64,000 bases of DNA from Candidatus Latescibacterota bacterium (GTDB taxonomy: Bacteria > Latescibacterota > UBA2968 > UBA8231). Position numbers and translations under genes: made by a program. Each line of letters opens with the position of its first letter. Within the stretch, counting starts at the first letter, position 1. The stretch spans positions 2,144,001 through 2,208,000 of the forward strand of contig OZ253462.1 of the NCBI GenBank assembly GCA_965261395.1. The letters run 5' to 3'. Shown one piece after another: positions 1 through 64,000 of the stretch. The notes under the pieces were generated by a model. The model was not told the origin of the DNA and made no database searches. It saw nothing but the letters and a program-made list of their open reading frames with translations.

Positions 1-908
1 AGAGCAAGCGCTCTCAGGTTGGTCAGTTGACTTAACTCGGAGGGGATCGAACCACTTAAATCGTTGCCGTCCAAATACAGCCATTCTAGGTTAGTCAGTT
101 GGCCTAACTCGGAAGGAATCGTACCACTTAAATCGTTGCCAGACAGAAACAGCCATTCTAGGTTGGTCAGTTGACCTAACGCGGCAGGAATCGAACCGCT
201 TAAGTCGTTGTTGGATAGCATAAAAATTTTCAGGTTGGTCAGTTGACCTAACGCGGCAGGAATCGAACCGCTTAAGTCGTTGCCAGACAAATACAGCCAT
301 TCTAGGTTGGTCAATTGACCTAACTCGGAAGGAATCGAACCGCTTAAGTCGTTGTTGGATAAAACAAGATTTTTCAGGTTGGCCAACAGGCCTAACTCAG
401 CAGGTATAGATCCGCTTAACTGGCTTCTGGGCAGATCCAGATGGGTGACGCGCCCGTCGGCATTGGTGGTCACGCCCTCCCAAGCGCCGATAGGTTCATC
501 GCTGTCCCAATTGTCGCCCGTCCAAGCACTGCCTCCACCTGTGGCTTGATAGAAAGCTATCAGTACCGCTCGATCCGGGTTAATCGATATGGACGGTCTG
601 TCTTCTGTTCCGGGTGGTGGGCTACCTGGGGCCGAGCAGTTGGCTGTGTAGATGTGGCCCTCGATGAACACGGTATCGGCGAGGCTGATCTGGCCGTTGA
701 TATTGCGGATCGGAATGGTGACGAGCACGTCCGATGATTGGGTCGTCGCGTTGGCCTTGGCCGCGGCGCGTCGGTAGGTCGCGCCGTTGATCTCGATGGT
801 TTGCCACGGCCCGGCCTGCTCGTCAAAAGCCAACTGAGCAACCGGCGGCTCTTGGTCGGAGCAAGACAAAGACAAAAGCAAGGCAAGGGCAATTAGGGGG
901 CGTAGCAT
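1..908 (-). CDS. Plant-type LRR lipoprotein, paralog of 958..5406; runs off the left edge
   Basis: Manual translation from ATG 908 (AGGAG upstream): MLRPLIALALLLSLSCSDQEPP (lipobox-like LSC), cap DRAVLIAFYQATGGGSAWTGDNW..WEGVTTNADGRVTHL, then 24-aa LxxLxLxxNDLSGSIPxELGQLTN repeats. No stop seen, which explains its absence from the ORF track. Confidence 0.9.
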   Translation of the reverse strand, partial: MLRPLIALALLLSLSCSDQEPPVAQLAFDEQAGPWQTIEINGATYRRAAAKANATTQSSDVLVTIPIRNINGQISLADTVFIEGHIYTANCSAPGSPPPGTEDRPSISINPDRAVLIAFYQATGGGSAWTGDNWDSDEPIGAWEGVTTNADGRVTHLDLPRSQLSGSIPAELGLLANLKNLVLSNNDLSGSIPSELGQLTNLEWLYLSGNDLSGSIPAALGQLTNLKIFMLSNNDLSGSIPAALGQLTNLEWLFLSGNDLSGTIPSELGQLTNLEWLYLDGNDLSGSIPSELSQLTNLRALA

Positions 909-957
909 AGGAGGTCTCCTTTAATTCTCCAACGCGAGTAATTCCGGCACTTGACAC

Positions 958-3900
958 CTATTCGCAGACCGACAATTCCAGTTGATCTAGGTCATTTGTC
1001 TCTATCGTTTGCAGACTGGTGGGAATGCACCCGCTTAAGTCGTTGCTTTTCAGGTACAGCTTCTCTAGGTTGGTCAATTGACCTAACTCAGATGGGATCG
1101 AACCACTTAACTCGTTGCCTAACAGAAACAGCGATCTCAGGTTGGTCAATTGACCCAACTCGGAGGGGATTGAGCCGCTTAACTCGTTGCTGCCCAGATT
1201 CAACTCTTCCAGATGGGTCAGTTGGCCTAACTCAACAGGAATCGAACCGCTTAATCGGGTCAGGAACAGCCGCAGCGTTGTCAGGTTGGTCAGGTTGCCT
1301 AACTCAGCCGGAATCGAGCCGCTTATGTCGTTGTTGCCCAGATTCAGCTCTTCCAAGTTGGTCAGTTGGCCTAACTCAGCAGGAATCGAACCACTTAAGT
1401 CGTTGACGTGCAGATTCAGCGTTGTCAGGTTGGTCAGGTTGCCTAACTCAGCCGGAATCGAGCCGCTTAACCAGTTGCGGTACAGATTCAGCGATTGCAG
1501 GTTGGTCAGTTGGCCCAACTCGGCAGGAATCGAACCACTTAAGTCGTTACTGGACAGATCCAAATGGGTGACGCGCCCGTCGGCATTGGTGGTTACACCT
1601 TCCCACTCGTCGATAGGTTCATCGCCGTCCCAATTGTCGCCCGTCCAAGCACTGCCCCCACCCGTGGCTCGATAGAAAGCCATCAATACGGCCCGGTCAG
1701 GCTCATCAGGCTCATTGTCTTCCTGCGAGTCGTCTGAGTCGTCCGAGTCGTCTGAGTCGTCTGAGTCGTCTGAGTCGTCTGAGTCGTCTGAGTCGTCTGA
1801 GTCGTCCGAGTCGTCTGAGTCGTCTGAGTCGTCCGAGTCGTCTGAGTCGTCTGAGTCGTCTGAGTCGTCCGAGTCGTCCGAATTAAGCGATACCGACAAC
1901 TGGTTGTCTGTATCGTCTGTCCCAGTTGATCGGCTTTCTACGGATGAGTCGCAGAAGGACAATCCCAGGCTGCTTGGCGATACCAATTCTTGCAGACCAG
2001 AGGGGAGGCACCCGCTGAAATCGTTGCCGGACAGACGCAGCGTTGTCAGCTTGCTCAGGTTACCTAACGAAGACGGTATCGTACCACTTAAATCGTTGTT
2101 GTCCAGAAGCAGCACTGCCAGCTTGCTCAGGTTACCTAACGAGGACGGTATCGAACCGCTTAAATCGTTGAAGCCCAGAAACAGATTTGTCAGCTTGCTC
2201 AGGTTACCTAACGAGGACGGTATCGAACCGCTTAAATCGTTGTCGCCCAGAACCAGCGCTGTCAAGTTGCTCAGGTTACCTAACGAAGACGGTATCGTAC
2301 CACTTAAATCGTTGTCGAACAGATTCAGATACGTCAGGTTAGTCAAGTTACCTAACGAAGACGGTATCGAACCGCTTAAATCGTTGAAGCCCAATTCCAG
2401 CTTTTTCAGCTTGCTCAGGCTACCTAACGAAGACGGTATCGAACCGCTTAAATCATTCTGTTGCAGTTCCAGCTCTTCCAGGTTGGTCAGGTTACCTAAC
2501 GAGGACGGTATCGAACCGCTTAAATCGGTGTAAGCCAGAAGCAGCTCTTCCAGGTTGGTCAGGTTACCTAACGAAGACGGTATCGAACCGCTTAAATCAT
2601 CGTGGGCCAGCCACAGCTGGGTGACGCGCCCGTCGGCATTGGTGGTGACGCCCTCCCAATTGCCGATAGGTTCATCGCTGCCCCAATTGCTACCCGTCCA
2701 ATCACTGCCTCCACCCGTGGCGCTATAGAAAGCCACCAATACAGCTCGGTCGGAATTAGCCGTATCGTCCGTCTCATCCGTCTCGTCTGTCTCGTCCGTC
2801 TCGTCTGTCTCATCCGTCTCGTCTGTCTCGTCCGTCTCGTCCGCGTCATCCGCGTCATCCGCGTCATCCGACGAGTCGCAGAAGGACAATCCCAGGCTGC
2901 TTGGCGATACCAATCCTCGCAGACTGGAGGGGACGCACCCGCTGAAGTTGTTGTCCCTCAGCCCCAGATCTTCCAGGTTGGTCAGATTACCTAACGAGGA
3001 CGGTATCGAACCACTTAAATCGTTGTTGCCCAGACTCAGATCTTCCAGGTTGGTCAGATTACCTAACGAGGACGGTATCGAACCACTTAATTCGTTGCTG
3101 CTCAGCCACATCAATTCCAGGTTGGTCAGATTACCTAACGAGGACGGTATCGAACCACTTAATTCGTTGTGCATCAGATACATCAATTCCAGGTTGCTCA
3201 GGTTCCCTAACGAGGACGGTATCGAACCACTTAAATCGTTCCAGGACAGATTCAGCCTTTTCAGCTTGCTCAGGTTCCCTAACTCGGAGGGAATCGAACC
3301 ACTTAAATCGCTGTTGCCCAGATCCAGATATTCCAGGTTGCTCAGGTTCCCTAACGAGGAGGGAATCGAACCGCTTATGTCGTTGTGGCCCAGATACAGC
3401 TGTGTCAGGTTAGTCAGGTTACCTAACGAGGACGGTATCGAACCACTTAATCTATCGTTGGACAGGCTCAGCTGGGTGACGCGTCCCTCGTCATTGGTAC
3501 TAACGCCTTCCCAATTGCCGATAGGTTCATCGCTGCCCCAATTGTTGCCCGTCCAATCACTGCCTCCACCTATGGCGCTGTAGAAAGCCATCAATACAGC
3601 TCGGTCGGAATTAGCCGTCTCGTCTGTCTCATCCGTCTCGTCCGTCTCGTCTGTCTCGTCTGTCTCGTCTGTCTCATCCGTCTCGTCTGTCTCGTCTGTC
3701 TCGTCTGTCTCGTCTGTCTCGTCTGTCTCGTCTGTCTCGTCCGCGTCATCCGCGTCATCCGCGTCATCCGACGAGTCGCAGAAAGACAATTCCAGCCTAT
3801 CTAGATCATTTGTCTTTATCGCTCGCAGACTGGCGGGGATGCACCCGCTTAAGTCGTTGCCACTCAGATACAGCCGTTCCAACAAGTTAAGTTGGCCCAA

Positions 3901-5406
3901 CGCAGCCGGAATCGAACCGCTTAACTGGTTGCGTTCCAGTTCTATCTCTTCTACGTTGGTCAGGTTACCTAACTCAACTGGAATTGAACCGCTTAACTGG
4001 TTGCCGTACAGAGTCAGCTTTTCCAAGTTGGTCAGGTTGCCTAACTCAACGGGTATCGAGCCGGTTAACTGGTTGCTGTACAGACGCAGCGATGTCAGGT
4101 TGGTCAGGTTGCCCAACTCAACAGGTATCGAACCACTTAACCGGTTGGCACCCAGCGACAGCCTTTGTAGGTTGGTCAGGTTACCTAACGCAGCCGGAAT
4201 CGAACCGGTTAAGTCGCTGCCGCTCAGATACAACTCTTCCAGGTTGGTCAGGTTACCTAACACAGCCGGAATCGAACCGGTTAAGCCGCCGACCAGGATC
4301 AGCGTTTGTAGGTTAGTCAGGTTGCCTAACTCAACTGGAATCGAGCCGGTTACGCTGCTCAACCTCAGGGATGTCAGGTTGGTCAGGTTGCCTAACTCAA
4401 CTGGAATCGGGCCGCTAAAGTTGCTGGCTTCCAGGTGCAGCCTTTGTAGGTTGGTCAGGTTGCCTAACTCAACAGGAAACGAGCCGCTTAACCGGCTGTA
4501 TTTCAGAATCAGGGATGTCAGATTGGTCAGGTTACCTAACTCAGCCGGAATCGAGCCACTCAAGTTGTTTTCGCCCATAATCAGGGATGTCAGGTTGGTC
4601 AGGTTACCTAACTCAGCCGGAATCGAACCATTCAAGTTGTTTTCGTACAGATACAGCGATTTCAGGTAGGTTAGTTGGCCTAACTCAGCCGGAATTGAGC
4701 CACGTAACCTCGTGTCATATAGAGACAGATGGGTGACGCGTCCGTCGGCATTGGTGTTGACGCCCTGCCAAGTGCCGATAGATTGATCGCTGCCCCAATT
4801 GTTGCCCGTCCAATCCGTTCCTCCACCTGTGGCTCGATAGAAAACCATCAGTATAGCCCGATCAGATAGATCAGTCTGATCCGGGGTCTCGACCGACGAG
4901 CTATCGACTGCAACCGGCGGCGTTTCCACCGACAAGCTATCGACTGTAACCGGCGGCGTTTCCACCGACGAGCTATCGACTGCAACCGGCGGCGTTTCCA
5001 CCGACGAGCTATCGACTGCAACCGGCGGCGTTTCCACCGACGAGCTATCGACTGGAACGAGTGGCGGGATTTCTACCGACGAGCTATCGACTGGAACGAG
5101 TGGCGGGATTTCTATCGACAAACTATCGACTGTATCGGGCAAGCAGTTGGCCGTATAGATGCGGCCCGCAATGACTATGGTATCGGGGAGATTGCTCTGG
5201 TCGTTGATCGGAATGGAGATACGTAAGTCCGATGATTGGGCTGTCGCGTTGGCCTTGGCCGCGACACGTCGGTAGAGCTCGCCGTTGACCGAAGCCGTTT
5301 GCCACGGCCCGGCCTCCTCGTCAAAAGCCGATTGGGCAACCGGCGGATCTTGGTCAGAGCAAGACAGAGGCAAAAGCAGGACGAGGGCAATCAGGAGGCG
5401 TGGCAT
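958..5406 (-). CDS. Multi-domain plant-type LRR lipoprotein: 4 capped LRR domains joined by acidic linkers
   Basis: Signal peptide ending LPLSC; four DRA(V/I)L..FY.A.GGG..W.G.NW N-caps; LxxLxLxxNxLSGSIPxxLGxLxx repeats; SGC(I/V/L)P..L..LS(F/V)C C-caps; DET/DDS linkers. Confidence 0.95.
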   Translation of the reverse strand: MPRLLIALVLLLPLSCSDQDPPVAQSAFDEEAGPWQTASVNGELYRRVAAKANATAQSSDLRISIPINDQSNLPDTIVIAGRIYTANCLPDTVDSLSIEIPPLVPVDSSSVEIPPLVPVDSSSVETPPVAVDSSSVETPPVAVDSSSVETPPVTVDSLSVETPPVAVDSSSVETPDQTDLSDRAILMVFYRATGGGTDWTGNNWGSDQSIGTWQGVNTNADGRVTHLSLYDTRLRGSIPAELGQLTYLKSLYLYENNLNGSIPAELGNLTNLTSLIMGENNLSGSIPAELGNLTNLTSLILKYSRLSGSFPVELGNLTNLQRLHLEASNFSGPIPVELGNLTNLTSLRLSSVTGSIPVELGNLTNLQTLILVGGLTGSIPAVLGNLTNLEELYLSGSDLTGSIPAALGNLTNLQRLSLGANRLSGSIPVELGNLTNLTSLRLYSNQLTGSIPVELGNLTNLEKLTLYGNQLSGSIPVELGNLTNVEEIELERNQLSGSIPAALGQLNLLERLYLSGNDLSGCIPASLRAIKTNDLDRLELSFCDSSDDADDADDADETDETDETDETDETDETDETDETDETDETDETDETDETDETANSDRAVLMAFYSAIGGGSDWTGNNWGSDEPIGNWEGVSTNDEGRVTQLSLSNDRLSGSIPSSLGNLTNLTQLYLGHNDISGSIPSSLGNLSNLEYLDLGNSDLSGSIPSELGNLSKLKRLNLSWNDLSGSIPSSLGNLSNLELMYLMHNELSGSIPSSLGNLTNLELMWLSSNELSGSIPSSLGNLTNLEDLSLGNNDLSGSIPSSLGNLTNLEDLGLRDNNFSGCVPSSLRGLVSPSSLGLSFCDSSDDADDADDADETDETDETDETDETDETDETDETDDTANSDRAVLVAFYSATGGGSDWTGSNWGSDEPIGNWEGVTTNADGRVTQLWLAHDDLSGSIPSSLGNLTNLEELLLAYTDLSGSIPSSLGNLTNLEELELQQNDLSGSIPSSLGSLSKLKKLELGFNDLSGSIPSSLGNLTNLTYLNLFDNDLSGTIPSSLGNLSNLTALVLGDNDLSGSIPSSLGNLSKLTNLFLGFNDLSGSIPSSLGNLSKLAVLLLDNNDLSGTIPSSLGNLSKLTTLRLSGNDFSGCLPSGLQELVSPSSLGLSFCDSSVESRSTGTDDTDNQLSVSLNSDDSDDSDDSDDSDDSDDSDDSDDSDDSDDSDDSDDSDDSDDSDDSDDSDDSQEDNEPDEPDRAVLMAFYRATGGGSAWTGDNWDGDEPIDEWEGVTTNADGRVTHLDLSSNDLSGSIPAELGQLTNLQSLNLYRNWLSGSIPAELGNLTNLTTLNLHVNDLSGSIPAELGQLTNLEELNLGNNDISGSIPAELGNLTNLTTLRLFLTRLSGSIPVELGQLTHLEELNLGSNELSGSIPSELGQLTNLRSLFLLGNELSGSIPSELGQLTNLEKLYLKSNDLSGCIPTSLQTIETNDLDQLELSVCE
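1727..1879. repeat. 9-bp tandem repeat GAGTCGTCY, ~17 copies, encoding the (DDS)n linker
   Basis: Directly visible. Confidence 0.95.
2765..2870. repeat. 9-bp tandem repeats encoding the (DDA)3(DET)n linker
   Basis: Directly visible; shorter sister of 3616..3770. Confidence 0.9.
3616..3770. repeat. 9-bp tandem repeats encoding the (DDA)3(DET)n linker
   Basis: Directly visible GTCTCGTCT and GCGTCATCC arrays. Confidence 0.95.
4888..5133. repeat. 36/39-bp tandem repeats encoding a PPVAVDSSSVET-like stalk
   Basis: About 6-7 near-identical units after the N-terminal domain. Confidence 0.9.
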
Positions 5407-5465
5407 AAGAGGAATCCTTTAATGATCCAACGGGAGTAATTCCGGCAGTGGTACTGGATTCACGC

Positions 5466-5552
5466 CTATTCGCAGCGTTTTTCGTCCTTGCTGCAGGCCA
5501 ATAGCCCCAAGGGCAGGACAAGAGTCAGACTCGTAGCTATTAGTCGTTTCAT
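5466..5552 (-). CDS. 28-aa mini-lipoprotein or collapsed LRR-lipoprotein gene (MKRLIATSLTLVLPLGLLACSKDEKRCE)
   Basis: Manual translation; lipobox LLAC; ends TGC GAA TAG like the LRR gene ending at 958; GGGGA upstream. Confidence 0.7.
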   Translation of the reverse strand: MKRLIATSLTLVLPLGLLACSKDEKRCE

Positions 5553-5576
5553 GGCGAACCGTCCCCGATGGATGAC

Positions 5577-5627
5577 AATGTAAATATTTACATTCGGAAA
5601 TAGAAAATAACACTGTAAAAGTTTACA
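5577..5627. promoter_or_regulatory. Two TGTAAA-NN-TTTACA palindromic operators upstream of the LRR array
   Basis: Perfect 18-bp palindrome AATGTAAATATTTACATT (5577-5594) and TGTAAAAGTTTACA (5614-5627) in AT-rich intergenic DNA. Confidence 0.65.
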
Positions 5628-5732
5628 TCAAGCAAAAAATTCCACCGACATAGCGTATTTTTTACAACCCTTTGTTTTTATTGGAGTCGCCACCCAGACT
5701 CAAACCGGAGATCTATTCATTAAGAAGCAGAG

Positions 5733-7421
5733 TCACCCCAAGTACACAAACAAGTACACCGCCAAGAAAATCGTCACCAATAACACGCTGCTACTGATAG
5801 GCCATGACCGCGCAAAAACGCCGGTCGGGCCGTGGTACTGGCGCACCTGTTCTATTAAAGCGAAGACCCGTCGCTTGCCCCAAGTGATCAGTCCATCCCG
5901 CAGCGGTGCCCCCACCTGTGCGCACAACCGCGCTGCGCTGGGCAGCAGCTTTCGGTAGGTCCAGTCCACGTCGATATTGGCCGAGCGCAGCTCCGGCGGA
6001 TAGATGCCCGTCAGCTTGAGCGCGACAAAGGCCAGTGCCGAAAAGAACAACAACTGGAGCTGGAGGACGATGTGGGTCGCATCGTACGGATTGTAGTCAA
6101 CTGGGTAGGGCAGGAGCCGGTACAGATAGTGCGGGAATGAGCCAATGCCAATACACAGCGCCGCCCCGATCCCCATCGCCAAAAGCATGTTGCGCGGTGC
6201 TTCGCGGCAGCGGATCCCCGCGTCGTGGGCGAAGAAGGCAAAGAAGGGTATTTTGATGCCGGCGTGATGGAAGACGCCAGCCGAGGCAAACAGCAGCAGC
6301 AGCCAGACGACAAGGTGTCCCTCGTTGGCCGCGGCCTGCATGACCATCGACTTGCTGACAAAGCCGCTAAAGAGCGGGAAGGCCGAAATCGACGCGGCCC
6401 CGATCATGCAGAAGCCGCAGGTCCAAGGCATGGATTTGTACAGCCCCCCGAGATCCGAGCCGTTGATCCTGCCGGTGCGGTAGAGCACCGCGCCCATCGA
6501 CATAAAAAGCAGACCTTTGAAGAGCACGTCGTTGAAGGCGTGGGCAACCGCGCCGTTGACGCCCATACCTGGCCCCAAGCCGACGCCGACAACCATAAAG
6601 CCGATCTGGTTGATCATGCTGTAGCCCAACACGCGGCGCAGATCATTTTCAATAACCGCATAGAAGATGGGAAACATCGCCATGGCCGCGCCGATGTAGA
6701 GCAGGCATTCGGTGCCGGCAAAACTGCGCGCCAACACATAGACCGCGGTCTTGGTGGTAAAGGAGCTCAAAAAAACCGCGCCGGTGGGCGTGGACTCCGG
6801 GTAGGCATCCACCAGCCACGAGTGCAAGAATGGGAAGGCGCATTTAATGCCAACGCCGAGGAAGATCAGCCGCGTGGCCCAGCTATCGATGCCCAGATGC
6901 CCCAGCGCCAGCGAGCCGGTCTGCTGGTAGTGCCACGCCGTGCCGACCAAAAGCAGCAGGCCAGAGCTGATGTGGATCAGGAGGTAGCGCGTGCCCGCGG
7001 CAATAGCCCTTTCGCTTTGGTTGGCCCAAATCTGGAAGACCGAGCTAATCGCCAACAGCTCCCAGAAGATGAAGAGCGCGATGAGATCGCCGGCAAAAAC
7101 CGCACCCACGGCCGCGCCCGCGTACAGGAAGCCGGTCGCCTGTTGCAGCCGATCTTTCAAATGCAGCGAGAAGAGCGCGGCGAGGAAGGCGGCCACGTGA
7201 AAGAGATAGCCAAAGAGCAGGCTGAGTTGGTCAACGCGCACCCAGTGCAGCTCGTAGCCAGCTAGGGAGCCGACTTGGCTGTCGCCAATCTGATAGCCGA
7301 GGAGATTGGCGAATCCGGCCAACGGCAAAAGGAGCAACGCGATCCGCCGCACGGCCAGCGGCAAGACGGGCAACAGCAGCCCGCCTAACAGCAGGAAGGC
7401 CGCCGGGTGCAGGCTAGTCAT
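5733..7421 (-). CDS. mnhD: Mrp/Mnh Na+/H+ antiporter subunit D-like (third copy)
   Basis: Proton_antipo_M motifs FWE, GIKCAFPFLHSWLVDAY, LFKGLLFM, GFVSKSM. Confidence 0.85.
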   Translation of the reverse strand: MTSLHPAAFLLLGGLLLPVLPLAVRRIALLLLPLAGFANLLGYQIGDSQVGSLAGYELHWVRVDQLSLLFGYLFHVAAFLAALFSLHLKDRLQQATGFLYAGAAVGAVFAGDLIALFIFWELLAISSVFQIWANQSERAIAAGTRYLLIHISSGLLLLVGTAWHYQQTGSLALGHLGIDSWATRLIFLGVGIKCAFPFLHSWLVDAYPESTPTGAVFLSSFTTKTAVYVLARSFAGTECLLYIGAAMAMFPIFYAVIENDLRRVLGYSMINQIGFMVVGVGLGPGMGVNGAVAHAFNDVLFKGLLFMSMGAVLYRTGRINGSDLGGLYKSMPWTCGFCMIGAASISAFPLFSGFVSKSMVMQAAANEGHLVVWLLLLFASAGVFHHAGIKIPFFAFFAHDAGIRCREAPRNMLLAMGIGAALCIGIGSFPHYLYRLLPYPVDYNPYDATHIVLQLQLLFFSALAFVALKLTGIYPPELRSANIDVDWTYRKLLPSAARLCAQVGAPLRDGLITWGKRRVFALIEQVRQYHGPTGVFARSWPISSSVLLVTIFLAVYLFVYLG

Positions 7422-7674
7422 AGTAATCCTCGCGGCGCATCAGCACCTTGCGTAGCTGGGTGGCCGTCACAACCAAAAGCACGCAAGCGACAAACCCGTA
7501 TATCGCGTAAAAACCGAACCATCCCTCAACCGGAAAGACACCCTCGGCAAAGTTCAAGTGCCGATGGACGAGCAAGTCCAAGCCCAAGAGCAAGGCGCAG
7601 AGGGCGAAGAAGATCCATATCAGGCGGTGGACGTTCCGCGGCTGGTCGAATAGGTGTTTTTTTTCTGGGGGCAT
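7414..7674 (-). CDS. Small 2-TM membrane protein of the mrp cluster
   Basis: Two hydrophobic helices, C-terminal LMRREDYYD, overlaps the downstream gene. Confidence 0.75.
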   Translation of the reverse strand: MPPEKKHLFDQPRNVHRLIWIFFALCALLLGLDLLVHRHLNFAEGVFPVEGWFGFYAIYGFVACVLLVVTATQLRKVLMRREDYYD

Positions 7675-7678
7675 GGCC

Positions 7679-9133
7679 TTATTCTCCGATCTGGCGGCAG
7701 AGGTCGAGGAGAGGGTCGGGGTAGAAGAAGAGCACTAGCCCGCCCAGTGCCGTGCAAACAAGTGGCAGGACGCAGGCCAGCGGGGCTTCCTGTAGGCCCT
7801 TTTCTCCAGCAGGTGCTGCGTAGAAGAAGGCGTTGACGGTCACCGGCAACAGATAGGCGACGTTGAGCAGTGAGCTTACCAAAAGTACGCCGATGGCCAC
7901 GTACTGCCCTGCGTCCAGCCCGGCGAGAATGAGGTACCATTTGCTCCAGGCACCTCCCAGCGGCGGCAAGCCGATGATGCTGAGTGATCCGATGAGAAAG
8001 GCCCCCATCGTCCACGGCATTTGCCGGCCAATGCCCTTCATCTCGCTGATCTCGGTCTTGTGCAAGGCAACCGCAATGGCCCCGGCACAAAAGAAGAGCG
8101 TGATCTTGCCAAAGGCGTGCATGGCGATGTGCAGACTGCCGCCGAGGATGCCCCAACTATTGGCCAAGGCCGCGCCGAGGACGATGTAGGAGAGCTGACT
8201 GACCGTGGAATACGCCAAGCGCGCCTTGAGGTTGTCCTTGGTCATGGCCACCAACGAGCCAATGAGAATCGTGGCGCAGGCCACGTAGGCCAGATACGTG
8301 CCCAAGCCGGTGTCGGCGAGCAGGTCAATGCCGAAGATATAGACGACCACTTTGAGGACGGTGAAGACGCCGGCCTTGACCACGGCCACCGCGTGCAGCA
8401 GGGCGCTGACCGGGGCCGGAGCCACCATGGCGGCGGGGAGCCAGCGGTGAAAGGGCATGAGCGCGGCCTTTCCCGTGCCAAAGGCGTAGAGAAAGAGCAG
8501 GACGCCGAGAATCCACGTCGGGGCCTTGCCCGCGAGGATGCCGCCGGGGACGAAGGCGAGCGTGCCGGTGAGGTGGTAGGTAGCGACCATCGCCAGCAGC
8601 AGGAAGCAGATCGAGGTCGAAAGCAGTACCCCCATATAGACGCGGCCCCCCGCTGTAGCCTCCGTGCTGCGGTGGTGGGTGACCAGCGGGTAAGTTGACA
8701 GCGTCAGCGCCTCATAGCAGAAAAACAGCGTCAGCATGTTGCCGGCGAAGGCCGCGCCCAAGGCCGCGGCGATCGCCAAGGCGAAGAAGGCGAAAAAGCG
8801 GGTCTGGTTTTCCTCGTGGTGGCCCCGCATGTAGCCGATGGAGTACACCGAGGTCACTATCCACAGCCCAGCGGCGATTAGCGCAAAGAGCGCACCGAGC
8901 GGCTCGACCTCAAAGACCAAGGGTACGTCAGGGAAGACCTCCACCAAATGCACCATTGGCCGGGCACCTGCGACGACTTTGGGCACCAAGGTGCAGACCG
9001 CGGCAAAGGTGCCTAACCCAGCGAGCAAAGTCGCGGTCTCGCGCAGGTTGGGACGACGACCCAAAAGGGCGATCAATGGTGCAGCACCCAAGGGCAGCAG
9101 CACGGCCACGACGATGGCGGCGGAGGCACTCAT
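7679..9133 (-). CDS. mnhD: Mrp/Mnh antiporter subunit D-like (second copy)
   Basis: ATG 9133 overlaps the upstream stop (ATGA); KAALMPFHRWLPAAMVAPAPVSALLH, LAYSTVSQLSY. Confidence 0.88.
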   Translation of the reverse strand: MSASAAIVVAVLLPLGAAPLIALLGRRPNLRETATLLAGLGTFAAVCTLVPKVVAGARPMVHLVEVFPDVPLVFEVEPLGALFALIAAGLWIVTSVYSIGYMRGHHEENQTRFFAFFALAIAAALGAAFAGNMLTLFFCYEALTLSTYPLVTHHRSTEATAGGRVYMGVLLSTSICFLLLAMVATYHLTGTLAFVPGGILAGKAPTWILGVLLFLYAFGTGKAALMPFHRWLPAAMVAPAPVSALLHAVAVVKAGVFTVLKVVVYIFGIDLLADTGLGTYLAYVACATILIGSLVAMTKDNLKARLAYSTVSQLSYIVLGAALANSWGILGGSLHIAMHAFGKITLFFCAGAIAVALHKTEISEMKGIGRQMPWTMGAFLIGSLSIIGLPPLGGAWSKWYLILAGLDAGQYVAIGVLLVSSLLNVAYLLPVTVNAFFYAAPAGEKGLQEAPLACVLPLVCTALGGLVLFFYPDPLLDLCRQIGE

Positions 9134-10611
9134 GGCGCAACACCCAAGAGCCAGTGCGCCGCCTTGCGGGCGACCCCAGCCGTCAGCGAAGTCTGCATTC
9201 CCAGCCCGATGGTAAGGGCGATGAGCAGCCATACGGGAATCTGCATCGAGAGGGGGGCTTCGGCCACGGGTGCCGCATCTTCGGGCACTGGGCGGAAATA
9301 GGCGATCTCGACAAAGCGCCAGATATAGACCAGCGCCAGCAGCGAGCTGATCACCACTAGCGCGGCCACCGGCCACCAGCCGTGCTCCAGCGCACCCAAG
9401 ATCAAATACCACTTGCTGATAAAGCCCACGGTAAACGGTATGCCGACTAGCCCCAAGCCGGCGAGGACAAAGGCGCACGAAGTCAGCGGCAGGCGCTTGC
9501 CCAGCCCGCTGAGGTCAGCCAATTGCACGGAGTTGACACGGAGGAAGATGCAGCCAGCGGCCAGAAAGAGCGCCGCCTTCATCAGCGCGTGATTGAAGAG
9601 GTGGACGATGCCGGCAGTCAGTCCAGTGGCCGATCCCAAGCTAATGCCGAGCATCACATAGCCGATTTGCGCCACGCTCGAATAGGCCAAAAGCCGCTTG
9701 AGATCGGTTTGGTAGATGGCCACGGCCGAGGCGATGAAAATGCCCAAGAGCGCCAGCGGCAAGAGCAGGACATCGAGGTGCATGGTGCCAAAGGCGAAGT
9801 CCGCGCCAAAGATCGTGAAGACAAAGCGCAGGAAGGCGTACGCGGCGACCTTAGTTGCAGTCGCCGCGATAAAGGCAGTAACGACCGACGGGGCATAGGT
9901 GTAGGCGTTGGGCAACCATATATGCAGCGGGAAAAGCGCCATCTTGAGGGTGAAGCCAACGCTTATAAAGGCAAAGGCCACATGGATGGTGCGAGTGTGG
10001 TCAACGGCTTTGATTCGCGTGGCGAGATCGGCCATGTTAAGCGTGCCGGTCATCGCGTACATCAAGCCGATGCCGATCAGGATAAAGGTCGCGCCGATCG
10101 TGCCCAAGACTAGGTAGTTATACGTCGCCATAAGGGCGCGGCGATCCCGGCCGAGGCTAATCAGCCCATACGCCGAAAGCGACGAGATCTCCATAAAGAC
10201 GAAGACGTTAAAGACGTCGCCGGTAATGGCAATGCCCAGCAGGCCAGCGAGGCAAAGCAGGAAGATCGCGCAGAAGTACGGGCGGCGATCTGCTTCCACT
10301 TCCCGCGCCGCACTCGCCGGTGCGTAGGTCAGGACCACGGCACCAATTAGCGCCACCAGTAGAATCAAATACGCATTGAGGACATCTACCCGGAACTCGA
10401 TGCCCCAAGGTGCGCTCCAGCCGCCTAGGGCATAGGAGATGGGACCGGAGGAGAGGACTTGCTGCAATAGCAGCGCGGCCAGCGCCAGCGTGCCCCAGCC
10501 GACGGCCACGACAAACGGCCAGAGCAAGCGCTGCGGACGCAGCAATAGGCAGAGCGGCGCAGCGACCAGCGGTAAGACGATCTGCAGGGCGGGTAGATGG
10601 GCGGCGATCAC
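9130..10611 (-). CDS. mnhD: Mrp/Mnh antiporter subunit D
   Basis: DVFNVFVFMEI, LKMALFPLHIWLPNAY, KRLLAYSSVAQIGY. Confidence 0.92.
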   Translation of the reverse strand: MIAAHLPALQIVLPLVAAPLCLLLRPQRLLWPFVVAVGWGTLALAALLLQQVLSSGPISYALGGWSAPWGIEFRVDVLNAYLILLVALIGAVVLTYAPASAAREVEADRRPYFCAIFLLCLAGLLGIAITGDVFNVFVFMEISSLSAYGLISLGRDRRALMATYNYLVLGTIGATFILIGIGLMYAMTGTLNMADLATRIKAVDHTRTIHVAFAFISVGFTLKMALFPLHIWLPNAYTYAPSVVTAFIAATATKVAAYAFLRFVFTIFGADFAFGTMHLDVLLLPLALLGIFIASAVAIYQTDLKRLLAYSSVAQIGYVMLGISLGSATGLTAGIVHLFNHALMKAALFLAAGCIFLRVNSVQLADLSGLGKRLPLTSCAFVLAGLGLVGIPFTVGFISKWYLILGALEHGWWPVAALVVISSLLALVYIWRFVEIAYFRPVPEDAAPVAEAPLSMQIPVWLLIALTIGLGMQTSLTAGVARKAAHWLLGVAP

Positions 10612-10964
10612 GACCCCTCTTCCCGGCGTTGGATCTCGTCTTCTTCGATAGTTCCGTAGGCCTCGCGGATGCGCACCACCAGCGCCAACCCCACCGCAGT
10701 GGTGGCGATGCCGACGACAATGGCGGTGAGGATGAGGACGTGGGGCAATGGGTTGGAGTATGTCGTCACGCCTTCGGCGAGGATGGGCGCGGTCCCTCCC
10801 TCGACTTTGCCCATGCTAATGTAGAGCAAAAAGACCGAGGTCTGGAAGATATTGAGGCCAATCATTTTCCGAATCAGGTTGCCGCGGGCAATGACGTTGT
10901 AGAAGCCGGCCATCATCAGGAAAATGACGATCCAGTAGTTATACAGACCGAGGAACGAACTCAT
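10608..10964 (-). CDS. mnhC: Mrp/Mnh antiporter subunit C
   Basis: NPLPHVLILTAIVVG motif. Confidence 0.93.
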   Translation of the reverse strand: MSSFLGLYNYWIVIFLMMAGFYNVIARGNLIRKMIGLNIFQTSVFLLYISMGKVEGGTAPILAEGVTTYSNPLPHVLILTAIVVGIATTAVGLALVVRIREAYGTIEEDEIQRREEGS

Positions 10965-11932
10965 GGCCGCCCTCGGCTGGCGAAGTAGCAGAAGGTGTTA
11001 ATGACGACTGCGGCGACGGTGATGCCGACCCCAAGCTCAATCAGCAAAATGCCGTAGTGCTCACCGTGGGTAGGCTCGCTGGCCAGCACCTTGTATTCGA
11101 GGAAATTGCCCCCGGCCAAGAGACAGGCCAAGCCCGTGCCGATGTAGAGCAGGAGCCCCAAGGCGAAAAAGACTTGGACGCGGCCCGGTGGGGCCACTCG
11201 GCGCGCTTCCTCGACCCCGTAGATCAAGGCGTAGAGAATAAAGGCCGCGGCAAAGAGCACACCCGACTGGAACCCGCCACCGGGGCCGAAGTCGCCGTGG
11301 AACTGCACGTAGAGGGCAAAGAGCAGAATCAGCGGGATGAAGAGCTTGGAGACGACGCGGAGGATCATCGCGTGTCGCATGGATTCACCGTTTTCGTCCG
11401 GCGCGGGACGGCTGCCGTGCAAGAGCAAGATTACTGCTAGCCCGGCGGTGAAGATCACCGTCACCTCGCCCAAGGTGTCGTAGCCCCGGTAGCTGGCCAG
11501 CACGGAGGTGACCATGTTGGGGATGCCGATTTCCTCGGGGGACTCGACGATATAGCGAGGGGCCACGTGCTGGTGGACCGGAGCGTTGGGGTCGCCCAAA
11601 TGCGGCATATCCAGCGTACCATAGATGAGCGCACCGCCGGTCAGGAGGCAGACAGAGAGGCCACTCCAGGAGTGTTGATGTCGGGTCTTTTCGCTCGGCC
11701 CGGTCGAAGAAAGCGCGGCTAGGAAGAGCACCGTCGCCAGGCCCGCACCCACCGCCGCTTCGGTGAAAGCTACATCGACTGCATCGAGCGAGGTAAAGAT
11801 ACAAGCCGAAAGCAGGCTGAAGATGCCGGTGAGCACTACCGCAGCAAAAAGGTCCCGCACCTGGATAATGGCCACGGCGATAACGGCGAGGAACGTCATC
11901 AACACGACGTCGATGTCAATTAGCGCAGTCAC
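10961..11932 (-). CDS. mnhB: Mrp/Mnh subunit B with fused DUF4040-like N-terminal domain
   Basis: DVAFTEAAVGAG, NMVTSVLASYRGYDTLGE, GDFGPGGGFQSG. Confidence 0.9.
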   Translation of the reverse strand: MTALIDIDVVLMTFLAVIAVAIIQVRDLFAAVVLTGIFSLLSACIFTSLDAVDVAFTEAAVGAGLATVLFLAALSSTGPSEKTRHQHSWSGLSVCLLTGGALIYGTLDMPHLGDPNAPVHQHVAPRYIVESPEEIGIPNMVTSVLASYRGYDTLGEVTVIFTAGLAVILLLHGSRPAPDENGESMRHAMILRVVSKLFIPLILLFALYVQFHGDFGPGGGFQSGVLFAAAFILYALIYGVEEARRVAPPGRVQVFFALGLLLYIGTGLACLLAGGNFLEYKVLASEPTHGEHYGILLIELGVGITVAAVVINTFCYFASRGRP

Positions 11933-12243
11933 TGTTCCTCCCCAGTGCCTTGGGGCGCAAGCCCACTGTGCCGCGCCGCGCGGGCGATGGCGTGGGTGGC
12001 GACGGGGCCGGCCAGCAGCAAGAAGAGCGCGATCATCACCAGCTTGACGGTCGCCAGCGACAGACCGCTCTGGAACATAAGCCCCAAGAGGATCAAACCT
12101 GCGCCCAACGTATCGGTGACACCGCCGCCGTGCATGCGGCTGTAGAAGTCGGGCAACCGCAGGAGACCCACGCCGCCGACGAAGCAGAAGCCAGCCCCCA
12201 ACAGCAGACAGACCCAGCTAGCATAGTAGAGCAGTGCTTCCAT
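11929..12243 (-). CDS. mnhG: Mrp/Mnh subunit G
   Basis: GLLRLPDFYSRMH, PVATHAIARAA. Confidence 0.92.
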   Translation of the reverse strand: MEALLYYASWVCLLLGAGFCFVGGVGLLRLPDFYSRMHGGGVTDTLGAGLILLGLMFQSGLSLATVKLVMIALFLLLAGPVATHAIARAARHSGLAPQGTGEEQ

Positions 12244-12509
12244 CAGGCGTGGGCCTCCTCCTCGCCAACAGTCGAGACGTATTTGAGGATGGCGATGGTG
12301 CCGATGAAATTGATTAGCGCATAGACCAGCCCCAAGTCGAGAAAGTCGGGCCGGCCAGTCAAAAAGCCGATGACCGACAACAGCAGCACGGTCTTGGTGC
12401 CGAACATATTGACGGCGAGCACGCGGTCGTACACGGTGGGGCCTTTCAGGGCGCGGACTAAGGCCAACAGCATGGTGGCCAGCACCCCGATCATCGCCGC
12501 GGCGAACAC
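12243..12509 (-). CDS. mnhF: Mrp/Mnh subunit F
   Basis: GPTVYDRVLAVN, YALINFIGT. Confidence 0.92.
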   Translation of the reverse strand: MFAAAMIGVLATMLLALVRALKGPTVYDRVLAVNMFGTKTVLLLSVIGFLTGRPDFLDLGLVYALINFIGTIAILKYVSTVGEEEAHA

Positions 12510-12997
12510 TAGCTCTCCCCTTCCATGTCGGTTACGCGGCTGTCCATGGTCCCAGAGCGCACATCCTCAGCGGCTTCACGGGTCAAGGCGTGAACATCAA
12601 TGGTGCCTTCGTCGGTCTCAACGGCGACCGTGCCCGGCGTCAGGGTGATGGAGTTGGCGTAAATGACTTGCCCCAAGTGGGTCTTTTGGCTTGCCTCGAC
12701 TTGGATCACGCGCGGCGACATCGGCAGCCGAGGATGCACGATCCGCCGCGCGACATCGATATTGGCTTTGACTATCGCCCAGAGAAGCCAAGGCATATAG
12801 CGCAGTAGGCCGGGGATCAGGTGATTGGGGTGCCCTTCGGGATCGATGATCTTCATGCGGCGGCAGACGGCGACGACCACAAGGCACGAGAGAGCACCCA
12901 AGCCCAAGAGCAGACCCGTGTAAATGCCCGACAAAAGCAGCCAGGTCAAAAACAGCAGGACGAAAAGACTAAGCGTTCTGCGCAGCGTGTTTGGCAA
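12509..12997 (-). CDS. mnhE: Mrp/Mnh subunit E
   Basis: ANIDVA, ANSITLTPGT, VHAL. Confidence 0.92.
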   Translation of the reverse strand: MPNTLRRTLSLFVLLFLTWLLLSGIYTGLLLGLGALSCLVVVAVCRRMKIIDPEGHPNHLIPGLLRYMPWLLWAIVKANIDVARRIVHPRLPMSPRVIQVEASQKTHLGQVIYANSITLTPGTVAVETDEGTIDVHALTREAAEDVRSGTMDSRVTDMEGES

Positions 12998-13254
12998 AAT
13001 AAGCCCTCAATTCTCCTTGCAATGAGCGGACATAATTTCTGCAATTGCGGGCGGGGATGCAAGAAATGGCCGAGGCTTGGCAGCGTGCCCCGGCGACCAG
13101 CAGCGAGCAGGTTTCATAACTTATGGGTACCCTTGCCGGAACTTGTATTATTTTTTTGTTACATCAGTTGAAATTCTTCTTTGTAGATCCACCGCGCCGT
13201 CATGGGCACTACCGCTGTTTCTCCGTCGTAGGCAAAAAACCAAAGGAAAACACC

Positions 13255-13998
13255 ATGGACGCTCAACAGCAGTACCTCTTCGACTTGCAGGGCTACATCG
13301 CACTCAAGGGCGTCGTGCCCGCAGCAGTGGTCGCCGCCTGCAACCAGGTTCTGGACCGCTTCGAGACCATGGACGAGGCCGATTACCCACCGCCGCTGTG
13401 TTTGGGCGACCAGCGCACGCAACAGAACCTCTATATTTCAAACATTCTCGAAGGGGACGAAGTCCTCCGCCCGTTGATCGATATTCCCGCGGTCCTAGAT
13501 GTCGTCGCCACAGTCACCGGGGGGCCGTACCGACTCAACCACACCTATGCGATCTATCGCTGGGGCGGCGGCTACACTGGCCTGCACATGCACGGCACGC
13601 CCATCATTCCCAAGTGTCAGTACCACTGCCGCAACGGGCAGATGGTTTCGACCCTGACCAAGGCGGTCTTTCCCCTGCTCGACTGCGCCGAGGAAGACGG
13701 CTGTTTCGCCGTGATCCCCGGCGCTCACAAAAGCAACTTCCCTAGGCCCTGGGGCCCTCACCCAGACGAAAATCCGGCGCTACAAGCAGTGCCGGCCGCC
13801 GCCGGGGACGCCATCATCTTTACCGAGGCGTTGACTCACGGCTCGCTGGTCAATACTTCCGGTCGTCCTCGCCGGACCCTATATTATTGCTACAGCACAG
13901 GATATATGCCCGACTGGGGTGGACAGCACCTGCGCTTCAGCGACGAAATCTACGAGGCATTACCCGAGCAACAGCGCGAAATACTCAGGCTAAAATGA
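13255..13998 (+). CDS. PhyH-family Fe(II)/2OG dioxygenase
   Basis: YLFDLQGY, IPGAHK, AGDAIIFTEALTHG; AAGGA before ATG 13255. Confidence 0.88.
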   Translation: MDAQQQYLFDLQGYIALKGVVPAAVVAACNQVLDRFETMDEADYPPPLCLGDQRTQQNLYISNILEGDEVLRPLIDIPAVLDVVATVTGGPYRLNHTYAIYRWGGGYTGLHMHGTPIIPKCQYHCRNGQMVSTLTKAVFPLLDCAEEDGCFAVIPGAHKSNFPRPWGPHPDENPALQAVPAAAGDAIIFTEALTHGSLVNTSGRPRRTLYYCYSTGYMPDWGGQHLRFSDEIYEALPEQQREILRLK

Positions 13999-14011
13999 CG
14001 GAGAAAAGGCC

Positions 14012-14887
14012 ATGTTGACACAAGAACAGATCGCCAGCTACCACGAGAAGGGCTACCTCGGCGTCGAGGGGGTCTTGGCTCCCGGAGAAGTAGAGGCGCT
14101 GCGGCAGGTCACCGACGAGTTCGTCGAGCAGTCGCGGACCGCAACCGAAGGCGACACCGTATTCGACTTGGAGCCGGGGCACGCGCCCGATAATCCCAAG
14201 CTGCGGCGGCTCAAAAGCCCGGTCGCCCAGCACGAAATCTACCGCAGCACCCTGCACCACGAGCGGATTCTGGATATCATCGCCCAGTTGATCGGTCCGA
14301 GGATCCGCACCAACGGAGACAAGCTCAACATGAAATCCGGTGGCTTTGGCAGCCCGGTGGAGTGGCATCAGGACTGGGCTTTTTATCCGCACACCAACGA
14401 CGACCTGCTAGCCGTGGGAGTGTGCATCGACGATATGAACGAGACAAACGGCTGCTTGCTGGTCATCCCTAAGTCGCACAAGGAACCGATCTACAACCAC
14501 CACCTCGACGGCCACTTCGCCGGTGCGGTGACCACGATGGATTTCGACGACTCCGCCGCCGAAAAGGTCGAGCTAAAAGCCGGCGGCATCTCCATCCACC
14601 ACGTCCGCGCCCTGCACGCCTCCCTGCCCAACCTCTCGCCGCATCCGCGCCGGCTCCTGCTTTTGCAGTATTGCGCTGGCGACTCCTGGCCCTTGGTGCC
14701 AGCGCCCGATTGGGAGGGCTATTGCCGGACCTTCGTGCGCGGCGAGCCGAGCCGGCACATCCGCGTCGCCGACGTGCCCGTGAGCATGCCGATGCCCGGT
14801 GCCAAGGTCGGCGGCTCCATCTACGCTACCCAAACCATATTGCGCCACTCGACCTTCGGATCGGTGAAAGCCGCACAGCCCGCCTAA
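14012..14887 (+). CDS. PhyH-family dioxygenase (canonical WHQD)
   Basis: YHEKGY, WHQD, NGCLLVIPKSH, LHAS.PN.S..PRR. Confidence 0.92.
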   Translation: MLTQEQIASYHEKGYLGVEGVLAPGEVEALRQVTDEFVEQSRTATEGDTVFDLEPGHAPDNPKLRRLKSPVAQHEIYRSTLHHERILDIIAQLIGPRIRTNGDKLNMKSGGFGSPVEWHQDWAFYPHTNDDLLAVGVCIDDMNETNGCLLVIPKSHKEPIYNHHLDGHFAGAVTTMDFDDSAAEKVELKAGGISIHHVRALHASLPNLSPHPRRLLLLQYCAGDSWPLVPAPDWEGYCRTFVRGEPSRHIRVADVPVSMPMPGAKVGGSIYATQTILRHSTFGSVKAAQPA

Positions 14888-14911
14888 CACGGCGCACTGT
14901 GCGCTGTGTCC

Positions 14912-15835
14912 ATGAACCTGCAACACCTGCGCTACTTTCTCGCCGTGGCGCGCACGGGCGGCTTTACCCCAGCGGCGCGCCAGATGAACGTGACCCAGCC
15001 GACGGTTTCCAGCGCGGTTTTGGAGCTGGAGAAGAGCATGGGGGTCCAGCTCTTCAACCGCGACAATCGGCACGTGGCCCTGACGACGGAGGGCCGCCTG
15101 CTGCTGAGTTATGCCATCCAAGTCGCGGACCTGCTGGAGGAGGCGAGCGAGCGGCTGCAGCGCAGCGACCTAGAGCCGGGAGGGGGCTTTCAGTTTGGGG
15201 CGGTGGACGCGGCCGTCATCTACCTCCTGCCGGAGATTCTCAAAGAGTACATGCGCCGCTATCCGGGCGTCGCGCTCAAGACCCAAGTGGCCCCCTCGCG
15301 TGCCCTAGTCGAGGACCTCTTGCTGAACCGCTCCGAGTTCGCGCTGATCCACCTGCCTTATCCCCATCCCAGAGTCGCAGCCGTGCCGATTTACCGCGAC
15401 GAAATGCCCTTAGTTGTCGGCGCGGGGCATCCCTTCGCCCAGTGCGGCGAAGTCGATCTCGCCGAGGTAATAAAAGAACCGCTGATCCTCTTTCACGCCG
15501 ACTCGGTCTCGCGCAAGGTCGTCGATGAGAAGCTAACCGAATCAGGACTGGAACTAGGCACAGTGATGGAGTTGAGCAGCCCGGAGGCTATGCGCAAGTT
15601 GGTGGAGGCCGGGGTGGGCATTTCGTTTTTGCCGCGGCTGACCATCCGCGCGTCGCTGGCCAGCGGCGCGCTCAAAACAGTGGACGTGCGCGGCGTGGCC
15701 TTTGAGCGCGAAATCGGCGTGGCCTGGCGTCGGGGCCGCTACTTTGGCCAAGCCGTGCGGCTCTTGCTCGAAGCCGTGTTTGCCGCCTATGGCGGGGGGG
15801 ACGAGTGGCTGCAAAAGATCGCGCCGAAAAGCTGA
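14912..15835 (+). CDS. LysR-family transcriptional regulator
   Basis: LRYFLAVA..GGFT.AA..MNVTQPTVS HTH plus substrate-binding domain. Confidence 0.95.
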   Translation: MNLQHLRYFLAVARTGGFTPAARQMNVTQPTVSSAVLELEKSMGVQLFNRDNRHVALTTEGRLLLSYAIQVADLLEEASERLQRSDLEPGGGFQFGAVDAAVIYLLPEILKEYMRRYPGVALKTQVAPSRALVEDLLLNRSEFALIHLPYPHPRVAAVPIYRDEMPLVVGAGHPFAQCGEVDLAEVIKEPLILFHADSVSRKVVDEKLTESGLELGTVMELSSPEAMRKLVEAGVGISFLPRLTIRASLASGALKTVDVRGVAFEREIGVAWRRGRYFGQAVRLLLEAVFAAYGGGDEWLQKIAPKS

Positions 15836-15931
15836 TACAAGGTCCTTGCCCTCCGCGATATTGCCACGATTCGCGCCAGCGGCGTTCTTATTTTTAACCC
15901 ATTTTTAACCTAAAACTGAGAGCAAGCATCT

Positions 15932-17293
15932 ATGATCGACGCAAAGGCCGTGCGCACCAATCCCGACGCCATGCGCGAGGCGATACGGGTGCGGAAGGTT
16001 GACCCGGCCAAAGCCAATGTGGATCGCTGGTTGGCCCTCGACGCGGCGCGGCAAAAGCTGCAACGAGACATCGACGCGCTCAACAGCGAAAAAAAGCAAC
16101 TAGCGCGGCTCGGCCGCACTGACCCGGATGCAGCGCGGCAAAAGGGGCGGGAATTGCGCGAGCGCGGGCGGGTGCTGGAGCACGAGTTGGGAACCGTCGT
16201 CGCCGAGTGGCAGGGAATCATGGATTGGTTCCCCAACTGGCCGCATCCCGACATGCCCGCCGGAGCGGGTGAGGAAGACAACGTCGAGGAGAATGCCTGG
16301 ATTCCTGGGCAGGGCTACTTAGCCGCCGACAAGCTAGGCCGTGGGAACACCAGCGCCCAGTACATGCCCACGCGGCCCCTGCACACCCAAGACGACTCCT
16401 TTGAGCCGCTGCACCACGCAGAACTCGGCGTCAAATTAGGTGGCATCGACACCTTGCAGGGCGGCCAAGTCTCCGGCTCGCGCTTTGCCTATTTGCGCGG
16501 CGATGTCGCGCGGATGCAATACGCCCTCAGCCAACTCCTCATCGACGAGCTTTTAGCGCGCGGGTACGAGATGTTCGTGCCGCCGCTCCTAGTGCGGGAG
16601 CGTTCGCTGTACGGCACCTCGCACTTTCCCGAAGGGCGCGACCAAGTCTATGCCATCAAGACCGATAATGTAGAAGAAGGGGCTGAGCTTTTCCTCGTCG
16701 GGTCGTCCGAGCCGGCCAATTTCAGCTACTTCATGGAGCAGACCTTGGACGCAGCCGAGCTGCCCGTCAAGCTCTTCGCCTATACAGCCTGTTTTCGCTC
16801 GGAAGCCGGGTCTTGGGGCCAAGACGTGAAGGGCATCAAGCGCATGCATCAATTCGACAAAATCGAAATGAACGCCGTGTGCCTGCCCGATCAGTCCGCG
16901 GCCCTGTACGAGGAATTCGGCCAGATCAACGAATGGCTCCTACAAACGCTGGCCTTGCCCTACCGGGTCGTCGATAAGTGCCACGGCGACGCGGGCTATC
17001 TGGCCAGCCATCGGCAGCGGGACATGGAAGTGTGGATGTCCGGGGCGGGCGAGTTCATGGAGGTAATGACCGACACCAATGCCACCGACTATCAGGCCCG
17101 GCGCTTGAACATCCGCTACAAGGGCGCGAGTGGGCGGGGTTTTTGCCACTTAGTCAACGACACGGGGTGCGCGATGGGCCGACTGCTGATCGCCATTTTG
17201 GACAACTATCAGCAACCCGACGGCTCAGTGCAGGTCCCCGAAGCCTTGCAACGGGTCATAAAGAAAAGCGTCCTGCGACCGAAAGGCGCGTGA
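15932..17293 (+). CDS. serS: Seryl-tRNA synthetase (divergent type)
   Basis: N-terminal coiled coil, CFRSEAGS..HQFDKIE, DYQARRLNIRY, NYQQPDGSVQVPEAL. Confidence 0.93.
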   Translation: MIDAKAVRTNPDAMREAIRVRKVDPAKANVDRWLALDAARQKLQRDIDALNSEKKQLARLGRTDPDAARQKGRELRERGRVLEHELGTVVAEWQGIMDWFPNWPHPDMPAGAGEEDNVEENAWIPGQGYLAADKLGRGNTSAQYMPTRPLHTQDDSFEPLHHAELGVKLGGIDTLQGGQVSGSRFAYLRGDVARMQYALSQLLIDELLARGYEMFVPPLLVRERSLYGTSHFPEGRDQVYAIKTDNVEEGAELFLVGSSEPANFSYFMEQTLDAAELPVKLFAYTACFRSEAGSWGQDVKGIKRMHQFDKIEMNAVCLPDQSAALYEEFGQINEWLLQTLALPYRVVDKCHGDAGYLASHRQRDMEVWMSGAGEFMEVMTDTNATDYQARRLNIRYKGASGRGFCHLVNDTGCAMGRLLIAILDNYQQPDGSVQVPEALQRVIKKSVLRPKGA

Positions 17294-18177
17294 TGGGCGA
17301 GCGACTCGATGGTCGGGTGATTGCGGCCCAAGTGCAAGAAGAACTGCGGACGGACATCGCGCGCCTGCAGCAGGAGCACGGTCTGGTGCCGGGCTTGGCG
17401 GTCGTGCTGGTGGGAGACAACCCGGCCTCGCTGTCCTACGTGCGCGCCAAGGGCCGAGCCTGCGAAACTCTCGGCATTCACTCCGTGCAAGTAGATCTGC
17501 CGGCCAACGCCACCACCGAGGACGTGCTAGCCACCGTCGAGCGGCTCAATGCCGACGACGCGATCCACGGCATCTTGGTGCAGCTACCGCTGCCGGGCCA
17601 AGACGAGCAGCAAGTCCTCAACGCCATTGACCCAGACAAGGATGTCGATGGCTTGCACCCGGTCAATTTGGGTCGCCTCGTGCGGCAGGAGGAGTGCTTT
17701 TGGCCCTGTACGCCGCACGGGGTCTTGCAGATCCTCAGCCGTAGCGGGGTCGAGGTGGCTGGCCAGCACGTGGTCGTGGTCGGCCGGAGCACCCTCGTGG
17801 GACGGCCCGTGGCCATCTTGCTGGGGCACAAGGCGGCCGGGGCCAATGCCACAGTGACCCTGTGCCACACCGGTACCCGCGACCTCGGGCACCTTACGCG
17901 CCAAGCGGACATTTTAGTGGTGGCGGCCGGGTTTCCCCGTGGGATCACGGCAGATATGGTCAAAGAGGGTGCGGTGGTAATCGACGTAGGCATCAACCAA
18001 GTGGACGACCCTTCGCGCGAACGCGGCTGGCGACTCGTCGGCGACGTGGACTACCAACAGGTGCGCCCGAAGGCCCGTGCGATCACGCCCGTGCCCAACG
18101 GGGTCGGGCCGATGACGATCGCACTGTTGCTCTATAACACCGTGTGGGCGGCCAAGCGGCAGGTGGGGCTGGAGTAG
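17293..18177 (+). CDS. folD: Bifunctional methylene-THF dehydrogenase/cyclohydrolase
   Basis: PGLAVVLVGD, GILVQLPLP, KDVDG, PCTP, DVGIN, TPVP.GVGPMT; ATG overlaps the serS stop. Confidence 0.97.
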   Translation: MGERLDGRVIAAQVQEELRTDIARLQQEHGLVPGLAVVLVGDNPASLSYVRAKGRACETLGIHSVQVDLPANATTEDVLATVERLNADDAIHGILVQLPLPGQDEQQVLNAIDPDKDVDGLHPVNLGRLVRQEECFWPCTPHGVLQILSRSGVEVAGQHVVVVGRSTLVGRPVAILLGHKAAGANATVTLCHTGTRDLGHLTRQADILVVAAGFPRGITADMVKEGAVVIDVGINQVDDPSRERGWRLVGDVDYQQVRPKARAITPVPNGVGPMTIALLLYNTVWAAKRQVGLE

Positions 18178-18198
18178 AGTTGTAAAGGGGAACTTGAT

Positions 18199-20518
18199 AT
18201 GACGACAAAACAGGCCCTTAGCAGTCATCTCCGGGCGTATTACAATAGCCTGAAGACTACCTTTGCCACCAAGCAGGCGACCGAGCACAGCTACCGCTCG
18301 GCCTTTGAGAACCTGATTCAGGAGTTCGGCGGCAAACGAGTTCGTGCCCTCAATGAGCCTAAGCGCATCGCTTGTGGTGCGCCCGATTTCATTGTCGAGC
18401 GGGGAGGAGTGCCCATCGGCCATGTCGAATGCAAGGATATCGATATAGATCTGAACCGCGTCGAACGCGATGACCAACTCATGCGCTACCGCGACAGTTT
18501 GCCGAATCTGATTCTCACCGACTATCTCGAATTTCGTTGGTATGTAGAAGGGGAGTTACACCTGAAGGCACGTCTTGCACACACCGGCAGTCGAGATCGG
18601 ATCGCTATTGACCAAACCGGTGCTCCCCAAGTCGCCGAATTGTTTTCCGCGTTCTTTGCTGCTGACTCCCCATCTATTGGTCGACCGCGTGAACTGGCCG
18701 AGCGCATGGCGGCCAAGGCGCGGCTACTCCGTGACAGCATTGAGCACATTTTGGCTCAAGAAGATGAGGCCGGCCCCCTCCACAGCATGCTCACCGGCTA
18801 CCGCGAGGTACTTATCGCCGATCTGTCGATAGCCGACTTCGCCGATTTGCAGGCGCAGACGGCCGCCTACGGATTATTTGCGGCGCGGTGCCGGCACGAA
18901 CCCGCCAATGGGCCGTTTACCCGCCAGTCAGCCGCGTTTGCCGAGACCACGCCCTTTTTGCGAGATGTCTTCGGGCGGATTGCCGGCCCGGGAATGGACG
19001 AGCGGATCGCTTGGATTGTCGATGATCTGGCGTACTTGCTAGACCGGGCGGACATGGCGTCTATCCTGTCCGAGTTCGGCAAGAAGACCCGGCAAGAAGA
19101 CCCAGTGGTGCATTTCTACGAGGATTTCTTGGCGGCTTATGATCCGCGCCTGCGCAAAATGCGCGGCGTGTACTATACGCCCGAACCCGTGGTGTCCTAC
19201 ATCGTGCGGAGCGTGGACCACTTGTTGCGCACTCGGTTTGACTTAGCCGATGGGTTGGCCGATACGGCGACGGTCGCGTCCGTGGACGGGAAGTCATCCC
19301 ATCCACGGGTGATGATTCTCGATCCGGCGGCGGGGACGGGGACCTTCCTGCGCGAAGTGGTCGCCACCATCCGCGAGACCATCAAGGCTAAGGGGCTAGG
19401 AGGCGCTTGGCTCGGATACGTGCAGAACCACCTTTTGCCGCGCCTGTTCGGCTTTGAATTGCTGATGGCTCCTTACTCAATCTGCCATCTGAAACTCGCG
19501 CTTGAAATTGGCGGCATAGGCCATGGCTTTGCCATGCCCGCTGGCAAGCGGCTCAATGTCTTCCTTACCAACGCCTTAGAAAAAGCGCACGAAGGACCTA
19601 CTCTTCCGCTGTTCGTCCACGAAATAGCCCGCGAAGCAATCGGCGCAGATGAGATCAAGCACGAGAAGCCAGTGATGGTCGTAGTGGGAAATCCACCTTA
19701 TTCTGGGCACTCAGCTAACAAGGGAGCGTGGATTAAGAGCTTGCTGCGCGGATGGGATGGCACACAAAAGACCGGCAGCTATTTCGAGGTCGATGGCCAG
19801 CCGCTGGGCGAACGCAATTCCAAATGGCTCAACGACGACTACGTCAAGTTCATCCGCTTTGCCCAATGGCGCATTGATCGCACCGGCGAGGGTGTCCTCG
19901 GCTTTATCACCAATCACAGCTACTTGGACAACCCGACCTTTCGCGGGATGCGCGAAAGCCTGATGGCGACCTTTGACGAGCTGTACCTGCTCGACTTGCA
20001 TGGCAACGCCAAGAAGAAGGAGCGCACCCCGGAAGGCTGCAAAGACGAAAACGTGTTCGACATTCAGCAGGGCGTCGCCATTGGTCTATTTGTCAAACAC
20101 AAAGATTCGGGTAGCGATCCGTGTCGAGTATTTCATGCCGACTTGTGGGGCGAACGCGAGAGCGGGCCTGCCGACGGTAAATATGGCTGGCTCGCCGCCA
20201 AAGATGTCGATACCACCCAATGGACGGAACTGTCGCCAAAATCGCCAGACTATCTATTTGTGCCACGAGACGAGGAGCAGTTAAAAGAATACAAAACAGG
20301 CTGGAAAGTCACAGACATTTTCCCTATCAATTCGACGGGCATTGTAAGCAAAAGAGATAAAATTGCTTTTCACTTTGAACAAGAAAACTTGTACAGAGTG
20401 TTAAATGATTTCCACACTCTCGACGAGCATACCCTTAAAGAAAAATATAACTTCAGAGAGAGCAGAGATGGTAAGGTAAACTTTGTTAAAAAACATATCC
20501 AAAGTTATGGAATCAAAG
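18199..20518 (+). pseudogene. Type ISP/IIG-like restriction-modification protein, C-terminally truncated by an IS
   Basis: APDF..VECK nuclease motif, GVYYTP, ILDPAAGTG, GNPPY; the reading frame enters the IS at 20519, apparently before the target-recognition domain is complete. Confidence 0.85.
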
Positions 20519-21703
20519 GGCTTTGTTGCATGAAAACCGGTCGGGGCCGTGTTGGCTTCTTTCGCGTGTGATTTACGCTTTTTTGGTTAGCGGATAGGAC
20601 TCAGGTTTCGCCAACGCCCGCATCCGGTTGAGCAAGGCACAGCCCAACCGCGCTTCGGTCTGTTGGTTGGTTAGGGTTCGGGTGCGCAAGGTGTCACCAA
20701 GTATCTGTTTGTAGCGGCCTATCTGCGTTTCGGCTACCGAGCGTCGATGATAGCCGCTCTCGTGTTTCCAACCTCGACGGCCCCGTTTGCGGATGGCTCG
20801 AATCGTCTCATCGCGGGGCAACGGCTCGGCGTTGGTGTTGCCATGTTGCTCGATTTTGGCGTCCTTGCGCGGCGGAATGATCGGATGAATAGGTGCCCCC
20901 TGCTCGGGCGCGGCCAACGCCTTGAACACCTTGCGTTTGTCATAGGCCCCATCGCCGCCCAACGCCTCCACGGGGGCCTCGATCTGTGCCAGCAACGGCT
21001 CCACCTGCCCCGCATCATCGTGGCTATTCGTCGTCAAGGTCTGCGCGACGATCTCGCCGGTGGCTTCATTAACCCCGAGGTGCAATTTGCGCCACGTGCG
21101 CCGCTTGCTCCAGCCGTGCTGACGCACCTTCCATTCGCCTTCGCCATACACTTTCAGCCCGGTCGAATCCACCACCAAGTGCATCGGTTGGTCTCCCCGC
21201 TGGGGCGGCCACGCCACGGCTAAACCCGCCTGACGGCGCGACAGGGTCGTGTGATCGGGCACCCGCAGATCCAAGCCCATCAGGGCCAACACCGAAGCGA
21301 CAAACCCCTCGGTTTGGCGTAGGGGCAAGTGATACAAAAGACGCAGCGTCAACGCCGTTTGGATGGCGACCTCCGAAAAGGTATATTGCGCCCCCCGCTG
21401 AGGCGGCCCTTGATAATACCAAGCTTCGACGGCCTGGGGCGTGAACCACACCGTCAGACTACCGCGCTGTTGCAGCCCGGCCTCATAGTCGGCCCAATTA
21501 CGTACCCGGTACACGACGTTGGAGCGACGGCGAGGCGAGCGACCAGGCTTGACGGAAGAGGGGCAAGACGATAGGTTGGCCATGACAGGTTCCTTGGACG
21601 AGAAAGCATGGGTTTTTTGGCGAAAGTCGTGCTCAATCTACTGAGGAGCCTGTTTTTATTCAACCGATCAACCGAAAAAAACACCAATTCATGCACCAAA
21701 GCC
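20519..21703 (-). mobile_element. IS5 family (IS903 group) insertion sequence, copy 1, no target duplication
   Basis: Terminal IRs GGCTTTGTTGCATGAA / TTCATGCACCAAAGCC; 1185 bp, appears identical to copy 2; flanks differ. Confidence 0.93.
20573..21583 (-). CDS. IS5/IS903-group DDE transposase
   Basis: NWADY..L.QRGSLTVW, DSTGLK, WRKLH, DGAYD, YHRRS.AET. Confidence 0.95.
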   Translation of the reverse strand: MANLSSCPSSVKPGRSPRRRSNVVYRVRNWADYEAGLQQRGSLTVWFTPQAVEAWYYQGPPQRGAQYTFSEVAIQTALTLRLLYHLPLRQTEGFVASVLALMGLDLRVPDHTTLSRRQAGLAVAWPPQRGDQPMHLVVDSTGLKVYGEGEWKVRQHGWSKRRTWRKLHLGVNEATGEIVAQTLTTNSHDDAGQVEPLLAQIEAPVEALGGDGAYDKRKVFKALAAPEQGAPIHPIIPPRKDAKIEQHGNTNAEPLPRDETIRAIRKRGRRGWKHESGYHRRSVAETQIGRYKQILGDTLRTRTLTNQQTEARLGCALLNRMRALAKPESYPLTKKA

Positions 21704-22749
21704 CCTGGGGACTGAAGTTTTCCTTCAGCATCTTCCCATTCCCGATCCAGGAACTCGAAAAGATTCGACGCATACAATAGGCGCTCAAAACCCTGGGCAC
21801 CGCTGCGAAAAGCACTGCCGAAACGGGAGCGTCCTTGCTCCGCAGCTTGAAAGGCCAAGCTAACGTCGCCGATGGTGATCATGCCCATGAGACCACGGAA
21901 GATTGCGTAACACCAAATTGCCAGAGTGCCGGCAACAGACAAGAAACCATAAAGCAAATCGGCCCGCGCTAGACGGAGCCGATGGTTGCGGTCATCAGCA
22001 TGTCGTACTTTCCACAATCGGTGATACTGATCTAACAGGTATTTTATTAGCCCAAAGAGCCTTAGTTCACGGAGCCCTGGCGCGTTCGATAAGAGGTCGC
22101 CAAGGTACTGGATCCGACGACGTAGTTCAGATCGTTCGCGAAATATGTTGTAGTGCCGGGCGGCAAAGCGAGCCCGTGCAATTGCTCCAGGAGCAGCAGT
22201 GAGGATGATCACCACGACCGCCCCAGGATGTATATGTGCGAGCAGTCCGATTATTGCAACCAAGGACAGCACATCAGAAATCCAACCGAACACAAAAAAC
22301 GCTGTGTCGTGCGCCCGCCCAGCTTCCTCCTGTGCATTGTTGAATGAGTCGTGAACAGCAGGAGTTTCAAGGAGCGACGGGTCTAACGCCGCCATCTTGG
22401 CAAACACCTGCATTCGTGCCCGGTGGCTACTCTGCTGGCCAAGAAGCATCCGGACATGCACGGCAAGAGATTGAGTAATTACGCCGAGTACCCAAACACC
22501 AAAGATGCCGGCGACTGGGGGAACAAAGTTGGTTAGCGAATAGCTGCCTTCTATAGCTGAAGATACATTTTCGGCGATCTGATCGATTATGACCTTAGTA
22601 AGCCAAATCTGGGAAGGAACGACTGCGGCATTACCGATCGCCAGCAGCACGGCAACAGAGGTGAGGAACGGACTGGTTCGCCAAATAAACGCCAGCAAAC
22701 GCGGCAGGAGACTTACAAGGGTAGATAGCCGACTTATCCGCTCACTCAC
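21704..22749 (-). pseudogene. ABC exporter: transmembrane domain only, ATPase domain removed at the IS junction
   Basis: ABC membrane-domain-like helices (ELRLFGL, ITIGDV..FEFLD); no Walker A before the IS end. Confidence 0.75.
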
Positions 22750-22762
22750 TCCTAATGACCCC

Positions 22763-24724
22763 TCAGTAAAGGTAGCAGTCCGCGACGCATTGGACGATCT
22801 CCGCCACGGTCGTCTCCGTGCCCTTAATGGCATCGTGTACCCGGTAGTGCCACGGCTCACTCCCCAAGCCGGCGCGCCAATCCCGAATGGCCTGGACATT
22901 GTCTTGACCCGCCTTTTGCAACTGATCCAGACTGCCGCGCACCAGCGCTTGATTCTCCATATCCCCTAAGTCGAGCGTGGCCACTTGTTCGGCCACCCAA
23001 TAGACGCCGCGCGCCAATCCCACATAGGACCGCACCACCCGCGTCTCGTGGGCCAGCTCCGCTTCCTCAAGACCCTCGACAAGTTCCAAGGCCCGGTCGC
23101 AGATCGCGACTTTAGCGTCGAAGTCCTCGGCCGTGAGATAATAGCGGAACATCCCCTCGCCCAAATAGGGCCGCTGCCGCTGCCGCACCATCTCCGCGGC
23201 CTTACCCCAAGAATAGCATGTCGGGAAATCGGAATCGTACACGTCGAATTCCACCGGCCCCATCAAGGTGGCCCACTCGGCCACAGCCTCTGGATCGGCA
23301 TAACCTTCCCGCCGTGCCCATGCCAAAGCGAATTCCGCCTCGTCGCGGCCTTGCATATTCCAAGCCCACTCGGCCAAGGCGTGGATATTGAAGCTGCAAA
23401 TCTGACGCTCTGGACCGCCCCAAGCCATCATGGCGTACGCTCCGCTATAGCCCCGCCGCACCAGTTGGCTGATATAATCCCGCATGCGGTGAGCCGAGCG
23501 CTGCGGCACCTTGAACTCGGGCGTGTCCACCTTGCCGTTGGCTGCAATGGGCACGTCGTAACTGGCGATCCAGCGCCCCTCGGCGGCGTAGTGGTCCAGC
23601 ATAGGATTGGCCATTAAATCGCGCGGTCGATGCAGCACCCTCTCCAGTTCCGTGGCGCAGGCCCGCTCGATCTTCACCTCCGGAGGCAACTCGTCCAGCA
23701 CCCGATAGTTGCGCACGGTGGTGGTGGTCGATAAAAAGATGCGAATCTGCAAATTGGGATAGCGCGTTTGGGCCTGCCGCCAAGCCGCGACAAAGGCCCG
23801 CGCCTCCAGCACAAACTGCCCCACCGCAGTGCATTCAAGACAGCCGCACTGCCCCGGCCGCTCGCTCAACCAACAGCTTATCTCCTCGGCCCCCTGCCCG
23901 GCGATATCCTCCATCCACTCTTGTAGAATTTGCACCAGTAGCGGTTGCGAGGCGCAAGGCACCCGGTGCTGGTTGCCCGCCTTGTGGGCGAAATAGCGCC
24001 CGGTCAAAGCCCCGTCTCCCTTGCCAGCTAGTTCGGGATAGGTCCTGAAAAGGCCGCAGTCGTGCAGGAAGTTGAGATGTAGGATATAGGGCAGATAATT
24101 GAACGCCCGCTGCTGCGCCGCTGCGAACTGTTCTCGGTCGATAGTGGCCCGATTGCGCCGACCGCGTTCAATGGGGTGCAATTGCGTCGAGGCCATTTTG
24201 CCGTAGTTCAGTTTGAGCGTGGCCAGCCACGGGATCCAAGTCTCAGGCTCGGGAAAATTCCACAAGCCCCGCTCGTCCATATCGGGCCAGTCGATCACCT
24301 GTGCCAAGGGGATGTGCACCTGCTCCCGGCCCATTTCGGGTTCGAGCAATTGGATCAGGGTCTGGCAAGCGTAGTACACGCCGCGCTCGTCTAAACCCGT
24401 CAGCACCAGCCCGTCTCGTCCCCGTGGCTCAATGAGGTACGCTTGGGCCTTGTTCTTCAAGCTCTGGAGCCGTTCAATCGCCGTGCTTTTTGCCGGAGCC
24501 ACGCCAATGTCGATGGTAAAGGCCCCACCATCCGGCTGTGCTTTTCCCTTTTCAATGAACAGTGCTTCCAGCTCGGCGGCACCCTGCCGCTCGATTGGCC
24601 CGGCTTGCTCCCGCAGCGCAATGCCCACTTCGCCCGGCTTACAGCGGACGCTGTCGGCAATGTGGATCTCGTGGGGCAAGGGTACCAGATAGGACGTCCA
24701 TTGCGTCGAATTAGCTGTAGTCAT
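22763..24724 (-). CDS. Hypothetical protein with GH20 domain-2-like N-terminus
   Basis: LVPLPHE, QAYLI..LTGLDERGVYYACQTLIQL..IDWPDM..RG pattern. Confidence 0.65.
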   Translation of the reverse strand: MTTANSTQWTSYLVPLPHEIHIADSVRCKPGEVGIALREQAGPIERQGAAELEALFIEKGKAQPDGGAFTIDIGVAPAKSTAIERLQSLKNKAQAYLIEPRGRDGLVLTGLDERGVYYACQTLIQLLEPEMGREQVHIPLAQVIDWPDMDERGLWNFPEPETWIPWLATLKLNYGKMASTQLHPIERGRRNRATIDREQFAAAQQRAFNYLPYILHLNFLHDCGLFRTYPELAGKGDGALTGRYFAHKAGNQHRVPCASQPLLVQILQEWMEDIAGQGAEEISCWLSERPGQCGCLECTAVGQFVLEARAFVAAWRQAQTRYPNLQIRIFLSTTTTVRNYRVLDELPPEVKIERACATELERVLHRPRDLMANPMLDHYAAEGRWIASYDVPIAANGKVDTPEFKVPQRSAHRMRDYISQLVRRGYSGAYAMMAWGGPERQICSFNIHALAEWAWNMQGRDEAEFALAWARREGYADPEAVAEWATLMGPVEFDVYDSDFPTCYSWGKAAEMVRQRQRPYLGEGMFRYYLTAEDFDAKVAICDRALELVEGLEEAELAHETRVVRSYVGLARGVYWVAEQVATLDLGDMENQALVRGSLDQLQKAGQDNVQAIRDWRAGLGSEPWHYRVHDAIKGTETTVAEIVQCVADCYLY

Positions 24725-24737
24725 GAGAGATCCTCCG

Positions 24738-25562
24738 CTAGCGCGGCCTTTTAGGCGGCGTGGCCGACACGCCTTCCATGCCGCCGCTGACGCGGAGCAC
24801 TTCGCCGGTGATCCAAGACGCCGCCGGGCTGCATAAGAAGGCCACGCCTTGGGCAATATCCTCCGGCTCGCCCCAGCGTCCCAAGGGAATGGCCGCGCGA
24901 ATGCGCTCGATCATTTCTTCTTCTGATACCCCTAAGGTGACGCGGCGCTGAGCCATGTTGCGCTGGTTGAATTCCGTGTACACCGGCCCCGGACACACGG
25001 CGTTGACCCGCACGCCGTACGCGGCCAATTCCAAGGCCAAGGTCCGGGTGAGGCTAATGATTCCGGTTTTGGCGACGTTATAAGCGGCCACCAGCGCGGC
25101 CGGATTCTGGCCGTTGATCGAGGAGATATTGACGATGCAACCGGCCTCTTGTTCTTCCATGATGCGTCCGGCGGCGCGGCAACAGTAAAAGGCTCCGGTC
25201 AGGGTCACGTCCAACACCCGATGCCATTCGGCGTCCTCCAGCTCGACTATCGGAGCCACCTGCTGACCGGTGCCAGCGTTGTTGACTAGGATATCCACTC
25301 GCTCCTCTTCGGCGACGAGCTCGGCGAAAAAGGAAGTCACCGCAGCGCTGTCGGTTATATCGAGCGCCACAGCCCGCACGGTTAGGCCCTCTCCTTGGAG
25401 CTTCGCGGCCTCCTCACGCGCCTTATCCTCCTGCCGATCGGCGATGACCACATTGGCCCCGTCGCTGGCTAACTGCCGGGTGATCCCCAGCCCTAGACCT
25501 TGGGCACCGCCTGTGACGACGGCGATTTGTCCGTCCAGCGGACGGCTTTCAAGCTGATTCAT
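24738..25562 (-). CDS. SDR-family oxidoreductase
   Basis: TGGAQGLG, NNAG, YNVAK, RVNAVCPG. Confidence 0.95.
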   Translation of the reverse strand: MNQLESRPLDGQIAVVTGGAQGLGLGITRQLASDGANVVIADRQEDKAREEAAKLQGEGLTVRAVALDITDSAAVTSFFAELVAEEERVDILVNNAGTGQQVAPIVELEDAEWHRVLDVTLTGAFYCCRAAGRIMEEQEAGCIVNISSINGQNPAALVAAYNVAKTGIISLTRTLALELAAYGVRVNAVCPGPVYTEFNQRNMAQRRVTLGVSEEEMIERIRAAIPLGRWGEPEDIAQGVAFLCSPAASWITGEVLRVSGGMEGVSATPPKRPR

Positions 25563-25596
25563 TAGACAACCTCATGTCTGTTTGGGATGACTGTAG

Positions 25597-26685
25597 CTAT
25601 AATCCATAATTTTTCGCCGTCGCGCCGCATATCTGCATGATGGCGTCGCGCTCGGCGGTGCTGAATGCCGCTTCGTATTGGGGCTGATACGCAACTTGCT
25701 CGGCCCAGCCCTGCACCCATGCCTCGTCAGCGTCCAAGTTGCAAAACGCCACAATGTCCGTAATTTTTTGCTCGGCTGCCGCGCACAACTGCTCAAACGG
25801 CACCACCAAACAGCGCGTCTTAAGCGCCTCGTGCTGTAGCACCTCCTCGTAGGTCCAAGCGTAGATCGCATTCCAGTATTCAGCCCAGCCTTCGGCATCG
25901 CGCCCTTCGCCCCACAGCGTCTGGATGTGCTGCGTCTTCTCCGCGTCGATGGTGATGGGGATGCGCTCGTGACCAAACTCGAAGTGGCCGGCGTTGCGCA
26001 GGTAATTGCGGTGAAGCGGGGATGAGAAATGGGCCAAGTTGCGCTGGTGCTGGCGCGCCATGGACGCGATGTGCGCGACCGGATGGCGCACCGCGATGAC
26101 GAAGCGCGCGTCCTCGTACAGCTTGGCCAGATAGGCTATCCGCGTGATATTGTAGTTGTTTTTGCAGACGATGCGCTCGGCGTCGCGGCACAGCAGCAGC
26201 TTCGCCAAGGTCGCCGCGTAAACAGCTTCAAACTCTGGGTGGCTGGTTTGCCGTCCGACCGCGTTGTTCACAGCGGGGTCGTGCAGGTAAGCGAAAAACT
26301 GCATCCACAGGATTTCTTCCATGGCTTCTGGACTATATGCGTTGACCATCATGCCGTCGGCATGTGCTCGCTCCTGTTTGCGCGCCGCGCCCAATCCGAC
26401 GACGCGGAAGATATGGTCGGCCCAAAATGGCGTGAATGCGCCGTAGTAATCGCAGTATTTGAACGAGGTGAGGCGCGGGTGAGACGCCAGTATGTTCAGC
26501 AGCAGGGTCGTGCCAGCGCGCGCCAAACCCGTGATGTAAATGGGCGCATCCACCGCCCGCCGCGCCAACCGGCCCTTGAGCAACTGCGTCTCCAGCTTGC
26601 CCACGTCAATCCAAAAGTTCGGATGCGCATGCACCAGCCAGCCGAAAAAACGCATCAGCCGCGTGTGATTAAAGTCCGTTTCCAT
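25597..26685 (-). CDS. PAPS-dependent sulfotransferase family protein
   Basis: GLARAGTT 5'-PSB loop; RHP...IAS 3'-PB motif. Confidence 0.85.
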   Translation of the reverse strand: METDFNHTRLMRFFGWLVHAHPNFWIDVGKLETQLLKGRLARRAVDAPIYITGLARAGTTLLLNILASHPRLTSFKYCDYYGAFTPFWADHIFRVVGLGAARKQERAHADGMMVNAYSPEAMEEILWMQFFAYLHDPAVNNAVGRQTSHPEFEAVYAATLAKLLLCRDAERIVCKNNYNITRIAYLAKLYEDARFVIAVRHPVAHIASMARQHQRNLAHFSSPLHRNYLRNAGHFEFGHERIPITIDAEKTQHIQTLWGEGRDAEGWAEYWNAIYAWTYEEVLQHEALKTRCLVVPFEQLCAAAEQKITDIVAFCNLDADEAWVQGWAEQVAYQPQYEAAFSTAERDAIMQICGATAKNYGL

Positions 26686-26908
26686 AGCTTATTCGTTTTT
26701 ACGTAAGGACGCTAAATATGAACACAAACGCACTTAGACAAGCCCAGGACCGCATCGCAGAGGCGATTAAGGCCCTTAAGAAGACGCGAAACGAGCATGA
26801 GGAGTACTTGAAGCCGATTGAGACTCGTACGCGCCAATTGCTGATTGACCCGATGCTTGAGGCATTGGGTTGGGACGTTCGGAATCCCGCTCAAGTTCAC
26901 CTTGAATA

Positions 26909-28093
26909 GGCTTTGTTGCATGAAAACCGGTCGGGGCCGTGTTGGCTTCTTTCGCGTGTGATTTACGCTTTTTTGGTTAGCGGATAGGACTCAGGTTTCG
27001 CCAACGCCCGCATCCGGTTGAGCAAGGCACAGCCCAACCGCGCTTCGGTCTGTTGGTTGGTTAGGGTTCGGGTGCGCAAGGTGTCACCAAGTATCTGTTT
27101 GTAGCGGCCTATCTGCGTTTCGGCTACCGAGCGTCGATGATAGCCGCTCTCGTGTTTCCAACCTCGACGGCCCCGTTTGCGGATGGCTCGAATCGTCTCA
27201 TCGCGGGGCAACGGCTCGGCGTTGGTGTTGCCATGTTGCTCGATTTTGGCGTCCTTGCGCGGCGGAATGATCGGATGAATAGGTGCCCCCTGCTCGGGCG
27301 CGGCCAACGCCTTGAACACCTTGCGTTTGTCATAGGCCCCATCGCCGCCCAACGCCTCCACGGGGGCCTCGATCTGTGCCAGCAACGGCTCCACCTGCCC
27401 CGCATCATCGTGGCTATTCGTCGTCAAGGTCTGCGCGACGATCTCGCCGGTGGCTTCATTAACCCCGAGGTGCAATTTGCGCCACGTGCGCCGCTTGCTC
27501 CAGCCGTGCTGACGCACCTTCCATTCGCCTTCGCCATACACTTTCAGCCCGGTCGAATCCACCACCAAGTGCATCGGTTGGTCTCCCCGCTGGGGCGGCC
27601 ACGCCACGGCTAAACCCGCCTGACGGCGCGACAGGGTCGTGTGATCGGGCACCCGCAGATCCAAGCCCATCAGGGCCAACACCGAAGCGACAAACCCCTC
27701 GGTTTGGCGTAGGGGCAAGTGATACAAAAGACGCAGCGTCAACGCCGTTTGGATGGCGACCTCCGAAAAGGTATATTGCGCCCCCCGCTGAGGCGGCCCT
27801 TGATAATACCAAGCTTCGACGGCCTGGGGCGTGAACCACACCGTCAGACTACCGCGCTGTTGCAGCCCGGCCTCATAGTCGGCCCAATTACGTACCCGGT
27901 ACACGACGTTGGAGCGACGGCGAGGCGAGCGACCAGGCTTGACGGAAGAGGGGCAAGACGATAGGTTGGCCATGACAGGTTCCTTGGACGAGAAAGCATG
28001 GGTTTTTTGGCGAAAGTCGTGCTCAATCTACTGAGGAGCCTGTTTTTATTCAACCGATCAACCGAAAAAAACACCAATTCATGCACCAAAGCC
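26909..28093 (-). mobile_element. IS903-group element, copy 2, with 9-bp target duplication CCTTGAATA
   Basis: Same IRs as copy 1; CCTTGAATA at 26900-26908 and 28094-28102. Confidence 0.96.
26963..27973 (-). CDS. IS5/IS903-group transposase
   Basis: Protein identical to 20573..21583. Confidence 0.95.
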   Translation of the reverse strand: MANLSSCPSSVKPGRSPRRRSNVVYRVRNWADYEAGLQQRGSLTVWFTPQAVEAWYYQGPPQRGAQYTFSEVAIQTALTLRLLYHLPLRQTEGFVASVLALMGLDLRVPDHTTLSRRQAGLAVAWPPQRGDQPMHLVVDSTGLKVYGEGEWKVRQHGWSKRRTWRKLHLGVNEATGEIVAQTLTTNSHDDAGQVEPLLAQIEAPVEALGGDGAYDKRKVFKALAAPEQGAPIHPIIPPRKDAKIEQHGNTNAEPLPRDETIRAIRKRGRRGWKHESGYHRRSVAETQIGRYKQILGDTLRTRTLTNQQTEARLGCALLNRMRALAKPESYPLTKKA

Positions 28094-28853
28094 CCTTGAA
28101 TACAAAGGCACCTCGGGCAAACCCGATTACGCGCTATTCTCGCATGGCAACGTGGTCGCACTCATTGAAGCAAAGAAATTGGAGACACCACTAGCCCGTA
28201 TCAAAGTGGAGCAGGTGATAAAGTACGCGCGTGATAAGGCACTCACCAGTTTGAAATACGTCGTGTGGACTAACGGCGATCACTGGCAGATATGGTCAAT
28301 GGAGGAGGATCGAGAAGAGTCGTTCCAGCTCTCTAACACGCAAGAGTACGAATGCGCGGCAAAGGTAATACAGCTATTGCGTAGTGCGTTGGAAGTGCAG
28401 GAGATGTCATCGACGCCTAAGCCCAGTCGTGTGCATGAGACCATTGATCCGTCCAATAACGGCGATTGGGAGCCGCTTACGTCATTAAAGGTAGAAAGAG
28501 GTCAGAAACTTCCGACGAACACCAATATCAAGTTTCCGGACTCGAGTACAAAACCGCTCAAGCATTGGACCGATATGCTCGCCTTCGTTGCGGAGTACTT
28601 GGTTAAAACGGGCAAGATTTCAGCACAGAATTGTCCAGTAATTAAGGGAAATTCAAAACTATACCTTCTACATACTGAACCGATTCACCGGGACCTCAAG
28701 GAGTTTATGGCCAAGCGAGAAATCGGGAACGGGTTATGGTTGCTTACCTATTTTAGCGCAGATAAAATGCACGAAAACGCCTGTTGGCTCCTCGATAAAT
28801 TCGGCGTCAACCCCTCCACCGTCCTCATCAGCACCAACCAGAGCTAGCCCCCG

Positions 28854-30173
28854 ATGCCGTCCTTCCTCCACAAAGCCTACATCGCCACCCTAATCTGCTG
28901 CCTCCTATTCCTCGCCTTCATCTACGGCATAGTCTCGGCGATCTTCCACCTCTCCCCTGCTCCCGACATCCGCATCCACGCCGTCAACGCCTACGGCCAC
29001 CTCGCCTATCTCTACGAAAGCCTCACCGACACCAAAAACCAATTCACCAGCACCATGTGGTTTGAAGACGCCAGCGCGCCATCCGGAGCCATAATCCACA
29101 ACGCCGCCGCCATGCAGCCCGGCCTGACCCTCGTATCCAAAAACGCCACCGCCGCCGTGCTCATGGACTCGCTCGGCAACATCGTCCACCAGTGGAAATG
29201 CGACTTTGCTGAAGCCTTTGACGAAGACGACTTCGCCGCCTTCCCGCAGCAACCCGACATGCTGCACTGGCACCGCACCCACCTATACCCCAATGGCGAC
29301 CTCCTCGCCAACCACGACTACGTCAACCACTACCCGTACGGCTACGGCCTCGTCAAACTCGACAAAAACTCACAAGTCATCTGGAAATACACCGGCACCG
29401 CCCACCACGACTTCGACCTCGACGATCAAGGCAACATCTACTCGATCGTCCAAGAAATCGGCACCGCGCCCATCGGCAACATCCAACCCCCGTACATCGA
29501 AGATTTTGCCGTGGTCATCGACGAAGCAACCGGCCAAGAAAAGCGGCGCTTTTCCATCTTCCGCGCTCTGAAAAACTCGCCGTATCGCAGCGTGTTCGAC
29601 CGCTGGCAGACCACCCGCCACAGCGAAGTCACCCACACCAACGCCATCCGCCTAATCCCGCCGGATTGGGCCGCCCACATCCCGCGCGCCAAAGCCGGCG
29701 ACCTGCTCATCTCCCTGCGCAACCCCAACGCCCTCATCATCGTCGATCCCGCCGAGCAACAAGTGATCTGGTATGGGGAAGGAATCTGGAAACAGCAGCA
29801 CGACCCCGACTTGCTGCCCAACGGCCGCGTGCTGCTCTTCGACAACCAAGGCCTGCGCGGCAGCCCCTTCGGCCAAAGCCGCGTACTGGAAATCGATCTA
29901 TTTACGCACGAAATTTACTGGGATTACAAAGGCACCAGCCCCGACCACCTGTTCGACAGTTGGATCCGCGGTGCCCAACAGCGCCTGCCCAACGGCAACA
30001 CCCTCATCACGGAATCGCAACGCGGGCGCTTGCTCGAAGTCACACCAGCCGGCGCAATCGCGTGGGAATACTACAATCCAGATCGCGCCGAATACCAGGG
30101 CAAGCCCCTGCGCGGCATGATGACCCAAGCCCAAAGGATACCCCAAGATGCCCTGTCATTTCTCGACAATTAG
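28854..30173 (+). CDS. Arylsulfotransferase (ASST)-family beta-propeller
   Basis: AHHD, THTNAI, LISLR, QQHDP, FDN, QRLPNGNTLITE. Confidence 0.85.
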   Translation: MPSFLHKAYIATLICCLLFLAFIYGIVSAIFHLSPAPDIRIHAVNAYGHLAYLYESLTDTKNQFTSTMWFEDASAPSGAIIHNAAAMQPGLTLVSKNATAAVLMDSLGNIVHQWKCDFAEAFDEDDFAAFPQQPDMLHWHRTHLYPNGDLLANHDYVNHYPYGYGLVKLDKNSQVIWKYTGTAHHDFDLDDQGNIYSIVQEIGTAPIGNIQPPYIEDFAVVIDEATGQEKRRFSIFRALKNSPYRSVFDRWQTTRHSEVTHTNAIRLIPPDWAAHIPRAKAGDLLISLRNPNALIIVDPAEQQVIWYGEGIWKQQHDPDLLPNGRVLLFDNQGLRGSPFGQSRVLEIDLFTHEIYWDYKGTSPDHLFDSWIRGAQQRLPNGNTLITESQRGRLLEVTPAGAIAWEYYNPDRAEYQGKPLRGMMTQAQRIPQDALSFLDN

Positions 30174-30375
30174 CCTCGTTTGCGCGCTCCTGCTCCTGTG
30201 CAGCAGCGCCGCCCACGCCTACATCGGCCCCATCATCATCATCGGCGCAATCGGCAGCATGTTCGGCTGGGTCGCCGCCGTCGTCATCGCCGCCGCCCTC
30301 GTCGCCTCGTACCCCTTTTACGTGCTGTACCGCCGCAAAAACAAACGCAAACAAAGCAAGAGCGAACTGCCCTAG
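30148..30375 (+). CDS. Small membrane protein with AHA-YIGP motif
   Basis: Signal-like segment, AYIGP, TM helix, basic tail. Confidence 0.6.
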   Translation: MPCHFSTISLVCALLLLCSSAAHAYIGPIIIIGAIGSMFGWVAAVVIAAALVASYPFYVLYRRKNKRKQSKSELP

Positions 30376-31097
30376 CGCCCGTGCTCCCGCAGTAGCTGTA
30401 TCCCGTGCGCCAACGCCCCAGGCGTATCCACATCCTGCCACCAAGCCGCCCCAATATCCAACGCGCGCAACCGGCCCCGCTCGATCAGCATCCGCATCCC
30501 ATCGGTCAAGCTGCAATCGCCCCGGCGCGCTTCCACCTCGCCCAGACGCGCCACCACCGCGTCGCTGCAAGCGAACAGGCCGGTATCGACGGCGTTGAAA
30601 TCCGTTAGCTCCTTGCCAATCGCCGCGATGCGCTCGCCCTCTAGCCGCACCTTCGTCGCATCGTCCATGTCGTAGATCGAGTCCAGTTTGCGATCCACCG
30701 CCAAGACAACCTCGCCGAGACTCAGGCTGACGCCGCGCATCGCGGTGATCATCTCCGGGTCGAAGAGATGATCGGCCATCATCAATAGGTACTCCTCGGC
30801 GAGCACCTCGGTCGCCGCCAACACCGAAATCCCATTGGATAGCTTCCATTGCGGATTCTCGACAAATCGCAGCCCAATCCCCAGACCACTCACCCCGTTC
30901 AGAGCCGCACACACATCCGCGCCGCAATGCCCAGTGACCACGACGATCTCCCGCAGGCCACTTTGCTCCAGCATCCGGCAGGTGCGCACCAACAGCGGCT
31001 CGCCTTCCATTTGCACTAGGGCCTTGTGCGTTACCGGAACGTAGTCGCGCAAGCGAGAGCCGTGCCCGGCGGCCAAAATAAGCGCTTGGTCAATCAC
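30372..31097 (-). CDS. NTP transferase (sugar/inositol/choline-phosphate cytidylyltransferase-like)
   Basis: ILAAGHGSRL, HKAL, MADH, DATKV, WQDVDTP. Confidence 0.85.
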   Translation of the reverse strand: MIDQALILAAGHGSRLRDYVPVTHKALVQMEGEPLLVRTCRMLEQSGLREIVVVTGHCGADVCAALNGVSGLGIGLRFVENPQWKLSNGISVLAATEVLAEEYLLMMADHLFDPEMITAMRGVSLSLGEVVLAVDRKLDSIYDMDDATKVRLEGERIAAIGKELTDFNAVDTGLFACSDAVVARLGEVEARRGDCSLTDGMRMLIERGRLRALDIGAAWWQDVDTPGALAHGIQLLREHGR

Positions 31098-31122
31098 AAC
31101 ACCTCTCCTTCAGCGGGAAACA

Positions 31123-31377
31123 CTACCGACCGACGCTTTGCAATTCTTCGCGTATGACCCGGCGCAGCGTGGCTTCGTCAAGAGCGTCACCCTGCTGCTT
31201 GAGGTACTCTCGCAGCGCCTGATTAATCATGGTTTGATAGCCCATGCCTTCGCTTTCCGACCGAGCGCGAAAGCTATTCAACACCTCGTTATCGAGATAA
31301 ATGGTAACGCGGGTTTTGCCTCTCTGGGCTGCGACCGGCCCCCGCTTCCCCTGACTGAAATCATATTCCTTCTTCAT
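31123..31377 (-). CDS. brnA: BrnA antitoxin
   Basis: EYDFS..KTRVTIYLD..GYQTMINQALR. Confidence 0.9.
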   Translation of the reverse strand: MKKEYDFSQGKRGPVAAQRGKTRVTIYLDNEVLNSFRARSESEGMGYQTMINQALREYLKQQGDALDEATLRRVIREELQSVGR

Positions 31378-31633
31378 AATTTCGCTGCTCCGCTTGAGTA
31401 GCTCTCCGAGCTGATATAAGCCTAATAGTTTCCTGGCGATAGGTATACACTACGACGAGGATACGCCCTAAAGCATCTAAGCCTATCGTTACGAACCTCT
31501 GCTCTTCATCAACCCGATCATCTTCGATCGTCACGCCATAGGGATCGAATAACACAGGTTCTGCATCCGAGAAAGCAACGCCATGTTTTGCAAAATTTGC
31601 GCTTGCTTTAGGCGGATCCCATCTGATGTCCAT
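31361..31633 (-). CDS. brnT: BrnT ribonuclease toxin
   Basis: WD..K...N..KHG..F, EQRF..IG, IRLISARRAT. Confidence 0.92.
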   Translation of the reverse strand: MDIRWDPPKASANFAKHGVAFSDAEPVLFDPYGVTIEDDRVDEEQRFVTIGLDALGRILVVVYTYRQETIRLISARRATQAEQRNYEEGI

Positions 31634-31667
31634 GATTGAATATATGTATAATGTGCATACGTTGCTA

Positions 31668-33794
31668 TTAACCGATGATAAAGACCCTGTTACCGGTCTT
31701 GCCGGTAAAGTAGTCGATGACAATCCACAGGCCGTTGCACAGGCTCTCGCCCATAATCAGCCCCAAGAAGAAGCGCACGCTCGCCGCGTAAATCGCCGGC
31801 CCGCCAAAGCGCAGCACGAGCCGCTTGACCGCCCAGGCAATGAGAATGCTGAACCATATCTTGTCCATCAGGTGATTGGCCGCCACGGCAAAACCCAGCG
31901 GGTGCAAAGGCCACCAGAGCACGTGATGCCGCGCCCACATCAGCAAGAGCATGACCGCACCGCCGCCAGCGCAAAAAGTGAGTCCGTCCCAAGCCACGCC
32001 CGCCGGCTCTAGCCCGCGCACCGCAAAGTTGTACACGGTGGACGGCCCGCCCCGAAAAAACCACCCCACCAGATTGATCCCTCCGTGCCGGTACGCCATG
32101 TGCAGCACCATCCAGCACGAGCCAGCCGCGCCAATCAAGATCGCCAGGCACACCCCCCACATCACCACCCGCCGACTCGGGCGCGTCATGTCCTCGACCA
32201 GCTTTAGCCCGTTGGCCAACAGCGCCATCACAAAGATGCGGATGTCGGCACACCAGATATAAGCCAGCGACAAATTGAACACCCCGCTAGTGCCGATCAG
32301 GTTGACGCCCAAGCCGTGTATCATCAGGTCCGGCGCGATCATCGGCGAGCGCACGGCCGCCAACCCAGCCTCGGCCACGATCCGGCTAATCCCAATAAAG
32401 ATCAACAGCGCTAATCCAATAAACACCGCCGCCACCCATAATTGCACCCCCATCAGCCACAGCCACCCCACCATCGTCCCCACGCCAGCCAGCAAGGCGC
32501 AGACCGCACCGCGATACGAGACGATCTCGTCGCTATCGTCGATGTCGCGCGCGCCCCACAACGCCTTGCGAAACACCCGCTTCAGGTGCTCGCGGCCCAT
32601 CCATAGGCCGGCCAACACCAGCGCCAGCAACGCGCCGCCGCCCTGATAGGCCAGATAGGGCTGGGAGGCAATGCCATAGACGAACTGCTGCTTGGACGTC
32701 AGGCCCAGCAGCAGCAGGACCTCGGACTCGGCCCGGACCAAGAGCTGGAAGATCCACAGACCAGCTGAGATGCTCGTGCTGATCAAATAAGAAAAGCCCA
32801 CCATCGCGAAGATGACCCGCAGTTGCAAACGCTGGCCGAAATAGGGCATGCTCCAATTCAAGTTTACGTTGGGCATCGACGGCTCGTACTGGTGCAGGGC
32901 CTCAAGCGACCCCCACAGCACGGGGATGGCGCAACCATACCACATGGCCCGGCTCTTAAAAAAGCGGTTGACCAAACCCCGGCCCTCGCCCTGCACCATG
33001 GCCGCTCCCACCTGCGCTACTGGGTACGCCAGCCGCTCGCGGTCCATCCACTGCCGCCGCAAGATCACGGCCGCGGCAACCATCGTCGCGTAGAGCGCAA
33101 TGAGAAACACCGCCCACCACAACAGCGGCTCGGCCCAAGCCCCATAGGGGATTTCCCCGCCCTCGAAGAAAGCGCGGTTGTCCTCGCCGTCGTCAACCAA
33201 GATCGCGTGCTCGGGCAAGAGTGGGCCGAGCTTTTCCTGCCACTGGTTTTGCGGCGTGCCGTAATAGGCAAAGGCCGCGAGAATGGGCAGCAACTGCTGG
33301 CTCATGCCCATCGTGCACAGGGCCGAGACCATCAAGAGCATGATGTACACCAAGACCAAGTCGGCGCGGTCGAGGGCCAGCGATCCGCCGTGCCAGACTA
33401 GGATCGCATTGAGCAGCACCGAGGCCACCAAAAAGGAGGCAAACCACAGGCCCGGCTTAAACAGGTCGATCTGCGGCTGGGGCAGGTAATACGCCAGATA
33501 AAGACCCAGCGCTACCGCTACCGCGCTCAGCGCCCAGACCCCGTTCCGCGCCACCACCTTGAACAGAACGTTGAGCAGGCCGATGAGCACGAGAAACAGA
33601 AAGATCGCGCCTGGAGTATTGAAATCCCACGCCATAAAGGTCGAGTGCATGGCCATGTTGGCGTATGGCGCACCAATGGCGAGAAAGAAGCTGAGAAAGA
33701 TGCCCGTCCAAAAGCCGCGCCAAGTCACGCCGACTGCGGCCCCCGAACGAGATTTAGGGGAGGTGGCAAAGGTGGAGGGAATGGACCGCTGCAA
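31668..33794 (-). CDS. Large polytopic membrane protein (DUF6785/DUF6784-like, putative transporter)
   Basis: RRQW...ERLAYP, SRIVAEAG, WWPLHPLGF; many TM helices. Confidence 0.7.
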   Translation of the reverse strand: MQRSIPSTFATSPKSRSGAAVGVTWRGFWTGIFLSFFLAIGAPYANMAMHSTFMAWDFNTPGAIFLFLVLIGLLNVLFKVVARNGVWALSAVAVALGLYLAYYLPQPQIDLFKPGLWFASFLVASVLLNAILVWHGGSLALDRADLVLVYIMLLMVSALCTMGMSQQLLPILAAFAYYGTPQNQWQEKLGPLLPEHAILVDDGEDNRAFFEGGEIPYGAWAEPLLWWAVFLIALYATMVAAAVILRRQWMDRERLAYPVAQVGAAMVQGEGRGLVNRFFKSRAMWYGCAIPVLWGSLEALHQYEPSMPNVNLNWSMPYFGQRLQLRVIFAMVGFSYLISTSISAGLWIFQLLVRAESEVLLLLGLTSKQQFVYGIASQPYLAYQGGGALLALVLAGLWMGREHLKRVFRKALWGARDIDDSDEIVSYRGAVCALLAGVGTMVGWLWLMGVQLWVAAVFIGLALLIFIGISRIVAEAGLAAVRSPMIAPDLMIHGLGVNLIGTSGVFNLSLAYIWCADIRIFVMALLANGLKLVEDMTRPSRRVVMWGVCLAILIGAAGSCWMVLHMAYRHGGINLVGWFFRGGPSTVYNFAVRGLEPAGVAWDGLTFCAGGGAVMLLLMWARHHVLWWPLHPLGFAVAANHLMDKIWFSILIAWAVKRLVLRFGGPAIYAASVRFFLGLIMGESLCNGLWIVIDYFTGKTGNRVFIIG

Positions 33795-33797
33795 ACT

Positions 33798-35648
33798 TCA
33801 ATACTCCACGTGGATGTCGGCCAGCGCGGGCGTCTTGGCGACCAAGGAGCGGACGCGCCGCAAATGCCGCTGTCCGGCCCGGCTCAGCCCGGACTCGTCC
33901 CCCGCCAGCAAATCGCGCTGCTCCAGCGCGTCGGTCGCCAAGTCGAACAGCATGGAGCCGCGCCAGCTATAGTTGATGTACTTCCAATCATCGGCCACGA
34001 CCGCGTAGCCTTTGCGCGACCACTGCACGTGTTCGTCCGTGTTGACCACCACGATCAGGCGCTCGGGATCGAGCGGACGCAGGAGCGAGCGGCCGTCCAG
34101 TCGCTCCTGCCACGCAGCGACCAAGGAATCGGCAGACAGCCCGAGGAGATCCAGCGCGGTCGGCACCAAGTCCGTCAGCGCGACGCGCACCTGCGCGTTT
34201 TGACGCAACTGACCCCAACCCGCGCCCAGCCGCTGCCGGTGACGCTCGGGCACGACGGCAAAAAACGGGATGGCAATCGCCGTCTGGTAATACGAATCCG
34301 TGCGGTGGAGTTTGTGGACGCCGTCGAGGTCTTCGCCGTGGTCGGCCGCAAAGAGCACCATCGTATTCTCCGCTAGCCCCTGTGCGGCGAGGTGGTCGAA
34401 CAGCCGACCGAGCAGGTGGTCCATATAGGCCACCGCATTATCGTAGCTCGCGTCCGGCCACGGCTGCCAATCCGGCGGCGCGTAGCCCGGATAATGCGTG
34501 CAGTTGAATTGCAGAGCCACCACAAACGGGCCGCGTGCGGCAAAGCGGTCGATGGTTGCGAGGGTCTCCGCCATCATCCGGTGGTCGTCCATGCCTTCGG
34601 AGTTGACGATCTCGGCGTCCGAGCGCTCGAGCGTAAACACGTGGTCCAACGCGTCATCGACAAAAAAGCCTTCGAGATTATTCCAAGCGTAGCTCTGCGC
34701 CGAGATCAGCGCCGTCTGGTAGCCAGCGGCGTGGGCGTAGTGCCACAGCAGCGGGGAGGTGTGCTGCTCCACGGGCGGGCGCGACGGGAAAAGTCCGCTC
34801 AGCATGGCCGGTAGCGCCACCTTGGTCGCCGTGGCATTGGACACGGCCTTCTCCATCTGCACCCAATCGGCGGGCCGCGCCTTTTGCAACGCCGCCAGCC
34901 GAGGTGTGGTTTGCCGCTCGTACCCGTAGAGGCCGGTGCGGCTGAGCGCGACGCTTTCCCCGATCACCACGATCAGGTTGGGCGCGCGCTCATCCACAGG
35001 CGCGCCGCTGTAAATGGCAGCCGACGCCGGGCGGCTCGCTTGCAACAAACGCCCGTGTACCCCGCCGATGAACGAGTGGACGGCAAGGTCAACAGCCAGT
35101 TTCGCGGCCGCCGCGTCCGGCACCATGATGCTCGCGTGGCGATGCACCGCGCCAAAAGCCACCGCCCCAGCCAAGCACAGCGCGGCCAAAATTCTGCCGT
35201 GCGCTGGCTGGCGGCCCGAGCGCAGCTTGTAGCGCCACCAGCCCACGATAACGGCCACAAAGGCCACCCAGACCACCGCGTCCCCCCAATCGGCCTCATT
35301 GTAGATATACCCCCAAGCCTCGCGTGGATAGCCAGCCGAATGCACGAGCGCGTAGGCCGTCGGCCAGCAGTAGAATATCTCGTGGAAGCCAATCCATGCC
35401 AGGGCCAGCACGGAGGCTACCAAGCCGACGACGATGACGAACGTAGCTTGCCAGCGCGGGCGCAACCGACTGCTGAGCGCGAAAAGGCCCTGCCACAGCA
35501 CCAGCGAGAACGCCACCGACAGCCCCCACCACACCCACTGCGTCAAGCGCAAGTCGAGCGTCGGCCGCAGCCACAAATCGACGGCCACTCCCAACAAGGT
35601 GATGGGAAGCAAGGGCAACATTTGCTTGCGCACGGCGGGATCGTCCAT
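33798..35648 (-). CDS. Membrane-anchored sulfatase-like / phosphoethanolamine-transferase-like protein
   Basis: N-terminal TM helices, VVIGES, YGYERQTTP, YDNAV.Y.D, ADHGE. Confidence 0.8.
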   Translation of the reverse strand: MDDPAVRKQMLPLLPITLLGVAVDLWLRPTLDLRLTQWVWWGLSVAFSLVLWQGLFALSSRLRPRWQATFVIVVGLVASVLALAWIGFHEIFYCWPTAYALVHSAGYPREAWGYIYNEADWGDAVVWVAFVAVIVGWWRYKLRSGRQPAHGRILAALCLAGAVAFGAVHRHASIMVPDAAAAKLAVDLAVHSFIGGVHGRLLQASRPASAAIYSGAPVDERAPNLIVVIGESVALSRTGLYGYERQTTPRLAALQKARPADWVQMEKAVSNATATKVALPAMLSGLFPSRPPVEQHTSPLLWHYAHAAGYQTALISAQSYAWNNLEGFFVDDALDHVFTLERSDAEIVNSEGMDDHRMMAETLATIDRFAARGPFVVALQFNCTHYPGYAPPDWQPWPDASYDNAVAYMDHLLGRLFDHLAAQGLAENTMVLFAADHGEDLDGVHKLHRTDSYYQTAIAIPFFAVVPERHRQRLGAGWGQLRQNAQVRVALTDLVPTALDLLGLSADSLVAAWQERLDGRSLLRPLDPERLIVVVNTDEHVQWSRKGYAVVADDWKYINYSWRGSMLFDLATDALEQRDLLAGDESGLSRAGQRHLRRVRSLVAKTPALADIHVEY

Positions 35649-35692
35649 CAGAACCTATAGAATGGCCGCTCATGGCCGCTGCACTGCATGGC

Positions 35693-36604
35693 CTACGCGC
35701 CCAAGACACCTAGGCGCTGCAACTCCTGTTTGATGGCCTCGCGCCCCGCTGGCGGCACGTTGATCCGAGGCGGGCGCACCGCACCGCCAGCCAGCCCCAT
35801 CAGCTCCATCGTCGCCTTGAGCATGCCGGCGTCATCAAAGCGCGAACGCAACCGCTCCAAGGGGGCCAACTGCTCCTGTAACTCGATCATCTGCGGCCAA
35901 TCCTGCCGTTGCGCAGCGGCAAAAAGCGCCAGCTCTAGCTGCGGGGCGAAGTTGACAAAACCAGCGGTAAAGCCCTCGATCCCGGCCTGGAAGCGGAAGT
36001 GCAACACGCCCGGGTCGTGGCGCTTGTTGCCAATCCAGACGAAGCGGTCGCCGAGCCGCTTGATGGCGCGGAAGAGGTGGTGCGGCTCAAAGCAGGGGTC
36101 CTTGATCGCGGCGATCTGCGGCACTGCGGCCAGCCGCTCGAAAAGTTCGGCCGACCAGCCCTGCGTATTGTAGGGCATCAGCGCCAGCCCCGACCGCGTC
36201 CCCAATGCCTCGTAGTATTGAAACACCCCTGCGGGATCTTCGGGCACTTGGTGGCGCGTGTAGGGTGCCATCGCCAGCGCGACGCGCAATCCCAACGCCT
36301 CGTAGCGCGGTGCTAGATCCGCGGCCTCACCCAAGTTGCCGGGCAAGGTCGGCACTACCAGCGCCCGCTCGCCCACCGTCGCTAGGGCGCACTCGGCCAG
36401 TGCCACGCGCTCGGGCGGGGCCAACGCGTCGTTTTCACCGGTGCCGCCGGCTATCACAAAAATCCGCACCCCCCTGTCGGCAGCCCACGCTATATTGCGC
36501 GCAAACCCGTCCAAGTCGAGTGCGTAGAGATCATCGCGCTGATAAATAGTCAGCGCATAGGCGTGGACATCTCTTAGCTGGTCGCGCAAGGCATGGTCGA
36601 TCAT
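35693..36604 (-). CDS. DHDPS/KDG-dehydratase family class I aldolase
   Basis: AGGTGE, PYN, AIKD, VRPP. Confidence 0.85.
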   Translation of the reverse strand: MIDHALRDQLRDVHAYALTIYQRDDLYALDLDGFARNIAWAADRGVRIFVIAGGTGENDALAPPERVALAECALATVGERALVVPTLPGNLGEAADLAPRYEALGLRVALAMAPYTRHQVPEDPAGVFQYYEALGTRSGLALMPYNTQGWSAELFERLAAVPQIAAIKDPCFEPHHLFRAIKRLGDRFVWIGNKRHDPGVLHFRFQAGIEGFTAGFVNFAPQLELALFAAAQRQDWPQMIELQEQLAPLERLRSRFDDAGMLKATMELMGLAGGAVRPPRINVPPAGREAIKQELQRLGVLGA

Positions 36605-36627
36605 CGCGTTCTCCTGCGTCGTAGTGA

Positions 36628-37743
36628 TTAGTGCGCCACCGAGCCATCGGCGTGAAAATTGCCCTTAATCGCCCAGCGCTCGTACGGGTATTTCGCCAGC
36701 GCATCCTCGACTATTTCAACCCCAATCCCCGGCCGATCTGTCAGTATTCGATAGCCGCCCTCAACCCGTAACTGCTCATCGACGATCTCGGTCATCGGCC
36801 CGTTGAGGGCATTGTGTTCGGTGTGCGTGTAGTTGGGAATGGCCGCGGCTAGCTGCGCGAACGCCGCGTTGTTGATGGGGCTGCCCATCAGATGGGGGAA
36901 AACCCCGACGAAAGCCATCTCCGCCAGCGCGGCAATTTTCTTCACCTGCGTGAATCCGCCCGCCAAGGATACGTCCGGCCGAATCAGGCTGACGATCTGG
37001 CGGTCGATCAAATCCTTAAACTGGAAGGGGTTGTAGCACCGCTCGCCGGTGGCGATTGGGATGTTGATGTGCCGGGCGATGTACTCGAGGGCCTCGAAGC
37101 TCTGTGGCGGCAGCGGGTCCTCGTAGTACAGTATCTTAAAGGGCGTCAATTCCGTGGCTAGTGCAATCGCCTCCTCCGGCCGCAAATTCCGGTGGATCTC
37201 CAACCCCAAATCCATCTCGTCCCCAAGCGCCTCCCGCGCCGCGGCCACCAGTTCCACAGCCGTCGAGATGTTGGCCGTGCTGGTGCGTTGCTCAAACCCG
37301 CTAACAAACGGCCCCATCCGAAACGACGTAAACCCCTGCTCCACTCGCGCCTGCGCGCTCTCCCGCACTTCCGCAGGCGTCTGCCCGCCGATGTTTTCGT
37401 ACACTTTTACCTTGTCGCGGCACTTGCCGCCCAACAACTGATACACGGGCAAACCCACCGCCTTGCCGAATATATCCCACAGCGCAATGTCTATCGCACT
37501 CATCGCCGCACTCATCGCCGCACCCATAAAGTGCGCCGACCGCGACACCACCTGATAGTGATGCTCAATGCGGAGCGGATCCTTGCCCACGTAGTAATCA
37601 CTCAACTCCCCCAGCGCCTCTTTTACCACCCCGTGATGTGCCCACAGCCCAGCCTCCCCATTGCCGACGATCCCCTCATCGGTATAGACCCGCACCAACA
37701 AAAACCTGCCCACTAAAAACGTCCGAATCTCTGTGATTTTCAT
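36628..37743 (-). CDS. Mandelate racemase/galactonate dehydratase-like enolase
   Basis: SAIDIALWDI.GK, LLGG.CRD, EDP, IATGER, RPD, PGIGVE, DGSV. Confidence 0.88.
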   Translation of the reverse strand: MKITEIRTFLVGRFLLVRVYTDEGIVGNGEAGLWAHHGVVKEALGELSDYYVGKDPLRIEHHYQVVSRSAHFMGAAMSAAMSAIDIALWDIFGKAVGLPVYQLLGGKCRDKVKVYENIGGQTPAEVRESAQARVEQGFTSFRMGPFVSGFEQRTSTANISTAVELVAAAREALGDEMDLGLEIHRNLRPEEAIALATELTPFKILYYEDPLPPQSFEALEYIARHINIPIATGERCYNPFQFKDLIDRQIVSLIRPDVSLAGGFTQVKKIAALAEMAFVGVFPHLMGSPINNAAFAQLAAAIPNYTHTEHNALNGPMTEIVDEQLRVEGGYRILTDRPGIGVEIVEDALAKYPYERWAIKGNFHADGSVAH

Positions 37744-37760
37744 CTTTCTTTCCTTTCTTC

Positions 37761-38510
37761 CTAGTACAAACTCATCAATCCTTCTGCGCCTTTGATCTGC
37801 TTCTTTTCAAAGCTCGGACTAAGCCACCGCGCGCGCGACTCCTGCCCCGGATTGCGATACGCATACACCACGCACCACCGCGTGTCGCTGTCTTCCTTGC
37901 GCGGATTGACTCCATGCGCCGCATGAGTCCACATCAACACCACCGTCCCTTTCGACACCGAAAGCTCCCCGATGCTGAGCGGTTGGCCGCTAACCGGATG
38001 TACCTTCCCCGTCATCCACCCCTGCGCCAACTCCGCATCCGATTCCGCTCTAATACCCGGATCCCGATACAAATGGCTCCCCGGCACCACCTTCAACCCA
38101 CCGTCGTCGGCTGCAAAGCCATTGACGTAAAAAAACACCCGCACAAAACCCAGCGCCGGATCGTCGTCCGAGTACTCGTGGCTGTGCCACTTGCTCCCCT
38201 GATTGCCTCCGTCGCGATTCAACGACACGCAGTGATCGTAGCGAATCTCTGCCCCTAGGATTCGGCGCACCAAGTCCAGCAGTTGCGGATGCCCAATCAG
38301 GCTCTCCAAATAGGCGTCGAATTCAGCGGCAAAGCGCGGGGGGAGATATTCCTCGTCATCGCGTGGCAGCGACTGGATGCGCGCCAACGCTGCGGTCAAC
38401 TGGGTACAAGCCGTATCGGTCAGGATGCCCGGCAGTGCGATGTGCCCGTCGCGGTCGAGGATTGCCCGTTCGTCGTCACCAAACACAAAGGGGCGAAACA
38501 GCGCTTCCAT
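37761..38510 (-). CDS. PhyH-family dioxygenase
   Basis: WHSH, GGLKVVPGSH, HGV..R...TR. Confidence 0.82.
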   Translation of the reverse strand: MEALFRPFVFGDDERAILDRDGHIALPGILTDTACTQLTAALARIQSLPRDDEEYLPPRFAAEFDAYLESLIGHPQLLDLVRRILGAEIRYDHCVSLNRDGGNQGSKWHSHEYSDDDPALGFVRVFFYVNGFAADDGGLKVVPGSHLYRDPGIRAESDAELAQGWMTGKVHPVSGQPLSIGELSVSKGTVVLMWTHAAHGVNPRKEDSDTRWCVVYAYRNPGQESRARWLSPSFEKKQIKGAEGLMSLY

Positions 38511-38559
38511 ACCTCAAATCTCCAGTCGAATTGCATTTCCAGACGAAGGCGTGCTCCGG

Positions 38560-39315
38560 TTATGCTTGCACCTCTTCGAAAAGCGAGGCCCGCGCGTGGA
38601 AATACGGCGGCTCAAAAAGCAGTGCCTGCCGCTCGGTCAAGGCGACGCCGTCCGGCGGTTCGATGTGGCTTTTGGACCACGACTGCTGCCCTGGGCTGTA
38701 TTTGAACAGCAGCGAGCGCCGCTGGTGTGCTGCTTGCCACGGCGCTGTGCCGTGCGTGAGGGCCTCGGTAAAAATCACCACCGACCCGGCCTTTGCCTCC
38801 GGCACCACCACGCACCCAGCCTCGATATGGGCCTCGCGGATTTCCTGCGGACAGGGATAATTGACCTTGTGGCTGCCCGGAATGCAGCAAAAACCACCCT
38901 GCGCCGGCCCCGTGTCGGCCAAGTTCCAAGAAACGACCGTCAGCCCGTTGTACATCCGTCCATTGAGGAAGTGATAGTACTCCGGCGGGTCGTAGGGCGT
39001 GTTGCCGCCGTGCAACCCGAGCCGCTCGGCCCCAGCCTCCAAGTAAATCGCATAGTAGTGGTCGAGCCGGAAGCCATCGCCGAGAATCACTTTGAGCAGC
39101 GGCATAATGCGCTCGTGGTCGAGCAAATCGACAAAGGGCTGGCCCCACGTCAAAAACCCGCCGCTGTGCAGCCGCCCCCGCGCCTGCTCTATATTCTCGC
39201 CCATCTCTTGGGCGTCAATCAGCCGATTCAACTCGGCAATAGCTTCCGCATCCAACACGTCCTCGACGATCAGATAGCCCTGGAGATCAAACAGATATTG
39301 CTCTACTTCGGTCAT
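38560..39315 (-). CDS. PhyH-family Fe/2OG enzyme (HGG motif)
   Basis: YLFDLQGY, LHGG, IPGSHK, FTEALTHG, RRSLLFKY. Confidence 0.88.
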   Translation of the reverse strand: MTEVEQYLFDLQGYLIVEDVLDAEAIAELNRLIDAQEMGENIEQARGRLHSGGFLTWGQPFVDLLDHERIMPLLKVILGDGFRLDHYYAIYLEAGAERLGLHGGNTPYDPPEYYHFLNGRMYNGLTVVSWNLADTGPAQGGFCCIPGSHKVNYPCPQEIREAHIEAGCVVVPEAKAGSVVIFTEALTHGTAPWQAAHQRRSLLFKYSPGQQSWSKSHIEPPDGVALTERQALLFEPPYFHARASLFEEVQA

Positions 39316-39385
39316 GTTTTATGGCTCCTATTTGGGTGGACAGGTTCGGGCACTTTGTCTATGCTCTCCGCTGGAGGAATGCACT

Positions 39386-40171
39386 ATGCTACTGACGACC
39401 GACGAAATGCGCTTCTTCAAGCGCAACGGCTACCTCATCAAGCGAGGCGTGCTCGACCCCGCGCTCATGGAGCGCGCCCGCGCCCGGCTGTGGGACGGTG
39501 CCCCTCCGGGCCGCACTCGCCAAGACCCCGACACTTGGGTTGGCCCCTTCCGCGAAGACGAAGAAAACCTCGACGGAGCCAACCACCGCCGAGGCTTCCG
39601 CTGGAACTTCCGCGAGCCGGGCGACGAGGAGTGGATGGTGCGCCTGCTCGCTACCGACCCCAAGGTGTGGGCCATGGCCGAACAAATGCTCGGCAAAGGC
39701 CAGCTCGTCCAGCCCGAGCGCATCCGCGGCATCTACTGCACCTTGCCCTACGGCGACCACCCGCCCCAAACCCTAGGCTGCCACACCGACGGCCATCCCT
39801 TCCACCTCGGCGCGGTCGGCTACATCGACGACGTGCCACCCAACGGCGGCAGCTTCATGGTCTGGCCCGAAAGCCATCGCGCCTTCTACCCGACCTTCAC
39901 CTCGCAGTACCTCCGCGACCAAAACGAAGCTGCCTACGAAAAAGTGCGCACCGCATTCAACCAGCGCACCCCCGTCGATACCCACGGCCAAGCCGGCGAC
40001 ATCGTCTTCTGGCACCACCGCCTCGGCCACATGGCTAGCCCGAACACCTCGCGCCAATTGCGCCAAGCCGTGCTCTACGATTTTCTCAAGCAGGATATCG
40101 AACAAACCCAACAGGAGCCGCCGCAAAAGGACATGTGGCGCGACTGGTCGGACGAGATGCGCGCCATCTAG
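39386..40171 (+). CDS. PhyH-family dioxygenase
   Basis: FFKRNGY, CHTD, GGSFMVWPESH, GDIVFWHHRLGH; GGAGG RBS. Confidence 0.85.
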   Translation: MLLTTDEMRFFKRNGYLIKRGVLDPALMERARARLWDGAPPGRTRQDPDTWVGPFREDEENLDGANHRRGFRWNFREPGDEEWMVRLLATDPKVWAMAEQMLGKGQLVQPERIRGIYCTLPYGDHPPQTLGCHTDGHPFHLGAVGYIDDVPPNGGSFMVWPESHRAFYPTFTSQYLRDQNEAAYEKVRTAFNQRTPVDTHGQAGDIVFWHHRLGHMASPNTSRQLRQAVLYDFLKQDIEQTQQEPPQKDMWRDWSDEMRAI

Positions 40172-41055
40172 CCGGCAAACGCATCCGAGGGTACGCCGCG
40201 CACCCCGAGATTGACTCGTACCAGCGACCCAGCCAAAGGCTGAGCCTGCCGCGCCTCGTCATCCAAACCCCGGCAAGCCGAAGTGATGTAGAGCTGGTCC
40301 AAGCCCGCCCCGCCAAAGGCGCAGGACGTCACATTGGACATGGGCAGTTCCAAGTGGCGCAGCAACTCCCCAGAGCGAGGGTCGTAACACAGGACGCACC
40401 ACCCTCCGAACACGGCGATCCACAAGGCGTCTGCCTCGTCGATGGCCATGCCGTCTAACACCCCCGGCCCCCCGTATTCCACCACCACGCGCTCGTTGCT
40501 GATGGCCCCGCTGTCGCGGCAGTAGTCGTATGCACGCACATTGTTCAAGCCAGAGTCAATGAAGTACATGGTCTGCTGGTCGGCGCTCCAGACGATGCCG
40601 TTGGATATGCTGACCGGCGCGACCTTCTGGCTCACCGAGTGATCTACGTCGAGACAGTAGAGCGCACCTTGGTCCCGGGCACCCCCAAACTCCATCGTCC
40701 CTGCCCACAACCGCCCAGCCGGGTCGCACTTGCCGTCGTTGAATCGGTTGGCCGGGAGGTCGCGCTCCGGGTCCTCGCCGAGAGGCACCATGCGCTCCGT
40801 CCGCAAGTCGATGTGGGCAAAGCCGTTGTGCAAAGCCACGACGAGGCCGCCGCTCTGCCGCTTGACCACCGTGCCCACAGCTTGGCACGTGGGAATGGTG
40901 CGGTTGATTCCGCTCACCGGATCGTACACATAGACCTCGTGACCGAGAATATCGACCCAGTACAACAACTCGTCATCCGCGTCCCACACGGCCCCTTCGC
41001 CGATGAGCGCATCCTTTTCCACGACTAGGTCGGGTGCTATCTTTTCTCTGTTCAT
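40168..41055 (-). CDS. SMP-30/gluconolactonase family protein
   Basis: GEG.VWD, RFNDGKCDP.GR, SNGI.WS, DGMAID, TSCAFGG. Confidence 0.93.
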   Translation of the reverse strand: MNREKIAPDLVVEKDALIGEGAVWDADDELLYWVDILGHEVYVYDPVSGINRTIPTCQAVGTVVKRQSGGLVVALHNGFAHIDLRTERMVPLGEDPERDLPANRFNDGKCDPAGRLWAGTMEFGGARDQGALYCLDVDHSVSQKVAPVSISNGIVWSADQQTMYFIDSGLNNVRAYDYCRDSGAISNERVVVEYGGPGVLDGMAIDEADALWIAVFGGWCVLCYDPRSGELLRHLELPMSNVTSCAFGGAGLDQLYITSACRGLDDEARQAQPLAGSLVRVNLGVRGVPSDAFAG

Positions 41056-41133
41056 TTCGGATTTCCTCCTTTTGGGGCAACACTAGGTTGCCTGCCTTCC
41101 TCTGTCAAACGCGCCGCTCAGGAGCACAACGCC

Positions 41134-42129
41134 ATGACCGCTTTCACCTATCAAGACTTCGACCGCCAGCTCTGGGATCAAGAACTCGAAGACTTCGTCC
41201 CCACCACGGTTTACGACATGCACACGCACCTGTGGTCTGAGGACCACCGAGGCTCCTTGACGGGCGCGCCTACCGGCCTGCGCGAGGAGATCGACTACCG
41301 CGATCACCTCGACTGGGCGGCTAAACTCTACCCAGGCCGCGCCTTCCACATGCTGGCCTTGGGCACCCCGATACCGGGCATGGATGCCGCAGGGCACAAC
41401 GCCTGGATGGCGGCCCAGCTTGCCGCCGACCCCGAATCCGCGATCAACATGATGGTCACCCCGGATATGACGCCCGAATACGTGGCGGCCCAAGTCGATG
41501 AATATGGATTCCTCGGGCTCAAACCCTACCGCACCTTTGCCCCAGACCCAGCCGGTGCCCGCATCTGCGACTTCCTCCCGGAATCCCTCATCGAACTCGC
41601 CCACCACAAGAAGCTGGCCATCACCATGCACCTCGCCAAACCCACCGGCCCAGCCGACCCAGAAAACCAACGCGACTTAACGCGCTACACCCGCGAATAC
41701 CCCAACGCGCAGTGGATTTTGGCCCACTGCGCCCGCTCGTTCAATTCCTTTATGATGGAAGAGGCCGTCCACTTCCTGTGCGATCTGCCCAATATATGGT
41801 ACGACACCTCAGCGGTGAACGACCTGTATTCTCACTATTTGCTGATGAAACACGAGGACCGCAAGCGGGTGATGTTCGGGTCGGACAACGTGGTCGCTGG
41901 CTGTGCGCGCGGCAAGTACATCACCTATGGTCGCGCCTGGCTGTTCTATCCTGGGGACGATTCCGGCACGCCGCACTGCGACTCGCGGGCCACGCTCGTC
42001 ATCTACGAACAACTGCGCCAAGAGCGGCAAGTGGCCGAGATGCTGCAACTAACGCCCGCGGAAATCGAAGATCACTTTGCCGGGAATGCGCAGCGGTTTT
42101 TGGCGATGATGCGCGGACAGACTGCGTAG
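41134..42129 (+). CDS. Amidohydrolase_2 family metal-dependent hydrolase
   Basis: DMHTH, LAHCAR, YDTS, MFGSD, GNAQR. Confidence 0.88.
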   Translation: MTAFTYQDFDRQLWDQELEDFVPTTVYDMHTHLWSEDHRGSLTGAPTGLREEIDYRDHLDWAAKLYPGRAFHMLALGTPIPGMDAAGHNAWMAAQLAADPESAINMMVTPDMTPEYVAAQVDEYGFLGLKPYRTFAPDPAGARICDFLPESLIELAHHKKLAITMHLAKPTGPADPENQRDLTRYTREYPNAQWILAHCARSFNSFMMEEAVHFLCDLPNIWYDTSAVNDLYSHYLLMKHEDRKRVMFGSDNVVAGCARGKYITYGRAWLFYPGDDSGTPHCDSRATLVIYEQLRQERQVAEMLQLTPAEIEDHFAGNAQRFLAMMRGQTA

Positions 42130-42136
42130 CGTTCGT
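42055..42136. repeat. Direct repeat A, left copy (3' end of the amidohydrolase gene)
   Basis: 82 bp, 6 mismatches to 44469..44550 by manual alignment. Confidence 0.93.
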
Positions 42137-42194
42137 CAATGTGCTTCTTGAAGCACAGGTGCTTATACTTTAGATATCCATCTGGAGACCGGGA

Positions 42195-42440
42195 GTGAAT
42201 CAACAAAAGCGCAATGAGCGCAAATTCAAAAACTGGACTGATTTACAAGATGGTGGACGACAATACTGGTACGATGTCCCCGGTCGTCAGGGATGGAAGG
42301 CACGCTATGTAAAGGAAGTAAACGAGAGCGAAGAGACGGTACGATTCTACCAGCAAATCTACGACCAAGATGGACAGTTGGTAGAAGTACATCAGAAGTA
42401 TCCAGAAGATACCGGGCACCAACTCGTTGGAAAGGAGTAA
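42195..42440 (+). CDS. Small hypothetical protein, possible toxin of a TA-like pair
   Basis: 81 aa, tightly coupled to the next ORF; function inferred from size and context only. Confidence 0.65.
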   Translation: MNQQKRNERKFKNWTDLQDGGRQYWYDVPGRQGWKARYVKEVNESEETVRFYQQIYDQDGQLVEVHQKYPEDTGHQLVGKE

Positions 42441-42443
42441 GCC

Positions 42444-43181
42444 ATGGAACTCATCACGTCTGAAGTGCTCGCAGACAAAATAAGGACCTACTTACAGCAC
42501 CGATCGTCCCTCGCAGAGTTGGTAGAATGGGCAGAAAACGCGATGATGGACGGCGAGTTTGAGGAAACGAATGACTATGCGATCCGCGATATTACGGGTC
42601 GCTTAGGCGTTGCAGACGTAAAGACATTTAGCTTGAGCAAGGAAGATTTCGAGCAGTTTCTTTCGCAGTTGGAGCATACAGTACGGAAAGAGAACGGGAA
42701 CATGGCTATTCCGAATGGTTTATTGAAGTGGGACATCCCCCAGTTATCGGAAGCACTGCAAATTCCGCAAGACGATGTGCATGATTACTTCACCGATGGC
42801 CGCCGAGTATCCTTTCTACTCGAGCGACGCATAGCTTACCAAGTGCTCAAGGGCTCGCTAGCCAGTAGCGAAGGAGCGGGCTATGACGTACTGGATTCCA
42901 CAGGCCACAAATGGGAAGTCCGCAGTGTGTCCAGAAATGGTATCTATTTTTGTCCCAGCTATATGGTTGGATCAGGAAGGCGCTTTGAAGAGAATGGTTT
43001 TCTACAGAAATTAGACGAGATCGCCGGCTATATTGTCTCTGACATCGAATGTTTCCCCTCCGTACCGTACTGGCAAATTCAGGCGGACACGGTACGAGCT
43101 TGGTGGCTTCATGGGCAGCTTGGTGCAGCGTCGAGGATAAGCCGCGCCAAGGCTCTAGCCTTACTCAGGAGTATATCGTGA
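42444..43181 (+). CDS. Small helical domain fused to a putative restriction endonuclease
   Basis: C-terminal part from internal ATG 42702 has E..YD..KWEVRS, a PD-(D/E)xK-like pattern; stop overlaps the MTase start. Confidence 0.6.
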   Translation: MELITSEVLADKIRTYLQHRSSLAELVEWAENAMMDGEFEETNDYAIRDITGRLGVADVKTFSLSKEDFEQFLSQLEHTVRKENGNMAIPNGLLKWDIPQLSEALQIPQDDVHDYFTDGRRVSFLLERRIAYQVLKGSLASSEGAGYDVLDSTGHKWEVRSVSRNGIYFCPSYMVGSGRRFEENGFLQKLDEIAGYIVSDIECFPSVPYWQIQADTVRAWWLHGQLGAASRISRAKALALLRSIS

Positions 43182-44443
43182 CTACACCCCAACTCGAATT
43201 ATTCCCCCCTGAGCCTCCTCGACTACGGCCTCTAAACGCCAAGGAATTCGCCGACGAAATCCAAGCCTTTGCGGATTTTGGCAAAGAGACGAACATCCTC
43301 GACTTTCCCGATCCCGCCATTTCCATTCCGGTGTACGTCAACGAGTTCTGGACCTCCAAGCAGCGCGCCGCCCACTCGCTCCACGAGGTCTCCTATCGCG
43401 CCTGTTTCAAGCCGCAATTGCCGAGGTTTTTCATTAGCCGCCTGACGCAACCCGGCGACGCGGTGTACGACCCGTTCATGGGGCGCGGCACCACTGTCCT
43501 CGAAGCGGCGCTGTTGGGCCGCCGCCCCATCGGCTGCGACATAAATCCTCTCAGCGAGCACCTAGTCCGCCCTCGCCTAGATCCACCCGCATGGAACGAG
43601 GTAGAGACGCGCTTAATGGCGCTGGACCTCGATAAATCGAGCGAGGTCTGGGACGATCTCCTTGTTTTTTATCATCCTAATACTCTCCACCAAATCGCCA
43701 ACCTGCGCTCCTACCTCCTCACGCGCCGCCAAGAGGGGACCCTAGATCGCGCCGATGCGTGGATTCAGATGGTGGCGACCAACCGCCTGACCGGGCACTC
43801 GCCGGGATTTTTCTCCGTATATACGCTGCCGCCTAATCAGGCGGTGTCCATCGAGTCGCAAAAACGCATCAACCAAAAACGCGCTCAAGTGCCGCCTGAA
43901 CGCGACATAAAGGCCATCATCCTCCGCAAGACGCGATCCTTACTGAGCAAGCTGCAAGCACACGATCTGGAAACGCTGACGGCGAATATCCCCCTGCTTA
44001 TAACCGGCTCGTCTGACAATACCTCCGCCATCGTCAGTGAATCCATCCAACTGGCCGTTACCTCGCCGCCCTTTTTGGACATTGTCAACTACCAAGCAGA
44101 CAACTGGCTGCGCTGCTGGTTTAACGGCATCGACGCCAAGGAGGTGGCTATATGGCAATTGAAAAAACCAGCGGAGTGGCAAGCAGCGATGACCCGTACC
44201 TTCCGAGAGTTGCATCGGGTCCTCGCAAGCGGGGGCTTTGTTGCCTTTGAGGTGGGCGAGGTCCGCAATGGCAAAATCCTACTGGAAACCCTCGTCGTGC
44301 CCGCGGCCATGGAGGCTGGCCTCAAGCCGCTGATGGTTTTGGTCAACGATCAGATGTTCACCAAAACCGCAAACTGCTGGGGCGTGGACAACCGCACAAA
44401 AGGCACCAACACCAATCGGATCGTCCTGATCGGTAAGCCGTAG
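43178..44443 (+). CDS. N4/N6 site-specific DNA methyltransferase
   Basis: DPFMGRGTT (motif I) then TSPPF (motif IV); GTG start with AGGAG. Confidence 0.9.
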   Translation: MTTPQLELFPPEPPRLRPLNAKEFADEIQAFADFGKETNILDFPDPAISIPVYVNEFWTSKQRAAHSLHEVSYRACFKPQLPRFFISRLTQPGDAVYDPFMGRGTTVLEAALLGRRPIGCDINPLSEHLVRPRLDPPAWNEVETRLMALDLDKSSEVWDDLLVFYHPNTLHQIANLRSYLLTRRQEGTLDRADAWIQMVATNRLTGHSPGFFSVYTLPPNQAVSIESQKRINQKRAQVPPERDIKAIILRKTRSLLSKLQAHDLETLTANIPLLITGSSDNTSAIVSESIQLAVTSPPFLDIVNYQADNWLRCWFNGIDAKEVAIWQLKKPAEWQAAMTRTFRELHRVLASGGFVAFEVGEVRNGKILLETLVVPAAMEAGLKPLMVLVNDQMFTKTANCWGVDNRTKGTNTNRIVLIGKP

Positions 44444-44468
44444 AGGAATTGCCCTAGCCCCCCATCCA

Positions 44469-44550
44469 CCCACGGAAGTCGAAGATCACTTTGCCGGGAA
44501 TGCCCAGCGGTTTTTGGCGATGATGCGCGGACCGGCTGCGTAGCGTCCGT
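44469..44550. repeat. Direct repeat A, right copy (orphan amidohydrolase 3' end)
   Basis: Encodes EVEDHFAGNAQRFLAMMRGPAA*. Confidence 0.93.
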
Positions 44551-45578
44551 TACCCTCTCGGCAGTGGCAGTTCCACCTTCGTACTACCCTCGGCCTGTGA
44601 CCGCAGCGCGGCTACCATGATTTCCAGCACGTGCCGGCCACGCACCGCCGGCGACGAACTGGACGCGTCGCCCTGTATCGCCTGCGCCAGCTCCTGCACA
44701 GCCGGAATCAGATTCGCGCCAAAAGGACTGGCATACCCGCGGCCCGGCGGCGGCGACACGGCCTCGGGCGTCCCCTCAGGAGCATCGGTCTTCCAAGCCA
44801 TGCACTGCTGATCGGTCATCCAGAAGCGACCATCCGTGCCCTGTAGGTCTAGCTCGAACATCTGCGGCGTCCGCTTGGCGCAATTGATCAGCCCGCGCAC
44901 CCCATTGGCAAACTCCACGATGATCGTCGATCCGGGATCGAATTGCGGATCTTTGCCGCCTCGACCGTCGTACACCGGGCCGTAGTTTTCAAACCCGCGC
45001 TCGTGCGCGGCGATCACCCACACTGGCTCAGCGTCCGCAAAAAAGCAGACCGCATCCACCAAGTGCGTCCCATTGCGAAAGAGCATGGCGCGCCGACCTC
45101 CGAGATGCGCCACAATCCTAGTCAGGCTGCCGATCTCGCCGTTGCGGATGGCCGTGCGCACGGCCTGATAGGAAGGTAGCCAACTGCGCGTGTGATCCAC
45201 CGACAACACCGCGTTGTGGCGAGCGAGCGCGTCGATGATGCGGTCGGCGTCCTCCGCCGTGGTCGCCAGCGGCTTCTCGCAAAAAATGCCGCGTACGCCC
45301 GCGGCCACTGCATCGCAGACTGGGCCGACATGGAGGTGATCCGGGGTGGCCACGCTCACCACGTCGAGGCGTTCCCGTTCCAACATCGCGCGGTAATCCG
45401 CGTATTCGGCGACGGATCCTCGCTCGATCTCGGCCCGCTCGTAAAAGCGCGCCAGCACCTCCGGGTTTATGTCGCAGACCGCCACGAATTCGTATTCCGG
45501 GGCGCGGGCGTATGCATATCCATGACCCCCACCCACTCCAGCGCCAATAACGGCTGCGCGCAATTTGCCTTCAGACAT
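44550..45578 (-). CDS. Gfo/Idh/MocA oxidoreductase
   Basis: VIGAG, VATPDHLH, CEKP, GTHLVD. Confidence 0.92.
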   Translation of the reverse strand: MSEGKLRAAVIGAGVGGGHGYAYARAPEYEFVAVCDINPEVLARFYERAEIERGSVAEYADYRAMLERERLDVVSVATPDHLHVGPVCDAVAAGVRGIFCEKPLATTAEDADRIIDALARHNAVLSVDHTRSWLPSYQAVRTAIRNGEIGSLTRIVAHLGGRRAMLFRNGTHLVDAVCFFADAEPVWVIAAHERGFENYGPVYDGRGGKDPQFDPGSTIIVEFANGVRGLINCAKRTPQMFELDLQGTDGRFWMTDQQCMAWKTDAPEGTPEAVSPPPGRGYASPFGANLIPAVQELAQAIQGDASSSSPAVRGRHVLEIMVAALRSQAEGSTKVELPLPRG

Positions 45579-45698
45579 CTCTCGTTCCTTTCTCAAGTTG
45601 TCATGCGCCCGCGCACAAAAGCCGCTGACGCCGCCACCTGCTCCTCTTCGAGACTGTGCAATATCAACGACCCGTCAAAGCCGATCTGCCGCAAGAGC
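45570..45698. repeat. Direct repeat B, orphan copy (isomerase 3' end, RBS and Gfo start)
   Basis: 129 bp, 1 mismatch to 47883..48011. Confidence 0.95.
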
Positions 45699-45811
45699 AC
45701 TTTCGTATCACTAGGTAAGCTGATCAGGATTCGTTACGGCACTCATCATGTTGCTCTTCCTCCGTCTTCGTAAGGACTTGAGGCGACATCTCCAGCATCA
45801 TGTTTCTTCCC

Positions 45812-46579
45812 CTACTTGAACCGATTGGGACACTCCACCTGAAGCGGGGCGGGGCCGCGCCGCCCATATAGCCGCCGCCGCGGTAGTTCGATACCGCCTT
45901 TTATCAAACCAGCCCAGACCGGCGTTTGTTCGTGACCAGTGCGGCTTGCCTCTGCGCGAACCTGTTTTGTGACCTCCTCCATCAGGACGCCAATGTCTGT
46001 CCAGTTAGGTCCGTCTTGGAGCACGCGCAGTATGGCCGCGGTAAAGAGGCCATGCTGTCCGAGTTCCAAGGCCTCTTGATCGTCCTTAGCTGCTGCAAGC
46101 ACGATTCGACCGGCACCGCCAAGATCGGTAACGCCAAGTACTCCACTACGCACGACGGGTAGCCCCTCGACAACACGAGCCGGCGCACCACCGCTGAAAC
46201 AACAGTCGAGAATGACCAAGCTAGCCCGCGCCGCCGTTCTCTTGAGGCGATAAGCGAGCTCTTGCATCAGGATTGTTGTCTGATCAACTGCATTCAGATC
46301 CGCATCGAACGGAACAAGCTGGTGGCCTGGAGTTCCGTGACCCGCGAAGAATACGATGCCCGTATCGTCTTGAGCCGCATCGCCGAGGGCCGAGTCAAGG
46401 GATTTACGAATCGAATCGACCGTCGCCTCATCATCGAGAAGCCTCTTGTCGGCGATGCCCTCGACGGAGTCTTTGAAGAGAGCCCAGAGAGCGATGGCGT
46501 CCTTGGTGGCACCGGTGAGTTCGTGGATTCGGGGGTCTCTGTATTTGTTGATTCCGATGAAAACGGCTCGAAGTGCCAT
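45812..46579 (-). CDS. Caspase-like (peptidase C14) domain protein, probably truncated
   Basis: IGINKY, FAGHG, ILDCCFSG, HGLFT, QTP; degenerate tail after GGIELP. Confidence 0.85.
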   Translation of the reverse strand: MALRAVFIGINKYRDPRIHELTGATKDAIALWALFKDSVEGIADKRLLDDEATVDSIRKSLDSALGDAAQDDTGIVFFAGHGTPGHQLVPFDADLNAVDQTTILMQELAYRLKRTAARASLVILDCCFSGGAPARVVEGLPVVRSGVLGVTDLGGAGRIVLAAAKDDQEALELGQHGLFTAAILRVLQDGPNWTDIGVLMEEVTKQVRAEASRTGHEQTPVWAGLIKGGIELPRRRLYGRRGPAPLQVECPNRFK

Positions 46580-46643
46580 ATCCTATTCAATCCTCAATCC
46601 ATGTTGTTGCCGAGAACACTCTCGTAGCCAACCAAGTAGGTCG

Positions 46644-47825
46644 TCATGCCTCTTCCGACAAGGCGGCGAATGCCTCATGGTCAACAGTTAGCACTTTGAG
46701 AGTTTGCTTGTGAACACCGATGTCGTGCTCGATCAGGAGATCAATTAGCTTTTCGCCGTCAATGAGTGTGATCGGCGCAGCCCCGCTTTCAAACGCGGCT
46801 TCCTTGGTGCCTTTCGCGAACTGGGAAGTCGCAATGATGGTTCCTCGGACAGCGTTAAACCTGTGAAGTGAGCCACGGAGGGCATCGAGTTCCTTGCGCT
46901 GGATGGTCCGCCGGTGGCGTTTAGCTTGGACGACTTCACGCACTGAAGTAATGCCGAGTTCAATATCGGCAATCACGTCAACGCCCCCGTCACCCGATGC
47001 AGGTGTCACTTCGACATTTTGGTAACCCATCTCCTCAAGGAGACGCTTCACAAGGTGCTCAAAGGCGGAGGCGTCCATGTTGATCAGGAGATCGCGGAGG
47101 CGCTCTCGGACCGACTCCTCTTGTTTCTTGACCAGCGACGGAAGCTCCTGCTGCTCATCATTGCCGAGAACTTCCTCGGTTCTAACCAGTTGGAGATATA
47201 CGAGGCCCGCATCGGTTAATGAGTACATCGCACTCCTGCGATTCACGAAGCCTCGGTCAATGAGATTGTTTAGTCGCCATTGGAGCGTGTTGCGAAAAGT
47301 CGAGCGACTGCCAAATGGAGAAGAATGGCGCTTGAGGTACTCGGTCCATTCTTCGAGTATGCCACTCGCACGTGTCGGCCCGTTGTTGGCCACAAGGGTC
47401 AAGAGCTTAACAAGCCCTTCCTGCTCATCGATGAGGGATTCTGTCTCACCCCGTTCGTGGTTGATGAAGTTTTGGCCGGCTTTGGTTAGGCGAAGATTAC
47501 TATCAGTATCATCTTCAAGCATTTCGTATTTTTGGCTCAGGTGCCAGACACCGGCGGTGTACCTTGGGTTGACAGTCTTACCGCTTTTCGTCCAGATAGC
47601 CCAAGCTAAGTCTTGATCTTCGCCCGAGAGGCGTTCGAGGATCCATGTGTCGGGATCCTTCCAATCGACAGGTTTCTGGGGCGTTCCACGCAGTTCGCTA
47701 ATCGTAGCCTGCAATCTGGTGATCTGTTTTTTGGGCCGCCCAGACCAGACCTGAAGGAGATGGCGAACTTTACGGTACATCGGAAACCACGGTACGCGGA
47801 CACGCTGCTTCGTCTCGTCAGTCAT
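46644..47825 (-). CDS. mrr: Mrr-family restriction endonuclease with an extended N-terminal region
   Basis: FEHLV..LL..MGY, GDGGVDV, VQAKR, ITLIDGEKL. Confidence 0.88.
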   Translation of the reverse strand: MTDETKQRVRVPWFPMYRKVRHLLQVWSGRPKKQITRLQATISELRGTPQKPVDWKDPDTWILERLSGEDQDLAWAIWTKSGKTVNPRYTAGVWHLSQKYEMLEDDTDSNLRLTKAGQNFINHERGETESLIDEQEGLVKLLTLVANNGPTRASGILEEWTEYLKRHSSPFGSRSTFRNTLQWRLNNLIDRGFVNRRSAMYSLTDAGLVYLQLVRTEEVLGNDEQQELPSLVKKQEESVRERLRDLLINMDASAFEHLVKRLLEEMGYQNVEVTPASGDGGVDVIADIELGITSVREVVQAKRHRRTIQRKELDALRGSLHRFNAVRGTIIATSQFAKGTKEAAFESGAAPITLIDGEKLIDLLIEHDIGVHKQTLKVLTVDHEAFAALSEEA

Positions 47826-47882
47826 CTAGATAATTCCGTTTGGAGAGAACGCGGACGGACGCCAATTGGGGGAATAAAATTT

Positions 47883-48011
47883 TTCAGACATCTCTCGTCC
47901 CTTTCTCAAGTTGTCATGCGCCCGCGCACAAAAGCCGCTGACGCCGCCACCTGCTCCTCTTCGAGACTGTGCAATATCAACGACCCGTCAAAGCCGATCT
48001 GCCGCAAGAGC
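47883..48011. repeat. Direct repeat B, in-gene copy
   Basis: Matches 45570..45698. Confidence 0.95.
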
Positions 48012-48730
48012 GCCAAGTAGCGATCGTAGTCGAGCACACCCGTGCCCGCGGCTTGGTGCCCGGCGTCGCCATCCCGCTCCAAGTCCTTGGCGTGGGCCAA
48101 CCGAATTGAATCCCCGAGCAAGTCAAACGCCTCGTCTAAGATCTCGCGCATCCTCGGCAACTGGCCGGCGTGGAACAGGTTGGCTCCGTCGATGACCACC
48201 TGCAAATGCTTGGACCGCACCTCGTCGAGCAAACGCCGCGCCTTCGGCGCCGAATCCACCACATTGTTAACCTCCGGCTCGAACACGAGGGTTGCGCCCT
48301 GCGCCTCGGCGATCGCCACGGCCTCCTCCATGGCCGCGACCATATCGGCCCATGCGGCTGGCGTGCTGTTGTCGGGATGGCCGCCCCACATATAGTCGGG
48401 GTTGCGCGTTCCGGTGGAAAAGGTAATCAACTCCGTCCCCAACTTGCCGCTCGCAGCAGCCAGCGCGGCGAGCCAACCCATCCCGGCGCGACGCTTTTCC
48501 AAGTCGGGATCGATGATATTAAAAGTCCCCGACAGCGCGGCGATCTCAATCCCCCGCGTTGCGTGCGCAGCGCGAATGCGCTCGCAATCGGCGTCTGTCA
48601 GCGCCACTGGATCAATGCCCGCAGCCGTCAAATCGAGCTGAACGGCCTCCAAGCCAGCCGCCTGCACCCCGTCGAGGCTTTCCTCCAGCGTCGGCCGCGC
48701 AAAAACCTTGTGGAAAATCCCTAGCTTCAT
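47906..48730 (-). CDS. Sugar phosphate isomerase/epimerase (xylose-isomerase-like TIM barrel)
   Basis: FEPE, IDGAN, AHAKD, G.G.LDY. Confidence 0.88.
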   Translation of the reverse strand: MKLGIFHKVFARPTLEESLDGVQAAGLEAVQLDLTAAGIDPVALTDADCERIRAAHATRGIEIAALSGTFNIIDPDLEKRRAGMGWLAALAAASGKLGTELITFSTGTRNPDYMWGGHPDNSTPAAWADMVAAMEEAVAIAEAQGATLVFEPEVNNVVDSAPKARRLLDEVRSKHLQVVIDGANLFHAGQLPRMREILDEAFDLLGDSIRLAHAKDLERDGDAGHQAAGTGVLDYDRYLALLRQIGFDGSLILHSLEEEQVAASAAFVRGRMTT

Positions 48731-48837
48731 GTTGCGTCCCTTTCTCTCAGCACCGGCGCATCTTCTGACGTCGCCAGGCGATAACTTCGCGTTCGTGGCG
48801 GTTGCTGCGTTAGGATCTCAATCTCGGCGCAACGAAC

Positions 48838-50538
48838 TCATTTTGCCTCGCCCCAGTTCCGACCGACCCCCGCTTCGACGCGGATCGGCACGCGAAACGG
48901 CCGGCCCTTTGCGTCCTCCACGGGCGACTCCATGATCGACGCGATGAGATCGACGTATTCGGCAGCCTTGTCCCGAGGCGCTTCGAAGATTAGTTCGTCG
49001 TGGATTTGAACGAGCATTCGCGTCTCTGACGGGAGCGCGTTGTCTAAGGCGATCATCTTGTTGCGGCAGATGTCCGCGGCAGTGCCCTGAATCATCGAGT
49101 TAAAAGCGGTGCGGACATTGCCCTCGGGGAATCGCCGCCGCCGGCCGAACATGTTGACGATATGTCCGTGCCGGCGCGTGTAAGCGAGCACATCCTTGCT
49201 GACCTGCCGCACGTTTTTATAGGTCGTAAAGTAGGCTTCGATGAACGCTTTTGCTTCTGCGAGCGAAAGCCCGGTCGCGGACGACAACGCCTTAGCGCCC
49301 ATTCCGTAGAGCAGCCCGAAGTTGAGCGCTTTCGCCATATCCCGTTCCCCAGCAGTCACCTCTTCAATCGGTTTGTCGAAGATGTCGGCGACCGTCTTTT
49401 TATGGAGATCGATGTCTTGTTGGAACGCCTCCATCATCTTCGGGTCCTGGGCGTAATGGGCGGCGCAGCGCAGTTCTACTTGCGAAAAATCCACGTCGAT
49501 GAGGACATGATCCTCCTCGGCGACGAAAGCCGAGCGGATGGTCGCGCCTCGGGGGATTGCCTGCAGGTTCGGGTCGTTCGAGGAAAGGCGTCCGGTGATC
49601 GTCCCCGTCTGATTGAAGTTGCAGTGGATGCGACCCGTTTCCGGCAAGACGAGCTGCGGAAGTTTATCGACGTAGTTCGCGATCAGGGTCATCAGTTCTC
49701 GGTATTCGAGAATGAGCGGGACGACGGGGTGGCGGTGGCGCAAGGCTTCGAGGGCCCATTGGTTGACGGACTGGCGGCCGCGGCGCGTTTGGCGGCCTGA
49801 GGGCAGGTCTAAATCGCCGAACAACACTTTGCCGAGTTCAACGGTCGAATTGACGTGAAACCTCCTTCCGGCATGTGCCCATATTTCCTCTTCCAGTTCG
49901 CGGATGCGCAGCCGGTATTCGTCCCCGATGCGCTTGAGATGGTCGATGTCGAGGCGGATGCCCGTCTGTTCCATCTTCCGCAGAATGCGCATCGTCGGCA
50001 GTTCGTATTCGTAGTATAGATGGGCGAGCGTCGGCAGCTTGTCGATTTCCGGCTTGAACAATTCGTACAGTCGGAACGTGTAATCCGCGTCGGCGCAGGC
50101 GTACTCGGCGAGGTCGGGATTTTTGCCGAACAGCGTCAGTTGATGGAGGTCAACAAAGTCAACGGCTTCCTCGTCGAGCAGGTCCCGCGCGAGCCGTTTG
50201 AGCGACTTCGGGCGGTTTTCGTCGAGCAGGTGAGCCGCGATGAGCGTGTCGAAAATCTCCGCGCCTTCGAGGTCGATGTCGTGCCGTTCGAGGATCGTCA
50301 AATCGAACTTCGCGTGGTGGAATGCGAGCCGCTTTTGCCGCAGCATTTGCTGCAACTTCGGCGCGTCAATCGCCTCTGCGGGCAACCAGAACGCGCGGCG
50401 TGGCTCGCCGCAGAACGAAATCCCGGAGAGCCGCGCGCGCATCTTGTTCAGCGAATCGCCCTCCGTATCGACGGCCAGCGCGGCGTACGGTGCGATTTGC
50501 GCTAGGTCGCTCAGAACGCGGTAGTCCTTCTCCGCCAT
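48838..50538 (-). CDS. Family A DNA polymerase, Klenow-like (3'-5' exonuclease plus polymerase, no 5' nuclease)
   Basis: DTE, HHAKFD, YACAD, TGRLSS.DPNLQ, DFSQVELR, AKALNFGLLYG, QIHDEL. Confidence 0.93.
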   Translation of the reverse strand: MAEKDYRVLSDLAQIAPYAALAVDTEGDSLNKMRARLSGISFCGEPRRAFWLPAEAIDAPKLQQMLRQKRLAFHHAKFDLTILERHDIDLEGAEIFDTLIAAHLLDENRPKSLKRLARDLLDEEAVDFVDLHQLTLFGKNPDLAEYACADADYTFRLYELFKPEIDKLPTLAHLYYEYELPTMRILRKMEQTGIRLDIDHLKRIGDEYRLRIRELEEEIWAHAGRRFHVNSTVELGKVLFGDLDLPSGRQTRRGRQSVNQWALEALRHRHPVVPLILEYRELMTLIANYVDKLPQLVLPETGRIHCNFNQTGTITGRLSSNDPNLQAIPRGATIRSAFVAEEDHVLIDVDFSQVELRCAAHYAQDPKMMEAFQQDIDLHKKTVADIFDKPIEEVTAGERDMAKALNFGLLYGMGAKALSSATGLSLAEAKAFIEAYFTTYKNVRQVSKDVLAYTRRHGHIVNMFGRRRRFPEGNVRTAFNSMIQGTAADICRNKMIALDNALPSETRMLVQIHDELIFEAPRDKAAEYVDLIASIMESPVEDAKGRPFRVPIRVEAGVGRNWGEAK

Positions 50539-50568
50539 GAATCGCCTCTATGAGAATCGCCTATCTGC

Positions 50569-52011
50569 TCAAGGCAAAAACTGCAATGCGTAGAGCCGCG
50601 CGTCCCGCATCTCAAAGCGCAATCGCACCGGTGCGCCCGCTAGCTTGCCGATGGGCTCCCGCCAACCCACCTCTTTATGCACTCCATTGCCCATCACCAC
50701 TTCAGACTCTTGCACCGCTTGCCCGTTTTCACCGAGCACTTCCACCCGCAGCCACCCTCCGGCCCCGCCGTCGAAGTTCAGCACCAACCGCTCGCCAGCA
50801 AATTGCAATAGTGGCGTCGTAAAAAACCCGCCGCCATAGCCAGCCTCTGCGGCCACAAACCCATCTAGCCGCAACGAGGCGCGAAAAATTCCGCTCGCTC
50901 GCGACTGCTGCTGGTCCTCTCTGCCGCCGTGCCGCCGCGCGGTGCCGTTATAATAGAGCCACAACTCGTCACCCACCGGAATAAACCACGGATTGGCAAA
51001 CAGCATCCCGCTCAGCAGTCCGCCGTCCCAGCCCTGGCGCAAAAAGGCCCGGCGTTCCCCCTGCCGCCGCCAGTCAATGCCGTCGCGGCTGCTGAGCAAC
51101 TGCACGTCCATAGTTGCCGGGAAGTCGTCTTCGCCCCAGTGATAGTACGCCGCCGGTAGCATGAAATAGGCGTCCTGCGCCGCGTCGTACTTGGTGGCGC
51201 AACTAGTATAGAAGTCGATATTGGGCCGGGGATCGTCGCGCTGGAACGGCACTGGGATCTGCAAATCCTCCTCATCCGCTTCAAAGACGATCTCCTGGGC
51301 GGACCAATGCCTAAAATCGGGCGAGGTCATCCGCCCAACGCAGCGGTACGAGCCCTTACCCTCGGCTGCTTCGGACAAGTGCTGGGTCTCCCTAACCCGC
51401 GTATAGCCCACGTATAGGCCAAGCCGGTCGTCCCAGAAAAACATATTCTGCGTGTCGCACATCGTCCGCGGCGGATTCGGCTGGTCTGGATAGTACTGCC
51501 AGTGCAGTCCATCGGCCGAGTGCATCGCCCACAGCCCCGGCTCGATGCCCTGTGCCCGCTCTTCATTGGTCGGCTGGAACTTGGTCCACAGCTTGTAGCG
51601 TTCCTCGGCTGCCGCCCGCTCATCGCGCAAGACAGTCGCCCCCTGCATGCTCTGCTGCTCGACCAACGGCGCGACGATATTATTGGCCCGGCTGCCGCGA
51701 AATTCCACCAAGCCCAACTCTGGCTTTTCCCAGTGCAATCCATCCGCGGATTCTGCGTAGCCCAGCCGCCGCGCCCCCTCCATCGGCAATCCCGTTTGCA
51801 TGGTCGCGTCGTACCACATCCGCCACCGGCCATCCGCTTCCCGCCACACCGTATTATACGCCCCAATCCCCCAATCCTCCCACGCCCGATCCGGCCGCAA
51901 CACCGGCTCTGGATGCTGCACTGGCATCCCCATTCGCAACGCGATCCCCTCGCACTCAGCAAAAAACCGCTCGTCGATAAAAAGCTGCTTCCTGTCGCCT
52001 ATCTCCAACAT
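50569..52011 (-). CDS. Beta-propeller glycoside-hydrolase-like hypothetical protein
   Basis: Repeated S.DG..W boxes, LRLDGF C-terminal motif; AAGGAG RBS. Confidence 0.65.
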   Translation of the reverse strand: MLEIGDRKQLFIDERFFAECEGIALRMGMPVQHPEPVLRPDRAWEDWGIGAYNTVWREADGRWRMWYDATMQTGLPMEGARRLGYAESADGLHWEKPELGLVEFRGSRANNIVAPLVEQQSMQGATVLRDERAAAEERYKLWTKFQPTNEERAQGIEPGLWAMHSADGLHWQYYPDQPNPPRTMCDTQNMFFWDDRLGLYVGYTRVRETQHLSEAAEGKGSYRCVGRMTSPDFRHWSAQEIVFEADEEDLQIPVPFQRDDPRPNIDFYTSCATKYDAAQDAYFMLPAAYYHWGEDDFPATMDVQLLSSRDGIDWRRQGERRAFLRQGWDGGLLSGMLFANPWFIPVGDELWLYYNGTARRHGGREDQQQSRASGIFRASLRLDGFVAAEAGYGGGFFTTPLLQFAGERLVLNFDGGAGGWLRVEVLGENGQAVQESEVVMGNGVHKEVGWREPIGKLAGAPVRLRFEMRDARLYALQFLP

Positions 52012-52070
52012 GGGGGCCACTCCTTGGGCGGGACGTGTTGTTTTGCTCTCTTGCAAGGCTAATACGACGC

Positions 52071-53516
52071 CTATTGTTGAGACGTCTTTGGGCGTCTTGC
52101 AAAGGCCCTGTCCAACAGCCGATCGGTCTCCTCGACCACCATCCCAAGAGCTTCCGGTACGAGCTTGGTCCAGTAGCGGGTCTCCACCTCGTGCCCCCCG
52201 CGCTGAAAGGCGTCCGGTATCGGCAAGTAACCACAGTACATGTTGCAGCAGTGGGCCACTATAGTCGTCGCGGCGGGAGATGCCATTTTAATCTGCAGTT
52301 GCCCCTCGACGAAGGGCTCCCCGGCGAGCCCCACCAGAGCGGTGCTGCCTAGGCGCATTACCTGAATCTCATAGCCCAGATCCCGCTCGCGGCGGCGCTG
52401 GAGATCAACGCTGACGATGGAGGCCGACTGAATCCACTCGCTGTCCACTACTTTCGTCCCCGGCGAGACGGGCGAGCCGCCCTCGTAGCCCCGATAGGCC
52501 CTGCTTTCGTTCCATACCGGTTGCGGGTTCTCCGCCAGCACCTGCTGCGCTTTTCGCAGGGCTTCGGATTCGACCGCACGAATGGGTATGGGCAGCCGCG
52601 TCTCCACCACATCGAGTTCATTTGACTCGTCTAGGTCGCTGTACTCCAGCACGCGCCGAGTAACCTCGGCCAGCATGTGGCCCATGCGGCGATGATCGGG
52701 CTGGTAATCGGGGTCGAAGGGATTCCAGGGATTGATGTTGCCACAGCATCCGTTTGCCACCAGTGCCACGCAGCACGGGAACAGCCGCTCCACTTCCTCC
52801 GCCCAAGCGCCGGGCCAGTCCGCTGAGATGACGGCCTGTGGAAACACGTTTACCGGGTGCCCCGTGTGGTGCAGAATCAACGCGATCGGTCGCGCGGAGA
52901 GACTCTGCACGCAGAGAACACCCACTTCGGGGTCGGTCGGACCTTCGAGATAGCGGATATAGGTAGGCCCTAGAGGCTGTGGCCAAGAAGGGCCGGGCAT
53001 ACGCGCCGTGCCATCGTCCGTAATAGCCCTGCGGTTGAATTGAATGCGCCCCTCAATCCCACTGCCGGCTCGCAGCCGCGCAGGCTGAAGATCAGCGGCA
53101 GCCTCCCGCACGGCGGCGAGAATCCTGTCGACGGCATAATCCTCATAGGCACGCACACCCCCCGCCAGCCACTCGAGTTCGTCCGGCACCGGCGGGAAGT
53201 CGCGGTCGAACATGAAGATGCCAAGCGCAGGAGCCGCGTGTACCTGCGTAGCATGTATCATCACCGCCTCGGGTGGAATGCCCTGATCGCGCGCTATCGC
53301 CTCCCGAATACGCGCCGACACCGCTTCAGTAATGATAGTAACATCCAAGCTGATGAAGCAGAGCTTGGTGTCGCCGCTGGCTAGCACCAACGCGCGCGCA
53401 TACAACGGGGAATCCACGTATTTGCCGGGCCGAAACCAACCTACTTCGCCCGCTAGGGAGATATCCCGATCGGGAGTGATCTCGACTCGCGCCGCATTAG
53501 CCATTAGTGTGCCCAT
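52071..53516 (-). CDS. Neutral ceramidase-like hydrolase
   Basis: RVEITP, LYARAL, HATQVHAAP, NRR, DPEV, NGCCGNINP, GEPF. Confidence 0.7.
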   Translation of the reverse strand: MGTLMANAARVEITPDRDISLAGEVGWFRPGKYVDSPLYARALVLASGDTKLCFISLDVTIITEAVSARIREAIARDQGIPPEAVMIHATQVHAAPALGIFMFDRDFPPVPDELEWLAGGVRAYEDYAVDRILAAVREAAADLQPARLRAGSGIEGRIQFNRRAITDDGTARMPGPSWPQPLGPTYIRYLEGPTDPEVGVLCVQSLSARPIALILHHTGHPVNVFPQAVISADWPGAWAEEVERLFPCCVALVANGCCGNINPWNPFDPDYQPDHRRMGHMLAEVTRRVLEYSDLDESNELDVVETRLPIPIRAVESEALRKAQQVLAENPQPVWNESRAYRGYEGGSPVSPGTKVVDSEWIQSASIVSVDLQRRRERDLGYEIQVMRLGSTALVGLAGEPFVEGQLQIKMASPAATTIVAHCCNMYCGYLPIPDAFQRGGHEVETRYWTKLVPEALGMVVEETDRLLDRAFARRPKTSQQ

Positions 53517-53781
53517 GAATACCTCGCTCGGCTTTTCTTTATTGCAGGAAAAGCATCCCAATGGCCGCCCTAAAAGCCGGTTCGCTCAAAGCGGAATTTC
53601 TCTTCGGCGATCATGGGACGCCTCGTGGTGAAGTTTGCGCCCCATACTGTATCTCGCCAATGAAGTTAGGGCAAGGAGCATCTAACACCGTATTGACACC
53701 GCGCGTCAGGCCCCATAAATAATAAGGCCGCGAAGACCCCAATTGTTTTGGATTACACTGGTGATAAACAAAGGAGTGGAC

Positions 53782-54345
53782 ATGACTTGTGCCCGCGAAG
53801 AACTCGTCTTTTCCGATGCATTCGACGGCACTCTCGATCCCGAGTGGACCTGGCTGCGCGAACATCCCGGCTTTTGGCGCTTGCAGGACGGCCTGGAGAT
53901 TCGCGTCGAACCGGGCGTGGCCCCTACCGTGCAAAACGCGCTTTTGCGCCCGGCTCCGGATCGCAGCGAAGGAACCTGGGCCATAGAAGTGACAGTGTAC
54001 AACCACACCCATCCCATCCAGCAGTACGAGCAGGCCGGCATCACTTGGTACCAAAACGGCAAGCCTGTCTTCAAGCAAGTCAAGGAATTAATCGACGGCG
54101 ATCTCTACATTATTCCCGGCCGCAAACCCATGCCCACCCAGAGCGTGCGCCTACGCCTCCTTGTCTCCGCCGACTCTTGGGAGGCCCAGTACCGGCCCGA
54201 GGGCGAGGACCAATTCCACACCGCAGATCAAGGCGAATTGCCCCCGCCCGGCGACGATCAAGTCAGCATCCAGTGCTACAACGGCCCCGAAAACGCCGAG
54301 CACTGGATCCGCTTTCGGGACTTTCAGATCAAACGCCTAGGCTGA
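53782..54345 (+). CDS. Hypothetical beta-sandwich (ConA-like) protein
   Basis: AAGGAG RBS; LDPEWTWLRE, YEQAGI. Confidence 0.65.
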   Translation: MTCAREELVFSDAFDGTLDPEWTWLREHPGFWRLQDGLEIRVEPGVAPTVQNALLRPAPDRSEGTWAIEVTVYNHTHPIQQYEQAGITWYQNGKPVFKQVKELIDGDLYIIPGRKPMPTQSVRLRLLVSADSWEAQYRPEGEDQFHTADQGELPPPGDDQVSIQCYNGPENAEHWIRFRDFQIKRLG

Positions 54346-54355
54346 TCCGCACCTG

Positions 54356-55447
54356 CTAGCGAAACCAGTCGTAATTCAAGCCCAACGACCGATCCTGCAA
54401 CGGCAACTCCACCCGCTCTCCACCCTTCGCCGCAGAAACCTTCAACGCCACCTCCACCTCCAACGCCACGCCCACTCGCCGCCCCGAATTCTTCGGCTCC
54501 TCCATCTCCCCGGCCAAACACCGCATTACATCATCCACGCAATACACCGCCCCATACGGCACATTGAACTGCGGCTGCGGCCAATCCAGTTCCGCCACTA
54601 CCGGCCCCGCCGCCCCTTCCACCTGCTGCCACAACCGCCATCCCTTGCCGTAATCGAAAACCATTTCCCCGCGCTCGCCGCACAACCGCACCCCCGGTGC
54701 TCCCTTGCGGAAATGCACCACCGTCCCATCCGCAGCCACCAACATCCCCTGACCGGCGAACTCGTCGCTGCCCGACTCCCGCCGCGGCTGATCCCCCGTG
54801 CCGACCACCCAAGCCGGAGGCGCGTCGAGGAAATAAGACCAGTTCTGATGCTGCGCCCCAGCACCCGGGGCCTCGATCGACACCAACTCTCCGATCACTC
54901 CTTCGGCAAGTAGCGCCTTGGCCCGCGCAAACGAAGGATGGGTCGTGGTAATCGCCCCACAACATAAGGGCACCCCCGCCGCGGCGCAGGCACCCACCAT
55001 TCGATCCACTTCCTCTAGCGTATGCACCATCGGCTTTTCGGTGACGATGCCCTTGGCCCCGCACTCAACGGCCAGACAGGTGAAATGCGCGCGGTATTTG
55101 GTATTGGTGCACACCGCGACGATATCTGGCCGCTCCTTTCGCAGCATGGCCTCAGCGTCCTCGTAGAGTGCCTCAATCCCATAGCGCTCGCCATAGGCCT
55201 TGAGCCGCTTGGGGTCGCGGTCGGCGGCAATGACCGTCTCTACCTCGGGCCGATCCCACAGCGCCTCGGCATACGAGGTGGGATTGCCCTCGTCACCGGG
55301 ATGGTCGTAGTGGTGAAATTTGCGGTGGATGTCCAACGGCGGCGTGGGCCGGTCGATATCGTCGATTGCAAAGCGATCCCCGACCCGACTGGCCAAGTCG
55401 TAAAGCAGGCCCATCCAGCCTAGGCCGATAACTGCGGCGCGATACAT
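54356..55447 (-). CDS. Gfo/Idh/MocA oxidoreductase
   Basis: IGLGWMG, PDIVAVCT, TEKPM. Confidence 0.85.
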   Translation of the reverse strand: MYRAAVIGLGWMGLLYDLASRVGDRFAIDDIDRPTPPLDIHRKFHHYDHPGDEGNPTSYAEALWDRPEVETVIAADRDPKRLKAYGERYGIEALYEDAEAMLRKERPDIVAVCTNTKYRAHFTCLAVECGAKGIVTEKPMVHTLEEVDRMVGACAAAGVPLCCGAITTTHPSFARAKALLAEGVIGELVSIEAPGAGAQHQNWSYFLDAPPAWVVGTGDQPRRESGSDEFAGQGMLVAADGTVVHFRKGAPGVRLCGERGEMVFDYGKGWRLWQQVEGAAGPVVAELDWPQPQFNVPYGAVYCVDDVMRCLAGEMEEPKNSGRRVGVALEVEVALKVSAAKGGERVELPLQDRSLGLNYDWFR

Positions 55448-55478
55448 GAGCAATCTCCTTTAGATAGTTGTCTAGAAA

Positions 55479-56327
55479 TCAATCGGCTCGCAACACCGCG
55501 TTGTGTGCGGCCAGATCCCAAGTCTCGTTGTACACCAGCGGCTGGGCCCGTGCGGGCGGATAGCCGGGGGGCGGATTATTGGGATCGAGCAACGCCAGCC
55601 GATCGCGGCCCCGGGGCGCATCGAGCCACGCCCGCTCCTCCGGCGCGGCTTGCACCGGACGCCGCAAAATAAACTCCACCCGGTCGCGGCGCGAGAAGGC
55701 CGCATGGGCGACAAAGACCCGATGCACGTCGCGTCCATCCCAGGTCGCTAGATCCGGCAGCAGCACCGGGCCGGTACATATCTGGTATTGGCCATCGGCA
55801 GCATTGAGGTTCATGACGTTGATCGGATATTCAAGGGAAACCTCAATGCCACTGGCCGCGTCCTGATATACCGAACGAGCGTTTTGCGCGTCGCCGGCAA
55901 AGGTCGAGGCCACAATGGCGTCGGCTTCCTCCAGCGCCTCGGATGCGGGATAGGAGCGGATGTCGATGGTATAATTCTGGTACGCATCCGCCAGTGAGCG
56001 CGCGCTGACCGCTTCGGGCTCCGTGCTCGGCCGCTGGGCAATCGCCGGAATCGAGGAGCGACTAAAAGCCATTCGCCACTCGCCGCTGGGGACCTGGAAC
56101 AGGTTTTCGCTGGCAATGGTGTATTCGCTGCGGCAGGGCGCGCCCAGAAAAAGTTCGGCCAGCTCAGTCCCGTCACTGTCGCGCAAAACGCAACGGGCCT
56201 CTAAGGTGAAGCGCACGTGATAGACCTGACCGTGCTCGCCGACAAAGCCGCCGGGCCACTTGTAATAAGGGTCCGGCTTCCAGGGATGGGCCTCCCAAGT
56301 AAAGGATGAACGGGGGAAATTGATCAT
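55479..56327 (-). CDS. Hypothetical protein
   Basis: 282-aa ORF with AGGAG RBS, co-oriented with its neighbour. Confidence 0.65.
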   Translation of the reverse strand: MINFPRSSFTWEAHPWKPDPYYKWPGGFVGEHGQVYHVRFTLEARCVLRDSDGTELAELFLGAPCRSEYTIASENLFQVPSGEWRMAFSRSSIPAIAQRPSTEPEAVSARSLADAYQNYTIDIRSYPASEALEEADAIVASTFAGDAQNARSVYQDAASGIEVSLEYPINVMNLNAADGQYQICTGPVLLPDLATWDGRDVHRVFVAHAAFSRRDRVEFILRRPVQAAPEERAWLDAPRGRDRLALLDPNNPPPGYPPARAQPLVYNETWDLAAHNAVLRAD

Positions 56328-56466
56328 CGCCGTCTCCTGCCGGGCGACTTGCCCCGGCCGCTATGGGTTCACATCTTACTGCGCCAGATTTTGTAGTATA
56401 GCAAAAGGCATCCTTAAGTACAAAATGCCTGATTCACTCTCACACTAATAGCCCAAGGAGAATTCC

Positions 56467-57057
56467 ATGACTCGCCCCAATGCACTCCATTTCGCATGGG
56501 TTGCCGCCCTGACGTTCGCTCTTACCGCCGAGGCCACATTGGCGGAAACCTACGCGATCGATGCTGCGCACTCTTCAATCGATTTCAGCATTCGCCACCT
56601 CGTCGGCCGCACCAAGGGCCGTTTCGGTGACTTTAGCGGCACCGTCGGCTACGACGCCGCCAAGCCCGACTCCTCCAGCTTCTCCGGCACTATTCAGGTC
56701 ATGAGCATCGACACGGGCAACGAACGCCGCGATGGCCACCTGCAAAGTGACGACTTTTTCGGGGCCGAGACCTATCCCACGATCACCTTCGAATCTACCG
56801 AGGTGACCAGCGCGGGCGAAAACACCCTCAGCGCGAAGGGCAAGCTGACCATGCACGGCACCACCAAAGAGGTCACCCTGCCCATCGAGATCCTCGGCAC
56901 CGGCACCAATCCGCGGAGTGGCAAGGCGCAGATCGGCCTAGAAACGAATTTTTCCCTACTCTGCTCCGATTACGGAGTCAATAGCTGGGAACGCTTCAGC
57001 GCCGTGCTCGGAGACGAAGTAAAAATTCAGGTATTGATCGAGGCCAACGCAGAGTAA
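56467..57057 (+). CDS. yceI: YceI-family secreted lipid/polyisoprenoid-binding protein
   Basis: Signal peptide, ID.AHS, G.F, RDGHL..DFF, G.LT.HG.TK. Confidence 0.92.
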   Translation: MTRPNALHFAWVAALTFALTAEATLAETYAIDAAHSSIDFSIRHLVGRTKGRFGDFSGTVGYDAAKPDSSSFSGTIQVMSIDTGNERRDGHLQSDDFFGAETYPTITFESTEVTSAGENTLSAKGKLTMHGTTKEVTLPIEILGTGTNPRSGKAQIGLETNFSLLCSDYGVNSWERFSAVLGDEVKIQVLIEANAE

Positions 57058-57068
57058 GTCAGGATCGG

Positions 57069-58037
57069 CTAGCCACGGCGGAACCAGTCGGCCATCCATT
57101 CAAAGTACTCGACGAGGAAGGCGTGGTTCCCCTCTGGCTGGCGGACCTCGAAGCGCTCTGGACAGCCCGCCTCTGCGTACGCCTGAGAGACGACCGGGAT
57201 CAGTTCGTCAACGCCCTCGCGGGGCATGTCTTCGTCCTCGGTCGGAGCGATCATCATAAAGGGGCGCGGCGGCATACAGGCCGCGACGATGGCGGCGTGG
57301 TCGAAATGGCGCAGGAGATGGGGGATAAAATAATAGGCGCTGTGGCGGTCGGCGGCAGTGTGGTGGATTGCCCGCGCCATGCTGCCCACCCCGCCACAGA
57401 CGGGCACCCCCGCCCAGATCCACGGAGCGCACGCCATCGCGTACCAGGTCGCATTGCCACCCAGCGACATCCCGGTCAGCCCGATTCTGTTCGGATCCAC
57501 TCCTGGGGTGGCTGCCAAAAGCCGCGCCCCTTTGAGAGTTTCCTCGACCAATACGCCCATTTGCGTGCGACCGTACGGTGCCAGCAGCTTGTTTTCGGTC
57601 GCCCACTCTTCGAGGCTGTTGCGCCGCACCTCGCACCCTTTGGGGGAAATGGCCAGCGTCGCAAAGCCCCGGCGCGCCAATTCACGAGCCCAGCCCATCA
57701 GCCTCTGCTCCATATAAAAGCGCGGGTGGGCGATTTCTTTAGCCGCTCCCCCAGTGCCGGGTACGCAGACAATGCCGGGTTGGCTGTGCGCCGATTCTTC
57801 CCTCGGCACAGTGAGGATTCCCGGCACTGTCTCACCTAGCGAATTTTCGTAGCTCACCCGCCTAGTGCAAAGGCCGTCCTCTTCTTGCCAGCTCTCTGTG
57901 ATATAGTCAATCGCGGCGGGAATCTCTTCTAGGCCGAGTAATTCCACCAGCTTCGAGCGCACAGCCGCGACGGGGATCGCATCGGGGTAGGCCGGACGGA
58001 TGCCCTTGGGAATAATGGATTGCGTAAGAGGACTCAA
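57069..58037 (-). CDS. Alpha/beta hydrolase (dienelactone hydrolase/esterase-like)
   Basis: RIGLTGMSLGG nucleophile elbow, C-terminal GNHAF. Confidence 0.85.
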   Translation of the reverse strand: MSPLTQSIIPKGIRPAYPDAIPVAAVRSKLVELLGLEEIPAAIDYITESWQEEDGLCTRRVSYENSLGETVPGILTVPREESAHSQPGIVCVPGTGGAAKEIAHPRFYMEQRLMGWARELARRGFATLAISPKGCEVRRNSLEEWATENKLLAPYGRTQMGVLVEETLKGARLLAATPGVDPNRIGLTGMSLGGNATWYAMACAPWIWAGVPVCGGVGSMARAIHHTAADRHSAYYFIPHLLRHFDHAAIVAACMPPRPFMMIAPTEDEDMPREGVDELIPVVSQAYAEAGCPERFEVRQPEGNHAFLVEYFEWMADWFRRG

Positions 58038-58144
58038 AGTCTTCTTTTTTATTAGGAGGAATTATTTTGTTTCAAGGGCTTGGATTTGAGTGTATGAAAG
58101 GCCCGAATGCTCGTCAAACTAGTACAACAACAGAAGGGGAAGCC

Positions 58145-58831
58145 ATGAAAATACTCATTACCGGTGCCGCCGGACAGGTCGGCTCCACTCTGGTCAAGGG
58201 GATGGGACAGCGCCACCAATTGCGCGGTTTTGACCGCGTGGAAATGCCCGACCTAGCAGACAGCCGGGTGGGCGATGTGGCCGATTGCGAGGCTTTGTTG
58301 GCAGCCGCCGAGGGCATGGAGGCCATCATCCATTTGACGGGCGTCGATGGCGAGTGGGAAAAGGCCCTGTCCAACAATTTTATCGGCACGTACAATATGT
58401 TGGAGGCAGCCCGCATCCAAGGAGTGCGCCGGGTGGCGTACGCCAGTCGCGCCGGGGTACACGGCCCCCTGCCCGAGCACGTTATGCGCCACATTGATAT
58501 GCGCCCCCAGCCAGTGGGCCACTATACGGTCAGCAAGCTATTCGGCGAGCACATGGGCTATTCCTACTCCCAGAAGCACGGCTTGGAATTCGTCGCAGTG
58601 CGCATAGGCAATTTCAGCCTCAAGCGCGATCAGCCCGAGCACCCGCACCATCTCAGCCACGGCGATGCCGTGCGGGTCTTTGAGCAGGCCGTGGTACACC
58701 CCGGGGTGCGCTACGAGATCGTGTACGGAGTGTCGGACAGCACTTGGCCGCGCTACGACCTCGACCACGGACGGCACGCCATTGGCTACTATCCGCAGGA
58801 TAAATCGGATTGGCAGCCCGAGGAGGAATAA
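58145..58831 (+). CDS. NAD-dependent epimerase/dehydrogenase (uronate dehydrogenase-like)
   Basis: ITGAAGQVG, YTVSKLFGE, RIG, YGVSD. Confidence 0.85.
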   Translation: MKILITGAAGQVGSTLVKGMGQRHQLRGFDRVEMPDLADSRVGDVADCEALLAAAEGMEAIIHLTGVDGEWEKALSNNFIGTYNMLEAARIQGVRRVAYASRAGVHGPLPEHVMRHIDMRPQPVGHYTVSKLFGEHMGYSYSQKHGLEFVAVRIGNFSLKRDQPEHPHHLSHGDAVRVFEQAVVHPGVRYEIVYGVSDSTWPRYDLDHGRHAIGYYPQDKSDWQPEEE

Positions 58832-58834
58832 GCT

Positions 58835-59653
58835 GTGATCAAATTGAGCACAATGGCCCGCCAGACGCCCACTACCACCCTTGAGCAGGTCGTCGAACAG
58901 GCCCGCCAGTTGCAGTTGGACGGCGTCGATTTCCATTTGTCGGGCATGGACCGCAGCGTCAAGTATATCAACCACGTCAAAAGCCTCTGCCTCAAACGCG
59001 GCCTGAACATCGGCTATGCCGGGGCCGGCAGCTTTGTAGGGCTGCCCGAGGAACGGGCCAAGCGGATGGAGCAGGGCCGCGCCGATGTCGATGCCGCAGC
59101 TTTGTTAGGAGCGCAGGTGCTGCGCGTTTTCGCGCGCCACAAGTGGCCGAGCACCGTCGAGGAACAAGAGGCCCTGTGGCGTCCGATGATCGAGGATTTC
59201 CAAGCGATTGCCGACTACGCGGCCCAACGCGGGGTCATGGTCGCCTTGCAAAACCACGACAACGGCAGTTTCGCCATGACCGCGGACCAAGTGTTGCGCA
59301 TCCTGCGCGAGACCGAGCGCGACAATTTCAGCTTTCTGTTGGATACCGGGCAGTGGCTGGGGGCTATTGGCTCACATCCGCGCGGCGAGTTCGATCCGAA
59401 TGTCGATTTGTACAAAGACTATCTGGAACCGACTGCGCCTTTTGCCACGTACGTGCGGGCCAAGATCTATAAGATCGACAGCGGCGTTGAGGAGTTTATC
59501 GACTACCGGCGCGTGTTAGAGATTCTGCGCGGAGTGGATTTCAACGGCACGATCGGCTTGGTTTTTGAACTAGGTGAGTTCAACCGTTGCAGCCACGAGG
59601 AATGCATGCGCTTGGCCGTGGCCCATTTGCGCCAAGTGATCGCCGCTAGCTGA
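58835..59653 (+). CDS. Sugar phosphate isomerase/epimerase
   Basis: LQNH, LDTG, DY..V..IL...F.G TIM-barrel pattern. Confidence 0.8.
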   Translation: MIKLSTMARQTPTTTLEQVVEQARQLQLDGVDFHLSGMDRSVKYINHVKSLCLKRGLNIGYAGAGSFVGLPEERAKRMEQGRADVDAAALLGAQVLRVFARHKWPSTVEEQEALWRPMIEDFQAIADYAAQRGVMVALQNHDNGSFAMTADQVLRILRETERDNFSFLLDTGQWLGAIGSHPRGEFDPNVDLYKDYLEPTAPFATYVRAKIYKIDSGVEEFIDYRRVLEILRGVDFNGTIGLVFELGEFNRCSHEECMRLAVAHLRQVIAAS

Positions 59654-59725
59654 TGTCCGTGCGCTGCTAACCCGGTTGCCTTATCTTCGTTGGGCCAACC
59701 AGCCAAATCCGAGAAAGGAATGGCC

Positions 59726-60598
59726 ATGTCCGCTCTTGATCCCAGCACTGCCAAGCCCCTCCTCTTTCAACAGAGCCGCGTCGGCTACGTCGATATAGAC
59801 GAGGTTGATCTACCCCGGACCAACGCCGCTGGCAAGCCGGTAATTGATCCGACGCCGGAACAGAGGTACTTACTCGACACCCAGGGTTGGCTATTGATAC
59901 CCGGTCTGCTCAGCGAAGGCGAAGTGGAGGAGATGCGGGCCTTTTGCTACCGCTTGCACCAGGAGCCCGAATCGCTGCCAGAGCCGCAGCGCAGCCCTAT
60001 TGGCGGCCCCTTGGAAGAACTGACCGACCACCCCTTTATCGTCGGTTTTATGAACGAATTCCTCGCCCATCCCGACCTGTCGAGCCAGGACTGCTACGGT
60101 TTTCGCATGGAATCAACCAGCCTAAGTATGCGCCAGACCGGGGAAGGGGGCTTTGCGCCCCACAACGGCAATGGCCTGTGGCGCCTGCCCGGCGACGGGC
60201 ACAACTACCGCTGCGTGCCCGGCAAGGCGCGCAGCAGCTTGACCTGCGTGGTGTGGGAATTGAACGAGGTTGAGGCCAGTGGCGGCGGCACTCTGTTCAT
60301 CAGCGGCAGCCACAAAGCCGCTTTCCCCCTGCCCGACGGAGCCCAAAGCCTCGATTCGGACCTTTGGACTCGATACACGTGTCCGGCCGGCTCCCTACTC
60401 ATTTTCGCCGAGAGCACCACCCACACCGCTTCTCCGTGGGGTAGCACCAAGCACGAGCGCTGCGCCATTTTCAGCCGCTACAATTACGTCGATAGCAAAT
60501 GGCACAAGTGGCAACCCCACCCCCAAGCGCTCGAAGCCATGCCGCCCAAGCGTCGCACGCTCTTCCGGCCCGTCCACGTCGAAGGCAATCTGATATAA
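59726..60598 (+). CDS. PhyH-like Fe/2OG enzyme (HNG motif)
   Basis: YLLDTQGW, PHNG, GGTLFISGSHK, FAESTTH. Confidence 0.8.
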   Translation: MSALDPSTAKPLLFQQSRVGYVDIDEVDLPRTNAAGKPVIDPTPEQRYLLDTQGWLLIPGLLSEGEVEEMRAFCYRLHQEPESLPEPQRSPIGGPLEELTDHPFIVGFMNEFLAHPDLSSQDCYGFRMESTSLSMRQTGEGGFAPHNGNGLWRLPGDGHNYRCVPGKARSSLTCVVWELNEVEASGGGTLFISGSHKAAFPLPDGAQSLDSDLWTRYTCPAGSLLIFAESTTHTASPWGSTKHERCAIFSRYNYVDSKWHKWQPHPQALEAMPPKRRTLFRPVHVEGNLI

Positions 60599-60649
60599 TA
60601 CGCGAGAGGCGAGGAGCAATTGGCTCCGATCCAGCCAGCTCAAATGGAT

Positions 60650-60835
60650 CGCATTGCCTAATCCGATCAAACGATCTCCATCCCAGCCAGTCCATAGCGA
60701 ATGTGAGTTCAGTAAGCCGTTGCGGAGCGCAGTCGGTTTTTGGGCCGCTGACCAATCATTCGATACATACAGTTGCCGTATGGCTTCCAGCGAAATATTT
60801 CGCGTGTCGCTATAGGAAATCGCTGTGCTAGTCAT
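60650..60835 (-). pseudogene. GNAT acetyltransferase N-terminal fragment
   Basis: LY...W..A..P..L..GL.NS..WDGDRLIGLGNAI, after which similarity ends before the acetyl-CoA motif. Confidence 0.6.
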
Positions 60836-60884
60836 AGGTATCCGCCGTAAACGCTCGTATAGTGTTCCACTTCGGGAAATGGAT
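60832..60884 (-). pseudogene. 3' remnant of a gene (ABM-monooxygenase-like C-terminus) cut by an IS
   Basis: HPFPEVEHYTSVYGGYL*, whose stop overlaps the GNAT ATG. Confidence 0.45.
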
Positions 60885-62060
60885 GGCTTTGGTGCATGGA
60901 TCGGTATTTTTGGGTTTCTCGGTTGAATAAAGACAGGCTCCTCAGTAGATTGGGCATGACTTTTTTGCGAAAAGACTCTATGCCTTCTCTTCCAAGGAAC
61001 CTGTCCTGTCCAACGTATCGTCTGCTCCGTCTTCGGTCAAGCCCCGTCGCCGTCGCTCGAAGGTTGTGTATCGGGTGCGTAATTGGCCTGATTATGATGC
61101 GGGGCTTACCCAGCGCGGTAGCCTGACGGTGTGGTTTTCCCCCCAAGCGGTCGAAGCGTGGTATTATCAAGGGCCGCGCCAACGGGGGGCGCAATATACC
61201 TTTTCGGACGTAGCCATCCACACGGCGTTGACGTTGCGGCTTATGTATCACTTGCCGCTACGCCAAACCGAGGGGTTTGTCGCTTCCATTGTAGCCTTGA
61301 TGGGCTTGGCTATACGGGTGCCGGATCATACGACCCTCTCGCGGCGTCAGGCTGACTTGACAGTAGCGTTGCCTACCCAGCCCACGGATCAACCCCGGCA
61401 TTGGGTCGTTGATTCGACGGGGTTGAAGGGGTATGGCGAAGGCGAGTGGAAGGTGCGTCAGCACGGCTGGGGCAAGCGGCGCACCTGGCGCAAATTGCAC
61501 CTTGGGGTCGACGAAGCCACCGGCGAGATCGTCGCCCAGACGTTGACGGCCAATCGCCCAGATGATGCCGGGCAGGTCGAGCCGTTGCTGGAGCAAGTCG
61601 CGGCCCCCATCGCGGCGGTGGGCGGGGATGGAGCCTATGATAAACGCAAGGTGTTTGAGGCGTTGGCTGCGCCGGACCGAGGGCCGCCGATCCGGCCGAT
61701 CATTCCGCCGCGCAAAGACGCCAAAATCCAGCAACATGGCAACTGCAACGCGGAGCCGTTGCCCCGCGATGAGACGATCCGAACCATCCGTAGCCGGGGC
61801 CGTCGAACCTGGAAAAAAACCAGTGGCTATCATCGCCGATCCCTCGTCGAAACCCAGATCGGCCGCTACAAACAGAGCCTCGGCGACACCTTGCACGCCC
61901 GAACCCTATCCCACCAACAAACCGAAACACGAGTGGGATGTGCCATACTCAACCGGCTATTGCATTTGGCTAAGCCCGAGTCCTATCCGATAACCAAGGA
62001 AGTCTAAAACACACCAGACAAGGGGCAACACGGCCCCGACAGTTTTCATGCACCAAAGCC
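60885..62060 (+). mobile_element. IS903-group element, diverged copy 3, no target duplication
   Basis: IRs GGCTTTGGTGCATG / CATGCACCAAAGCC; flanks differ. Confidence 0.92.
61006..62007 (+). CDS. IS5/IS903-group transposase (CTG at the ATG-equivalent position)
   Basis: Clearly homologous to copies 1 and 2; in-frame GTG at 61066 is an alternative start. Confidence 0.88.
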   Translation: MSNVSSAPSSVKPRRRRSKVVYRVRNWPDYDAGLTQRGSLTVWFSPQAVEAWYYQGPRQRGAQYTFSDVAIHTALTLRLMYHLPLRQTEGFVASIVALMGLAIRVPDHTTLSRRQADLTVALPTQPTDQPRHWVVDSTGLKGYGEGEWKVRQHGWGKRRTWRKLHLGVDEATGEIVAQTLTANRPDDAGQVEPLLEQVAAPIAAVGGDGAYDKRKVFEALAAPDRGPPIRPIIPPRKDAKIQQHGNCNAEPLPRDETIRTIRSRGRRTWKKTSGYHRRSLVETQIGRYKQSLGDTLHARTLSHQQTETRVGCAILNRLLHLAKPESYPITKEV

Positions 62061-62849
62061 TGCCCCAAATACTACATCAATCCCCGATCCTATAGCTTTT
62101 ACAGGAATTATCTGAGTTTGCCAGCACATCCCAGATATTCCCCGTGTATTATTGGTAATAGCTCCTATCACCCCTGCGACTTGCGTTCCATGGTTTGCCC
62201 AGACACTACTCAAGTCGTCCATGGGATCTGAATCACCGTTCCCAAAATCCCATCCCGCTATTACTCTTGTTCTATTCCCGGGATCGAGGTCTTGATGGTT
62301 ATAATCGACTCCTCCATCAATTACGGCTACTTTTATATCACCCCCGGTGCTTAAAGACCATGCACTAGGTGCCTTGATTGGCGTAAATCCTCTTTGCTTC
62401 GACCAAAGGAGGTCATTAGGGGACACTTGCATCGGATGAACGGCCCAATTCAGATCGACATAATCAATGCTATGAACTTTCTTCAATGAATCAACAAGAG
62501 CATTGAGATCAGTCTCTGCGCCTACTTTGATCTCAAAATAACGTGAAAGATCGATTAGTCTCACTCGACGACCCTTTGGGGTAGTCCTTAATGTGTCTCC
62601 CGGCAGAAAATTGGGAAAAATACGAGTCCCTTCTTCAAAGCCAGCATTTTGAAGCAAACTCCTGATTTTTGTAGAACTGATATGGATCAGTTCTAAGTTT
62701 CCTGCCAGTAATTGAAGATCCTCTTTACCAAACTTAATTAGGATTGTCCTTGGTTCATAGTCTGGAGTTTCCTGCGCACCCAAGCTACTGAACCAAATTA
62801 TAGACAAAATGGTCCAAATATACATTGAGAGTAAGGTATTCAGTTTCAT
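62061..62849 (-). pseudogene. Secreted S8 subtilisin-like peptidase truncated by an IS
   Basis: Signal peptide, VAVIDGGVD, HGTQVAG; catalytic Ser (GTS) region missing; lower GC. Confidence 0.85.
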
Positions 62850-63085
62850 CTTCTCATCTCCTAAGTGGTTAGTTAAGTGCGTTTCTCGATTATTTTTTCG
62901 AAAACGCTTTTACGATTTACGAGCAAATCCATCAATTGGTCAGAATGGCCAAACTGTCAACTTTGCACACTAAGGCCTAGTACCTAGTCCCACATCCAGC
63001 GTAAGACGCGAAGGTTGTGAGTAACGAACGATGCCATTTTGTATGGCCTCCTTTCCCGTATCGACATCGATTTTGATGAAATACA

Positions 63086-63101
63086 AGCACATTCCATGCC
63101 A
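63086..63101 (-). promoter_or_regulatory. Putative sigma-54 (-24/-12) promoter
   Basis: TGGCATGGAATGTGCT: GG-N10-GC, close to the TGGCAC-N5-TTGC consensus. Confidence 0.5.
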
Positions 63102-63220
63102 GCTATCATACTTCGCACAAAAAAATCCTCCAGGAAGGCCCTGAAGGACTGAAAAACATGGAATAAAAAAATGAAATGTATGTTCTACACTTTGTTATCC
63201 CATCTGTCGTTATCCATCAT

Positions 63221-63280
63221 TTGCACAACTTTTTGTTCATTTTGCACAATTTTTTGTTCACTTGCACAATTTTTTGTTCA
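63221..63280. repeat. Three 19-bp repeats TTGCACAAYTTTTTGTTCA, probable protein-binding sites
   Basis: Copies at 63221, 63242 and 63262; each is an imperfect palindrome. Confidence 0.85.
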
Positions 63281-64000
63281 TCGGAATAACGCTATACACA
63301 CAACGACTTCTTCGGTCGCTGCAACTGCTGGCATCTGGAAAGATCATACTGAAATTGCGGACAGGTATTCGCGTTTATCTCCTGAATTACAGAGCGCATT
63401 GGAACCCCTCATTTCAACACCGATCCCTCCTCTTCCACCCGCCATATATGTGCGCAAATTCCTTGGACCCATCGTCGTTCCACACCGCAAAGAACAAGCC
63501 CCAGATGGTCCCGTCGGCAAAGCTGGTCAACGCGTTGATCAGTGGTATGCTAGCCGTGTAGAGTACATGTTTTCTTGTAGACGCAGTTTACCCAAATGCC
63601 TGGGGATTTCTGCTGGACCGCGTACGCCAAGCGCACAATGACCGCTTCGTCCATCTCCACTCCGAGGCCCGGGCTCTAGCACGAGTGAACAGCCTCGACG
63701 ATCTCAATGCGCTGCCGAGCCGCATCCTCCTCGTACTAGTCGTCGAGTTTGATCGAGTGGGGGCTGTGGGCAGCACGGCCGCTGAAAGGATAAGTCAATG
63801 CGAAGATTCGTAAAGAAGACGAGTCCACTTGACTGAGATCGATCTAATTTTATGGGACTCAGGGCCAAGATAGCTGACAGGACGAGCTGCTACGTTTCCG
63901 ACATACCTATACCTTATATTGATAGATAGCTCAGAATTTCTCCATTTTTTCACTGAAAATGAACCTTGTAAATGCACACCCAATTCATTGGTTCGAAACC

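What the first reader, a model, noticed from the sequence alone, without database searches (positions are those of the whole stretch)
1945..3600. LRR ligand-face codons hypervariable at positions 1-2 on a frozen scaffold
Seen: in domains 2-3 the scaffold DNA (AAC GAT TTA AGY GGT TCG ATA CCG TCY TCG TTA GGT AAC CTG) is almost invariant, even at silent sites. The xxLxLxx residues differ in every repeat (TQLYLGH, KRLNLSW, ELMWLSS, TYLNLFD, AVLLLDN, TTLRLSG). By manual count about 11/15 central codons are NNT and about 24/30 of the next two codons are NNC, so the third base is kept while the first two change. Established: these positions form the concave binding surface, and NNY variation recalls DGR targets. 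However, scaffold adenines stay fixed and no RT is present. Inference: extreme diversifying selection, or an undescribed targeted diversification or segmental gene conversion that generates a VLR-like repertoire.
Basis: partly seen in the sequence, partly recalled or inferred. Interest (0 to 1): 0.78.

Follow-up and report, generated by a model that had tools for sequence, protein, structure and literature searches.

The report
Ordinary fast-evolving LRR binding face
A large secreted leucine-rich-repeat protein of an uncultured Latescibacterota bacterium has near-uniform repeats that differ mainly at five binding-face residues, and this comes from ordinary repeat duplication, recombination and selection rather than a new mutation machine.

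Summary
In one 1482-aa gene (window 958-5406, minus strand) with four plant-type LRR modules, codons 2, 3, 5, 7 and 8 of each 24-codon repeat vary at bases 1-2. The other 19 codons are similar, and the third bases of the variable codons are shared far more than genome codon usage predicts.

The exotic readings fail:
- The genome's only RVT_1 match is a truncated group II intron reverse transcriptase. There is no template repeat, no adenine bias and no donor cassette.
- Two congeners (flanks about 91-93% identical) keep each repeat's own face: 74 of 110 face codons have unchanged bases 1-2.
- Between orthologs these codons change at about the silent rate (omega 0.9-1.3). Among paralogous repeats the ratio is 2-7.
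- Scaffolds carry concerted and mosaic changes, repeat numbers differ, and a relative has a duplicated module with 866 identical bases.

Best reading: tandem duplication and short-tract gene conversion keep scaffolds alike, while new copies diverge quickly at exposed positions and then settle. This is known from fungal WD/ANK/TPR repeats and plant LRR genes. The same pattern occurs in 29 of 29 related modules examined. This scan noted similar LRR patterns before on other DNA (e1-2738392, e1-5714091).

The parts
958..5406 (-). Whole gene, 1482 aa: signal peptide ending LSC, a roughly 75-aa N-terminal domain, 12-aa repeats, then four LRR modules (D1-D4). Each module has an N-cap, 24-aa plant-type LRRs and a Cys-containing C-cap, and the modules are joined by acidic linkers.
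   Evidence: ORF; translation. Pfam LRR_1, LRR_14, LRR_4 and LRR_8 match with E 2e-88 to 3e-66.
3481..3615 (-). N-cap of module D2 (aa 598-642, ANSDRAVLMAFYSAIGGGSDW...GRVTQL).
   Evidence: It differs from the D3 cap at 13 of 135 nt.
2905..3480 (-). D2 LRR array: 8 repeats of 72 nt. Repeat k starts at 3480-72(k-1). The face codons are codons 2, 3, 5, 7 and 8 of each repeat.
2761..2904 (-). D2 C-cap tail plus the acidic linker (DDA)3(DET)n, built of 9-bp tandem repeats.
   Evidence: Tandem Repeats Finder rows 2760-2870; translation.
2626..2760 (-). N-cap of module D3 (aa 883-927).
1978..2625 (-). D3 LRR array: 9 repeats of 72 nt. Repeat k starts at 2625-72(k-1). Repeats 1-6 and 9 have one-to-one orthologs in relative G005.
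1727..1878 (-). Acidic (DSD)n linker between D3 and D4: a 9-bp repeat, 16.9 copies.
997..1572 (-). D4 LRR array: 8 repeats. It is orthologous to the last module of the G010 gene.
3766..4737 (-). Module D1 LRRs and C-cap. This array is less regular and includes one 23-aa and one 22-aa repeat.
4892..5132 (-). 36-bp tandem repeats encoding VDSSSVETPPVA-type 12-mers, lying between the N-terminal domain and D1.
3..908 (-). Adjacent one-module paralog. It starts at 908 and runs off the window start. In the genome it is 457 codons with 12 LRRs, and it has the same N-terminal domain.

Best explanation
This is a secreted or lipid-anchored multi-module plant-type LRR protein whose repeat arrays evolve like other internally conserved repeat proteins, with no dedicated mutator.

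(1) Repeats and whole modules arise by tandem duplication and unequal recombination. This step is shown.

(2) Short-tract gene conversion between repeats keeps the 51-57-nt scaffolds alike and sometimes moves small pieces of the face. Mosaics and concerted changes show that exchange occurs. The tract mechanism itself is inferred. A plausible detail is that strand exchange begins in identical scaffold and stalls at the mismatch-dense face codons; this detail is also inferred.

(3) New copies diverge quickly at the five solvent-exposed beta-strand positions, under positive plus relaxed selection. The statistics show this. After that, each repeat keeps its own face, which drifts at about the neutral rate. 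Ortholog comparison shows this.

The shared third bases are leftovers of the ancestral unit, roughly GAA/ACA-GAG-CTG-AAT-CTG-GGC-AAC. Silent change has been modest, while amino-acid change needs bases 1-2.

The likely function is binding of external, probably host, ligands on the concave face. This is inferred from homology.
For: Orthology of faces. Relative G005 has flanks 91.7-93% identical in nt and flank-gene dS of 0.20-0.31 in the frames where dS exceeds dN. It holds a module whose repeats carry the same face codons in the same order: WLAH, LAY, ELQQ, ELGF, TYLNL, TALVL, TTLRL. The patch-bearing halves match one-to-one for 7 of 7 alignable repeats.

Rates between orthologs. I pooled 22 orthologous repeat pairs: 6 D3 pairs against G005, and 8 D4 plus 8 neighbour-gene pairs against G010.
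- Face codons: Nd 49.5 over 263.5 sites, Sd 9.5 over 66.5 sites. Omega is 1.31, or 0.93 against all LRR silent sites, and is not different from 1 (P 0.76).
- Scaffold: omega 0.23.
- The N:S contrast between face and scaffold has odds ratio 7.9, P 1e-8.

Rates among paralogs.
- Face dN is 1.14-1.28 against scaffold dS of 0.19-0.27.
- The minimum-event ratio is 3.4 for D2+D3, 4.2 for G005 module 1 and 7.3 for a G004 module, with P 1e-5, 8e-4 and 2e-5.

Exchange between repeats.
- Scaffold codon 14 is ACG in 5 of 5 G005 repeats but TCG in 4 of 5 of their G000 orthologs.
- The GSLS-K/N + LK segment sits one repeat further along in G000 than in G005.
- The scaffold of G010 D4 repeat 4 is the repeat-6 type. 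It has 0-1 differences from repeat 6 and 11 from its positional ortholog.
- A 1071-nt module duplicate in G010 is identical from nt 84 to nt 949.
- Repeat numbers differ between orthologs: 9 against 8, and 12 against 10.
- Double nt1-2 changes are in excess: 10 observed against 4.8 expected, P 0.02.
- The 16-repeat G004 module shows reassorted face variants on identical scaffolds.

Generality. All 29 of 29 modules examined in 11 loci plus the window's own region show face pN of 0.41-0.67 against scaffold pN of 0.03-0.21.

Fold. The best solved relatives are plant LRR receptor-kinase ectodomains, led by GSO1 6s6q at E 2.5e-170. The model puts strands at repeat positions 3-8.

Precedent. The same combination is described for fungal WD repeats (PMC1805685, abstract read) and for ANK/TPR repeats (PMC4986451, passages read). 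A two-phase regime, fast among copies and slow between orthologs, is described across life (PMC5120217, abstract read).
Against: - Some repeat pairs are hard to explain without very strong selection or face-sparing conversion. D2 repeats 5 and 6 differ at 6 nt, all in codons 5, 7 and 8, and at none of the other 63 nt.
- Conversion is inferred from mosaics without an outgroup, so its direction and tract lengths are unknown. I ran no formal recombination test.
- Only two genomes provide orthologs, and none provides one for D2.
- Positional pairing in D4 includes repeats 3 and 4, which look rearranged. This inflates the counted differences.
- NG86 on 5 codons has very few silent sites (66.5 in the pooled ortholog set).
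- Ortholog scaffold dS in D3 is lower than in flank genes (0.14 against 0.20-0.31). This could also mean constraint on silent sites.
- In a run from a third study (X1), a 98-nt contig keeps the repeat-2 scaffold but differs at codon 5 (2 nt), codon 7 and codon 8. So faces do differ between close lineages.
- Rare within-population variants could not be examined, because only assembled contigs were available.
Confidence: 0.75

Rival explanations
1. Recent expansion plus positive selection only. The arrays are simply young, and strong diversifying selection changed the five face codons by point mutation. Gene conversion plays no material part.
For: - Third bases of the face codons are still largely shared.
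- Young arrays such as the 16-repeat G004 module have scaffold pS of 0.04 with face pN already at 0.41.
- Paralog event ratios are 3.4-7.3.
- The two-phase pattern is described in PMC5120217 (abstract read).
Against: - The concerted ACG/TCG state of scaffold codon 14 across orthologous repeats would need 4-5 parallel transversions.
- The G010 D4 repeat-4 scaffold is the repeat-6 type.
- A scaffold segment is shifted by one repeat between species.
- Face third bases are twice as diverged as scaffold third bases (0.39 against 0.21). This suggests the scaffold looks younger than the faces.
Confidence: 0.13
2. Targeted diversification. A DGR-like or undescribed enzyme mutates bases 1-2 of the face codons, giving a repertoire within populations.
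For: - The NNY look of codons 5, 7 and 8.
- The excess of double nt1-2 changes between orthologs (P 0.02).
- Face-focused differences in the X1 contigs.
Against: - One RVT_1 match in 6.55 Mb. It best fits group II intron RT/maturase (237 bits, profile positions 5-218 of 353), is cut off, lies beside an ISKra4 transposase, and is about 166 kb away.
- No template-like copy above 78% identity elsewhere in the genome.
- Thirteen scaffold adenine sites carry 8 mismatches in total. Within face codons, G and T sites vary as much per site as A sites: A 44 mismatches over 7 sites, G 28 over 4, T 15 over 2.
- 74 of 110 face codons are unchanged at nt1-2 between species, and their rate is about the silent rate.
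- Contigs of two other studies (X6, X7) match the face segments with 0 differences, for example 1958-2080, 2571-2689, 2885-2994, 3211-3359 and 3331-3442.
Confidence: 0.04
3. Nucleotide-level constraint. Scaffold silent sites are held by selection on the mRNA or on rare codons (TTA, ATA, GGT), for example to pace translation for solenoid folding.
For: - The scaffold uses codons that are rare in this genome. TTA is 4% of Leu codons, ATA 11% of Ile and GGT 14% of Gly, yet they recur in every repeat.
- D3 ortholog scaffold dS is 0.14, against 0.20-0.31 in flank genes.
Against: - Other modules of the family use other codons for the same residues. The G004 scaffold has TTG, ATC, CTA and GGC.
- Scaffold dS in D4 and in the neighbour gene (0.21 and 0.39) is as high as in the flanks.
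- Scaffold silent sites are polymorphic at 9 or more codons.
Confidence: 0.05
4. Assembly artefact. Repeat collapse or polishing in a metagenome-assembled genome made the scaffolds uniform.
For: The genome is a metagenome assembly, to judge from the record titles of its relatives. Short-read contigs break inside these arrays.
Against: - Independent contigs from two other studies reproduce face-plus-scaffold stretches of 110-149 nt exactly.
- A separately assembled relative has the same face codons.
- The frame is open for 1482 codons.
Confidence: 0.01

Closest known systems
Internally conserved repeat domains with hypervariable binding-face positions: fungal HNWD WD40 repeats and ANK/TPR repeats of fungal NLRs (PMC1805685, abstract; PMC4986451, passages)
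   Same: - Near-uniform repeats.
- A few codons per repeat on the interaction surface with an excess of amino-acid change.
- Repeat-number differences between alleles or orthologs.
- Exchange of repeat units.
   Different: - The repeat here is an LRR; PMC4986451 found no LRR in fungal NLRs.
- The host is a bacterium and the protein is extracellular, with no NOD domain.
- Internal identity is lower: mean 69-71% aa in D2/D3, against their 85% criterion.
- RIP does not apply.
Plant-specific class of LRR: ectodomains of plant receptor kinases such as GSO1, FLS2 and PEPR1
   Same: - The 24-residue unit LxxLxLxxNxLSGxIPxxLGxLxx.
- An N-cap with a conserved W.
- These are the best sequence matches among solved structures.
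- Ligand contacts on the concave beta-sheet (recalled from the literature).
   Different: - There is no kinase and no transmembrane segment.
- Four short modules (about 8-12 repeats each) sit in one chain, joined by acidic low-complexity linkers.
- The leader is bacterial and lipoprotein-like.
Diversifying selection on xxLxLxx residues of plant resistance-gene LRRs, with sequence exchange between paralogs. I recall the classic Cf-4/9 and NBS-LRR studies. The review PMC3645687 was seen only in a search listing.
   Same: Solvent-exposed x positions evolve fastest. Gene conversion and unequal crossing-over act among paralogs.
   Different: Here the comparison is among repeats inside one bacterial gene. 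Between orthologs the excess disappears (omega about 1).
Eukaryote-like repeat proteins of sponge-associated bacteria, including Latescibacterota (PMC12993501, passages)
   Same: - The phylum matches, by the record titles of relatives.
- LRR domains are listed among the eukaryote-like proteins of such genomes.
   Different: - In the passages I read, that paper counts domains. I saw no description of multi-module architecture or of codon-level evolution.
- The sponge habitat of this genome rests on weak evidence here.
Diversity-generating retroelements (recalled: Bordetella phage BPP-1 Mtd and relatives)
   Same: NNY-looking variable codons in a ligand-binding protein.
   Different: No DGR-type reverse transcriptase, no template repeat, no adenine specificity, and variation spread periodically over 17 repeats.
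Lamprey variable lymphocyte receptors and TAL-effector repeats (recalled)
   Same: A uniform repeat scaffold with specificity residues at fixed positions.
   Different: There are no silent donor cassettes and no sign of somatic assembly. The repeats are far less uniform than TALE repeats.

Membership tests
Leucine-rich repeat proteins, plant-specific 24-residue class | Significant match to LRR profile models | tested here: met
   Pfam LRR_1 E 2.3e-88, LRR_14 5.9e-84, LRR_4 4e-75, LRR_8 2.6e-66, all above the curated cut-offs.
Leucine-rich repeat proteins, plant-specific 24-residue class | 24-residue unit LxxLxLxxNxL(S/T)GxIPxxLGxLxx (consensus recalled from the literature) | tested here: met
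   All 15 interior D2/D3 repeats are 24 aa. G13, I15, P16, L19, G20 and L22 are invariant, and position 11 is L in 14 of 15. The best solved relatives are plant LRR receptor kinases.
Leucine-rich repeat proteins, plant-specific 24-residue class | Solenoid with a short beta-strand at LxxLxL forming the concave face | tested here: met
   The single-sequence AlphaFold2 model has mean pLDDT 72.3. Strands fall at repeat positions 3-8 and helices at positions 17-21 in repeats 3-8. Confidence is moderate.
Diversity-generating retroelement target | A DGR-type reverse transcriptase in the genome, usually close by | tested here: not met
   There is 1 RVT_1 match in the genome. Its best family is group II intron RT/maturase. 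It is truncated and lies about 166 kb away.
Diversity-generating retroelement target | A template repeat nearly identical to the variable region | tested here: not met
   blastn of window 1945-3600 against the genome found nothing above 78% identity outside the two adjacent LRR genes.
Diversity-generating retroelement target | Variation confined to positions that are adenine in the template | tested here: not met
   Consensus A, G and T sites in face codons vary alike per site. Thirteen scaffold A sites carry 8 mismatches in 195 cells.
Cassette-assembled receptors (VLR-like) or antigenic-variation systems | An array of silent donor cassettes | tested here: not met
   No further near-identical units exist in the genome. 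The other LRR genes are 71-78% identical.
Cassette-assembled receptors (VLR-like) or antigenic-variation systems | Many variants within one population | tested here: inconclusive
   Contigs of runs X6 and X7 match the face segments exactly. Contigs drop rare variants, and no raw reads were available.
Internally conserved repeats under concerted evolution (fungal HNWD type) | Repeat identity of 85% or more over 100 aa or more (criterion of PMC4986451) | tested here: not met
   Mean aa identity between repeats is 0.69 (D2) and 0.71 (D3). The G004 relative reaches 0.81.
Internally conserved repeats under concerted evolution (fungal HNWD type) | Repeat-number differences and exchange of units between copies | tested here: met
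   Repeat counts are 9 against 8 and 12 against 10. Scaffolds are mosaic, and G010 has a duplicated module.
Internally conserved repeats under concerted evolution (fungal HNWD type) | Excess amino-acid change at the binding-face codons | tested here: met
   This holds among paralogous repeats only: ratio 3.4, P 1e-5. Between orthologs omega is about 1. No likelihood site model was run.

The most novel reading that the evidence does not exclude
The Latescibacterota multi-module LRR family is a germline combinatorial recognition repertoire. Mismatch-limited gene conversion homogenises only the roughly 51-nt scaffolds. It also shuffles 12-21-nt face 'mini-cassettes' among repeats and modules, as the reassorted EW/QR/GA/GW x D/S/F x ED/NS/NG variants of the G004 array suggest. 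Lineages living in the same host would then quickly acquire different binding surfaces. This would be a bacterial, heritable counterpart of cassette-based receptor diversification.
Probability: 0.1. Interest if true: 0.6.

Novelty: new member of a known kind. Interest (0 to 1): 0.3.

Why it matters
It closes an attractive but wrong lead. A pattern that looks like targeted hypermutation (NNY codons on a uniform scaffold) is what duplication, short-tract conversion and selection on exposed residues produce by themselves. Comparison with orthologs is the quick way to tell the two apart.

It also documents a large, fast-turning family of multi-module plant-type LRR surface proteins in uncultured Latescibacterota. 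Gene presence, module number and repeat number all differ between genomes whose flanking DNA is about 91-93% identical. These proteins are reasonable candidates for host or particle recognition, and the five face positions per repeat are the residues to test.

Tried and rejected
- **Word-indexed protein search with D2-D3.** It gave 7919 LRR proteins with E of 1e-30 or lower among 8000 candidates. The best were 32-54% identical and none was an ortholog, so it was of no use for rates.
- **The search for related loci, D2-D3 in genome contigs.** 600 pattern hits, none confirmed.
- **Exact 36-nt search in metagenome contigs.** 0 matches.
- **The search for related loci, D3 in metagenome contigs.** 10 loci, all 57% identical or less. 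No same-species alleles were obtained, so no population-level test was possible.
- **Genus-wide genome search with D3.** 8 of 31 genomes matched at E of 1e-60 or lower. Only G005 has a true D3 ortholog, and none has one for D2.
- **Read laying.** All four runs are kept as assembled contigs that break into roughly 100-150-nt pieces inside the arrays. Depth, absence of variants and uncovered parts therefore say nothing. Run X2 (labelled sponge metagenome) gave 14 pieces, none 99% or more alike, so it holds relatives only and is weak evidence of habitat.
- **GENECONV-style permutation of polymorphic sites.** Considered and not run. The built-in rate difference between face and scaffold would give false positives.
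- **Likelihood site models (PAML, HyPhy).** Not available in the box. I used Nei-Gojobori counts and a minimum-spanning-tree event count instead.
- **Codon usage as the explanation of the third-base pattern.** Tested and rejected.
Full report
**What is there**

The region lies inside one long minus-strand gene, window 958-5406, encoding 1482 aa. The protein starts with a hydrophobic leader ending LSC. A lipoprotein-type signal is inferred, although the box is not canonical. An N-terminal domain of about 75 aa follows, then 12-aa repeats encoded by a 36-bp tandem repeat, then four LRR modules.

Each module has an N-cap (DRAVL.AFY.ATGGG..W...W.GV), an array of 24-aa repeats, and a C-cap with two cysteines. 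Acidic linkers built of 9-bp repeats, (DET)n and (DSD)n, join the modules.

Pfam LRR models match strongly. The best solved relatives by sequence are plant LRR receptor-kinase ectodomains, such as GSO1, At4g26540 and FLS2. A one-module paralog with the same N-terminal domain lies next to the gene, at window 3-908 and beyond the window start.

Record titles of close relatives read Candidatus Latescibacterota. The genome is a single 6.55-Mb contig with 59.3% G+C.

**Check of the observation**

D2 is 8 repeats and D3 is 9 repeats, each of exactly 72 nt. I used 15 of the 17 repeats and left out the Cys-bearing last repeat of each module.

- Variation is concentrated in codons 2, 3, 5, 7 and 8.
- Mean pairwise differences there are 0.70, 0.59 and 0.39 at nt1, nt2 and nt3. 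In the other 19 codons they are 0.09, 0.06 and 0.21.
- Codon 5 ends in T in 10 of 15 repeats. Codons 7 and 8 end in C in 25 of 30.
- Genome codon usage, taken from 1832 long ORFs, does not explain this. For the amino acids present it predicts 3.4 T at codon 5, even given the following CTG, and 6.9 and 8.2 C at codons 7 and 8. Codons 2 (A, 12/15) and 3 (G, 11/15) behave the same way.

Two qualifications apply. The scaffold is similar but not frozen, with silent pS of 0.17-0.22. The third base of the face codons is about twice as variable as scaffold third bases, so nothing protects it.

**Is there a mutator?**

- The whole genome has one match to RVT_1. It is a 327-aa frame that best fits group II intron RT/maturase. 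It covers profile positions 5-218 of 353, scores below that family's cut-off, ends right after the YADD motif, and abuts an ISKra4 transposase. It lies about 166 kb from the gene.
- blastn of window 1945-3600 against the genome finds nothing above 78% identity outside the two adjacent LRR genes. There is therefore no template repeat and no silent cassette store.
- Variation is not adenine-specific. In face codons, consensus A, G and T sites carry 44 mismatches over 7 sites, 28 over 4 and 15 over 2. Thirteen scaffold adenine sites carry 8 mismatches in total.

**Orthologs decide the question**

A search of 41 genomes, the window's own plus 40 relatives, showed that the family is large (35 of 41 matched). 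Only two relatives hold orthologs of parts of this gene.

- G010 is syntenic, with flanks 85-92% identical in nt. It shares D4 and the neighbour gene but has other modules in place of D2 and D3.
- G005 carries its gene at a different chromosomal place, with flanks 91.7-93% identical. It has a module orthologous to D3.

In G005 the repeats carry the same faces in the same order, often the same codons: TGG CTG GCC CAC; GCT TAC ACC; GAA CTG CAA CAG; GGC TTC. Even the private silent variants of repeat 4 (TTG ACT) are shared. The patch-bearing halves of the repeats pair one-to-one, 7 of 7. The faces are therefore older than the split of these genomes and are inherited stably.

**Rates**

Flank genes give dS of 0.20-0.36 and dN of 0.014-0.06 in the frames where dS exceeds dN.

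For orthologous repeats I pooled 22 pairs.
- D3: 6 of 7 alignable pairs. The first pair was dropped because its codons 1-3 sit at the cap junction. G000 repeats 7-8 and G005 repeat 1 have no partner.
- D4: all 8 positional pairs.
- Neighbour gene: the first 8 repeats, out of 12 in G000 and 10 in G010.

Results:
- Face codons: Nd 49.5 over 263.5 sites and Sd 9.5 over 66.5 sites. Omega is 1.31, or 0.93 when all LRR silent sites are the yardstick. It cannot be distinguished from 1 (P 0.76).
- Scaffold omega is 0.23.
- 74 of 110 face codons keep their first two bases.

Among paralogous repeats the picture differs. Face dN is 1.14-1.28, against dS of 0.48-0.54 in the same codons and 0.19-0.27 in the scaffold. 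A conservative count of the minimum substitutions needed per column gives a face nonsynonymous rate 3.4 times the silent rate in D2+D3, with binomial P 1e-5.

Fast divergence among copies with slow divergence between orthologs is the two-phase regime that PMC5120217 reports for protein repeats in general (abstract read).

**Recombination**

Several observations show exchange between repeats.
- Scaffold codon 14 is ACG (Thr) in 5 of 5 G005 repeats and TCG (Ser) in 4 of 5 of their G000 orthologs, while the faces stay orthologous.
- The segment GSLS(K/N)-LK lies after the ELQQ repeat in G000 and after the LAY repeat in G005.
- Scaffold halves do not keep the one-to-one orthology that face halves keep.
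- In D4, the scaffold of G010 repeat 4 is the repeat-6 type, with 0-1 differences against 11 to its positional partner. The face of G010 repeat 1 (AAT CTG GGC AAC) equals that of G000 repeat 4.
- G010 holds two copies of a 1071-nt module that are identical from nt 84 to nt 949.
- Repeat numbers differ between orthologs.
- Double changes at nt1-2 are in excess, 10 observed against 4.8 expected, P 0.02. Small replaced tracts would produce this.

The face third bases (0.39) look about twice as old as scaffold third bases (0.21). This fits partial homogenisation of the scaffold. I infer, but did not show, that conversion tracts start in identical scaffold and stop at the mismatch-rich face.

**Generality**

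In 29 of 29 modules with 6 or more regular repeats, taken from the window's own region and 11 loci of relatives, face pN is 0.41-0.67 and scaffold pN is 0.03-0.21. Scaffold pS ranges from 0.04 to 0.61.

The youngest array is in G004. It has 16 repeats, scaffold pS of 0.04 and face pN of 0.41. A few face variants are reassorted on identical scaffolds, with adjacent identical units. The phenomenon is thus a property of the family and not of this locus.

**Population evidence**

Ten runs from four studies hold part of the stretch. Only assembled contigs could be laid.
- In X6 and X7, which come from two different studies, pieces of 110-149 nt covering face plus scaffold match with 0 differences.
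- In X1, a 98-nt piece keeps the scaffold of D2 repeat 2 but differs at codon 5 (2 nt), codon 7 and codon 8, plus one silent site. Other X1 pieces differ at repeat 3 in codon 3 (2 nt), codon 8 and codon 9.

Related lineages therefore differ mainly at faces, as the model expects. Rare variants inside one population could not be assessed.

**Structure**

A single-sequence AlphaFold2 model of D3 (mean pLDDT 72.3, pTM 0.75) is a regular solenoid. Strands lie at repeat positions 3-8 and short helices at positions 17-21. Positions 3, 5, 7 and 8 therefore lie on the strand, and position 2 lies just before it. I recall that alternate strand residues line the concave ligand-binding face; I did not measure this here.

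**Comparison and verdict**

[quoted passage not shown] These show concerted evolution, repeat-number polymorphism and positive selection at a few interface codons (PMC1805685, abstract; PMC4986451, passages). Plant resistance-gene LRRs behave similarly (recalled).

LRR domains are listed among the eukaryote-like proteins of sponge-associated Latescibacterota (PMC12993501, passages). In what I read of that paper I saw no account of this architecture. Supplementary files of the papers were not open and may hold more.

Two earlier notes of this scan describe the same kind of pattern in other genomes: e1-2738392 in a protist symbiont and e1-5714091 in a giant virus.

I file the finding as a new member of a known kind. 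It is a well-documented example, and it is ordinary in mechanism.

Noticed in passing
whole genome; window 2554-2625, 3337-3480: The palindrome CAGCTG is about ten-fold under-represented in the genome: 185 observed against 1880 expected from a 4th-order Markov estimate, the lowest ratio of all 64 six-base palindromes. CAG before CTG is 14% of Gln codons, against 60% overall. Three of the 185 sites lie in this one gene, at the VTQL/LTQL starts of D2 and D3. This hints at a restriction system and at a recent or foreign origin of these modules.
   Followed up: partly
window 958-5406: The LRR gene has 53.3% G+C against 59.3% for the genome. Its scaffold is built of codons that are rare here: TTA is 4% of Leu codons, ATA 11% of Ile, GGT 14% of Gly and AGT 10% of Ser. 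Other modules of the family in relatives use different codons.
   Followed up: partly
L014 (G010:C1:4380000-4392000), gene at 3906-8612 minus strand: The G010 ortholog contains two tandem copies of a 357-aa module (N-cap plus 12 LRRs). The copies are identical over 866 consecutive nt, so the module was duplicated or converted very recently.
   Followed up: yes
L015/L018 (G005:C163) against own genome about 1440082-1441322: The G005 gene (1479 aa, five modules, one orthologous to D3) sits between genes whose counterparts in this genome are adjacent, with no LRR gene between them. The family therefore moves or is lost between genomes whose flanks are about 92% identical.
   Followed up: partly
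L011 (G004:C1:3411865-3415503), module from offset 1629 on the minus strand: An array of 16 LRRs has scaffolds that are all but identical at the DNA level (pS 0.04). A small set of face variants (EW/QR/GA/GW; D/S/F; ED/NS/NG/GV/SY) is recombined in different combinations, and some adjacent units are fully identical.
   Followed up: partly
window 1727-1878, 2760-2870, 3617-3770, 4892-5132: The in-frame 9-bp acidic repeats (DSD, DET, DDA) and the 36-bp repeats (VDSSSVETPPVA) that form the inter-module linkers differ in copy number between G000, G010 and G005. They are likely slippage-prone spacers.
   Followed up: no
L001 (G000:C1:2313219-2316659): A group II intron reverse transcriptase frame is cut off after its YADD motif by an ISKra4-family transposase gene. 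It is the only RVT_1 match in the genome.
   Followed up: yes
own genome 1449989-1451464 and 6360036-6361565: Further small LRR proteins have the same N-cap. One has a long (QPEQSQ)n linker. The other has 'LRGFIP' repeats and a C-terminal non-LRR domain. They are 71-78% identical in nt to D2/D3 over 63-266-nt stretches.
   Followed up: no

Follow-up and report, generated by a model that had tools for sequence, protein, structure and literature searches.

Two defence-gene inserts bracketed by long direct repeats at core-gene boundaries in a Candidatus Latescibacterota genome

The AH-GFO-XI locus and its two inserts

The window, by which we mean the whole 64,000-nucleotide (nt) stretch of DNA that was analyzed, comes from a sponge-associated Candidatus Latescibacterota metagenome-assembled genome (MAG). 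Table 1 lists the features of the part considered here. Three core genes, AH, GFO, and XI, are separated by insert 1 at the AH/GFO boundary (slot A) and insert 2 at the GFO/XI boundary (slot B). Beyond XI is a third variable slot (slot C), which in relatives holds either the same polymerase as in the window or else two small genes. AH orthologues are 87% to 94% identical in close same-genus loci and 79% identical in G015 and G023. The GFO gene likely starts at the ATG at 45578, although the list of open reading frames (ORFs) has a TTG at 45596.

Table 1. Genes, repeats, and other features of the locus, in window coordinates
Feature	Position	Strand	Remarks
AH (Amidohydro_2, 331 aa), core gene	41134..42129	+	Intact; Pfam PF04909, 5e-16; 3' end is the D2 target
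D2 copy 1	42055..42136		3'-terminal 75 nt of AH plus 7 nt of the spacer before the convergent GFO stop
ORF, 81 aa	42195..42440	+	Match to cluster c16; without Pfam or PADLOC family
Type II restriction endonuclease (REase), 245 aa	42444..43181	+	PADLOC PDLC03550 REase_II, 4e-43
N6/N4 DNA methyltransferase (MTase)	43178..44443	+	PF01555; PDLC03325, 6e-197, aligned from residue 45
D2 copy 2	44469..44550		Remnant of the AH 3' end, directly against the GFO stop codon
GFO (GFO/IDH/MocA oxidoreductase), core gene	44550..45578	-	Pfam PF01408, PF22725; orthologues of 342 aa
D1 copy 1	45570..45698		5' 9 nt of GFO, 14-nt spacer, 106-nt remnant of the XI 3' end
Peptidase_C14 caspase-domain ORF, 255 aa	45812..46579	-	Truncated; PF00656
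Mrr-type (type IV-like) nuclease, 393 aa	46644..47825	-	PF04471 (Mrr_cat), 1e-29; PDLC04796, 2e-140; PADLOC candidate system PDC-S02
Slot-C-type DNA, about 28 nt	47855..47882		Right end of the cassette; in relatives it lies beyond the XI 5' end, ahead of a small gene
D1 copy 2	47883..48011		5' 9 nt of GFO, 14-nt spacer, last 106 nt of intact XI
XI (xylose-isomerase-like TIM barrel, 274 aa), core gene	47906..48730	-	Intact; PF01261, 1e-33
Slot C: family A DNA polymerase (PolA) + 3'-5' exonuclease	48838..50538	-	PF00476, PF01612; PADLOC RTasPolA, 8e-36

Repeat comparison within the window gave one pair of direct repeats for each insert: D2 (82 nt, 93% identity, spacing 2414) around insert 1 and D1 (129 nt, 99% identity, spacing 2313) around insert 2, with 2332 and 2184 nt, respectively, between the copies. 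These pairs bear out a preliminary description of the locus, which saw in both inserts a host gene, defence genes, and then a second copy of the host gene's 3' end; its statement that the flanking genes are intact also holds, as AH, GFO, and XI are all full length. A genome-wide search found D1 and D2 twice each and nowhere else in the 6.5-Mb genome, and repeats of this length cannot have originated by chance.

Insert 1 is a type II restriction-modification (RM) cassette. The MTase probably starts at a GTG overlapping the REase stop, although the listed ORF starts at 43049. Only about the last 66 codons of the 81-aa ORF (from 42240) match a 276- to 284-aa gene, cluster c16, of G007, G013, and G019, so this ORF is a truncated remnant. 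Insert 2 likewise contains a broken gene. Its caspase ORF corresponds to the N-terminal part of a 1005-aa caspase-DEAD-helicase protein that is whole in G002 (PF00656, PF00270, and PF00271); relative to G002 the gene lacks ∼2.26 kb, and the alignment blocks overlap at 45871-45882. The neighboring Mrr nuclease has relatives at 82% to 85% in only five MAGs, all of the same genus.

Among all ORFs between 38.3 and 52 kb, a Pfam search found no recombinase, transposase, or phage domains in or next to either insert; transposase genes come no closer than 26963-27973 and 61066-62007. The genome encodes a ComEC homologue, which is not diagnostic of natural competence.

Empty sites and remnants in relatives

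We compared 20 loci of relatives around AH-GFO-XI. Slot B is empty, with one D1 copy, in 14 of the 20, including that of the closest relative, G022; it is occupied in three (G002, G005, and G018), and the remaining three are not comparable. Slot A is empty with a single D2 copy in G018 and G004, and in G006, which is without GFO, a single D2 copy lies directly 3' of AH. The MTase adjoins AH in 13 of the 20 loci, but among these the REase was found only in G007, G013, and G019 (it is also present in G003, which is not syntenic). Slot A of G009 contains a 1.9-kb tandem duplication.

The D2 duplication recurs in G010, G019, G020, and G022, the assemblies of four other species. In these four and in G001 and G007, the left copy of AH has a chimeric C terminus, joined at 42116; where there is a second D2 copy (4/6), that downstream remnant holds the native AH terminus. 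A chimeric left end with the native end in the remnant is what integration via homology predicts. Counting against such a route, D2 copy 1 of the window still has the native end of AH up to 42136 and so differs from the six relatives. In addition, D2 copy 2 starts at an identical left edge in all five genomes that carry this copy, and no longer AH remnant, as an intermediate, occurs among them; thus, at insert 1 the duplication may have arisen at insertion itself. The two D2 copies of G010 have one private variant in common, which indicates that gene conversion blurs the signals of copy origin.

The remnants at insert 2 are more complex. The cassette carries DNA from the far side of XI: window positions 47855-47882 match the spacer on that side of XI in the Mrr-less genomes G001 and G022, and the Mrr gene occupies exactly this spacer in G012, G013, and L077. 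The illegitimate joint is at 47882|47883. The D1 duplication is also present in G002. In G005 the order is the first 43 nt of D1, the 5' 167 nt of XI, Mrr, and intact XI, so both ends of a second XI copy lie beside Mrr. It follows that the whole of XI was formerly duplicated and that the 129 nt in the window are the endpoint of later deletion. The GFO/XI boundary of G018 is occupied by an unrelated cassette, an RM one, whose duplication is different (41 to 48 nt).

Recurrence across the genome and comparison with known systems

A genome-wide scan gave 35 isolated pairs of long direct repeats beyond D1 and D2, so the design is recurrent. Defence or toxin-antitoxin cargo is bracketed by 20 of the 37 pairs, among it Hachiman, Septu, CBASS, PsyrTA, SoFic, HicAB, and type I, II, and IV restriction. 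Since the other 35 pairs are spaced 945 to 12875 bp, the similar periods of D1 and D2 (2313 and 2414 bp), which had seemed part of the design, are a coincidence. Repeat lengths run from 60 to 376 nt and vary between genomes even for one insertion.

Terminal inverted repeats reach at best 5 to 6 nt for inserts 1 and 2, which is the chance level, and 5 to 9 nt across all 37; no motif is shared among the 37 repeats or among the ends of the 37 cassettes. An all-against-all comparison of the 74 cassette ends gave only seven chance matches of 12 to 18 nt, and the all-pairs comparison of the repeats gave one. Scan and end comparison thus agree with the earlier report of no recombinase, transposase, or terminal inverted repeats. 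They also speak against three familiar elements: an integron cassette (no common attC-like site at the 74 ends), an integrase island with att duplication (no tyrosine or serine recombinase domain, no common core in the 37 repeats), and a transposon or insertion sequence with target duplication (no transposase and no terminal inverted repeats at the inserts).

Several of the other loci have informative junctions. At L040 a "HAD fragment" upstream of a XamI-type RM system consists of the 3' 291 nt of HAD joined to its 5' 116 to 130 nt; having both gene ends, it represents a whole HAD gene with an internal deletion. At the same locus G042 has HAD|RM with one HAD only, and G002, G010, and G011 retain just 135 to 161 nt. 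For the same junctions, core gene and cassette also adjoin without duplication, as ILVD|AHJR in G001 and as ackA|Septu in G001, G018, and G012. Of the 25 cassette-like pairs, only 2 have remnants of both gene ends, whether one looks at this genome or at the corresponding loci of relatives. The L032 cassette occurs in this genome only (0/30 other genomes of the genus). Its repeat copies match each other at 187/192 positions and any of eight relatives at no more than 185/192, when scored over the full 192 nt with G022 and G001 (189 nt aligned) left out. Self-duplication or gene conversion fits this result better than a divergent donor does.

IS1549 and IS1634 are insertion sequences with long target duplications. 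Like them, and like att islands, the present inserts have direct repeats of the target at both ends; unlike them, with their integrase or transposase and defined ends, the inserts have neither an enzyme nor shared ends.

The design is a known, integrase-free mode of entry of defence genes and not a candidate new mobility system, as had been suggested. In its available portions, the paper of Furuta, Abe, and Kobayashi (2010, NAR, PMC2853133) describes insertion with long target duplication for type I to IV restriction systems, solitary type IV genes and orphan methylases among them, and cites an earlier description (Nobusato et al. 2000, Gene). Those authors looked for an insert of <20 kb, a unique direct repeat of >30 nt with one copy at a relative's empty site, and no integrase, transposase, or phage genes. 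Both inserts here are <20 kb, with repeats of >30 nt that are not multicopy, empty sites in relatives, and no mobility genes; as to restriction genes, insert 1 has REase_II and MTase_II and insert 2 an Mrr_cat/type IV-like nuclease. The same portions note that the repeats often extend over a start or stop codon, which leaves the neighbors intact, and already propose a life cycle of amplification and excision or release via the repeats (PMC2853133). The present case differs in three respects. Candidatus Latescibacterota is outside the genera named in those portions of the paper. About 20 cases occur in one genome, many with nonrestriction cargo (Hachiman, Septu, CBASS, PsyrTA, SoFic, toxin-antitoxin). 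Finally, the remnants indicate duplication of a whole core gene followed by decay, which those portions do not describe (PMC2853133).

Type II systems of Helicobacter pylori are similar. According to the available parts of a 2023 study (Commun Biol, PMC10423294), direct repeats flank them, strains without the system have a single copy, and spontaneous deletion is thought possible. Repeats flank a type II system and are single when it is absent in our case as well. However, that study concerned one naturally competent species, whereas the present repeats are retained in several species and we saw no case of deletion.

How the cassettes may have entered

In Campbell-type insertion-duplication, one homologous exchange anchors foreign DNA, and the homologous segment is then found on both sides of the insert. 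In homology-facilitated illegitimate recombination, which occurs in naturally transformable bacteria, one end is homologous and the other is joined illegitimately. To our knowledge, neither requires an element-encoded enzyme. Both were observed in the laboratory, using plasmids or marked DNA, whereas the present case is known from its products alone.

We consider it probable (roughly 0.6) that both inserts belong to the known type of defence-gene insertion with long target duplication and that they formed without a dedicated mobility enzyme, through a single homologous exchange together with a single illegitimate joint. The data show the anatomy of the inserts, the empty sites, the remnants, and the alternative arrangements; in what order the steps took place, which recombination functions acted, and in what physical form the DNA came in we infer as follows. 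DNA from another lineage, in which the cassette already lay beside the given core gene, would enter as a linear piece or small circle carrying part or all of that gene plus the cassette. One RecA-type homologous exchange within the resident core gene, completed by one illegitimate joint at the cassette's far end (in a Campbell-type or "ends-in" topology), would produce the order core gene, cassette, second core-gene copy. One core copy would stay intact and the redundant one would shrink by deletion to a piece of 40 to 400 nt, the direct repeat. Further rounds would pile up cassettes at one core-gene boundary and so make a defence hotspot. Once repeats exist, the arrangement could spread by ordinary homologous recombination with the flanking genes, and recombination between repeats may remove the cassette. 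Neither a circle nor a donor molecule nor any intermediate of recombination turned up in contigs of the public runs.

Of the two routes in the preliminary description, a single crossover between the target and DNA that bears part of it is retained as the best fit to the junction remnants. Such an event predicts that the duplicated segment equals the homology brought in, with the donor's junction on the copy next to the cassette and the native end on the other copy. This pattern is present for AH in G010, G019, G020, and G022 and for XI, HAD, ILVD, and ackA; it is absent from D2 copy 1 of the window, and L032 has no donor signal. The other route, a trans-acting enzyme, is unsupported, as neither repeats nor cassette ends have a common motif. 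So is the idea of a switchable defence: D2 is common to at least five species and its copies are at 93%, and insert 2 holds a decayed gene. Nor did the contigs of the sequencing runs contain a joint across insert 1 or insert 2.

More broadly, we tentatively suggest that the "long target duplications" flanking restriction systems are not target-site duplications but decayed second core-gene copies, formed when a core-gene piece with its cassette enters by one homologous exchange and one illegitimate joint; this generalization is somewhat less likely than not to hold. If true, this enzyme-free process would be a general way for defence islands to grow by single cassettes where core genes meet, whatever the defence system and also in phyla distant from model organisms.

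Local tandem duplication of the core gene and its adjacent cassette, followed by deletion of one cassette and most of one core copy, would need no outside DNA. It also yields core-cassette-core remnants and the joint of far-side DNA to the start of D1; the copies at L032 are each other's closest relatives, and tandem duplications do happen at this locus, as in slot A of G009. Nevertheless, we think it unlikely. No genome has two cassette copies, and Mrr is single in all six genomes that carry it. Past XI, the window and G005 carry another gene, PolA. G002 has native, Mrr-less DNA there, with ∼50 nt that Mrr has replaced in G012 and that deletion cannot bring back, and its slot B remnant belongs to the G001/G012 allele type rather than to that of G002 itself. 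The two D1 copies of G002 are 89% alike and have different nearest relatives (left, G021 at 94%; right, G022 and G008 at 94%), in comparisons of 120 to 170 nt where differences amount to a few sites. Together these features of G002 favor import over local duplication. Finally, tandem duplication cannot supply cassettes new to the lineage, such as that at L032.

A true long target-site duplication would result from widely staggered single-strand breaks, ligation of cassette DNA between them, and fill-in; the breaks could come from the cassette's own nuclease, from stalled replication, or from a trans-acting enzyme. This model is implied in the original papers and for the long-duplication insertion sequences IS1549 and IS1634. 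Furuta et al. (2010) suggest a property common to restriction systems, e.g., double-strand breakage (PMC2853133). Insert 1, L032, and most other pairs, with a single repeat block and a clean empty site, fit it. We nonetheless rate it improbable. SoFic, HicAB, and PsyrTA cargo has no DNA nuclease as an obvious actor, Ku has no match in the genome (95% complete), and there are no common ends or motifs for an enzyme to recognize. At XI and HAD, moreover, a whole gene of 0.7 to 0.9 kb would need duplicating, and the cassette would by chance have to carry DNA of the exact far border of the duplication.

The idea that a tyrosine or serine recombinase, supplied in trans, integrates the cassettes at att sites within gene ends is close to refuted. 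Integrase-type islands likewise duplicate gene 3' ends, and several different sequences are joined at one nucleotide, after 42116, but there is no integrase in or beside the inserts, and the 37 repeats are all different (one chance match) and of variable length even for the same insertion.

Assembly artefact can be dismissed: the sequence is a MAG and the runs holding it contain several related strains, but the repeat copies are not identical to each other, contigs of other runs (which may include the source sample) span the repeat/cassette junctions, and independently assembled genomes of other species have the same D1 and D2 duplications with their own sequence differences. None of the three outcomes that the preliminary description had set against itself has appeared: there are other cases in the genome, empty alleles in relatives, and duplications in independent assemblies.

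Two inserts with long target duplications

Two inserts interrupt a row of core genes in the window, the order being SGL, AH, insert 1, GFO, insert 2, XI, and a gene for a family A DNA polymerase. Insert 1 carries a type II restriction-modification (RM) system and is flanked by the direct-repeat pair D2; insert 2 carries a caspase-domain stump and an Mrr-type nuclease and is flanked by D1. Both repeat pairs were found where the preliminary description had placed them, and that observation was correct and carefully made. AH and GFO point toward each other, and 6 to 7 nucleotides (nt) separate their stop codons; D2 consists of 75 nt of the AH 3' end plus the AH/GFO spacer. XI and GFO are co-oriented with 14 nt between them, and D1 consists of the first 9 nt of GFO, the spacer, and 106 nt of the XI 3' end. 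As a result of the duplications, both neighboring genes stay whole at both inserts.

Features of the locus and of its surroundings in the window
Feature	Position	Strand	Description
N6_Mtase protein	18199-20571		790 aa, beside an IS copy
IS5-type transposase (DDE_Tnp_1_5)	20573-21583, 26963-27973, 61066-62007		one gene, three copies
BrnT-family toxin ORF	31361-31723
SGL	40168-41055	-	gluconolactonase-type gene
AH	41134-42129	+	amidohydrolase
D2	42055-42136 / 44469-44550		82 nt, 93% identical, 2414 nt apart
Insert 1, ORF			81 aa, tail of a longer gene, function not assigned
Insert 1, endonuclease	42444-43181		type II restriction endonuclease
Insert 1, methyltransferase	likely start 43178		N6/N4 methyltransferase; start overlaps endonuclease stop
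GFO	44550-45578	-	GFO/IDH/MocA oxidoreductase
D1	45570-45698 / 47883-48011		129 nt, 99% identical, 2313 nt apart
Insert 2, caspase-domain ORF			255 aa, a stump
Insert 2, Mrr-type nuclease			393 aa; matches PADLOC candidate system PDC-S02, 2e-140
XI	47906-48730	-	xylose-isomerase-like TIM-barrel gene
DNA polymerase	48838-50538	-	family A

The counterpart of the caspase ORF in the related genome G002 is 1005 amino acids (aa) long and has a DEAD-box helicase after its caspase domain; about 2.26 kb of the caspase-helicase gene kept in G002 is missing from the window. No recombinase or transposase domain was found within or beside either insert, and the closest transposase genes lie at distances of 14 kb and 13 kb. 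Of the three copies of the IS5-type transposase gene in the window, two have identical scores and one is slightly shorter. Because the same gene also lies inside two repeat-flanked cassettes elsewhere (L046 and L061), the element looks active. The N6_Mtase protein and the BrnT toxin ORF are additional defense or toxin-antitoxin genes outside the finding.

Many defense islands have no mobility gene at all, and how their cassettes enter is poorly understood. Kobayashi's group named the present pattern "insertion with long target duplication" (Furuta et al. 2010, PMC2853133). The passages of that paper used here define it by R and/or M genes in an insert of less than 20 kb, a repeat of more than 30 nt, a relative with an empty site, and no mobility genes; the cases described span types I to IV and include a solitary type IV gene and orphan methylases. 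The same passages hypothesize a life cycle of insertion, amplification via the repeats, and release, with experimental support for the amplification step only. They leave the mechanism open and suggest a common property of restriction systems, such as double-strand breakage. Both window inserts have every one of the defining features, and thus what had been put forward as a candidate new mobility system is a case of a known class. Many cases in one genome, the phylum, and non-restriction cargo are not covered in these passages of Furuta et al. In the passages of later papers found by our search (e.g., PMC4978471 and PMC10423294), the insertion mechanism is not settled.

Occupied and empty slots in related genomes

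The window genome, G000, is a single contig of 6.55 Mb. Close relatives of its Mrr protein come from metagenome-assembled genomes (MAGs) labeled Candidatus Latescibacterota and from two labeled Gemmatimonadota, and parts of the window stretch are present in sponge metagenomes. Across 20 loci from the genus, the core order SGL-AH-GFO-XI was conserved, and the variable positions were slot A (between AH and GFO), slot B (between GFO and XI), and slot C (upstream of XI).

Slot B was empty, with a single D1 copy, at 14 of the 20 loci, including that of the closest relative, G022 (94 to 95% identical). Three loci were not comparable (G003, G006, and G008), and three were occupied: by the full caspase-helicase gene and Mrr in G002 (duplication of 120 nt), by Mrr alone in G005, and by an unrelated methylase-endonuclease gene in G018, where the duplication is a different one of 41 to 48 nt.

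Slot A was empty, with a single D2 copy, in G018 and G004. Its methyltransferase was present at 13 loci and was accompanied by the endonuclease only in G007, G013, and G019; thus, most of these loci have lost the endonuclease and retain the methylase as an orphan. Genes for a lectin-like protein and a PQQ dehydrogenase come next after the methylase in seven genomes (G001, G002, G009, G011, G012, G020, and G021) and after the full RM system in G013 and G019. In slot A of G009 (locus L019, oriented positions 7048-10996), the PQQ-dehydrogenase gene is duplicated in tandem over 1.9 kb (86% identity). G004 carries another copy of the RM pair elsewhere in its genome (85% identity over 1538 nt), with no flanking direct repeat at an E value of 1e-4. 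The second D2 copy is also found in G010, G019, G020, and G022, and therefore the D2 duplication had arisen before at least five species separated; it is neither recent nor visibly unstable.

GFO itself is missing altogether in G006 (L016) and G008 (L018), so it too behaves like a cassette at this locus. In G006, AH is followed directly by a single D2 copy, about 44 nt, and then XI with a partial D1. Slot C is also polymorphic, in the window and at the same position in L011-L028. The polymerase found there in the window, G005, G010, G011, and G021, with a partial match kept in G004, has 566 aa and a 3'-5' exonuclease and no 5' nuclease domain (PADLOC RTasPolA, 8e-36), and it may be defense linked; ten other genomes have in its place two small genes of 72 to 144 aa that belong to no family.

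Recombination between the repeats had been expected to make the defense switchable. That expectation is not supported: D2 has persisted across several speciations, most of one gene in insert 2 is lost, and the slot A endonuclease is gone from most relatives. Recombination between repeats of 82 to 129 nt would excise each cassette cleanly, and such events may account for some of the empty sites; no sign of a useful rate of deletion was seen. Among 24 public sequencing runs with matches to the window, we examined four, all as contigs. No contig in these four joined across either insert; contigs collapse 82- to 129-nt repeats and drop rare variants, so they are uninformative on excision. The only long skip, in run X1 from 45251 to 48139 (31 other letters between, shorter side 22 nt), looks like another organism's arrangement.

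Repeat-flanked cassettes across the genome

A k-mer scan of the whole genome gave 60 isolated direct-repeat pairs of at least 45 nt. The merged set contained 37 pairs (at least 60 nt, at least 88% identical, 0.9 to 13 kb apart), both window pairs included, and was classified by inspection. Defense or toxin-antitoxin cargo, with a GC content mostly below that of the flanks, was enclosed by 20 of the 37; low-GC genes without assigned function by 5; and 12 were paralogous or tandem genes or insertion-sequence copies. The restriction-type cargo comprised three additional type II RM systems, one type I RM system, and GmrSD, and there were also an AHJR-like nuclease, Schlafen/AlbA proteins, and an RmuC-type gene. 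The pattern extends well beyond restriction systems, to Septu (PtuA/PtuB), Hachiman (HamA/HamB), a type II CBASS operon, PsyrTA, and SoFic and to HicAB, BrnT, and PIN toxin-antitoxin pairs. For annotation, short orphan fragments of core-gene ends beside low-GC genes are a cheap marker of recently added defense cargo.

An empty site with a single repeat copy was found in at least one relative for all six cassettes checked, both window inserts among them. For the other four, the empty sites were in G018, G013, G020, and G005 (L040); in at least 12 genomes (L054, Hachiman); in G022, G005, G002, G011, and G044 (L032); and in G043 (L042, Septu). No motif or common core was shared among the 37 repeats, and the 74 cassette ends had no common motif and no terminal inverted repeats longer than 5 to 9 nt.

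At L053 (6868-13807; G000:C1:5155337-5162276), a 79-nt duplication of the same design splits an ABC-transporter operon between its permease and ATPase genes; the cargo encodes a 433-aa protein and a 1761-aa protein, the latter with only a weak AAA_22 match. In a Longimicrobiales MAG, from another phylum, a 643-nt direct repeat (L081; 90% identical, oriented positions 987-1629 and 9359-10001, 8.4 kb apart) encloses a 46%-identical Mrr homologue and may be another case or merely paralogues. A dense array of 40- to 45-nt exact repeats outside the window (G000:C1:315548-319751) looks like a large CRISPR array.

Gene remnants and a proposed route of entry

The locus and its relatives form an unusually readable series: some sites are empty, some have one cassette to the left or the right of a core gene, some have a duplicated core gene in mid-decay, and some have stacked cassettes. 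G012, G013, and L077 have Mrr in slot C, and the window, G002, and G005 have it downstream of XI, in slot B; the right-hand Mrr junction is identical in all three slot B genomes. Between Mrr and D1 copy 2, the window has about 28 nt (47855-47882) of slot C spacer DNA, which match the slot C spacer of the Mrr-less G001 and G022 and also the DNA to the right of Mrr in G012 and G013. The joint at 47882/47883 has a microhomology of at most 1 nt. G005 has, in order, GFO, 43 nt from the start of D1, 167 nt from the XI 5' terminus, Mrr, and an intact XI; together, the two pieces represent a second XI gene that has lost its middle by deletion. This remnant of both XI ends, together with the shared right junction, indicates that the first product was GFO, XI, Mrr plus 28 nt, and XI. 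The left XI survives in the window and in G002 as the 129-nt D1 copy 1, the rest having been replaced by the caspase-helicase gene.

We propose that the incoming DNA would bring a cassette already linked to a core gene that the recipient has in another context. A single exchange inside the shared core-gene sequence, with the far end of the cassette joining illegitimately just upstream, would place the core sequence between the two points on both sides of the cassette, and the spare core copy would then erode. The incoming DNA could be circular (Campbell), could be linear and integrate "ends-in," or could be a strand that bridges sister chromosomes, and the products are compatible with all of these. 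We assign homology-anchored entry with later decay of the spare copy, as a whole, a probability of about 0.6; no intermediates of the proposed integration were seen. The series makes long target duplication, an old descriptive category, a concrete, testable mechanism. The preliminary description, which offered single-crossover entry as one option, was right in spirit about integrase-free entry through homology; its claim of novelty does not hold, and its switching idea is unsupported. ComEC is present in the genome; it is also present in 10 of 14 control genomes and so is uninformative.

Three further loci repeat the XI/Mrr footprint. At L040, the fragment upstream of a XamI-type RM system consists of the 3' 291 nt of the HAD gene fused to its 5' 116 to 130 nt, in both G000 and G024; G042 has a single HAD gene next to the RM system, and only 135 to 161 nt of the remnant are present in G002, G010, and G011. 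The neighboring cassette, with the AHJR nuclease, lies between copies of a 202-nt stretch of the ILVD 5' end; G001 has ILVD, AHJR, and HAD free of duplication, and G021 and G044 have ILVD and Schlafen without AHJR. In the L042 counterparts of G001, G018, and G012, ackA and Septu are contiguous and duplication free, with other DNA downstream; G000 has an extra 75-nt ackA remnant and then the flank that directly follows ackA in G043. Both ends of the duplicated gene are kept at two loci only.

A purely local origin, by tandem duplication and deletion, seems improbable in view of G002. Slot C of that genome holds native DNA lacking Mrr, about 50 nt of which were replaced by the Mrr insertion in G012; its slot B remnant is of the G001/G012 allele type, not its own; and its D1 copies are only 89% alike and have different nearest relatives, a donor signal that is suggestive. 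The top matches of the G005 XI fragment (90.5, 90.3, and 90.1%) were too close to separate. L032 is a cassette unique to G000 (0 of 30 other genomes), whose 192-nt repeat copies differ at 5 sites and are nearer to each other than to any of the 8 relatives scored at full length. These copies gave no donor signal by nearest-neighbor identity and could stem from self-duplication, from a donor very close to G000, or from gene conversion. The last of these does occur here, since a private variant of G010 is common to both of its D2 copies.

We consider it equally improbable that the repeats arose by true staggered-break duplication. Duplication at the moment of insertion is possible at insert 1, because no genome has a longer AH remnant. 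The presence of non-restriction cargo in the same design weakens the case for the cassette's own nuclease as the insertion agent. Ku-type end joining was rejected as the insertion route; the genome (95% complete) has no Ku match.

At insert 1, the left AH copy has a chimeric end in six relatives (G001, G007, G010, G019, G020, and G022), joined after the hexamer GCGCGG at 42116, and the native AH end sits in the downstream D2 remnant in all four of these that keep the second D2 copy. Unlike them, the window has the native AH end through 42136 in its D2 copy 1, which homology-anchored entry as proposed does not explain. Contigs of runs X15 and X19 leave the window exactly after 42116, into yet another sequence, so that at least four continuations meet at 42116/42117: the native end, two chimeric ends, and the X15/X19 sequence. 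An old junction whose continuation was later replaced may account for this convergence, as may a preferred break point.
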